Translations under genes and position numbers: made by a program
The notes under the pieces: model-generated
Seen by the model: only the letters and a program-made list of their open reading frames with translations
What the model was told of the DNA's origin: nothing
The model's database searches: none
Origin: an uncultured virus (IMG/VR IMGVR_UViG_3300027914_001419)
Taxonomy: Duplodnaviria > Heunggongvirae > Uroviricota > Caudoviricetes
Reading direction: 5' to 3' (one strand)
IMG/VR virus record: IMGVR_UViG_3300027914_001419
Length of the DNA: 20,000 bases
Part shown: piece after piece, positions 1 through 20,000 of the stretch
How positions within the stretch are numbered: position 1 is the stretch's first letter
How the letters are laid out: every line of letters begins with the position of its first letter

Positions 1-572
1 CCGACCACAGAGAAGACACCGCCATTGCCCGCCACGGCGGCCACGGTGATGGTGAAGGAGTCACCAGAGGCGAAATCGGCTTCGGTTCCATCGGCAATGG
101 TGAAGGTGAGCCCGCCGCCGACGAATTCAACGCCTACGGTGGCAATCCCGACGGTGATACCGTCCGGATCCTCTATGGTGAACTTGCCGGCATTAGTCGC
201 GGGCTCGATGCAGACGGCGCGATAGACGCCGGTTTTTGCCCCAGTCCCTACAGTGGGGGTTGCGGTGATAGCGCCATCGCCGGTGTTGCCGGCAACAGCG
301 GCCCCGGCTGCCGCGCCTGCCGTCGGCGCACCGGCTCCTATGCAGGTCAGTTTCCAGACTTCCGGAATCGTCAGGGCCTTGCCTGCCACTCCGGTGCAGG
401 TTCCGTCGCCGGTATTGGTCCCGCCGGTCCCGGTGGCCGGAACGGTAACGCCAACAGCGCCAAGGACCGCGCCACGCGGCAGGCTCTGCCCGGCCAACAG
501 TGTCCCGGCCTTGGTCAGCGCCGGAAATTCGGTTCCGGCAAGCAGTTTGTCAGGGGTATAGGTTTCAGACAT
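1..572 (-). CDS. Head decoration protein (lambda gpD-like position), Gly/Thr/Ala-rich; runs off the left edge of the window
   Basis: ATG at 572 with AGGAGG RBS. Translated by eye: MSETYTPDKLLAGTEFPALTKAGTLLAGQSLPRGAVLG..., with two NTGDG motifs and FTIADG..DFASGDSFTITV. Lies directly downstream of the S49 protease. Absent from the ORF track because it is open-ended. Confidence 0.8.
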   Translation of the reverse strand, partial: MSETYTPDKLLAGTEFPALTKAGTLLAGQSLPRGAVLGAVGVTVPATGTGGTNTGDGTCTGVAGKALTIPEVWKLTCIGAGAPTAGAAAGAAVAGNTGDGAITATPTVGTGAKTGVYRAVCIEPATNAGKFTIEDPDGITVGIATVGVEFVGGGLTFTIADGTEADFASGDSFTITVAAVAGNGGVFSVV

Positions 573-606
573 GATCTTCCTCCTCTATGGAATATCGTTG
601 TGGGGG

Positions 607-1008
607 TCAGTTTCTCTTTACCCAGTCCTCGGCGGCTCTGGCCATGGCGTCACCACATGCGGCCTCCTTGACCTTCTCGGAGGCGGCGTCCATGCTCGCG
701 TCCACTACCGGGGCCGCCTGTGTCGCGCCGGTCTGGATGTCGTCGGCCGCCTTGGCCAGGACTTCGGCCTCCTTGCGCTGGAGCGCCAGGGCCGTATCAC
801 CGGCGGACAGGCCGTTTTTCACGCCGTCCATGATAATGTCCCGATGCGCTTTGGCCGAAGGTCCGGGGATATCCAGGATGGACATAACCCTTGCCCTTTC
901 GTCGTTCGCCCCTGCCGTTCGCCCTTCCGCGATACCCGCCTGCTTGCCCTCTTCAAAAATCTCCGCGTACAGGGCGGGATGCTGTTGCTGCAAGTCTTCT
1001 CTGGTCAT
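607..1008 (-). CDS. Probable nested in-frame scaffolding protein (lambda Nu3-like), 133 aa
   Basis: In-frame ATG at 1008 (MTREDLQQQHPALY) preceded by AAAGGAGA with a 7-nt spacer. The C-terminal part is Ala/Glu-rich and probably helical. Same arrangement as lambda C/Nu3. Confidence 0.65.
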   Translation of the reverse strand: MTREDLQQQHPALYAEIFEEGKQAGIAEGRTAGANDERARVMSILDIPGPSAKAHRDIIMDGVKNGLSAGDTALALQRKEAEVLAKAADDIQTGATQAAPVVDASMDAASEKVKEAACGDAMARAAEDWVKRN

Positions 1009-1929
1009 ACGCTGTTCTCCTTTCGGTTTTTCCGCCGTGGCTGTCCCGCCCGGTACGGATATTGTTCTTCTACTATGCGATGCGCCCAGGTCTTTCATGT
1101 GCGCTATCATCTCGTCAAAACTCTTCATGCCGTCTGCCAGACCCGCTTCAATCGCCTGTCTGCCGGTGAAGATCCGCGCATCGGCGACCTCATCGGCGAC
1201 CTTTTGCCGCTCCATGCCGCGATAGTCGGCCATGGAATCGACAAACGCGCCATACAGATAATCGACCCGTTCCTGCATCTGGCCCCGGTCCTCTTCGGAC
1301 AGCGGCCCGTAGGGATGGCCGACGCCCTTGTATTTCCCGGCGGTAATCAGCGTGGTTTTTTCCCCGCGCTTTTCTTCCTGTTTAGAGATATCCCGGTGCA
1401 TGGCAATGACGCCTATGGAGCCAAGCTCCGTGGCGTTGCTGCCGATGTAGGTGGCTTCCGTGGCCGCTCCCAAAAGCTGGGCCGCGCTGGTCATGTAACC
1501 ATCGGTCCAGGCCATGAGCGGCTTTATCGCCGAGGCGTTGCGGAGAAATTCGGCCGTGTCGAACAACTGGTTGACCGCGCCGCCGGGGGAATCGAAATTG
1601 AGCAGGATAGCGGTCACGGCCGGGTCCTTCAGCGCGCTTTCCACATCGTTGCGGATGGCCGCGTAGGAGGTGGCACCGGAGATCTCCTGAAACATCGTCG
1701 CCCGCGGAATCATCGGTCCCATTACCGGGATGACCGCTACCCCGTCCATAACCGTCGTGGGGAGCCGCGACCCGTCCAGCCGCTTGCCGGTTGACGCCTC
1801 GATGCGGGCGATGTCCTCTGGAGACAACCGCCCGTTACGGGTCAGGTGCGCCTCGTAGATGTCCCACATCAACGTCAGGGTCTCGCCCCGGATAGCCCAG
1901 GGGCTCTGTAAAATCGTCAGTACACTCAT
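607..1929 (-). CDS. S49-family prohead protease / capsid assembly protein (lambda gpC-like)
   Basis: Motifs FDSPGG, MTSAAQ, GSIGV, TAGKYK and ARIFTGRQAIEAGLADG. Follows the portal gene with an ATGA overlap. Confidence 0.92.
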   Translation of the reverse strand: MSVLTILQSPWAIRGETLTLMWDIYEAHLTRNGRLSPEDIARIEASTGKRLDGSRLPTTVMDGVAVIPVMGPMIPRATMFQEISGATSYAAIRNDVESALKDPAVTAILLNFDSPGGAVNQLFDTAEFLRNASAIKPLMAWTDGYMTSAAQLLGAATEATYIGSNATELGSIGVIAMHRDISKQEEKRGEKTTLITAGKYKGVGHPYGPLSEEDRGQMQERVDYLYGAFVDSMADYRGMERQKVADEVADARIFTGRQAIEAGLADGMKSFDEMIAHMKDLGASHSRRTISVPGGTATAEKPKGEQRMTREDLQQQHPALYAEIFEEGKQAGIAEGRTAGANDERARVMSILDIPGPSAKAHRDIIMDGVKNGLSAGDTALALQRKEAEVLAKAADDIQTGATQAAPVVDASMDAASEKVKEAACGDAMARAAEDWVKRN

Positions 1930-3596
1930 TCCGCCTCCGGAAGATCGGGGTTCTGGACAGGGGCTTCCTTTACGGCGGCCGGGGTTTCCGTCTTCGCGCC
2001 CGCCGGGGGTATCCCTTGTGTTGCCCGCATCTTCTCTTCCTTGCCCCGCTGTACGATGTTGGTTTCCCAGTCGCCGCCGTTCATGGCCGCTGTTTCCTGG
2101 GATAGCGTCGTGATGCCGAGGGCCGAGCGCCGTTCCGCCGCCTCCACCTCGTCCACCGGGTTAATAATCGGTTTGGACGGGCCGGTCCATTCGTGCCCCA
2201 TCCACGCCGCACGAATCATCGGATCGCTGAAAAAGCCGGGGGCGTAGATAGTGCCCTGGGCCACTTCCTGGGCCAGCCACACGGCAAAGACAGGGTCGCA
2301 ATGGTCTTCGACCAGTTCGGCCCGCATGCACAGGAAGAAACGCCAGGCGTCCTCCATGGCGGCCCGCGCCGCGCTGTAGCTGGCGGTATAGTGCTTTATC
2401 ACTACCTCATACGGGATGCCGATACGCAGCCCGATCTGGCGCACGCACGCGAGAAAGAACGGGTCGAAATTGGCGTTGGGCAGGTTCGGGTCCGCTGTCT
2501 GTATCTCTTGGTCTCTCCCCAGGCCGACCACCGCGCCGTAACCCAGGCGGATATTGCCGGTCGTGGCCGCGCTCTCGCCTGCTCCGGTCTGAACCGTCAT
2601 GCCCGGCAGCCGCCGCACCGCCGGGGCCAGCGGCGTATTGTCCAGACTCTGGCCGGTGCTCTTGATGAACACGGTAAAGAGCGCCGACACCACGGCCCGC
2701 TTCAGTTCGGCCTTGGTCATACGCGCCATGTCCTTGAGGGGCTCCAGCACTCCGGCCAGCATGGGAATGCCCCGCGTCTGGCTCGGCCGTTCGGGCCGGT
2801 AGTAGTGGAGCACGTTCCGCAGGCCGGTTTTGCTGTTGAAGGCCGGGTACGGGTCCCATACCATCCGGTCGGGGTCGGCATAGAGCACATTGCCGGGATG
2901 GCCGCGAGTGAGCCAATAGCGCACCGGCGCGCCGTCTTCGTCTTTCTCCACGCCGCCGGTAAAGCCCCGGCGGTCGGGCTGTTTGTTGGGGTTGCACAGC
3001 CGGTCGGCCTCTATCGCCTGCATCCGGAGGGGGTTGGTCAGGCCCGGCAGTGGTTTGACCGGCAGAAGGGTGATGGCCTCGCCATTGATGATGCGGGACC
3101 GGAGGGCAAGCTGGGCATGGCCGTTAAAAGACAGGGTCCGCTCGATGTCGCAATCCTTTGAGCCTGCCCACAGCTTCCAGCGGCGCTCGAGGTTGCGTTG
3201 CCAGGCGTCGGCTTCCGGGTCGGACAGGCCCAACAGTTCGCGGTCGATGTGGCTTTGCAGGGTGAGCCCGACGCCGACGGTATTCATGATGGTGGTGTTG
3301 ACAATGCCGCCCGCCACCGGCTGGTTGCGCACTGCGTCACGCGAACGGGAGCGCATGTCGTCCAGACCGGCCAGGGATGAATCGGCATCGGAGGGAAATG
3401 GGGTCCATTCGCCCATCTCGCGGCCAGCTCGATCCGCGCCGTCATACCCGCCGCCGGAGGAAAAGGCTTCCGACACCAGGGACATCTGGGCGCGGGCCTG
3501 CATCCGTTGCGAGGCCCGGACCGGCGCGAAATACTCCACGATCCTGTCGATGAAGTTTCCCGCTATCAATTTTTCAACTGCGCGGTCTTTCAGCAT
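1926..3596 (-). CDS. Phage portal protein, lambda family
   Basis: 556 aa. Motifs RSRDAVRN, VGVGL, IEADRL, GGVEKDEDGAPVRYW, RPSQTRGIP, YSAARAA and INPVDE. Lies between the gpW-like and S49 genes. Confidence 0.95.
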   Translation of the reverse strand: MLKDRAVEKLIAGNFIDRIVEYFAPVRASQRMQARAQMSLVSEAFSSGGGYDGADRAGREMGEWTPFPSDADSSLAGLDDMRSRSRDAVRNQPVAGGIVNTTIMNTVGVGLTLQSHIDRELLGLSDPEADAWQRNLERRWKLWAGSKDCDIERTLSFNGHAQLALRSRIINGEAITLLPVKPLPGLTNPLRMQAIEADRLCNPNKQPDRRGFTGGVEKDEDGAPVRYWLTRGHPGNVLYADPDRMVWDPYPAFNSKTGLRNVLHYYRPERPSQTRGIPMLAGVLEPLKDMARMTKAELKRAVVSALFTVFIKSTGQSLDNTPLAPAVRRLPGMTVQTGAGESAATTGNIRLGYGAVVGLGRDQEIQTADPNLPNANFDPFFLACVRQIGLRIGIPYEVVIKHYTASYSAARAAMEDAWRFFLCMRAELVEDHCDPVFAVWLAQEVAQGTIYAPGFFSDPMIRAAWMGHEWTGPSKPIINPVDEVEAAERRSALGITTLSQETAAMNGGDWETNIVQRGKEEKMRATQGIPPAGAKTETPAAVKEAPVQNPDLPEAE

Positions 3597-3835
3597 GGCG
3601 GAATGACTCCGTATACCCGTATGCCGCCGCCCCCGGCCAGCTCGCGCACTTTGCCGTCCCAGAACTCGAGGTTGCGGCGCACCTCCGCCGCGTCGGCCCT
3701 GGTAAGGCTGCGCCCGCCCGAGGTCGTATTGATGCTGAAGGACTGCGCGCCGGAGGCAAGGGCCGCATCCGCCGTCATCCAGGCGGCCAGTTGAGTCTTT
3801 GCTTCGGCAAGGGTGATTCCGTTATCGTCGGGCAT
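3590..3835 (-). CDS. Head-tail joining / head completion protein (gpW-like)
   Basis: 81 aa. Motif ITLAEAKTQLAAW...GRSLTRADAAEVRRNLEFW. AGGAG RBS; overlaps the portal start. Confidence 0.8.
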   Translation of the reverse strand: MPDDNGITLAEAKTQLAAWMTADAALASGAQSFSINTTSGGRSLTRADAAEVRRNLEFWDGKVRELAGGGGIRVYGVIPPC

Positions 3836-4036
3836 CAAGGATCTCCTGGGGAGTTGGCGTGGGGCGTTATATGGTCGGCCGCTATTTTCCCGCTACCCAG
3901 AGCGGGCGGGAAGGGGTATAAGGTGACAAAAGGTGGTATTTTTCCAAGAAAATGCAGGATGGGGGTTTTTGGGGAGAAGTTTTTTCTTGATTCTTTTCTG
4001 GCCATGGCGGCCGGGAAGCTTATGGACGAACGGGCG

Positions 4037-4078
4037 GAAAAAAAGAAAGGCGGGGTTTCCCCCGCCTTTCTTTTTTTC
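4037..4078. terminator. Bidirectional rho-independent terminator
   Basis: Perfect 19-bp inverted repeat gaaaaaaagaaaggcgggg-tttc-ccccgcctttctttttttc, giving a U tract on both strands. Confidence 0.85.
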
Positions 4079-4189
4079 AGGCTTCGTCTTTGGCAACAAG
4101 GCTGATGGTCTGGTTGAGAAGGGTTTCGATGTCTCTGAACCAGTATCTGAAGGGTTTTTCAAGGGGGTTTTTTCTTGAGGTGTTCTCCG

Positions 4190-4417
4190 TTACGCCTTTT
4201 CCGGCTTTATCTCGATGATGAATGTTTCGTTGAAATAGTTTGCAAGTAGTTGAATTGTGTCAATGGTGGGGTGCCCGATTCCCTTCATGTACCGGCTAAC
4301 CGCCGATTGAGTCAGTCCGATTTCTCTTGCGATAGCTGATTGACTGGACTTGGCAACGGCTTCACGAATCAAAATAACTATTCTTTCCGGTGTTTTTGAA
4401 TTGCCTCTACCCTTCAT
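4190..4417 (-). CDS. Small XRE/Cro-C1-type HTH protein (paralog 4)
   Basis: SQSAIAREIGLTQSAVSRYMKGIGHP HTH; ends TFIIEIKP; ATGA overlap with the upstream paralog. Confidence 0.85.
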   Translation of the reverse strand: MKGRGNSKTPERIVILIREAVAKSSQSAIAREIGLTQSAVSRYMKGIGHPTIDTIQLLANYFNETFIIEIKPEKA

Positions 4418-4665
4418 AAAACCCCCACAATATCGCCAGATTGCGGCTTGATTTGAATATCAAATGTTTTGCCGGTATAGTCTGAGAGGCGCTGAAGCGT
4501 GGTAAACGTTGGCTCCCCAATTCCATCACGATAGCGGGCGAGTGAAGCCATACCGATCCCTGTTGCATTGGATAATGCCAAAAGTCTACTTTTCGTCAAA
4601 AGCTCTTTAACCAGGTCAATCACCCAAACTGGTGTTTTTCCTGTGCCTCTTCCTCTTGGGCTCAT
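4414..4665 (-). CDS. Small XRE/Cro-C1-type HTH protein (paralog 3)
   Basis: GKTP...LSNATGIGMASLARYRDGIGEPTFTTLQRLSDYTGKTFDIQIKP; ATGA overlap with the upstream paralog. Confidence 0.85.
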   Translation of the reverse strand: MSPRGRGTGKTPVWVIDLVKELLTKSRLLALSNATGIGMASLARYRDGIGEPTFTTLQRLSDYTGKTFDIQIKPQSGDIVGVL

Positions 4666-4877
4666 AGATCCTCCGGTTTAATCTCAATGGTGAAAGTGGT
4701 TTTGAAATAGTTTGCCAACTTTTGAAGACTGGCATATGTCGGCTCGGTTGCTCCTGCGAGATATTTGTCCACGCTGTTCGGGTTAATTCCTGATTTTTTG
4801 CAAAATTGGTTCAGGCTTATCTTCTCAGGAATTTCTGAATTGAGTAGGTCAACAACTCTTTGGAATGTTTTTCCCAT
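4662..4877 (-). CDS. Small XRE/Cro-C1-type HTH protein (paralog 2)
   Basis: SLNQFCKKSGINPNSVDKYLAGATEPTYASLQKLANYFKTTFTIEIKP; GGGGGA RBS. Confidence 0.85.
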   Translation of the reverse strand: MGKTFQRVVDLLNSEIPEKISLNQFCKKSGINPNSVDKYLAGATEPTYASLQKLANYFKTTFTIEIKPEDL

Positions 4878-4909
4878 AATTCCCCCTGCTCTATCTAAAG
4901 GCTGAAAAG

Positions 4910-5407
4910 CTAATCCTGTTGCCCGGACGGTTTAATCTCTATAATAAATGTACGCCCAGTATAATCAGCTAGTCGCTGTATACTAGAGAGACGGGGTTCA
5001 CCTATGCCCTTCAAATATCGCTGTATACTCAAAAGAGTTAATCCAGACTCTCTGGCCACAGCGCTTTGGCCCTTTTCTGCGACTAATTCCGTCAGCAACT
5101 CAACCAACCATTCAGGTGTTTTTCCCAGTATGATTTCCTGAGATTTATTTGATGTAATCAGCTCCATTTCAGTTATAGCCATAACTGATATCTCAAGATA
5201 TTCGGCAATCTTTGTGACAAAAGCCTCTGTCAACCTCTGTTTTCCAGTTAATAATCTACCAACGTAAGACGATGAGAAACCGGAACTGGCTCCGATTTCA
5301 GCAAATAATCCGTAAGTCCCCCATTCTCCCCTCTTAGTAAGTTCTTCGATTATTCGCTGTAATACAAATGTCTGATTTTCTTTTAAGAACATTGCTATCG
5401 TTTGCAT
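4910..5407 (-). CDS. Double-HTH XRE-type protein (paralog 1), 165 aa
   Basis: Likely start ATG 5407 (MQTIAMF) after GGGGAGGG. N-terminal HTH IGASSGFSSSYVGRLLTGKQRL; C-terminal HTH GQSAVARESGLTLLSIQRYLKGIGEP...TFIIEIKP. Confidence 0.8.
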   Translation of the reverse strand: MQTIAMFLKENQTFVLQRIIEELTKRGEWGTYGLFAEIGASSGFSSSYVGRLLTGKQRLTEAFVTKIAEYLEISVMAITEMELITSNKSQEIILGKTPEWLVELLTELVAEKGQSAVARESGLTLLSIQRYLKGIGEPRLSSIQRLADYTGRTFIIEIKPSGQQD

Positions 5408-5516
5408 TATCCCTCCCCACTGCTTAATCTTCGTTTCGATTCCCTGGCATCTACCCAAATTGGCCGTGCGCAGGTGCCCCGGCTGCCAGCGAAACGATAG
5501 ACGGCGGCCGCAGCGA

Positions 5517-5879
5517 CTACTCCGCCCACCGCGCCGGGTCAATCTCGTACTCACGGCGGAAGACCTCCACCGATACGGCGGTTATCCTGATGCCCTGAGA
5601 GGGCCGCAAGCCGTTTTCGCCCTCTTTCGCGCCGTCATCAACCGCTATCAGCTTGCCCTCTTTTACCCGGCCCAGTGCCCACTTGCCGCTTTTTCCGAAG
5701 ATAGCCCCGGCCTCGTCGGGCGAATAGCAGAGGTTTTCCAGGATATGCCGCTTCTTTACCTCGGAAATGTCCGCCATTGTCACCCTCAGCCGTGGCATAT
5801 CCTTGTTCTGTTCGATCCGTATCGCTTCCTTTTCCGTCACGCACCACCCCGTTTCCCGCCTTGCGGCGTCAGATTCCAT
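5517..5879 (-). CDS. Xis/MerR-like winged-HTH DNA-binding protein, possibly a late-gene regulator
   Basis: YSPDEAGAIFGKSGKWALGRVKEGKLIAV resembles an HTH_17-type domain. Overlaps the terL stop; exact start uncertain. Confidence 0.55.
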   Translation of the reverse strand: MESDAARRETGWCVTEKEAIRIEQNKDMPRLRVTMADISEVKKRHILENLCYSPDEAGAIFGKSGKWALGRVKEGKLIAVDDGAKEGENGLRPSQGIRITAVSVEVFRREYEIDPARWAE

Positions 5880-7782
5880 TACTCAGCATTTGCGCCGCGC
5901 CGCCTGACTGATCCATCAGGTTTTCCCGCCGCGCATTATGAAAATTGCTCACATTCGCCAGCACCAGCGCCATTACCTCGCAGTCCCAGAGGTGATTCGC
6001 CCTGTTGTTCGGGTTCTGCCACAGCCCGCCCGAGTCTCTCCCTTCGGCGCAGCAGTGCCGGGCGTACTCCTCCAGGCTGTTCCGCTGGTCAACAGCGGCT
6101 CCAGACGCTTTCAGCTTCCATTGCTCCGTGGTGAATCCGCTGTGCAGAAGCCACGCGCCGGGGTCCGATGGCTCCACCATCAGCCTCAGCGCCAATTCGT
6201 CCTTGAATTTGTGGGTATTAAAGGTATGCAGCCGCACCACGCCCGGTAAAGGCTTGTTGGTGCCTGGGAAATTGGCGATGGATGAGACGCTCACCAGTTT
6301 GGTAGGGTTTCCGGAGGCCCCTTGCGCCGGGATGACTCCGGTTTTGAGGCACCACAGGTATATCTCGGTGGTCCGGTGCCCCTGGGTGTCGATAATCGCC
6401 CACGTAACCACATGCTCCGTCCCCTTCGCATCGTACCAGTTCCCGTACAGGAGCCGCTCCACCCCTGCCAGGTCCGTGACGTACCCTGCCTTTACCAGCC
6501 AGGAGGAGAGGACCTCCCCGAACCGCCAGGCCCGGACCGTATACCAGAACCCCTTGTCCTGGGTGTCAATGTGCATGGTCAGGGCATCTATGCCATGGGG
6601 CACAAGGCCGTCCGGCCGGGTGTCGCACAGCCGGAGGATGTAGTCTTCCTGCCGTTCGCTGATTTCAGGAATGTAGTCTATGGCTTCGTAGCCGTTGGCC
6701 CAGGCGGTTTTGGCGTTGAGGTCGCCGGTTTTGGCCTTGAGCCAGGCGGCGGCTATTTCGGTGAGGGGGATGTCGAGGCATTCCCAGGCCCGGTGGTGGA
6801 AGCCGACCTTTGAGGGGCGGGGTATGTCGGCGCCTTTGACGCAGTACCAGCGGCCATGGCGGATGGCGTGTTCGCGTTTGCGGTCGTCCCATACTGCGCC
6901 ACAGTTGCAGGCATATTCGACGCCGGTCTGTTCGATGGTTTCGGGGGTGGCGTCGTTCGGTATGATGAGGTGTTCGGCGTCCATGCGGACGAGTTCGCCG
7001 CAGTCGGGGCATTTGAGCCGGTATTCCCATGTCTGGTGACAGTTGAGCATGCCCTTGTAAACGAATTTCCCGGCGGGGGTGCTGGCGAAGAAGCGTTTGT
7101 AGCGGCCTTTGTAGGTACGGTTGCGCTTTTTTATGAGGGTTATGGGGTCGGCTTCCTTGCCGGCCATTTCCGGGTATTTGTCTATTTCGTCGCCAAAGCA
7201 GTGCTTGGCGCTCCAGGTGGCCATGCTGGTGGCGCTGTTGGCGTGGGCCGGAAAGATGGTGACGCCGTGTTGCAGGTTGATGCGGGCCAGGCTGGTGTCG
7301 TCCATTTTGCGCGAGAGGTAGCGGGAGAGCCGGGGCGATTTCTGCAGGGTGGGCTTGAGCTTGCCTCCGGTGATTTTAGTGGCGGCGTCTTCTGTTGGCA
7401 TGAGATAAAAAATGTTGCCGGGATCGCAGTCTATGGCCCAGCCGATGCAGTTGAGCATGGTGTTGGTTTTGCCGCTCTGCTCGATGCCACAGAACCAGAC
7501 TTCGCGGACCCAGGGCTGACCGAAGGTGTCCATGATCTTGACGGTGTGCGGGGCGTAGTCGTGCCGCCAGGGGCCTTCGTGGGCGCCGTCGGTGACGATG
7601 CGGTATTTTTCGGCCCATTCGGAAACCTTTATCTTTTCCGGGTGGCGCATGCGCAGGCGCACGGGCCGCGGGATGGCGAAGGAGACCGGGCGGCCCCGGA
7701 GGGTTTGCCGGACTTGTTCGGGCAGCCATTCGGGCAGGCCAAAGCGGGTGGTGAAGCTGATATGAAGGGCTGGCTGGTTCAT
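5869..7782 (-). CDS. terL: Terminase large subunit, lambda GpA family, 637 aa
   Basis: True start is ATG 7782 (MNQPALH), with an ATGA overlap with the upstream gene. Motifs: SEWAEKYR, EQSGKT (Walker A), CFGDEIDKYP (Walker B), ASTP, CPDCG..CNCG, IDTQD and NHLWDCEV (nuclease). Confidence 0.95.
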   Translation of the reverse strand: MNQPALHISFTTRFGLPEWLPEQVRQTLRGRPVSFAIPRPVRLRMRHPEKIKVSEWAEKYRIVTDGAHEGPWRHDYAPHTVKIMDTFGQPWVREVWFCGIEQSGKTNTMLNCIGWAIDCDPGNIFYLMPTEDAATKITGGKLKPTLQKSPRLSRYLSRKMDDTSLARINLQHGVTIFPAHANSATSMATWSAKHCFGDEIDKYPEMAGKEADPITLIKKRNRTYKGRYKRFFASTPAGKFVYKGMLNCHQTWEYRLKCPDCGELVRMDAEHLIIPNDATPETIEQTGVEYACNCGAVWDDRKREHAIRHGRWYCVKGADIPRPSKVGFHHRAWECLDIPLTEIAAAWLKAKTGDLNAKTAWANGYEAIDYIPEISERQEDYILRLCDTRPDGLVPHGIDALTMHIDTQDKGFWYTVRAWRFGEVLSSWLVKAGYVTDLAGVERLLYGNWYDAKGTEHVVTWAIIDTQGHRTTEIYLWCLKTGVIPAQGASGNPTKLVSVSSIANFPGTNKPLPGVVRLHTFNTHKFKDELALRLMVEPSDPGAWLLHSGFTTEQWKLKASGAAVDQRNSLEEYARHCCAEGRDSGGLWQNPNNRANHLWDCEVMALVLANVSNFHNARRENLMDQSGGAAQMLSNGI

Positions 7783-8756
7783 GCGGCGTCCTCTTGATGG
7801 TCTTCGAACATGCCTTCTATTCGTCCGGCGGCCAGGGTGTCGTTGAAGGCCTTGGCGAGGATTTCTTCCATGCCTTCGTAGACTTCCGGGGCTCTTGTGG
7901 GGTCTCCGCCGGAGAGGTGGATGATGTGGGCGGACCCGATGTGGAGCTGGTGGCGGATGGTGTCGCGCAGGGATCCGACGAGGGCGGCGAGTTGCGCCCA
8001 GGCTTCGTCGCGGTGGAGCCATTTGGCGTTTTGTTCGCGCTGGAGGTCTTCGGCCTGGATTTCGGCTTTTTTGGCGTCGGCGATGGCTTTGCGGGTGTCG
8101 GCTTCTTCGCGCTGGCCTGCGAGGTCCACGGGAGAGGCGGACCGCCGTTCTACGTCGAGCTGCTGGCCGTATTGGAGGACCTGGAAGCGGGAGACGGTTC
8201 CGTCTTTGTGGACGGAGGGAAAGCCTGCTTCGCAGTCGTTGTAGAATTTGCCGCGGCTGATTTTGTAGCCCTGGGACTGAAGCCAATTGTGGGCCTGGAT
8301 GCGGTTTTTGAAGCGTTCGCCTTCGGGGGCAGGGGCTTCTTCGGGGAAGTAGGCCTGCCAGAGACGGTCGATGGTTTCTTCGTATAGTTCGCGGGCGGCG
8401 TCGAGGTTCGCTTTAGTTTCTTTGCCGGGGTGGTTTTTGAAGGCGAGCATGGTGGCGTCGCGGCCGTCGCGGACCATGGACAGTTCGTCTTTGTCGTTGT
8501 CGGGGACGATTTCGAGCAGCTTTTTGAGCTTGTCGCCTTTGTAGACGATATTTCCGGCTTTTTTGCCTGCGTTGCAGCTCTTGCAGGCGGTTTTGAGGTT
8601 GGAGATTTCGTTTTTGCCGCCTTTTGATACGGGGGTGACGTGATCTATTTCCAGTTCGGCTTCGGTGGCGGATTTGCCGCAATACTGGCAGGTGTAGCCG
8701 TCGCGCCGGAAGACTTCGAAGCGTAGTTTGTCGTTGATTTTTGTCCGATCCGCCAT
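7779..8756 (-). CDS. HNH endonuclease fused to a probable terminase small subunit
   Basis: N-terminal RFEVFRRDGYTCQYCG...IDHVTPVSKGG.NEISNLKTACKSCNAGK is a clear HNH domain. C-terminal REEADTRKAIADAKKAEIQAEDLQRE..WLHRDEA resembles the Nu1-type coiled coil. Translationally coupled to terL. Confidence 0.7.
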   Translation of the reverse strand: MADRTKINDKLRFEVFRRDGYTCQYCGKSATEAELEIDHVTPVSKGGKNEISNLKTACKSCNAGKKAGNIVYKGDKLKKLLEIVPDNDKDELSMVRDGRDATMLAFKNHPGKETKANLDAARELYEETIDRLWQAYFPEEAPAPEGERFKNRIQAHNWLQSQGYKISRGKFYNDCEAGFPSVHKDGTVSRFQVLQYGQQLDVERRSASPVDLAGQREEADTRKAIADAKKAEIQAEDLQREQNAKWLHRDEAWAQLAALVGSLRDTIRHQLHIGSAHIIHLSGGDPTRAPEVYEGMEEILAKAFNDTLAAGRIEGMFEDHQEDAA

Positions 8757-8777
8757 TATGCCCTCGTTGTTTTCTTT

Positions 8778-9062
8778 CTATTTGTCGAACAATTCGAGTT
8801 GGATTTTTGCTGGCTCAACAATGACCAGGCCCCAGCTTTCGATTGTTTCCATGGTTGCCCGCCTGTCGTGGTCCCGGCTCTGCCATGACCAGCGGCCGGG
8901 AGAGTCCATTGTGTAGAGCTGGAGAACGTATTGCCTGACCGGCCAGGACGACTCCATCCAGGGTCCGAATTGCGTCACCGTTTCTACCTCCCGGACCCGT
9001 AAGCGGACCCTGGGGTCTGCTGGCGGCGGCGGTTGCAGTATGTCTCCTGGGTAGAGTTGCAT
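8778..9062 (-). CDS. Hypothetical protein, 94 aa
   Basis: ATG 9062 (MQLYPGDIL) after AAAGGAGA; ends QLELFDK. Confidence 0.65.
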   Translation of the reverse strand: MQLYPGDILQPPPPADPRVRLRVREVETVTQFGPWMESSWPVRQYVLQLYTMDSPGRWSWQSRDHDRRATMETIESWGLVIVEPAKIQLELFDK

Positions 9063-9116
9063 TTGGGTTCTCCTTTGGCTGGCATGGCATAAATGTTCCG
9101 AATGGGATGTTGAGCA

Positions 9117-9140
9117 GCGCGTCACCCGCGGCTCCCGTTA
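9117..9140. repeat. Truncated third copy (one 24-nt arm) of the 115-bp palindromic element
   Basis: gcgcgtcacccgcggctcccgtta is identical to the right end of the copies ending at 9695 and 10714. Includes the stop codon of CDS 9138-9515. Confidence 0.9.
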
Positions 9141-9515
9141 AACCGTCTTTGCAAACTCGCGCAGGGTACGGGCAATAAACCAGCCGGTGCCGCATCCGGC
9201 GGAAAATTCTTGCGGCTGATGTGTTTCGGCAATTTCCGCCGCTTTCAACAGCCCATTCCGCAGCCCACGGATGTATAAATCAGCCTCATTCATTCCGATC
9301 CCGCTGCCGTCCTCCAACTGGAGATATTGCGCGGATATATCACCTATTGTGTCGCTCGCAATCCGTGCGGGGCCACGTTTTGTAGAAATGCACATGTTGC
9401 ATTCTTCCCCGTTGGGATTGCTGGCACCCATATCAAAACCAATTTTGCAATAACCCAAGATGGCTACAGGAACACCGTTTTTCTGCAATTCTTTTGATGC
9501 TTCATCCCAAGTCAT
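9138..9515 (-). CDS. Hypothetical cassette-borne protein, 125 aa
   Basis: ATG 9515 (MTWDEASKEL) after AAAGGA. Bounded on the coding strand by GTTAAACC (9539-9532) and its exact complement GGTTTAAC (9144-9137), which contains the TAA stop. Confidence 0.7.
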   Translation of the reverse strand: MTWDEASKELQKNGVPVAILGYCKIGFDMGASNPNGEECNMCISTKRGPARIASDTIGDISAQYLQLEDGSGIGMNEADLYIRGLRNGLLKAAEIAETHQPQEFSAGCGTGWFIARTLREFAKTV

Positions 9516-9536
9516 AAGTTTTCCTTTCGCTGGTTT

Positions 9537-9579
9537 AACCACCGCTACCAGCCGTTTCCGGCTGAAGCGGAGGCCCGTT
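9537..9579 (-). mobile_element. Short attC-like recombination hairpin
   Basis: Minus strand: AAC-GGGCCT-CCGCTTCAGCCG-GAAA-CGGCTGGTAGCGG-TG-GTT(AAAC). An imperfect bulged stem between AAC and a GTTRRRY core. Confidence 0.6.
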
Positions 9580-9691
9580 CACGCGACTGCGTCGCGTGAA
9601 CGGGAGCCGCGGGTGACGCGCCGATGAAGCAACTTGCGCGTGAACACGCGGGTAGAAGCGCACGCTTGGCGGCGCGTCACCCGCGGCTCCC
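9577..9691. repeat. 115-bp gene-less palindromic element, copy 1
   Basis: Hairpin gttcacgcgac-tgc-gtcgcgtgaac, followed by a perfect 25-bp inverted repeat (9599-9623 / 9670-9694). Differs from copy 2 at two positions (9631/10650 and 9640/10659). Confidence 0.95.
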
Positions 9692-9703
9692 GTTATCCGT
9701 GAA

Positions 9704-9886
9704 TTACCACGGAAGATGTTTTTCGCACCACACGTAAAATCTTTCTCCTAGTTTTTCTAGGGCCACATCGAAGTGATCCGACAAGGAATCTCCACTTTTG
9801 CCTGGCAAGTGGCAAATTAGTTTCAGCGCGAAATAAATTACTATTCCGTAAATGAACCAAAAAATTAAAGGTAGTATTGCTTCCAT
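9704..9886 (-). CDS. Small cassette-borne membrane protein, 60 aa
   Basis: ATG 9886; MEAILPLIFWFIYGIVIYFALKLICHL is a hydrophobic helix. AT-rich. Bounded by GTTATCCGT (9927-9919) and its exact complement ACGGATAAC (9700-9692). Confidence 0.65.
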   Translation of the reverse strand: MEAILPLIFWFIYGIVIYFALKLICHLPGKSGDSLSDHFDVALEKLGERFYVWCEKHLPW

Positions 9887-9924
9887 AATTAGTACCCTTT
9901 CCCGCTGGTCCACTGATAACGGAT

Positions 9925-9968
9925 AACCAGCACTATGCACCCGCCAGAGCGGGTAATGCTTGATCCTT
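9925..9968 (-). mobile_element. Short degenerate attC-like hairpin
   Basis: Minus strand: (T)AAG-GATCA-AGCATTACCCGC-TCTG-GCGGGTGCATAGTGCT-G-GTT(ATCC). Starts at the HTH stop codon; AAG replaces AAC. Confidence 0.5.
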
Positions 9969-10146
9969 ATGATGCTTGATTCGACTTCTTCCAGAGTTCG
10001 AGCCAGGAAAAAGCAATTCCCGGCACCCTCCGCTTTCCGCCCTCCCAGTCCTGCCAGGTCCGGTAAGGGGTATTGCTGTATTCGGCTGCTTGCTTCATGG
10101 AGAGGCCCGCCGCCTTCCGGGCCTCTCGAAGCTGTTCGGCTGTCAT
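9967..10146 (-). CDS. XRE-family HTH protein, 59 aa (below the ORF-track cutoff)
   Basis: Translated by eye: MTAEQLREARKAAGLSMKQAAEYSNTPYRTWQDWEGGKRRVPGIAFSWLELWKKSNQAS. ATGA overlap with the upstream gene. Confidence 0.88.
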   Translation of the reverse strand: MTAEQLREARKAAGLSMKQAAEYSNTPYRTWQDWEGGKRRVPGIAFSWLELWKKSNQAS

Positions 10147-10364
10147 GCTTCGACCAAATAAAACGAGCCATCTGTTTTGGTCGGGACCAAGTACTCCTTG
10201 CCGAGGTCAGACACATACACCATGCATCGCTCACCTGCCACCCAAACAACATTCCCCTGTCGGTATTTCGGAGTGACGGTACTCAGTCCATCATGGTCAG
10301 GCTCACCCAGCAAACTGCACAATGGATACTGTTCCCCGGTTTCTCTTTCATATGCTCTAATCAT
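10143..10364 (-). CDS. Hypothetical protein, about 73 aa, first gene of a two-gene operon with the HTH
   Basis: AGGGAGG RBS followed by ATG 10364 (or 10370), MIRAYERETGEQYP...; lies downstream of a consensus promoter. Confidence 0.75.
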   Translation of the reverse strand: MIRAYERETGEQYPLCSLLGEPDHDGLSTVTPKYRQGNVVWVAGERCMVYVSDLGKEYLVPTKTDGSFYLVEA

Positions 10365-10404
10365 CGTCATTGCCTCCCTTGGTTTGTTGTTCATCTTGAT
10401 TCCT

Positions 10405-10456
10405 ATTATACACGCATTGCGTATGCTGTCAACAATAAAAATGTGCATTGCGTGTA
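10405..10456 (-). promoter_or_regulatory. Consensus sigma70 promoter with operator-like palindromes
   Basis: TTGACA (10432-10427), 16-nt spacer, TATAAT (10410-10405). The spacer contains the dyad ACGCA-A-TGCGT, and a related site TACACGCAATGCACAT lies at 10456-10441. Confidence 0.85.
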
Positions 10457-10485
10457 TTTTTTTACCAAAGGGAGGCAAGCATCAA

Positions 10486-10598
10486 AACAAAACATTCGAC
10501 CGGCCCCCAGAACACCGCCTCTCTGACTGTCTCACTGAATATTGCGGCATCTCTGTTTCGTCCCCACCCACGCTGAAGGCCGGTCAATTCAAACCGTT
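10486..10598 (-). mobile_element. attC-like recombination hairpin (about 113 nt)
   Basis: Minus strand: AAC-GGTTTGA-ATTGACCGGCCTTCAG ... CTGGGGGCCGGTC-G-AAT-GTTTT-GTT. Paired arms at 10573-10585 and 10498-10510, with a single extrahelical G and an unpaired spacer next to the AAC/GTT cores. Confidence 0.65.
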
Positions 10599-10710
10599 CA
10601 CGCGACTGCGTCGCGTGAACGGGAGCCGCGGGTGACGCGCCGATGAAGCGACTTGCGCATGAACACGCGGGTAGAAGCGCACGCTTGGCGGCGCGTCACC
10701 CGCGGCTCCC
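10596..10710. repeat. 115-bp gene-less palindromic element, copy 2
   Basis: Direct repeat of 9577-9691 at an offset of 1019 bp with 2 substitutions. Abuts the TAA stop of CDS 10712-11065. Confidence 0.95.
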
Positions 10711-10711
10711 G

Positions 10712-11065
10712 TTATCTGTATTCCTCGATAGTGCCCTTAACGATCTTGTAGTTGATCGCCTGAGACTCCCCCTTGATTTCAACAGTTCCGAGACCAGGCA
10801 TCCCTTGAGTGATGGTAATAGCGGTGCCCGGCTCTCCCGGACCCTTAGCGAAATGGATTCGGATTTCCTCCATGCTGTCGATTACGATGTCCATTTGTCT
10901 CTCCGAGTACGACTCGCTCATCACCGCACGCATTGCTTCCCGCATCCGCTCCAGGTTGCCCGGCAGAGTGTAATATTCCAGAGCCGACCCAGCCGCCCGA
11001 AGAACCGAATCAAGCGCCGTATCTACATTTTTATTGCCGTCAATTTTGGTATCAGATTGGTTCAT
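10712..11065 (-). CDS. Hypothetical protein, 117 aa
   Basis: ATG 11065 (MNQSDTKID) after GGAGG. The stop TAA is part of a TAAC core. An internal RBS-ATG (GGAGAG...MDIVIDSMEE) suggests a possible fusion of two genes. Confidence 0.65.
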   Translation of the reverse strand: MNQSDTKIDGNKNVDTALDSVLRAAGSALEYYTLPGNLERMREAMRAVMSESYSERQMDIVIDSMEEIRIHFAKGPGEPGTAITITQGMPGLGTVEIKGESQAINYKIVKGTIEEYR

Positions 11066-11211
11066 CGTCTTTCCTCCGTGCGTCCACCACGCACACCAAG
11101 CACAGCCACACCCACTTGCTGCCTGTCCAATGCGCGATAAATGCACTCGTGCAGTCGCCCTGACAGGCCTCCTTGCCGCACTCATGGCACCTGTCGGCGC
11201 AGGCTGGTCCG

Positions 11212-11511
11212 TTACCCATTGCTGCTATCCCACACCGAACCGCGTAGCATCCGCGCCATCAACAGGTCAGGATTGCATCGGCGAACCGTCTTCACTACAG
11301 GCGCAGACTCCACGGGCAGCGGCATTTCGACCCTTTTCGGGCGGCCCTGTTTCGCCTCCTTGCGGCGTTGCTTTTCCTGCGTCGTTTTTTGCTGCCGATA
11401 GCATTTGCTGTCGCAGTACATCCGCATGGCGAACTTTGCCCAAGTTTCGTCCGGCCTCATAACCAGCGGTTTTCTGCAATTTTCGTTCTTGCACAGCCTG
11501 GCCTTATTCAT
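11212..11511 (-). CDS. Hypothetical Cys-rich basic protein (possible Zn finger)
   Basis: CKNENC...YCDSKC; GAGGAG RBS. Confidence 0.65.
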   Translation of the reverse strand: MNKARLCKNENCRKPLVMRPDETWAKFAMRMYCDSKCYRQQKTTQEKQRRKEAKQGRPKRVEMPLPVESAPVVKTVRRCNPDLLMARMLRGSVWDSSNG

Positions 11512-11535
11512 GGTTGCTCTCCTCTATTACCTTTT

Positions 11536-11811
11536 TCAGCAGGCGGCCTCCACCCTGGCCGCTCCGAGCAGGGCGTAACCGGCTATGTCCCGGTAGGGGG
11601 ATTCGCCGAGGGCGTCGCGGTCGGTGGCGATACGGAACAGTTTGTCTATGATTCGGACTACACACAGGGCGTCACTCATTTGTTCTGGGGCTATGCCGTC
11701 CGGGTAGAGGATCCGCATTACCTGCCCGGCCTGGCCGAAGCTGTCGCCGTAGGCGAGTTGTTTTTCTTCTACGATTGCACCTATCTCCTGGGCGAGTTGC
11801 ACGTATTTCAC
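11536..11811 (-). CDS. DUF1599 / nucleotide-modification-associated-domain-like protein
   Basis: GTG start (GTGA overlap, AAAGGAG RBS). Motif KQLAYGDSF...RIIDKLFRI...ESPYRDIAGYALL. Confidence 0.65.
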   Translation of the reverse strand: MKYVQLAQEIGAIVEEKQLAYGDSFGQAGQVMRILYPDGIAPEQMSDALCVVRIIDKLFRIATDRDALGESPYRDIAGYALLGAARVEAAC

Positions 11812-12002
11812 TTTTTCTCCCTTTCGTTCCACCATTGGCGGGCGTGTTCGCGGATTGCTCCTGTCGGCCCTTCGCAGTAGCAGTCGCGGCAGCAGATGAA
11901 GTATTCAATGGCGTTGTCTATGCCGATTTCGTCCATGTACAGGCTGGTCCCGCCGCAGAACGGGCAGGGCTTCAGGCCGGTTTCGTCGGGAATTATCATC
12001 AT
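11808..12002 (-). CDS. Lar-family restriction alleviation-like Zn-finger protein
   Basis: LKPCPFCGG...CRDC...GP...ARQWWNER. Confidence 0.8.
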   Translation of the reverse strand: MMIIPDETGLKPCPFCGGTSLYMDEIGIDNAIEYFICCRDCYCEGPTGAIREHARQWWNEREKK

Positions 12003-12532
12003 GCCGCCTCCGCCCGGATGAACCGGCCGTCTTTGCCCCTGAGCCGCTTGGGGACGGGTTTTGCGTACAGTTTATCGACGTGCTCGCCGAGGGCGTTGAA
12101 CATTCGCTTTGCTTTGGGGATGTTTATGCCCCTGCTTTGCCTGGCTATGGCGTCAAGAAGTTTGTCGAGGGATTTAAGCGCGGCGGCGGCCCGGTTGTGC
12201 TGGTGCGAGTTTATGGGCGCGAGGCGGGTCACTTCGTCCACCAGGGCGACGGCGTAGGCAGCGCGGTATTCGTGCAGGTTGCCGGTGAGGCCCGCTTCTT
12301 TGGCCGCTGCCGGGAGCATGTCGGAGATCCGCCCGGCGTTTATGCTGTCTTCGTAACCGGAGCCGGAGGGCATTACGGAGTCCAGGAGGCGGTTGGCGGC
12401 GTGTTCGACGGATTCGGCCCGGTTCCATTGTTCGCTGAGGCGGCGGACGTTGCGCTTTATTTCGTCGGCGGCGGCCAGGGCGTAGGATATGCCGAAGACG
12501 GCGAAGGACAGGGTTGCTTTGGTTGGTTGCAT
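11999..12532 (-). CDS. Hypothetical phage protein
   Basis: AAGGAG RBS; ATGA coupling to the next gene; C-terminal RGKDGRF motif. Confidence 0.65.
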   Translation of the reverse strand: MQPTKATLSFAVFGISYALAAADEIKRNVRRLSEQWNRAESVEHAANRLLDSVMPSGSGYEDSINAGRISDMLPAAAKEAGLTGNLHEYRAAYAVALVDEVTRLAPINSHQHNRAAAALKSLDKLLDAIARQSRGINIPKAKRMFNALGEHVDKLYAKPVPKRLRGKDGRFIRAEAA

Positions 12533-12544
12533 GTTGGTTTCTCC

Positions 12545-12931
12545 TTAGAACAGTCCGGCCTGGACGGATGGTTTTTGCACCTCCGGCAGATCTCCGGTCT
12601 GTGTGTGGGATTCGATAACTGAACCCGGGAAGGCGGCGGATACTTCCGGAAGCAGGCTGATAACTTCGGAAAGCAGGCCGGGTTTCTTTGCTCGCAGTAT
12701 TTCGATGGCCTGGGCAAATGTGACGGCTCTGCCTTTTTTTCCCATTCTGTTCATCCAGTAGGCGGTTCCGCAGAAGTAACAGGGCTTGTCTTCGATGATG
12801 AATTCGGCGACTATTTCGCGGCCTTCGGATTCGGTGAAGAATTGTTCCAGAGTTTTGCCCGCTATGGCGGAGAGCCTGAGATTGTCCCAGTTTTCGCCTT
12901 TTTTTTCTTTCATGGACCAGGTGATTTCCAT
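12545..12931 (-). CDS. Hypothetical phage protein
   Basis: GAGGG RBS; fills the gap downstream of the helicase in the operon. Confidence 0.65.
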   Translation of the reverse strand: MEITWSMKEKKGENWDNLRLSAIAGKTLEQFFTESEGREIVAEFIIEDKPCYFCGTAYWMNRMGKKGRAVTFAQAIEILRAKKPGLLSEVISLLPEVSAAFPGSVIESHTQTGDLPEVQKPSVQAGLF

Positions 12932-12938
12932 TTGTCCC

Positions 12939-14312
12939 TCAGTACGGATCGTTTTCCGCCGGGGCCTGCGTGTACCTCCCGCGGATTCGGGATTGCTTTC
13001 CTTCCGTATATTTGGCGGCTACGGAGTCATATGGGGTGAACCCTTTGAACTGGAGAAACGCCGGGTTCATGTCTACGGTGAATTTGAGTCCGGCTTCTCC
13101 GTTGGTGTTTTTAAGGACGGAACAGATGATGTTTTTGTCTTTGTCGCGCCAGAGACCGATCATGAAACGGGCATACTGCTCGATGGCCCCGGATCCTTTG
13201 CCCGCTTCCATGGTCATTTCAGCGCCTTGCTGAAGCCCGGCCTGGGGCCTTTTGGTGTGAGCCAGGACGATGACCGGCACATCAAGGCGTTTGGCCATGT
13301 TCATGATGGCCGGGGCGTTGGTTTCGATGAGCTCGAACAGGCCGGACGCTCCGGGCGCAGTGGTGAGCCCCAGAAGATCTATGCCGATGGCGCCGATTTC
13401 CCCGTATTTGCGGCGGGCAAGCCGGGTGTAGTGCTCGATCTGGTCGATTGTGAGCCCGCCATGGTCGCAGATGAGCAGCCGATCTACCCCTTTGGATGAG
13501 AGGGCGGAGAGTACGTTTTCGCGGTAGCCCTGATGGTGATGAAAGCCGCTCTCGATGTTGTAGGTGAAATGGCCCATGCCAATTTGCACGGTGCGCTCGA
13601 ACATGCGGATGTCGGACATTTCGAGGGAGAAGTAGGGATACCATTTGTCTGTCCGGCCGCAGGCGCCGATGAAGATGTTTTGCAGCAGGGCGCTTTTGAA
13701 GAGGCCGGGGCCGCCGAGAATGTACATGACTTCCTTCGGGCCAACCCCTCTGATGACGCTGTCGATTTCCGGAAAGCCGGTGGTGAAGCGCAGTTTTTCG
13801 ATGGTGCGGACGTAGTGCTGGTACTTGTCCGCCAGGGCGTTGATGGTCTGGAACGGGTCGGTGGAGACATGGCCGGAGGTGACGTTTTCGAGCCGGTTGA
13901 TTCCGCTGGAGATGATTTCGTCCAGGTCAGCGTTTTCGTCACAGGCGGCTGTGGCGATTGCCCGAGCCGCTTCTATGGTGTTGCGGGCCAGTGATGATTT
14001 GCGTACCCGGCCGCTGTAATAGGCGATGTTTGCGGAGGTGGGAACGTAGTCAATCAGTTCCGCCAGGTACTGAGCTCCTCCGGCTCTGGAAAGGGAGCCG
14101 TCCGCCTTGAGCTGTCCGGTAACCGTGATGAGGTCTACCGGGCGGTCGGTGGCGCGTAACAGCCGGACGGCGTCGAATATCAGGCGGTGGCGCTCTTCGA
14201 AGAAATCCCCGGCGGTTAGCTGTTCCGAGGCGGTGTCACAGGCTTCAGGGTCCAGGAGAATCGCGCCGATGACGGCCATTTCGGAGTCTATGTCTTGGGG
14301 TTGCTTTCTCAT
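12939..14312 (-). CDS. DnaB-like replicative helicase (divergent motifs)
   Basis: DnaB N-terminal domain PQDIDSEMAVIGAILLD...DFFEERHRLIFDA...VDLITV..L...GGAQYLAEL...PTSANIAYY. C-terminal TGFPEIDSVIRG, FSLEMS and GSGAIEQ. Start probably ATG 14312. Confidence 0.88.
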   Translation of the reverse strand: MRKQPQDIDSEMAVIGAILLDPEACDTASEQLTAGDFFEERHRLIFDAVRLLRATDRPVDLITVTGQLKADGSLSRAGGAQYLAELIDYVPTSANIAYYSGRVRKSSLARNTIEAARAIATAACDENADLDEIISSGINRLENVTSGHVSTDPFQTINALADKYQHYVRTIEKLRFTTGFPEIDSVIRGVGPKEVMYILGGPGLFKSALLQNIFIGACGRTDKWYPYFSLEMSDIRMFERTVQIGMGHFTYNIESGFHHHQGYRENVLSALSSKGVDRLLICDHGGLTIDQIEHYTRLARRKYGEIGAIGIDLLGLTTAPGASGLFELIETNAPAIMNMAKRLDVPVIVLAHTKRPQAGLQQGAEMTMEAGKGSGAIEQYARFMIGLWRDKDKNIICSVLKNTNGEAGLKFTVDMNPAFLQFKGFTPYDSVAAKYTEGKQSRIRGRYTQAPAENDPY

Positions 14313-14319
14313 CCGGTCC

Positions 14320-14607
14320 TCAGAATGGGCATTTGCCGTCGCTTGACGGGGCTTCGCCGTCAAGCAGGGCTATGGCCTGCCGGCGTATTTCGGATTTCAG
14401 GGCTTCATCGGTTATGTTGACGTGTTTTTTCCAGGCATCATTGCCGTCGCGGCCGGTGAATTTTTCGGCCGGTTCGCTGATCCAGGTTTCGCCGTTGTCT
14501 TTGCGGCACAGCGTAATACCGCGGACGATGAGCGGCTGGAATTGAACGTCGAAGGCGGCAACCAGAATTCCCGCTGTTTCAATTTTGCGAAAGTTTACGA
14601 TTTTCAT
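14320..14607 (-). CDS. SpoVG-like nucleic-acid-binding protein
   Basis: LVAAFDVQF..LIVRGITL...GETWISEP.EK...DG...WK..V pattern; located in the replication module. Confidence 0.6.
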   Translation of the reverse strand: MKIVNFRKIETAGILVAAFDVQFQPLIVRGITLCRKDNGETWISEPAEKFTGRDGNDAWKKHVNITDEALKSEIRRQAIALLDGEAPSSDGKCPF

Positions 14608-15379
14608 CAGTCCTCCAAGGGGTGAAGTCTCTCAATCTCTGGCCGTAGTCGGGTAGTATGCCGAGGTCGTAACAGGTGTCTTCGATGGCGGTGTTGCATT
14701 TGCCGCCAAAATCGTTGATGCAGCGGACAAGGCCTTCGATGGTGGGTGATCCGCGAGGGAACCGGCGTTCGTCGGGTATGGTGAGGTAGACACAGGCTCT
14801 GGAGATGAGCTCTTCGAGGTCGATGTTTTTGAGGAGCTTGGCGATCATGGCATAGTGCCGGTCCAAGGCCACGAATGCGGACTTTGTTATCCGGCCATAG
14901 GCGTGCTGCCACCAAGCGACGAAGTATTGATGGTCGGAGGGCGCGCTTTTTGGTGGCGCGCTCCCTTTAGGGATATTGGTTCTTTTGGGTTCAAGGGGTG
15001 ACATTTTGTCATTAATTGATGACATTTTGTCATTAATCGGTGTGTCTGGGCCGGGAATTAATGACATTTTGTCATGATTTTTTGACGGCTCCGGCTGAAT
15101 TAATGACATTTTGTCATTAATTTTTAGCTGATATATGTTGGATCGATAGGATCCGTTTTCCCTGGTCCGCGGTTTGTTTACCAGAAAACCCCTCTGTTCC
15201 AGTTTTACTATGCCCCGGATTACGGTTCTGACGCTATCGCCGCACTTCTTCGCAAGCACTTCCCTGCTGGGCCAGCATACGCCTTCGTCATTGGCGCTAT
15301 CTGCCAGAGCCAGCAACAGCATTTTTTCCGATTTTGGAAGGTCCATCATCCAGACGATAGACATCAGTTTGATGCTCAT
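14579..15379 (-). CDS. Phage replication initiator with N-terminal winged HTH, 266 aa
   Basis: ATG 15379 after GAGGA. MSIKLMSIVW...EKMLLLALADSANDEGVCWPSREVLAKKCG.SVRTVIR.IVKLEQRGFL. Contains internal iterons and lies upstream of the helicase. Confidence 0.85.
   Translation of the reverse strand: MSIKLMSIVWMMDLPKSEKMLLLALADSANDEGVCWPSREVLAKKCGDSVRTVIRGIVKLEQRGFLVNKPRTRENGSYRSNIYQLKINDKMSLIQPEPSKNHDKMSLIPGPDTPINDKMSSINDKMSPLEPKRTNIPKGSAPPKSAPSDHQYFVAWWQHAYGRITKSAFVALDRHYAMIAKLLKNIDLEELISRACVYLTIPDERRFPRGSPTIEGLVRCINDFGGKCNTAIEDTCYDLGILPDYGQRLRDFTPWRTDENRKLSQN
14999..15122. repeat. Probable phage replication origin: four palindromic iterons
   Basis: TGACATTTTGTCA starts at 14999, 15020, 15062 and 15104 (spacings 21, 42 and 42 bp), flanked by ATTAAT/AATTAA, inside the initiator gene. 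Confidence 0.85.
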
Positions 15380-15467
15380 TATTTCCTCATGGTTCCGGCC
15401 CCGGATTACGCGATAAAAAATCTGATGCGCAGGCGGGGAATTACACCCCGCCTGAATCATTGCCGGA

Positions 15468-16178
15468 TTACGCCAGAATTACACTTCCTTCGGGCAGTTT
15501 TTCTCTCAGCCAATCCCGGATCCGCTTGATGGCCTCAAGTTTCCAGTTGCCACCATCAGCCTCGATGAGCGCGCACGCTATGCCGGAGTCGGTCTGCTTC
15601 ATCCGGTAAACGAACCTGGACGCAGGCTGATCTATCTCGAGGAACGTGCGGAACGGGGCCAGGGTTACGGGGTTGGGCACGGGGACATTGCCGACGAAGG
15701 ATATGCCGCGCTTGGCTGTGACCTTCTGGGTGACGCCATCGTCGTTGTAGTTGCTGACACTGTCGCCGGTGATGTTGCCGGCCAGGGCAAGCAGCGCCGC
15801 GGTGGTTTCATCCTGGACGAACTTCGCCTGGAGCGCGATGATGAAGGATTCCAGGTCCAGGTATCTGTCAAATGGGAATTGGTCTAGTTTCGCGGTGGCT
15901 GCCAGGTATGCGGACCTCTGGAGAAATGGACCGTGAAGAGGGGAATAGACGGACACATTTTCATGGCTGGCGATGTGGACAATGAAGGGATGTTCCGGCG
16001 CGTCCGGGTTTTCATTGATGTATTCAGCCAGGCCTGTCAATGTGGATACTGACATTGTGCCCGGAGTAGGCTCTGTGATAGGCGAGAGTTTTTTGCTGGA
16101 GTAGTTGCGGCCGTCAACGGTGATGATTTCCGTTTTGGCAAGCTCTTCGATTTTTTGAATGAAGGAGGCGTCAATCAT
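15468..16178 (-). CDS. Conserved-looking phage hypothetical protein, 236 aa
   Basis: Motifs TLTGLAEYI, FIIALQAKF, DDGVTQKVTAKRG, VPNPVTLAPFRTFLEIDQP.S.FVYRM and ALIEADGGNWK, recognised as a recurrent phage family. Coupled to the upstream 121-aa gene. Confidence 0.75.
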   Translation of the reverse strand: MIDASFIQKIEELAKTEIITVDGRNYSSKKLSPITEPTPGTMSVSTLTGLAEYINENPDAPEHPFIVHIASHENVSVYSPLHGPFLQRSAYLAATAKLDQFPFDRYLDLESFIIALQAKFVQDETTAALLALAGNITGDSVSNYNDDGVTQKVTAKRGISFVGNVPVPNPVTLAPFRTFLEIDQPASRFVYRMKQTDSGIACALIEADGGNWKLEAIKRIRDWLREKLPEGSVILA

Positions 16179-16540
16179 TGTGCGTCACCTCCCATGGCTC
16201 TGTCGCTGACAAGCTGCGGTTTGCCGGGTTGTAAATCCATCTGGAGTTGATGCGGGTTGTGTTCAACAGCTACGGCCCTGCCTGCCCCTTGGGCGATAAA
16301 GACTTCGGTTGTGAACGGTTTGACCGCGGCCAGCGTGGAGCTGCAATCGACAGAAACCGATCCTGATGTGCGCTGTTCGTTGGGCTTCAGTTTCACTTTC
16401 AACGTGATTGTCCGGACACCTCCAGACGTGTTCGGGTCGAGACAATTTGCTACTGCGCGTTGGAATTCATAGTCGAACCGCTCAATGGCAGCGCCGTGTC
16501 CCAGGTTCAACAGGGACACAAAATCATTTTCGTCATACAT
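16175..16540 (-). CDS. Conserved-looking phage hypothetical protein, 121 aa (partner of the 236-aa gene)
   Basis: GAAIERFDYEFQRAVANCLDPNT...RTITLKVKLKPNEQR; ATGA coupling to the next gene. Confidence 0.7.
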   Translation of the reverse strand: MYDENDFVSLLNLGHGAAIERFDYEFQRAVANCLDPNTSGGVRTITLKVKLKPNEQRTSGSVSVDCSSTLAAVKPFTTEVFIAQGAGRAVAVEHNPHQLQMDLQPGKPQLVSDRAMGGDAQ

Positions 16541-16919
16541 CAGATTTTCCCCTTTCTTGTGATTGCCCCATCGGGGGCTGGCTCTGATACCACTTCCGCC
16601 AATTTCTGACCGTCTCAGCCGAAAGCCCTAGTTTTGCCGCTATCGCCCGATTGTTTTCACTGAGGTCGAGCAAATATTGGCACAACAAATAAAACTGTGT
16701 GCAGGATAGCGTAGACCTGGACAGGACCGTCCCGGACCTCCAGTGCCCGGTCCAGTCACAACCGGGACAATGGACCCGGCGGCCTGCTCGCCACGTCGCG
16801 GCAACCTTGGCCGACATTTCCCGCCCACACCGGGGGCAGGTGTCACCAACCCCCAGAGCCCGCATGACCAGTGGGCGGTAGGCATCTTCTAAACCATTGG
16901 AAACGTTATCAAATTCCAT
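16533..16919 (-). CDS. Zn-ribbon plus HTH protein resembling IS1 InsA / IS1595 N-terminal region
   Basis: CPRCG...CPGC...GTVLSRSTL...NRAIAAKLGLSAETVRNWR; no DDE domain follows. Confidence 0.6.
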   Translation of the reverse strand: MEFDNVSNGLEDAYRPLVMRALGVGDTCPRCGREMSAKVAATWRAGRRVHCPGCDWTGHWRSGTVLSRSTLSCTQFYLLCQYLLDLSENNRAIAAKLGLSAETVRNWRKWYQSQPPMGQSQERGKSDV

Positions 16920-16959
16920 TTTTCCACCATTAAACAAAAAATTAAATGGACTCATTTAC

Positions 16960-17004
16960 CGGGGCTGCAATTACCCGCGTAGCTTGACCCCCCGGAAGGA
17001 CCCG
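16960..17004 (-). other. Putative cos (packaging) site with a lambda cosQ-like motif
   Basis: Minus strand: CGGGTCCTTCCGG...ACGCGGGTAATTGCAGCCCCG. GGGTCCT (17003-16997) equals lambda cosQ and is followed by a partial dyad and an AT-rich tract. Intergenic; the phage has a GpA-type terminase. Confidence 0.6.
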
Positions 17005-17012
17005 CTCCGGGC

Positions 17013-17843
17013 TCATCGGAACATCCTTTTGATGGCATATGCGACTTCCTTGTCCATCAGCTTGAAGAAATTGTCGTTGATGAGCTTGTCCGCGACTTCG
17101 AAGAATGGAAAGCGAGGCCGGTAGCTTGGCGCTTTCTTTACGAATACCATTACCGGGATTGCCCCTCTTGCCCTGATTACTGAATGAAACTTGCCGACAG
17201 TCTTGCCTGCCTGGAATGCGCCAACTGCCATTTTTCTTGAAGTACGCGGTAATCCGGTCGAGGTAAAACCGCCTCTCTTTTCCGTGCGCATGTAGACTCC
17301 AGGCTTGAGCCCACCCCTGCGGTTCGTGACCATGAAGTATTCGAGGGCTTTCGTTTTGCTGCTTTTTCGGCTCTCGCTTCTGGTAGTACGGTTCATGTCG
17401 TACCCGGCAACATCGCCAAACCGGCGAAGATATGACAGGATTTGCGTAATCTGGCCGCCTTGCATATTCCCGTAAGGGTCAATCTTGGCCCCCATGCCAG
17501 GCACATAAAAGCGGCCCAGTCTTTGCTCGGACCGTTTCATCTGCCGTCTACCACCCTCGATCTGTGGAAGGATATACTGATCGTATTTCTTGCCGTATAT
17601 CTGGTCGAACCAGAATGTTGCTTCAAGGTTTTCCTTGGTAGCCTTGCGAACAAAGAAGTTCTTGACCGTTTGAGGTTTCGGTCTATCGAAAACACTGCTC
17701 ACCGTCTCCATCTGCTTCTTGCGCACCATAAACGCCATATCATTTATGGCATTGCGCGCAGCGGTATTAAGTTCTTTCCCAAGGAAATCAAACCTAGAAA
17801 CAATCTCCTTCACACCTTTCACCTGCATCCCTAATTTAATCAT
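17013..17843 (-). CDS. Basic phage protein of the gpZ/neck-1 (tail completion)-like type
   Basis: AARNAIND.A...VFDRPKPQT...KATKENLEA...YILPQIEGGRR..KRSE...PSYRPRFPF; a family I recall immediately upstream of cos in lambdoid prophages. Confidence 0.6.
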   Translation of the reverse strand: MIKLGMQVKGVKEIVSRFDFLGKELNTAARNAINDMAFMVRKKQMETVSSVFDRPKPQTVKNFFVRKATKENLEATFWFDQIYGKKYDQYILPQIEGGRRQMKRSEQRLGRFYVPGMGAKIDPYGNMQGGQITQILSYLRRFGDVAGYDMNRTTRSESRKSSKTKALEYFMVTNRRGGLKPGVYMRTEKRGGFTSTGLPRTSRKMAVGAFQAGKTVGKFHSVIRARGAIPVMVFVKKAPSYRPRFPFFEVADKLINDNFFKLMDKEVAYAIKRMFR

Positions 17844-18130
17844 CTGGATTGCTCCTCAGAGCCAGGGGGAACGGGGGGCGCGTAGTAGCCCCTGTCGCCG
17901 TTCTTCAAGGCCACCCTGGTATAGGCGTCGTAGGAATCGGCCCCATGCTTCTGCATCAGGATGAACAGCCCGGTATCGGCCGACTGCTGGACGTCGACCA
18001 GCTCATCGGCCGCGGCCTCGTAATCCCCGCGCTCTACTGCCTCCCTCACCTCCTCAACCTCTGACCGGATGTGGTCAAGCTGGTTAAGGATGGTGTTGCG
18101 GTCAACGAATATGGTCTTCGGGAAAAGCAT
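17840..18130 (-). CDS. MazG-like nucleotide pyrophosphohydrolase
   Basis: QLDHIRSEVEEVREA...ADELVDVQQS...KNGDRGYY (EXXE...EXXD pattern); AGGAGG RBS. Confidence 0.7.
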   Translation of the reverse strand: MLFPKTIFVDRNTILNQLDHIRSEVEEVREAVERGDYEAAADELVDVQQSADTGLFILMQKHGADSYDAYTRVALKNGDRGYYAPPVPPGSEEQSR

Positions 18131-18174
18131 CTATTCTTGTCCTCCTATGCAACCAGCCGCACGCGGCCATGCTT

Positions 18175-18690
18175 TCAGGCTTCAAGCAACTCGATAATCG
18201 TGCCCGGTATATCGTCCGGGCAAACTTCCTGTAACCATGCATCCAGGTCGGGGTACTGCTGTAGGTTCAGGTAATATCCCGTAGCGGGCGGTTCGGGGGG
18301 TGGCAACAGAGCGGACAGCCGCCCGGCCTTGGCAGGCGGGGACGTGACCGGCCGTCGCTTCTTCGCCGGGGTCTCTGGCGCTCCCTTGGCCGCCTGGGAC
18401 TGCCGGTAGTGCGCTGTGCACATGCCATCCTTTACCCGGAGTTTGTCGCAGCCGGGGACCTTGCACAGCAAATGGCGGCCCCTGCGTTCCGCCCCTTCCT
18501 CGCTCTTATGCATAACCATCTCCTCATCTTGACTACGAGCCGTACCCACCATCTCATCAAGATTCACTCCCTGGACGTCCTCCAGGCCATTGCAGCCCAG
18601 ACAGGAATAGCAGTCCTTATCCCTGTTGATCTGGCATTGCCTGGGCGAGATCTTCGCCGACATCGGCCGGCAATAACCGAGTTCAGTCAT
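18175..18690 (-). CDS. Hypothetical Cys-rich protein
   Basis: N-terminal Cys cluster and CKVPGC...GMCTAHY Zn-binding-like motif; ATGA coupling with the upstream gene. Confidence 0.6.
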   Translation of the reverse strand: MTELGYCRPMSAKISPRQCQINRDKDCYSCLGCNGLEDVQGVNLDEMVGTARSQDEEMVMHKSEEGAERRGRHLLCKVPGCDKLRVKDGMCTAHYRQSQAAKGAPETPAKKRRPVTSPPAKAGRLSALLPPPEPPATGYYLNLQQYPDLDAWLQEVCPDDIPGTIIELLEA

Positions 18691-18869
18691 CGGACAAACT
18701 CCAGGAAACCCCTTGGATGAGATACCCTTGCCATCGCGTGATTTTCAGGTATCTGCTCTATCTGCGTAATCCGCCCAGCCTGCATCAGCTCCTCCACTTC
18801 CTCGGGAGAGAGAACTCTAACCGGCGTAGCTGCACAATCTGACCGACATTCGCGCATCTGTCTTCTCAC
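18687..18869 (-). CDS. Hypothetical protein, about 60 aa
   Basis: Probable GTG start overlapping the upstream TGA; VRVLSPEEVEEL motif. Confidence 0.55.
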   Translation of the reverse strand: MRRQMRECRSDCAATPVRVLSPEEVEELMQAGRITQIEQIPENHAMARVSHPRGFLEFVR

Positions 18870-19153
18870 TGCCTCATCTCCCATCTGAGCAACCGGGTGC
18901 AATACTCGTCACATCCATAGCGATACCTGGAGCAACCCCGGCAAGGATGCTGCACCAGCTCGTCCAGCTCCCGGTCAACCGCATCCAGGCGGCGGGAAGT
19001 AATCTCATCCGCCACGATATGACCCTTCAGCCAGCGACCGAAACGCTCCAGGCCTTGCCACACATGACCAGCGGCCACATTTAGCAGGGCCATCAGCAAC
19101 AACGGCAACAGGTATGGATGTCGGCGTAGAATCTGCCAGGTAGTCGGAAGCAT
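18866..19153 (-). CDS. Hypothetical protein with a hydrophobic N-terminus and a C-terminal Cys cluster
   Basis: AGAGG RBS before GTG/ATG (19156/19153); ends CRGC...CDEYC. Confidence 0.55.
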   Translation of the reverse strand: MLPTTWQILRRHPYLLPLLLMALLNVAAGHVWQGLERFGRWLKGHIVADEITSRRLDAVDRELDELVQHPCRGCSRYRYGCDEYCTRLLRWEMRQ

Positions 19154-19333
19154 CACGGCATTACCTCTCTGATGCCTCATCGAGCCCCCGCCCCTTGCAA
19201 AAACGGCGGCTCGATGAGGCATTGCGAACGTAGGGGATAGACGCTCGCAAAAGAAAAAAAGGGCGGGTTCGGGACGGCTGGCTGAGACCGCCCCACGGCG
19301 TAGGAGGGGACGCCGCCCCGCATCCGCCAACTC

Positions 19334-19486
19334 TCACCATCTGGCGACAATCTCGGCCCGTTGCGCCGGGGCCAGCTCGTAACGCTCCTGGTCCTCATCA
19401 ATGGCCTGCACGCAGGCGTGGCCACAGGCAATCGAAAGACCGGCAAACACCAGCCACATCAGGAGATTACCCAGCCGCCCTTTCAC
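19334..19486 (-). CDS. Small membrane or secreted hypothetical protein, 50 aa
   Basis: GTG start overlapping the upstream TGA; LLMWLVFAGLSIAC hydrophobic segment. Confidence 0.5.
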   Translation of the reverse strand: MKGRLGNLLMWLVFAGLSIACGHACVQAIDEDQERYELAPAQRAEIVARW

Positions 19487-19683
19487 CGCCCACTCTCCAC
19501 ATAAAGAGTGCCTGGCGTAACCTCGGAAAATTCGGCGCGAACACCGGCAAGAACCAAGTCCTCGGCCTTCTCGCGCAAAAGTTCTTTGGACACCACAATG
19601 GATATGTATCGATTCTTTCCATCGAGCCCGATACGGCATTCATCGGCCTCATCAATCATCTTCAGGAACTCTTTCAGAGTCAT
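19483..19683 (-). CDS. Hypothetical protein, 66 aa
   Basis: AAGGAGG RBS; coupled on both sides. Confidence 0.7.
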   Translation of the reverse strand: MTLKEFLKMIDEADECRIGLDGKNRYISIVVSKELLREKAEDLVLAGVRAEFSEVTPGTLYVESGR

Positions 19684-19820
19684 TGTGGCGCCTCCTTTTC
19701 TGCCAGGCGAAGTTTCGCCTTAATCTTCGCATCGCGGATACAGCGAAAAATCTGGTCAACCCGCACCTTCTCAGCCTCTGTTAGTTGGTCCCATGTGGGA
19801 CCGGGTCGTTTGCGCGCCAT
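19680..19820 (-). CDS. Hypothetical protein, 46 aa (below the ORF-track cutoff)
   Basis: GGAGG RBS; MARKRPGPTWDQLTEAEKVRVDQIFRCIRDAKIKAKLRLAEKEAPQ; its TGA overlaps the next ATG. Confidence 0.65.
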   Translation of the reverse strand: MARKRPGPTWDQLTEAEKVRVDQIFRCIRDAKIKAKLRLAEKEAPQ

Positions 19821-19854
19821 TGTTAATCCTCCGACACTTGCCACCCTAAAATAG

Positions 19855-19883
19855 TTTTAATCCCTTCCCCGCCCTGCTATAGT
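19855..19883 (+). promoter_or_regulatory. Possible extended -10 promoter for the plus-strand gene at 19924
   Basis: TTTTAA, 17-nt spacer, TATAGT, with TG at the extended -10 position (TGcTATAGT). Confidence 0.45.
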
Positions 19884-19923
19884 TACGTCGCCAAACAAAA
19901 CCAAATCAGAGGAGGAAGGGAAA

Positions 19924-20000
19924 ATGGGAATCATCACTGACATCATTAAAGCCTTGCCTATTACCGCCATTCAGAATGAAGTGGTTGCGGTTTTTGAGAC
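19924..20000 (+). CDS. 5' end of a divergent gene (partial)
   Basis: GAGGAGG RBS, then ATG GGA ATC ATC ACT GAC... (MGIITDIIKALPITAIQNEVVAVFE); open at the window end. Confidence 0.6.
   Translation, partial: MGIITDIIKALPITAIQNEVVAVFE

Follow-up and report, generated by a model that had tools for sequence, protein, structure and literature searches.

Why should a phage carry, between its terminase and its head genes, a row of four small genes that code only for DNA-binding modules? The question is raised by an array in a 20,000-nucleotide stretch of DNA from an uncultured tailed virus (Caudoviricetes), referred to below as the window. An initial annotation had proposed that the four paralogs might combine as heterodimers, or serve as a battery of repressor mimics, antirepressors or decoy antitoxins directed at competing phages or host defence loci.

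Position and composition of the array

The features on which the argument rests are listed from the terminase side to the head side:

5869..8286, minus strand: terminase large subunit of the gpA type (Pfam GpA_ATPase 4.5e-49, GpA_nuclease 2.1e-34); the annotated TTG start is probably too far upstream
5517..5879, minus strand: flanking ORF of 120 aa (GC 0.59, GC3 0.74)
4040..5440: moron-like island of low GC in the composition profile, holding the four genes and the terminator
5407..4910, minus strand: g1, ORF of 165 aa (Pfam HTH_3/HTH_31)
5159-5407, minus strand: N-terminal HTH domain of g1, of a distinct 'GxWGTxGL' HTH type
4913-5158, minus strand: C-terminal module of g1 (g1C), recognition region LTLLSIQRY, tail TFIIEIKP
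4877..4662, minus strand: g2, ORF of 71 aa, recognition region INPNSVDKY, tail TFTIEIKP
4665..4414, minus strand: g3, ORF of 83 aa, recognition region IGMASLARY, tail TFDIQIKP
4417..4190, minus strand: g4, ORF of 75 aa, recognition region LTQSAVSRY, tail TFIIEIKP
~4037-4078, minus strand: hairpin terminator (stem of 19 bp), preceded by an A-tract and followed by a U-tract
3590..3838, minus strand: gpW-like head-tail adaptor (DUF6148, phrog_118)
1926..3596, minus strand: lambda-family portal (Phage_portal_2 1.9e-91)

The four co-oriented XRE-HTH genes with five HTH domains described in the initial annotation were confirmed at exact coordinates (4190..5407, minus strand), as was their location, with the lambda-type terminase on one side and gpW and portal on the other; family searches also placed a protease gene among the flanks. 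The linkage of the last three genes by ATGA was found as two overlaps of 4 nt each, g2/g3 and g3/g4, both reading ATGA on inspection of the sequence, with a spacing of 32 nt between g1 and g2 and a purine-rich Shine-Dalgarno stretch 5' of every one of the four starts. The array is also more AT-rich than its flanks, as had been claimed: GC amounts to 0.40-0.47 (40-47%) in its genes versus 0.59-0.66 (59-66%) in the flanks, with 0.41-0.47 along the array and 0.60-0.66 on either side in the composition profile, and GC3 is 0.37-0.47 in g1-g4 and 0.58-0.80 in the flanking phage genes. The 120-aa ORF, which had no family match in profile searches, has native GC and probably lies outside the inserted block. 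The gap between terminase and adaptor measures ~2030 bp here versus ~420 bp in a related deposited phage, and the block is best explained as a cassette that a lambda-like phage acquired horizontally into its packaging/late region.

The strong terminator noted 3' of the array corresponds to the hairpin at 4037-4078, with a folding energy of -36.4 kcal/mol (z -5.6; 0 of 200 shuffles folded as well), which, flanked by an A-tract and a U-tract, could act in both directions. It is missing from the list returned by a consensus terminator scan, probably because the stem takes up part of the T run, and an Rfam search of 3600-6000 gave only sub-threshold matches of the sRNA type, located on the hairpin. 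A crude consensus scan, with a consensus that may not be that of the host, detected no sigma-70-like promoter 5' of g1 on the minus strand. The cassette may be transcribed simply as part of the late operon, and read-through of the terminator would then be needed to reach the portal gene. Foreign composition (by GC3) and a terminator behind the block (the hairpin) are both found here, and a block of this kind inside a late operon resembles morons as described in PMC3594210. Unlike morons, g1-g4 have no promoter of their own detected in the crude scan, and the cargo consists only of DNA-binding modules.

Several sludge or digester sequencing runs yielded contigs that cover the stretch in part and at low depth, none of them spanning the cassette; one contig from an RNA library lies in g4 (4224-4408) and further contigs lie over gpW and portal, with DNA carry-over possible.

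Fold and tail of the modules

Pfam HTH_3 (cut-off 23 bits) was matched by g1 (E 3.8e-10, 40.1 bits) in two stretches, and thus by two HTH domains, by g2 (1.1e-7, 32.2 bits) and by g4 (3.9e-11, 43.3 bits), with g3 falling under the cut-off (4.3e-4, 20.7 bits). The latter scored 128 bits against an HMM of the four window modules, a circular measure, is 40% identical to the other modules and has outside orthologs at 63% identity. The C-terminal modules are 40-51% identical to g4. The common motif proposed for the four modules was recovered: K8, T9, Y43, G46, P50 and Q56 are invariant, as is the tail TFxIxIKP, and the recognition regions differ between all four, as listed above. The N-terminal domain of g1 is an HTH of another kind that is less closely related (13% identity); by alignment, the two-domain build of g1 is also present in P0043 (59% identity) and in a protein of locus L003 (53%).

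Two absences stated in the initial annotation held up: searches with Pfam, PHROG, NCBIfam and PADLOC gave neither a peptidase nor a toxin family in g1-g4 or in the neighbouring 120-aa ORF. The S24 peptidase of LexA/CI-type repressors is found neither in g1-g4 nor among the listed Pfam domains of their longer relatives. PADLOC and NCBIfam returned only weak matches at the HTH level (RstR at 21-33 bits, cut-off 80), and matches to 'addiction module antidote' models were weak and sub-threshold.

New relative to the initial annotation is that in four domains the strand TFxIEIKP takes the place of helix 5, standing where longer relatives have the helix-5 segment VSVxWLRG. The AF2 model of g4 (mean pLDDT 85.9) has helices at residues 11-23, 26-33, 37-44 and 52-62, no fifth helix as in the five-helix XRE bundle, and an unstructured tail; in the model of g1, strand 153-156 pairs in-chain with strand 92-96, at pLDDT <60. 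As modelled, the tailed modules of g1-g4 are a structural variant inside the XRE/HTH_3 family. The best Foldseek rows include HipB chains as weak matches (E 0.03-0.07, TM ~0.6), none reaching E <= 1e-3, and VIA returned a generic XRE fold, with Z of 6-7.5 for many unrelated regulators (maximum 7.5). The N-terminal domains of P22 c2 and lambda cI are among the fold matches, a sequence search of the PDB gave 2kpj as its single match, and the ESM Atlas gave generic HTH clusters.

Between paralogs, amino-acid identity is 55-73% in the tails and 34-55% in the cores, with tail nucleotide identity at 52-73%. The tail protein is conserved despite many synonymous differences, which argues for selection and not for recent gene conversion; the orthologs for which DNA is available are 53-63% identical, so that synonymous sites are saturated.

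Relatives in integrated elements and in viral DNA

For the core tree, 52 HTH columns were used and the tail was excluded. The core of each window paralog is nearest to a different clade: that of g2 shares 84% identity with long form P0029 and that of g1C 69% with P0012, the nearest cores to g4 belong to long forms P0020-P0030 (63% identity to P0030), and g3 falls into a starred clade with short forms P0005 and P0006, more loosely with long form P0034. The history of the tail type is not that of the HTH core: on this tree the tail type requires 12 changes, at least 5 of them forced by starred branches, and a tree uniting the 18 tailed rows is rejected (AU test, delta lnL 119.9, p-AU 9.3e-6). 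The matching of each paralog to long forms of its own class and the separation of core and tail go beyond the initial annotation, as does the position of tailed short forms at viral packaging modules described below.

The long forms lie next to integrases on integrated elements of Desulfobacterota, namely prophages, small primase-bearing islands and an ICE-like element. An integrase beside the long form, together with a divergent gene for a primase, PrimPol, HTH_17, Rha or Bro protein, was found at L011, L012 and L016, and the same layout at L018, L019, L020, L021, L022 and L023; the long form of L015 lies in the ICE-like region, with a relaxase. The upstream 'ORFs' at long-form loci were mostly spurious translations, yielded no common protein and were unlike the 120-aa ORF.

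The divergent regions contain two to three palindromes (mostly three) of 16-18 bp around TTGAC-type promoter hexamers, and across the long-form loci the sequence of the palindrome follows the class of recognition helix. The palindrome TTACCACnnnnTGGTAA occurs at four loci (L007, L008, L010, L016), TGACTAn6TAGTCA at two (L018, L023) and TATACAn4TGTATA at two (L021, L022), and five further classes have a different palindrome each. By position and analogy, the palindromes are putative operators and the long forms putative master repressors. The layout of such repressors, with integrase, divergent genes and repeated operators, is that of the long forms and not that of g1-g4. All eight operator types are absent from the 20-kb window at <=1 mismatch, so that no cognate site is seen near the array; at <=2 mismatches there are 0-2 sites per type, near the shuffle expectation. 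According to a census, perfect palindromes in the window are limited to the replication iterons and two within g1. Short and long forms have recognition helices that resemble each other without being identical, and an equal DNA specificity of the two is our assumption.

Short tailed forms were seen on viral or metagenomic DNA only. None of the 11 family matches in 5 bacterial genomes was of this kind, and a scan for the tail pattern in a collection of genomes from 185,579 species gave 29 pattern matches, 0 of them confirmed. In all four readable viral contexts the short form lies in the packaging module: in the window, between portal and MuF (L001), 5' of HNH-terS-terL-portal (L078) and 44 bp before terS (L080). 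The initial annotation would have been undone by homologs occurring mainly as singletons; several HTH domains were found at 4 of 7 independent loci with tailed short forms (five in the window, two, fused, at L001, and three each at L003 and L004). Two or more modules per chain are present in 24 of 192 family proteins, 5 of the 24 being giant generic repeat proteins. Nucleotide searches (blastn) with 3500-6000 found no match in 50,697 deposited phages; tblastn with g4 gave one generic HTH match in phages and none in 72,556 plasmids. P0033, the long form nearest g2, was not found in viral contigs.

Candidate functions of the cassette

Among the interpretations offered at the outset, the battery of repressor mimics agrees most closely with the comparative data, since the paralogs each match a different class of integrase-adjacent regulators with its own operator type. 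As a tentative best explanation we propose that g1-g4 are repressor copies consisting of the DNA-binding domain only, probably dimerised through the tail and acting in trans on rival prophages and satellites. The cassette encodes four stand-alone DNA-binding modules whose recognition helices belong to four different specificity classes. The phage copies lack the variable C-terminal domain of the long repressors and carry the conserved amphipathic strand TFxIEIKP in its place, which would pair modules into dimers in the manner of the HipB/HigA3 beta-lid. Such dimers would sit on palindromic operators that belong to other elements, resident or incoming, and, as the modules have no sensor/oligomerisation domain, would not respond to the induction signals of the rivals, so that competitors (heteroimmune phages, co-resident prophages, satellites) would be kept silent.

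A role of the strand in dimerisation, and in the heterodimers suggested initially, is plausible by analogy: in HipB and M. tuberculosis HigA3, according to PMC7340258, C-terminal strand(s) after four helices pair between subunits and hold the dimer. The order of four helices and a C-terminal strand is the same in g1-g4, where pairing between subunits is a prediction; unlike HipB and HigA3, g1-g4 have no toxin partner, and the sequence similarity is not significant.

Lambdoid phages, 434 and P22 among them, pair Cro, a short protein made only of the DNA-binding domain, with the N-terminal domain of the longer repressor CI. The short forms described here likewise share fold and type of recognition helix with longer repressors and would be expected to bind the same operators. 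Unlike Cro, they end in a strand and not in helix 5, and they are not placed in a divergent switch beside a long partner but form, in the packaging region of another element, a group of four genes with four specificities. TgrL of phage phiCbK, also a phage copy from a host-side XRE regulator family, represses host targets, one of them a GTA activator, and can form heteromers with the paralogs of its host (PMC10688885); it is a lone early gene with chromosomal regulators as its counterparts, without a tail swap, whereas g1-g4 are a set of four genes matched to repressors of mobile elements. Cro of an Stx phage represses lytic genes of a co-hosted prophage (bioRxiv 10.1101/2025.01.01.630987). 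There, repression of the rival is a sideline of a protein from the phage's own switch, whereas g1-g4 would be dedicated, foreign and multiple. A limited literature search found no description of arrays of repressor-domain copies in phage packaging modules.

If action in trans is true, one element would exert dedicated, multi-target control over the switches of several mobile elements, a kind of control that has so far been seen only where single Cro or XRE proteins exert it as a side effect, and the specificity heads and oligomerisation parts of repressors would shuffle as separate modules between resident elements and phages. If it is wrong, what remains is a strand-tailed form of the XRE fold that is new and lies recurrently at phage packaging genes. 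The case is directly testable, with four small proteins and with candidate operators supplied by loci of the matching class (for example L018/L023 for g1C, L012 for g2 and L020-L022 for g4); matching elements are predicted to lose induction or plating.

That g1-g4 are instead the phage's own regulators, Cro-like or for late genes, with sites outside the window and with the cassette acquired or duplicated, is an alternative of some weight that we nevertheless consider unlikely. XRE proteins are the commonest phage regulators, the PHROG matches read 'transcriptional regulator/repressor', and the window covers 20 kb of ~78 kb, so that targets could be elsewhere in the phage. Four different specificities in one cassette do not suit this role, nor do the foreign GC3, the insertion at a site where the related phage has only ~420 bp, the lack of repeated palindromes in the window besides the replication iterons, and the fact that the nearest relatives of the cores regulate elements integrated into bacterial genomes. 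Phage late-gene activators are often located just before terS, and the short gene stands immediately 5' of terS in both L078 and L080, an observation that runs against the trans reading. The fused form of L001 has its own promoter with palindromes, which suggests self-regulation and not action in trans.

The paralogs could also act mainly as mixed dimers on asymmetric composite sites, which is compatible with any choice of target and which we regard as rather improbable. The symmetry of the operators at the long-form loci indicates homodimers, against which stand the greater likeness of the tails than of the cores, the translational coupling by ATGA overlaps, which favours co-synthesis, and the fusion of two different modules in one chain in 24 of the 192 family proteins.

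The decoy antitoxins of the initial annotation, that is, orphan HipB/HigA-type proteins directed at toxins of host or rival TA or abortive-infection systems, are unsupported and very improbable. The four-helix XRE bundle with a C-terminal strand is the HipB/MtHigA3 build (PMC7340258), and to this come the weak HipB rows and the sub-threshold antidote matches; yet the matches in fold are those of XRE proteins at large, the DNA-binding fold takes up the short forms so fully that hardly any residues are left for contact with a toxin, and just as no toxin is adjacent in the window, none is paired with a family member in ~20 long-form loci. L021 carries ParE/RHH and HicB genes, which look like separate modules.

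Anti-CRISPR/aca loci have a similar layout, with small HTH genes in a foreign-GC block among head/packaging genes and a terminator of their own. Autoregulators of the Aca type in an anti-defence operon, or anti-defence proteins with a fused HTH, have nonetheless only the slightest chance of being what g1-g4 are, because all four genes are HTH and the block has no non-HTH cargo gene, PADLOC matches are weak and at the HTH level, and there is no palindrome 5' of g1.

Returning to repressor copies that act on rivals, a wider and speculative version, which we rate as doubtful, is that phages of Desulfobacterota carry exchangeable 'immunity-piracy' cassettes in the packaging operon, composed of rival repressor heads and a universal dimerising strand. 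The heads would be copied from the prophages, satellites and islands that crowd the hosts, with the strand replacing the signal-sensing domain; during particle assembly, rivals would be locked in the repressed state, unable to hijack replication or capsids; and as rivals change, heads would be exchanged by recombination at the conserved core/tail junction.

The host of the phage is probably a Geobacter- or Desulfobulbus-like bacterium. One Geobacteraceae genome (G003) contains five long forms with five different recognition helices, and genome G002 contains three long forms; Desulfobulbus elongatus DSM 2908 also carries three. A cassette of several specificities thus fits the contents of a host such as G003.

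Anatomy and setting of the gene block

The gene content of the window is that of a lambda-like phage, with all genes read from the minus strand in the order O-like initiator, DnaB-type helicase, HNH protein, gpA terminase, the block of four XRE helix-turn-helix (HTH) genes g1-g4, gpW-like adaptor, lambda-family portal and protease. The coordinates proposed for the four-gene array in the initial annotation were exact, the strand being minus, and the ATGA overlaps described for its last three genes are present at both g2/g3 and g3/g4. A purine-rich ribosome-binding stretch was read from the sequence for each of the four genes.

Genes of the block
5407..4910, minus strand: g1, 165 aa
4877..4662, minus strand: g2, 71 aa
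4665..4414, minus strand: g3, 83 aa
4417..4190, minus strand: g4, 75 aa

All four genes match Pfam HTH_3 (g3 slightly below the cut-off), and g1 carries two matched stretches, which yields the five HTH domains counted before. The modules of g1 (C-terminal domain, g1C), g2, g3 and g4 all end in the previously noted common motif, the tail TFxIxIKP, and identity to g4 among these four is 40-51%; the N-terminal domain of g1 (g1-N) is an HTH of another kind. GC content is 0.41-0.47 in the block versus 0.60-0.66 alongside, in agreement with the AT-richness first noticed, and GC3 is 0.37-0.47 in its genes versus 0.58-0.80 in phage genes. As the spacing between terminase and adaptor is ~2030 bp here versus ~420 bp in the deposited Vibrio phage vB_VpaM_R19R (portal 42% identical to that of the window), the block is an insertion between terminase and head genes, as had been supposed. 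The strong terminator assigned downstream of the array is a 19-bp hairpin at ~4037-4078 (-36.4 kcal/mol, z -5.6), with an A-tract on the near side and a U-tract on the far side.

Upstream, another ORF (7779..8756), whose N-terminus carries an HNH endonuclease domain, overlaps the terminase ORF (5869-8286) at its listed start. The first ~170 residues of the latter are Arg/Pro-rich and look spurious; the real start probably lies further downstream. At the junction between the two domains of g1 (window 5169-5201) there is a perfect 8-4-8 palindrome, TCAGTTATAGCCATAACTGA, directly followed by ATATCTCAAGATAT. It may serve as a site of binding or recombination, but chance alone would give about 3 such 8-nt palindromes per 20 kb, so it may be fortuitous. 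Three further assemblies of this phage, or of one nearly identical to it, have their breaks inside the cassette or at its margin (L005 stops in g3, L002 begins in g4, L013 stops near the hairpin); repeats among the paralogs or the shift in composition may disturb assembly there.

Family forms and history of the tail

When 5.8 billion proteins were searched by word index with a profile of the four modules, only 41 matched, of which 3 belong to the window; exhaustive HMMER searching across 1.84 billion cluster representatives gave 3030 hits with E <= 1e-3, including 500 with E <= 1e-10 and 8 with E <= 1e-30. The family has two forms. Short forms (70-94 aa) end in the strand-like tail, with variants including TFVIEIGP, PVVIELLP and TLVLEFKP; in long forms (~110-340 aa) a conventional helix 5 (VSVxWLRG) comes next, and then a C-terminal region that varies and for which no Pfam family was matched. 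The tail positions of the profile are reached by 13 among the best 150 representatives of the 3030, the others matching only to about position 69. Chains of modules are common, with at least two in 24 of 192 collected family proteins, 5 of which are giant proteins with weak repeats that we regard as generic. In P0055 a g1-N-like HTH lies between two modules, and the two-domain build of g1 recurs in P0043 (59% identity) and in the metagenome contig L003. The opposite domain order is found in a 246-aa protein of Desulfobulbus elongatus (locus L015, 5998-6738), with an N-terminal family module and a C-terminal g1-N-like HTH 53% identical to the g1 N domain.

For the core tree, 52 core columns (tail excluded) and 50 rows were used, 18 tailed and 32 with helix 5. 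Omitted were L002, L005 and P0001-3, which duplicate the window, L009, which duplicates L008, P0039 as truncated, and P0040 and P0041 as too distant. The four window paralogs fall into four different clades, each mixed with long forms: the g2 core is 84% identical to P0029, the g1C core 69% to P0012 and the g4 core 63% to P0030, while the g3 core groups with P0005 and P0006, and less closely with P0034. Placed on this tree, the tail label requires 12 changes, at least 5 of which are forced by the starred branches, and is barely clustered (shuffle mean 14.8; 33-36 of 500 shuffles as low). Keeping all tailed rows together cost 119.9 log-likelihood units (p-AU 9.3e-6), the constrained group being defined by the tail but chosen after the tree had been inspected; the histories of HTH core and tail thus differ. 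Among the window paralogs, the tails share 55-73% protein identity despite only 52-73% DNA identity and many synonymous differences, which points to an old tail maintained by selection, with no recent copying between neighbouring genes.

In the AF2 model of g4 (15 sequences, mean pLDDT 85.9), four helices are followed by the tail as coil; in that of g1 (pLDDT 76, pTM 0.48), the tail strand 153-156 pairs, with low confidence, with strand 92-96 just before helix 1. Fold searches returned the generic XRE fold only: Foldseek gave no match at E <= 1e-3, its best rows being 2kpj and HipB chains, and VIA Z scores were at most 7.5, a level found for many unrelated regulators. The only sequence match in the PDB is 2kpj (3e-6). 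The best structural analogy for the tail may be the 'beta-lid' of HipB and M. tuberculosis HigA3, in which, according to PMC7340258, C-terminal strands pair between subunits, joined in HigA3 by an N-terminal strand.

Genomic settings of long and short forms

A second scan of the species-genome collection gave 10 loci, 9 of them titled as members of Desulfobacterota lineages (Desulfobulbus elongatus DSM 2908, Geobacter, Geobacteraceae, Pelobacter, Trichlorobacter, Desulfurivibrionaceae, 'Deltaproteobacteria bacterium') and one labelled only 'Proteobacteria bacterium'. On re-scoring with the module HMM, all family modules at >=45 bits, found at 9 of the 10 loci, were long forms; L024 had no module at this score. 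Across these and six metagenome loci, the long-form gene typically adjoins an integrase and is divergent from primase, PrimPol, HTH_17, Rha or Bro genes (L011, L012, L016, L018, L019, L020, L021, L022, L023), and L015 has two tandem long forms in an ICE-like region with relaxase and topoisomerase. The divergent regions contain two or three, mostly three, palindromes of 16-18 bp interleaved with TTGAC-type hexamers, and the palindrome sequence tracks the recognition-helix class of the adjoining long form, with a different palindrome for each of five further classes.

Palindromes by recognition-helix class
LGLAAIGRY: TTACCACnnnnTGGTAA (L007, L008, L010, L016)
IALLSxQRY: TGACTAn6TAGTCA (L018, L023)
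LTQPAIHRY: TATACAn4TGTATA (L021, L022)

By position and on the lambda paradigm, the palindromes would be operators and the long forms the master repressors of their elements. In one Geobacteraceae MAG (G003), each of five contigs (L109, L112, L114, L116, L117) carries a long form, and all five differ in recognition helix, which suggests that this genome harbours five heteroimmune elements sharing a single repressor family; the D. elongatus genome carries three long forms. None of the 11 family matches in five bacterial genomes, including these two, is tailed, and a tail-pattern scan of bacterial genomes confirmed no tailed form.

In all four readable viral contigs, the window and the following three, tailed forms are located at the packaging module.

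Tailed forms in other viral contigs
L001: fused two-module protein, opposite strand, between portal and MuF-like gene
L078: short form cut at contig start, then HNH, terS, terL, portal, protease
L080: short form, 44 bp before terS

Three short metagenome contigs with tailed forms have no readable phage context; arrays are still present in two, L003 (g1-like gene and 134-aa HTH gene, ATGA overlap) and L004 (2-1129), where overlapping ORFs in one orientation encode a 77-aa tailed short form, a 129-aa long form with a zinc ribbon at its C-terminus, a 45-aa CxxC...CxxC (zinc-ribbon) product and a 124-aa g1-N-like HTH protein. Arrays or fusions thus recur (window, L001, L003, L004), rather than the mainly singleton occurrence that the initial annotation had named as evidence against its reading. 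In L078 (~300-330) and L080 (~7855-7885), a G-rich element (GGGGGG..GTCAAATC) near the short HTH gene, before the HNH/terS genes, may be a cos site; if so, these short genes lie at a genome end.

Possible targets and expression

The most economical reading, which we put forward tentatively, has the phage gathering a set of four repressor DNA-binding heads, bare apart from a common strand, for use in trans on its hosts' integrated elements. The heads would represent repressor types used by the many such elements of those hosts, the strand on each would probably serve dimerisation, and the operators of those elements would be the sites of action. Single-protein precedents are Stx-phage Cro, reported to act against a co-hosted prophage (bioRxiv 10.1101/2025.01.01.630987), and phiCbK TgrL (PMC10688885). 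In the limited collection of literature searched, no account of such a multi-specificity cassette was found. Truncated CI repressors, which reportedly protect lactococci from P335 phages, offer an engineered parallel.

The main alternative, that g1-g4 regulate the phage itself, we consider less likely, with two points in its favour: three quarters of the phage genome lie outside the window, and a short form precedes terS in two other phages. Within the window, the eight operator types are absent at <=1 mismatch and occur at about the shuffle expectation at <=2 mismatches. The sole repeated perfect palindrome there is an iteron set, three identical copies of ATGACATTTTGTCAT at a spacing of 42 bp (15019-15117), within the O-like initiator gene (14579..15460, minus strand), which probably marks the phage origin with lambda-like iterons. 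Readings of g1-g4 as antitoxin decoys or as Aca-type regulators find little support.

A consensus scan found no sigma-70-like promoter before g1, whereas clear promoter-like hexamers precede the genes of L003 and L001. The cassette may therefore be transcribed as part of the late operon, and transcription would then have to pass the hairpin for the portal gene to be expressed. One RNA-library contig spans part of g4, which does not demonstrate transcription. The phage is present in contigs from several sludge or digester runs.

Follow-up and report, generated by a model that had tools for sequence, protein, structure and literature searches.

Phage-borne integrase-less integron cassette arrays (CALINs) are a rare, already published arrangement: in the portion of the survey by Qi et al. 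(2023; PMC9892861) drawn on here, 17 CALINs, 3 complete integrons, and 1 In0 are reported among 10,705 phage genomes, and IntI1 is reported to recombine some of the phage attC sites (PMC9892861). On the bacterial side, integron cassettes have been reported to store many anti-phage defence systems (10.1101/2024.07.02.601686; 10.1101/2024.07.02.601719). The sedentary chromosomal integrons of Geobacteraceae represented by loci L092, L094, and L095 encode IntI proteins scoring 346-349 bits against TIGR02249. Integrons also contain ORF-less cassettes—that is, G|TT-bounded units with an attC site and without a gene.

The 20,000-nucleotide stretch of uncultured tailed-phage DNA analyzed here (the window) contains a CALIN at positions 9114-10713. 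As in the phage CALINs described in the portion of the survey cited above (PMC9892861), the attC sites are consecutive and on the same strand, the genes are small and mostly of unknown function, and no intI lies nearby. Unlike those arrays, as far as this portion describes them, the present one carries a Geobacteraceae chromosomal attC family—known from sequence alone—as well as antisense cargo and an ORF-less 118-nt cassette in two full copies and a remnant. With the three Geobacteraceae integrons it shares the mini-cassette, the consensus inner stem, and an attC architecture of YAAC, 1-3 nt, a stem whose 5′ arm bears a single bulged base, 5-6 nt, and GTT, whereas the window lacks intI and attI and the chromosomal ORFs share the direction of the attC top strand. 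The mini-cassette itself resembles other ORF-less cassettes in being G|TT-bounded, attC-bearing, and geneless, but differs in being nearly all attC, with a 5′ half that inverts the 3′ arm and a perfect duplex of 22-25 bp; no description of such a perfect-duplex, attC-only form was found in literature searches not aimed at that form. Overall, we consider it likely that positions 9114-10713 are a CALIN assembled at G|TT within a tailed-phage genome, with sites that would still be usable by a host IntI.

Phage context and layout of the array

The array is situated between replication and packaging genes, with the minus-strand genes around it encoding a portal protein, an S49 protease, a gpA-type terminase, an HNH protein, DnaB, and a replication initiator. 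The host of this tailed phage is probably a relative of Geobacter. Along the plus strand, the top strand of the attC sites, the order is mini-cassette remnant, cassette E, mini-cassette copy W2, cassette D, cassette B-C, mini-cassette copy W1, and then phage backbone (Table 1). Three consecutive modules had been proposed in a first-pass annotation of this DNA; their boundaries hold, but the 118-nt ORF-less cassette, which had been overlooked, breaks up two of them. Each of the four cargo genes is oriented antisense to the attC of its cassette, in the direction of phage transcription.

Table 1. Positions of the cassette array features in the window
Feature	Position	Strand	Description
Mini-cassette remnant	9114-9139	+	Last ~26 nt; GTT end at 9137-9139; left array edge
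Gene E	9138-9515	-	125 aa, no known family; antisense in cassette E
attC of cassette E	9533-9583	+	R3 full length, 25.8 bits, E 2e-4
Mini-cassette copy W2	9577-9694	+	GTT...GTT, 118 nt, no ORF; model R1 144.9 bits
Gene D	9704-9886	-	60 aa, hydrophobic N-terminus; antisense in cassette D
attC of cassette D	9921-9972	+	R3 full length, 14.1 bits, E 0.15 (weak)
Gene C	9967-10146	-	59-aa helix-turn-helix protein resembling the N-terminal part of Aca2
Gene B	10143-10364	-	73 aa, no known family; first gene of B-C operon
Sigma-70-type consensus promoter	10432-10405	-	TTGACA-16-TATAAT, 12/12 matches in promoter scan
Inverted repeat I12, 13 nt	10408-10420 and 10445-10457		Overlaps B-C promoter
attC of cassette B-C, long form	10482-10602	+	R3 full length, 16.2 bits, E 0.046 (weak)
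Mini-cassette copy W1	10596-10713	+	Right array edge; model R1 146.2 bits
Gene A	10712-11065	-	117 aa; abuts W1; no attC to its right

The window was also correctly described as containing no integrase, a Pfam Phage_integrase domain being detected in none of its 55 ORFs (36 on the minus strand and 19 on the plus strand). No tRNA genes were found. Megablast of positions 8700-11300 against 50,697 phage records gave no match, and a 20-mer scan of IMG/VR matched solely G001, a 4.4-kb fragment of the same phage.

attC sites and cassette ends

RNAalifold applied to a MAFFT alignment of 19 attCs predicted no structure, the stems being misaligned, and searching its columns for pairs gave a similarly poor result; the attC model was therefore seeded from four well-aligned sites with the structure set by hand. 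This seed model yielded 23 attC matches in three loci adjoining true intI genes, 22 of them full length and all 22 on the cassette strand predicted by the intI orientation. The model used on the window, R3, comprises 23 attC sites from three bona fide Geobacteraceae integrons, beside whose arrays lie IntI genes of 346-349 bits, and was trained without sequence from the window or from the Geobacter MAG G002. It is a family-specific model distinct from that of IntegronFinder, with E-values that are roughly calibrated.

Nine R3 matches at E ≤ 1 were obtained over the 20 kb. Three are full length, lie within 1.1 kb of one another, and occur on the plus strand only; the other six are partial and fall on the mini-cassette's own stems. 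The full-length matches coincide with the hairpins reported earlier at 9537-9579, 9925-9968, and 10486-10598, and place these sites in the Geobacteraceae attC family, in agreement with the original reading of the locus as a phage-borne cassette array of the integron type. The orientation given to the sites was found to be inverted: they had been read on the coding strand, but in every full-length match the plus strand is the attC top strand. The bulged bases on the 3′ arm of the coding strand, regarded then as atypical, are those expected of the bottom strand, and the recombinogenic bottom strand would be the phage coding (minus) strand. At 14 of 16 evaluable reference attCs, the 3′ side has the larger number of unpaired nucleotides. 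On the plus strand of the window, the DNA folds leave 3 (5′) and 6 (3′) nt unpaired at attC E, as against 5 and 5 for attC D and 8 and 9 for attC B-C, the asymmetry thus being clear for E only, whereas the R3 strand preference is clear at all three sites.

attC E consists of an R'' box, GGTTTAAC (9532-9539), an imperfect hairpin, and G|TT at 9577-9579. In attC D, the R'' box ACGGATAAC (9919-9927) is followed by a short imperfect hairpin and a degenerate C|TT at 9966-9968, and attC B-C has a 113-nt core with R'' CAAGCATCAAAAC (10476-10488) and G|TT at 10596-10598. Each gene cassette begins with the complement of its own R'', and the three complementary pairs described in the first-pass annotation are present as reported: GTTAAACC at 9137-9144 pairs with the R'' of cassette E at 8 of 8 positions (5 of 8 with the neighboring site), GTTATCCGT at 9692-9700 with that of cassette D at 9 of 9 (neighbor, 4 of 9), and the 13-mer at 9966-9978 with that of cassette B-C at 11 of 13 (neighbor, 6 of 13). 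This own-start complementarity is the footprint of G|TT crossover. The proposal that stop codons sit within the inverse core needed correction. The stops of genes E and A lie in the R' core (G|TTA), the TAA of gene E being the complement of the TTA in its G|TTAAACC core, but the stop of gene D (9704-9706) is upstream of the box and outside it.

The 118-nt mini-cassette

Copies W2 and W1 are contained in a 126-nt direct repeat (9575-9700 and 10594-10719, 98% identical) with a truncated third copy at 9114-9140; the remnant, assigned to repeat family D2, is 96% identical to both full copies. The ends of the mini-cassette are sharp, and the unit is almost attC alone, its 5′ half being an inverted copy of the 3′ arm. 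W2 contains an R' box, GTTCACGCGAC, an R''-like box, GTCGCGTGAAC, a perfect 25-bp stem, and, in the loop, a second GCGCGTGAAC box. The main stem is free of extrahelical bases, and an 11-bp R'/R'' pair can extend the duplex. Compensatory changes were observed at 5 of 38 predicted pairs.

Outside the window, five copies of the mini-cassette occur in the Geobacter MAG G002. Seven of the 87 genomes searched gave a match, namely G002, four other Geobacteraceae genomes (76-81% identity), and two genomes with partial matches. IntI was above the NCBIfam cut-off (265 bits) in all five tested further genomes with mini-cassette matches, at 292-349 bits; none was above it in G002, where the best score was 82.5 bits. 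A scan of genome contigs returned 25 loci, of which 20, each a lone match in an unrelated GC-rich genome, were treated as chance. Model R1 detected no further copies in the intI-adjacent loci L094, L095, and L084.

In Geobacteraceae genomes with a true IntI, relatives of the mini-cassette occur within arrays and precisely at the G|TT junction of attI. At five loci the mini-cassette adjoins TCCTTATTGAYCAGACCGGC-like sequence, TCCTTATTGAYCAGACCGGC being the reverse complement of the sequence beside the G|TT that heads the cassette array of the G083 integron. A mini-cassette is also found within the G083 array, directly 3′ of an attC, the same arrangement occurring twice in the window. The orientation of the attI junction rules out a reading of the repeat as an attC running AAC-stem-GTT on the coding strand. 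In three diverged copies, the 3′ half is a full-length attC match (29.9, 20.0, and 18.9 bits), and in a fourth it is nearly so (model positions 5-49 of 53, 24.6 bits). Because cassette starts in the window are complementary to their own R'' and the mini-cassette lies exactly at the attI crossover point in Geobacteraceae integrons, assembly of the array units through integron-integrase-type crossover at G|TT is, at the level of nucleotide patterns, demonstrated.

Alternative explanations and variants in other genomes

The array may instead be an inert relic—a fragment of a chromosomal integron of the host that was captured by the phage on a single occasion, through illegitimate or homologous recombination, and is now inactive in recombination, the turnover of the phage's accessory genes being due to ordinary mosaic recombination. 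This account is possible but rather unlikely. It is favored by the truncated mini-cassette at the left array edge, by the C|TT of attC D, and by the absence of an integrase from view, both among the window ORFs and, above the cut-off, in G002. It also fits the breakpoints in other phages. These had been expected to fall exactly at G|TT; however, both phage comparisons show breaks elsewhere. The unrelated viral contig G089 is 82% identical to the window in DNA sequence from 10131 to 10422 only, so that the likeness of the gene B module stops inside the cassette and off G|TT. Similarly, in a low-depth contig of a relative that is possibly array-less, 9115 is joined to 11121, skipping the array and gene A, with ends that are not G|TT; this joint is thin, with 27 nt on the short side at a likeness threshold of 90. 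The same breakpoints in G089 and the 9115-to-11121 contig count against the preferred reading, as do the weak R3 E-values at two of the three attCs, the C|TT of attC D, the antisense cargo, the perfect mini-cassette stem, and the sub-cut-off IntI scores in G002.

An inert fragment is harder to reconcile with own-start complementarity that is intact in all three gene cassettes, and with full mini-cassettes that are 98% identical to each other and 98-99% identical to the five G002 copies. The array is also central in the phage genome, away from any visible prophage end. Furthermore, a second prophage, G002 C43, has a 36-nt mini-cassette remnant (94% identity) beside a homologue of the same array-flanking gene, and after it a different cassette whose attC scores 30.3 bits. 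In metagenome contigs the mini-cassette is joined to several different flanks, one of them the attI-like CATCAATAAGGA|G, and contig breaks fall at or a few nucleotides from its GTT ends (9574, 9577 twice, 9694, 10710, and 10715). A joint of 10714 to 9573 is thin, with 31 nt on the short side. Four contig runs yielded no exact circular-junction form, contig depth and gaps making these uninformative on absence.

A second alternative is that the 118-nt repeat is a hairpin of the REP/MITE or terminator type with no relation to integrons, spread by a transposase or by selection on RNA structure, and that the other hairpins are ordinary terminators. Such an origin would account for the very stable fold of the repeat (-90.6 kcal/mol, z = -7.8), its dispersal at low copy number, the T-rich tail downstream of one copy, and the presence of five Y1-transposase loci in G002, but we regard it as very improbable. 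Between the element and these five Y1_Tnp loci only 8-12-nt words are in common, and a REP/RAYT origin was rejected, as no ends or hairpins of the repeat lie beside the Y1 transposase genes of G002. Rfam gave no match at the gathering score, the matches at E ≤ 10 being mostly miRNA-type hairpins far below their gathering scores. The location of the element at the attI G|TT junction and within arrays, and the attC scores of its 3′ half, are likewise at odds with a terminator or transposase-mobilized repeat, and R3 recognizes the three unique hairpins on a single strand.

The number of short inverted words does not by itself exceed chance in this GC-rich DNA: over the two strands there are 6 GTT-initiated exact inverted 8-mers spaced 150-700 nt apart, where 200 block shuffles give 3.3 on average and at most 12, and for 9-mers the count is 2 against 0.86. 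Their significance stems from position; since they are consecutive, fall on boundaries that the attC model defines independently, and pair with their own cassette start instead of a neighboring site, coincidence can be practically dismissed.

Possible use of the array by the phage

Under the preferred reading of a G|TT-assembled CALIN, the three sites would still be substrates for an integrase supplied in trans by a chromosomal integron of the host, through which the phage could gain, lose, or reorder small accessory genes. Such trans-acting shuffling in this phage is a plausible proposal. A broader proposal extends this to temperate phages of Geobacteraceae generally, with the host IntI serving as a gene-swapper in trans. 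The attC-only mini-cassette of about 115 nt would then be a portable landing pad that seeds arrays in phage genomes, and the cargo would lie antisense to attC so that phage transcription expresses it, including a self-regulated Aca2-like, possibly counter-defence, module. This extension is speculative, and we consider it unlikely to be correct as formulated.

A phage carrying integron cassettes of the host family would mean that this recombination currency is open to the virus too. Infection could then serve as a route by which cassettes move between cells, and phages could exchange small accessory genes without homology; if true, this would form a phage-side mirror of integrons as banks of anti-phage defence. 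In practical terms, the 118-nt attC-only cassette, found at attI, within chromosomal arrays, and at three places in this phage, offers a compact bench substrate from a non-clinical integron system, and a family-specific attC model can recover arrays with genes pointing the "wrong" way.

Cargo genes

The product of gene E has no Pfam or PHROG match and no relative in the 87 Geobacteraceae genomes or IMG/VR; among nine candidates, four relatives besides the query were found at E ≤ 0.001, the best with 85% identity over 70% of the query. A family scan at the gene D locus gave no match, the frame scanned there (9693-9860) being other than that of gene D. Gene A had been noted to end in TAAC, which it does because a mini-cassette abuts it and for that reason only; the R3 search found no attC to its right.

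In cassette B-C, the consensus promoter would drive a small protein of unknown function together with an Aca2-like repressor. The gene C product matches HTH_31 in Pfam (E 3.3e-6) and, below the cut-off of 23.8 bits, Aca2_YdiL (E 0.0063, 17.1 bits). Its PDB matches are 7xi5_A (E 4.8e-7) and four Aca2 sequences (E 0.003-0.0085), the latter over the first 43 residues only. The promoter with its inverted repeat, followed by a small protein and a helix-turn-helix protein, resembles the acr-aca operons of Aca2 (PDB 7vjo, 7b5j, 7ezy, and 8w35), but the 59-aa product lacks the C-terminal half of Aca2 and its Aca2_YdiL score is sub-cut-off. Genes B and C are a candidate counter-defence or addiction module, with a toxin-antitoxin pair as possible a reading of the predicted genes as an acr-aca operon. 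No usable match to gene B was found in the protein atlas; all seven candidates examined are relatives, none informatively named, and the sole other copy of the gene, with 88% identity, occurs in the viral contig G089.

Integron-Type Recombination Sites in the Window

A covariance model was seeded with four well-aligned attC sites of hand-set structure, the sites being drawn from arrays beside true intI genes in three genomes (G083, G082, and G007). On these three intI loci, the seed model gave 23 matches at E <= 0.6, and each of the 22 that were full length lay on the strand expected from the orientation of intI. The 23 matches were used to make the model R3, with which the window was scanned alone, on both strands and with filters off. 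Nine matches were obtained at E <= 1: three full-length matches, all on the + strand (see table; the R3 E-values are rough because the calibration was short), and six partial ones to the stems of an ORF-less 118-nt unit, here called the mini-cassette. The three full-length matches coincide with the three hairpins described in the first-pass annotation, all of which are present.

Features of the window and of a compared viral contig
Feature	Position	Strand	Remarks
Lambda-type portal	1926-3596	-
Head-tail adaptor, S49 protease		-
Four helix-turn-helix genes	4190-5554	-
HNH endonuclease and gpA-type large terminase	5869-8286	-
Run of small unknown genes	~8778 to 12931	-
attC, cassette E	9533-9583	+	R3 full length, 25.8 bits, E 2e-4
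attC, cassette D	9921-9972	+	R3 full length, 14.1 bits, E 0.15
Consensus promoter	10432-10405		12/12 matches; overlapped by a 13-nt inverted repeat
attC, cassette B-C	10482-10602	+	R3 full length, 16.2 bits, E 0.046
DnaB helicase	12939-14363	-
Replication initiator	14579-15460	-
Marginal attC cluster and gene B, viral contig G089	L098 (G089:C1) 6555-8968; L099 1608-1709

With cassette boundaries set by the attC model, the R'' box was observed to match its own cassette start better than the bases following in the array—that is, 8/8 vs 5/8 for cassette E, 9/9 vs 4/9 for cassette D, and 11/13 vs 6/13 for cassette B-C. Complementarity of R'' to the start of its own cassette is, as established for integrons, the product of recombination between G and TT, and no other mechanism is known to require it. 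The window units bear this G|TT footprint. The sites in the window belong to the Geobacteraceae family of attC sites, which bears out the earlier reading of integron-type sites with no integrase in the window. The three inverted word pairs on which that reading was built are present exactly at the places stated; their bare number is not above chance (six GTT-initiated inverted 8-mers on both strands, where 200 shuffles gave 3.3 on average and 12 at most), and they carry weight because of where they lie.

By three concordant lines of evidence, the attC top strand is the + strand: the model matches are strand-specific, the mini-cassette is oriented accordingly with respect to attI, and, more weakly, more bases are unpaired on the 3' side than on the 5' side, as in 14 of the 16 evaluable reference attCs; in the window, this last feature is clear for cassette E only. 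The bulges described as atypical in the first-pass annotation are accounted for by this orientation, the coding strand being the bottom strand. Genes E, D, C, and B are all on the - strand, their reality being backed by a helix-turn-helix match for gene C and by protein relatives of genes E and B, and no Pfam match was found in the + strand ORFs of the window. The cargo is therefore antisense to attC and is read in the direction of phage transcription; ORFs of the reference arrays are co-directional with attC.

The Mini-Cassette as a Mobile Unit

Correct as it was on word pairs and hairpins, the first-pass annotation overlooked a 126-nt direct repeat, the two copies of which (9575-9700 and 10594-10719) are 98% identical, and a third copy at 9114-9140 that is truncated. 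This repeat contains the mini-cassette. Its ends are sharp, and there is mostly no relationship between the sequences that flank one copy and those that flank another. Matches were detected in 7 of 87 Geobacteraceae genomes. One of these, a MAG designated 'uncultured Geobacter sp.' (G002), contains five copies of 98-99% identity on three contigs, as well as fragments, and these contigs are otherwise slightly like the window in one contig only. In four further genomes, the copies are complete or almost complete, with 76-81% identity; two more genomes gave partial matches. In an alignment of copies, the long stem is preserved by compensatory changes (for example, GGGAGCC/GGCTCCC vs GGGCCCC/GGGGCCC), with both sides changed in 5 of 38 pairs (RNAalifold). 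An integron integrase is encoded in all five genomes tested (292-349 bits vs the NCBIfam cut-off of 265) and, above that cut-off, in none of 14 control genomes.

The intI gene of G083 is directed towards a cassette array that lies on the minus strand, has diverse attC sites, and reads ...GATCAATAAGGA-G|TTGAGC at its head. The reverse complement of GATCAATAAGGA follows the GTGAAC end of the repeat at five loci (G082 C7, G069 C70, G069 C18, G083a, and G066), the match being looser in G066 and exact or near-exact in the other four; at G069 C70, an IntI gene (292 bits) lies ~900 nt beyond the mini-cassette. Since the GTGAAC end adjoins attI-type sequence, the cassette-strand reading is G|TTCACGCGAC-TGC-GTCGCGTGAAC-(stem, loop, stem)-G|TT. 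Thus read, the element starts at the attI crossover and finishes at G|TT, like a cassette, and has no space for a gene. It occurs inside the G083 array as well, straight after an attC ending CCGACC-G|TT. Two boxes are complementary to its initial bases, GTTCACGCG: one lies 3 nt downstream, and the other, GCGCGTGAAC, is in the conserved 'loop'; with GCGCGTGAAC as R'', the 3' half has an ordinary attC layout. Among diverged copies, three gave full-length attC-model matches in this half (29.9, 20.0, and 18.9 bits), a fourth gave a nearly full-length match covering positions 5-49 of the 53 in the model (24.6 bits), and the variant in the window gave partial matches only (13.2 bits). The mini-cassette is an integron-mobilised unit.

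Comparison with four metagenome runs, all as contigs, revealed joints to differing flanks at or near the mini-cassette ends. Position 9577 is preceded by CATCAATAAGGA (attI-like) in run X1 and by another flank in run X4, position 9574 is preceded by an attC tail in X4, and three different flanks follow 9694, 10710, and 10715 in X1. Summed contig depth in X4 was 64-388 over the mini-cassette (window 9540-9727 and 10574-10761) vs <= ~7 over most of the rest, one bin outside it (8788-8881) reaching 34.5; many copies are therefore indicated in that community, although contig depth is a poor measure. A thin joint in one contig, from 10714 back to 9573, would place two copies nearly in tandem somewhere in the community.

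Two copies in the Geobacter MAG, at L048 (G002:C44, 18097-19948) and L050 (G002:C43, 18523-18642), are preceded by an attI-like GGCCATCAATAAGCC-G|TT; no integrase gene lies alongside, the C44 site comes after UvrA, and both look like orphan attI sites. Two integrase genes beside mini-cassettes look damaged or partial: in that at L093 (G069:C70, 794-2573), the frame changes and N-terminal SAM-like sequence occurs in two stretches, and that at L096 (G082:C7, 9431-9883) is a 150-aa N-terminal ORF only, an intact IntI being located on another G082 contig.

Arrays in a Geobacter MAG, Other Phages, and Possible Activity of the Phage Array

In the same MAG, R3 detected six full-length sites on one strand of contig C26 (E <= 0.0011), two sites leading straight into mini-cassette copies on C44, and one on the prophage-like C43; IntI above the cut-off was not found in the MAG. 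The C26 array (L049, 7032-11795) has at least six attC sites, and GNAT, DUF4274, and DUF6547 cassettes are among its contents; Vsr and a C-5 cytosine methylase flank it. The prophage on contig C43 is a different one, its terminase being T4-type and its loader DnaC-like. The gene that flanks the window array on the left has a homologue there (92% identity over 78 nt), beside a 36-nt mini-cassette remnant that is 94% identical to the G069 type. Then come an HNH gene, the attC of which scores 30.3 bits, and a T5orf172 gene, the ORFs of this prophage being co-directional with attC.

The unrelated 57-kb viral contig G089 has only gene B in common with the window (82% DNA identity, 10131-10422). No IntI-model match was found in G089, and its eight attC-model matches at E <= 1, seven on one strand and four within 2.4 kb around gene B and antisense to it, have marginal scores. 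The gene B similarity stops within the cassette instead of at G|TT, evidence that mosaic recombination of the ordinary kind has acted too. One thin contig joint, from 9115 to 11121 with ends that are not G|TT, hints at a relative without the array and gene A.

We infer that the array in the phage is still a substrate for a host IntI. A passive relic is a serious rival to this reading in view of one site's degenerate C|TT, a left edge that is truncated, and breakpoints that are not at G|TT. Phage-borne integrons and clusters of attC sites without an integron integrase (CALINs) are already in print: one report lists 17 CALINs, three complete integrons, and one In0 among 10,705 phage genomes, with IntI1 recombining some phage attC sites (Qi et al., 2023; PMC9892861). 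A published Geobacter phage array or 118-nt mini-cassette was not found among the titles and opening lines of abstracts covered by a non-exhaustive literature search on integrons and attC in Geobacter and prophages.

Cargo and Phage Context

Within cassette B-C lies the consensus promoter at 10432-10405, together with the 13-nt inverted repeat that overlaps it. Gene B of this cassette encodes a 73-aa product with relatives that are all unnamed, and gene C a 59-aa helix-turn-helix protein, the first 43 residues of which are Aca2-like (PDB matches at E 0.003-0.0085, with a Pfam score under the cut-off). Judged by sequence, cassette B-C could be an acr-aca-like or toxin-antitoxin-like module.

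The window is a tailed-phage genome segment with all recognisable genes on the - strand. A second accessory island separates the large terminase from the head-tail adaptor, its four successive small helix-turn-helix genes having a GC content of 0.41-0.50 vs ~0.6 in their neighbours; the R3 scan gave no attC-model match there. The IMG/VR fragment G001 is identical to window 10682-15177, a 54-nt gap aside. The 54 nt absent from G001 (14285-14338), located where the DnaB gene meets the ORF upstream of it, represent an indel of in-frame size by which two assemblies of one phage differ. In the G001-window alignment, the replication-initiator gene contains two overlapping self-matches of ~70 nt (15014-15125, 79% identity), possibly iterons of an origin.

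Follow-up and report, generated by a model that had tools for sequence, protein, structure and literature searches.

The window, that is, the whole stretch of 20,000 nt analysed here, has all of its plausible genes on the minus strand. Several of them match PHROG families (Table 1) and, judged from its sequence, the window is a lambdoid-type tailed phage or prophage of the Geobacter type. Two further records represent the same phage: a metagenome contig (L060) is 100% identical to positions 7106-10372, and a 4.4-kb viral record is identical to positions 10682-15125. Both records break inside the repeat described below. A 29-nt repeat with a palindromic core occurs four times within the replication-initiator gene (14992-15125), with spacings of 21 and 42 nt, and probably represents the iterons of the origin. 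A run of paralogous small HTH regulator genes (4190-5554) lies between the terminase and the head-tail adaptor gene and displays 55-nt DNA repeats every ~240 nt.

Table 1. Features of the window and of the cassette array that it contains (G^TT, crossover point)
Feature	Position	Strand	Description
Portal	1926-3596	minus	PHROG match
Head protease and head-tail adaptor		minus	PHROG matches
Large terminase	5869-8286	minus	PHROG match
Truncated unit	9114-9137	plus	3' arm only; head of the array; ends with the G of G^TT
Cassette A	9138-9577	plus	Starts TTAAAC; inverse core GTTTAAC at 9535-9541; short attC hairpin; final G at 9577
Cassette A gene, 125 aa	9138-9515	minus	ORF with RBS
Mini-cassette (unit) copy 1	9578-9692	plus	115 nt between G^TT cuts
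Cassette B	9693-9966	plus	Starts TTATCC; inverse core GGATAAC at 9921-9927; attC hairpin
Cassette B gene, 60 aa	9704-9886	minus	Membrane-type protein from translation; ATG at 9886
Region C	9967-10596	plus	Cassette status uncertain
HTH gene, 59 aa	9967-10146	minus	Weak Aca2/YdiL-like match
73-aa gene	10143-10364	minus	Region C; no family
Sigma-70-type promoter	10432-10405	minus	Perfect TTGACA-16-TATAAT, between operator-like palindromes
attC-like hairpin	10482-10596		Region C; ends in G before copy 2
Mini-cassette (unit) copy 2	10597-10711	plus	115 nt between G^TT cuts; tail of the array
Phage gene, 157 aa	10712-11185	minus	No family; stop TAA overlaps the TTA after the last crossover
DnaB-type helicase	12939-14363	minus	PHROG match
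Replication initiator	14579-15460	minus	PHROG match
HNH endonuclease		minus	PHROG match

Positions 9114-10711 constitute an array that reads, in plus-strand order, truncated unit, cassette A, unit copy 1, cassette B, region C and unit copy 2, and is followed by phage DNA. The array is a CALIN (an integrase-less cassette array), is plus-oriented and runs opposite to phage transcription. CALINs comprise at least two attC sites without an integrase nearby; here, cassettes A and B and both units contribute attC sites, and a tblastn search of the 20-kb window detected no integron integrase. Cassettes A and B both have a core and an inverse core that are complementary at all seven positions, as well as a hairpin fold, and the 3' crossover of cassette B is degenerate (C, not G, at 9966). 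The protein encoded by cassette A has a few real homologues, with no match in 87 genomes of the family or in viral contigs.

The junction of region C with cassette B is degenerate. The promoter and 73-aa gene of region C recur with 82% DNA identity in a phage contig in which the unit finds no match, a recurrence indicating that region C may be native phage DNA. The 73-aa protein recurs together with the promoter in a viral contig (L217), with 88% protein identity and a different downstream gene. Positions 9967-10470 form a self-contained two-gene module, the layout of which resembles that of an anti-defence (acr-aca) or a toxin-antitoxin operon. At the other end of copy 2, the crossover G^TT (between 10711 and 10712) adjoins phage DNA, and a search of the 9287 nt downstream revealed no inverse core to match GTTATCT. 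The GTT at the stop codon of the 157-aa phage gene is likely the original secondary GTT target; used as a query, this gene matched itself only.

A repeat search delimited the two full copies as part of a direct repeat of 126 nt (9575-9700 and 10594-10719; 98% identity, spacing 1019). In agreement with an earlier note made from these letters, the 115-nt copies are two substitutions apart and are accompanied by a 24-nt remnant, and each copy lies between the end of a minus-strand gene and a different short hairpin, with G^TT on both sides. Positions 9114-9140, which include the remnant, agree with the 3' arm of each full copy in 26 of 27 nt (23 nt exactly), and the cassette that follows the remnant begins at the TT at 9138. 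The note placed the gene end beside copy 1 in the GATAAC at 9693; this gene most likely ends at 9704 instead. Removal of the units restores ordinary cassette junctions, as had been proposed.

Copy 1 consists of an R' half (TTCACG), an 11-nt filler, an inverse core (CGTGAAC), a fully paired attC stem that encloses a conserved asymmetric centre, and a final G. The first 25 nt of the unit form an 11-3-11 palindrome, which in the searched genomes never occurs apart from the unit or a fragment of it, and the large hairpin has perfect 25-bp arms (9599-9623 with 9670-9694, and 10618-10642 with 10689-10713). The centre contains a third copy of the box CGCGTGAAC. The RNA fold energy of the unit is -90 kcal/mol, the z-scores are -7.8 (minus-strand RNA) and -7.1 (plus-strand DNA), and none of 200 shuffled sequences folds as well. 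The search of Rfam returned no family at the gathering score, and E-value mode gave only sub-threshold hairpin matches to miRNA models.

In circular form, the unit corresponds to one attC site. The core GTTCACG pairs with the inverse core CGTGAAC within the same cassette, as is expected of an attC, and the pairing runs on into a perfectly paired stem of 19-22 bp that closes the asymmetric centre of ~46 nt. Eleven further nucleotides lengthen the core/inverse-core pairing, so the unit amounts to a 104-nt attC plus 11 nt. The stem is perfect over 29 bp in the circular form, and the folds of the top and bottom strands differ by no more than ~3 kcal/mol; the unit therefore has neither extrahelical bases nor a central bubble. 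The absence of extrahelical bases was already remarked upon in the earlier note; this absence and that of the unpaired central spacer, both features that characterize attC sites, are borne out by the alignment and the folds. The four bases after GTT also deviate from the RRRY consensus of the GTTRRRY core type.

The pairing is maintained across species. Nine of ten aligned copies have the seven-out-of-seven pair GTTCACG/CGTGAAC, and the copy from genome G007 has the compensated pair GTTCGCG/CGCGAAC. The consensus fold comprises 39 base pairs, five of which show compensatory changes, including the core/inverse-core pair in G007; three of the compensatory pairs occupy the positions of the unpaired spacer of an ordinary attC. 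Among diverged copies, the stems covary, and the 25-nt palindrome and a central block of ~30 nt are nearly invariant.

The closest copies beyond the window were found in an uncultured Geobacter MAG by an exact-arm scan followed by a whole-genome search, which yielded five full copies (98-99% identity) and two fragments, with flanks unrelated to those in the window. Diverged copies (76-82% identity) were detected by BLAST in seven of 87 genomes of the family, and a covariance model built on ten copies also matched seven, the union being eight of 87. Each unit-bearing genome has one to five copies. At the order level, the covariance model matched four of the 151 genomes sampled, three of them already known and one a new weak match. 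The low copy number and restricted occurrence characterize a lineage-restricted low-copy family, not a REP-like repeat.

Searches of viral sequences with the unit returned solely the 4.4-kb record mentioned above, and those of the INPHARED phages gave no match. A metagenome scan with an 18-mer of the arm was unspecific, with the unit present in one of 120 reported stretches (L060). Read depth was inspected in contigs of four metagenome runs: in runs X1 and X4, the unit reaches 5-50 times the depth of its flanks and has several different flanks, and the other two runs barely cover the unit. A 21-nt match to the arm in a contig of a Planctomycetales MAG was regarded as chance. Similarly, a 20/22 match to unit positions 10-31 inside the portal gene (3331-3352) has no hairpin partner nearby and is probably a chance occurrence in GC-rich DNA.

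Partial forms of the unit were also observed. In contig C5 of the MAG (L041 7769-7802), part of a DUF1016-like reading frame is replaced, in frame, by the first 34 nt of the unit. This fragment may be an old insertion at a non-attC GTT that later underwent a deletion, and its junction recurs as a loose end in one metagenome run. In contig C48 (L040 2821-2857), the conserved centre (37 nt) is found within the attC region of an ordinary gene cassette, with 97% identity to the window copy and 100% to the MAG's own copies, which suggests an exchange between attC sites or a deletion derivative. In contig C18 of genome G069 (L179 31-145), a variant that follows attI lacks both the small palindrome and the beginning of the left arm, and is a natural deletion form.

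The placement of the unit bears on its identity. The earlier note described a gene-less cassette that starts and ends at G^TT and occupies attC-like sites, a description that is supported here and extends to attI, and named random non-GTT sites and a lack of empty-site alleles as observations against it. All 13 full copies inspected (window, 2; G002, 5; G083, 2; G069, 2; G082, 1; G007, 1) are bounded by G^TT on both ends and come after either an ordinary attC or an integron attI-type sequence. Contig C44 of the MAG is particularly clear in this respect. The unit alternates there with two low-GC canonical sense cassettes, the genes of which lie on the same strand, each with its own short hairpin behind it. 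In each gene cassette, the first 7 nt and the inverse core complement each other exactly (GTTGTAC/GTACAAC and GTTAGAT/ATCTAAC); the inverse core, a 7-mer ending in AAC, is found 5 nt ahead of the hairpin, which in turn stops 8 nt short of the next G^TT. This match at the first 7 nt places the unit exactly at cassette junctions, and the unit bears the same signature, as it starts with TTCACG and contains CGTGAAC. Overall, full complementarity of core and inverse core (7/7) was found at seven of the 14 junctions examined, including both testable junctions of the window. Most of the seven misses are followed by a short stretch of sequence (52 to ~1,500 nt); copy 2 of the window differs from them in being followed by phage DNA.

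As expected of an attC-bearing cassette, the unit also occurs in arrays that adjoin attI and an integron integrase. In genome G069 it occupies the first cassette position, and intI starts ~245 bp away; in contig C7 of G082 it comes after an attI that has a truncated intI alongside; in the G083 integron it is located ~6.7 kb into the array. The decisive comparison is that of attI: a region with 95-98% identity over ~695 nt carries the unit in G082 C7 and G069 and two different gene cassettes in G083 C4 and G082 C8, and the similarity ends at G^TT. The same attI thus exists with and without the unit, and provides the equivalent of the empty site that the earlier note called for. An integrase scoring above the TIGR02249 cut-off is encoded by seven of the eight unit-bearing genomes, compared with 39 of the 87 genomes of the family overall; of the genomes other than the MAG that carry diverged copies, all five tested encode one. 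The MAG with the closest copies has no integrase above the cut-off, and neither a circular form nor an excision product of the unit was seen.

The orientation of the window's array follows from the attC sites of cassettes A and B. Both the arrangement of the spacers (5 nt behind the AAC box and 8-9 nt ahead of GTT) and, in a hand alignment, the side carrying the extra bases place these sites on the plus strand, implying that the array is plus-oriented. This polarity is common to the attC sites of A and B, the units, and the canonical sense cassettes of the Geobacter MAG. The proposals of the earlier note that the unit was inserted in reverse orientation at the inverse core, and that it had lost the usual orientation constraint, do not hold. 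The units share the polarity of sites A and B, the genes being antisense instead, and the asymmetric centre of every copy has the same polarity relative to its array. Since the unit is palindromic except for a 3-nt loop and the 46-nt centre, a copy inserted the other way round would be recognizable by its reversed centre; no such reversal relative to attI or the neighbouring attC is seen in any of the 13 full copies, and polarity is thus kept. The centre, as the sole asymmetry available to the unit, presumably sets this polarity.

The array genes of the window (minus strand; 9138-9515, 9704-9886 and 9967-10364) run antisense with respect to the attC sites, in the direction of phage transcription. 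The antisense cassette genes are the mirror image of normal cassettes, which is unusual. An origin as canonical cassettes inverted by top-strand recombination was considered and rejected, because such an inversion would also flip the hairpins, which the hand alignment shows unflipped. The direct repeats had further been suggested to delete the intervening 1019-bp segment by homologous recombination, and no joint of this kind was found in contigs of the four metagenome runs. The same runs contain a joint from 9115 to 11121 with just 27 letters on its shorter side, and a joint that goes back from 10714 to 9573.

Taken together, the G^TT borders, the attC and attI contexts, the alternative occupants of attI, the junction complementarity and the covarying stems identify the unit as a gene-less integron cassette. 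We consider it probable that it is a minimal cassette that is moved by the integron integrases (IntI) of the Geobacter family and persists mainly as hitch-hiking selfish DNA. Recognition and movement by IntI would be in line with the alternative occupants of attI, the metagenome contexts and the co-occurrence with IntI, all of which are observations at the sequence level. Several points run counter to this interpretation: the unit has no unpaired spacer or extrahelical bases, the features that shape strand choice in tested attC sites; the integrase searches of the window and of the MAG, the antisense cassette genes and the lack of any circular form or excision product also weigh against it; and the near-invariant centre and small palindrome suggest a sequence-specific role that a purely selfish reading leaves unexplained.

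The last of these points gives some weight to an alternative in which the unit is the same integron cassette but is kept for a function, either as a portable docking site for the seeding and extension of arrays or as a very stable hairpin that protects or insulates the transcripts of the cassettes beside it. The near-invariant 25-nt palindrome and ~30-nt central block with their covarying stems would be accounted for, as would the position of the unit at the head of integrase-less arrays in the MAG, G083 and the phage, and the strong RNA fold (-90 kcal/mol) directly after phage stop codons. Gene-less cassettes with regulatory roles are, moreover, documented in PMC11014356. Against a function, no promoter-like site was found in the unit, no U-tract follows the hairpin except at copy 2, where it is a chance feature of the flank, and the unit is present in just one to five copies per genome in eight of the 87 genomes of the family. 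We regard a retained function as possible, though the less likely state of affairs.

That the unit is the outer part of a compound, species-specific attC of the adjacent gene cassette, comparable to the VCR of Vibrio, is very improbable. Its length (~120 nt) and its recurrence within arrays are similar, but the adjacent cassettes have a complete attC of their own with matching core and inverse core, the same arrays contain unit-free junctions, and the unit is found alone directly after attI. Least credible of all is a REP/MITE-type palindrome moved by a transposase (e.g. Y1/HUH) with a tendency to land near attC: the unit resembles REP/BIME elements and MITEs in being a short, GC-rich, intergenic palindrome located after stop codons, and one 34-nt fragment lies inside the DUF1016-like reading frame of the MAG, but it is low-copy, its two ends do not form inverted repeats, target duplications are absent, a longer parent element was not found in 87 genomes, all full copies have G^TT borders at attC or attI crossovers, and its occurrence is tied to genomes with IntI.

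For the favoured reading of a minimal cassette moved by integron integrases, the following mechanism is proposed. A Geobacter-family IntI would move the unit by G^TT crossover, the target being attI or the R' end of another attC; the unit would thereby come to lie between complete cassettes or first in an array. The unit would persist chiefly as hitch-hiking selfish DNA of the integron system and, as a side effect, would act as a portable attC where further cassettes dock. In the window, the unit would have landed at a plain GTT site, and later cassettes would have been inserted at its attC. The truncated unit at the head of the array and the full unit that abuts the phage stop codon fit this scenario, in which the unit presumably seeded the array.

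A distantly related prophage in contig C43 of the MAG (45-56% protein identity in several genes) has a remnant of a diverged unit, of the G069/G083 type, beside the homologue of the window gene 8778-9061 (L037 ~9650-9693). This remnant has the same relative place as that of the window and is followed by plus-oriented sense cassettes; the presence of a remnant and cassettes at the equivalent place in both phages implies that the locus is a recurrent docking place. The prophage cassettes (L037 9810-11091) are sense and oppose phage transcription. The unit heads integrase-less arrays in the MAG (C44 and C43), in G083 and in the phage, and is often joined to an attI-type fragment of ~30-80 nt. At two unrelated loci, in C44 (L035 18019-18098) and C43 (L037 18445-18524), an 80-nt attI-like piece of identical sequence lies ahead of the unit. 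Because this piece itself begins at G^TT, the attI fragment and the unit together resemble a single composite mobile cassette at the head of integrase-less arrays. About 160 nt upstream of the attI-like head of the C44 array there is a c-di-GMP-I riboswitch (L035 17781-17859), which has a terminator and scores 46.5 bits, more than the gathering score. Going further, we tentatively suggest that the unit, as a fully paired attC that keeps a strict polarity by means of its centre, might be a self-propagating, attC-only cassette that shuttles between Geobacter chromosomes and phages and founds CALINs at plain GTT sites. If so, it would provide a concrete origin for CALINs and a route by which phages could draw on the cassettes of the host.

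The common view holds that integron cassettes serve to carry genes and that unpaired bases are a requirement of attC sites. The unit is a cassette reduced to a perfectly paired attC, which covaries across species and is repeated within arrays, and represents a natural test case for the substrate needs of integron integrases. No description of an attC-only, fully paired, multi-copy cassette was found in the open-access literature searched. The ~99% identity between the copies in the phage and in a host-type chromosome is direct sequence evidence of one shared cassette pool, and the unit is a candidate founder of the integrase-less arrays that are common in Geobacter-family genomes. The finding thus bears on integron mechanics as well as on the exchange of cassettes between phage and host.

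Gene-less promoter cassettes have been described in Vibrionaceae superintegrons (PMC11014356) and in oral Treponema integrons (PMC6557892). Like these, the unit is independent, has its own attC, contains no protein gene and is found between gene cassettes. The promoter cassettes, as presented in those reports, carry a non-coding cargo with measured promoter activity, whereas the unit is essentially an attC only. It further differs from them in that one array holds several near-identical copies, and in its recurrence in different species and in a phage.

Canonical attC sites have the architecture R''-L''...L'-R', with extrahelical bases, an unpaired central spacer and a variable terminal structure (PMC5027507, PMC2727003). 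According to PMC5027507, the extrahelical bases and the unpaired spacer shape strand choice and sometimes efficiency in the tested attC sites; removal of the extrahelical bases lets both strands recombine, and recombination of the top strand inverts the cassette. The unit shares the AAC/GTT core pair, the G^TT crossover, an imperfect overall palindrome and a terminal structure of variable length. By contrast, its stem is fully paired inward from the core boxes, with spacer positions that covary to stay paired, and in place of extrahelical bases its sole asymmetry is the conserved centre.

Integron parts and CALINs have already been reported in phages (PMC9892861). Consistent with these, the array of the window lies within a phage genome and comprises at least four attC-type sites with no integrase in 20 kb. 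Unlike known CALINs, it is headed and ended by a gene-less unit, and its genes run antisense to the attC polarity.
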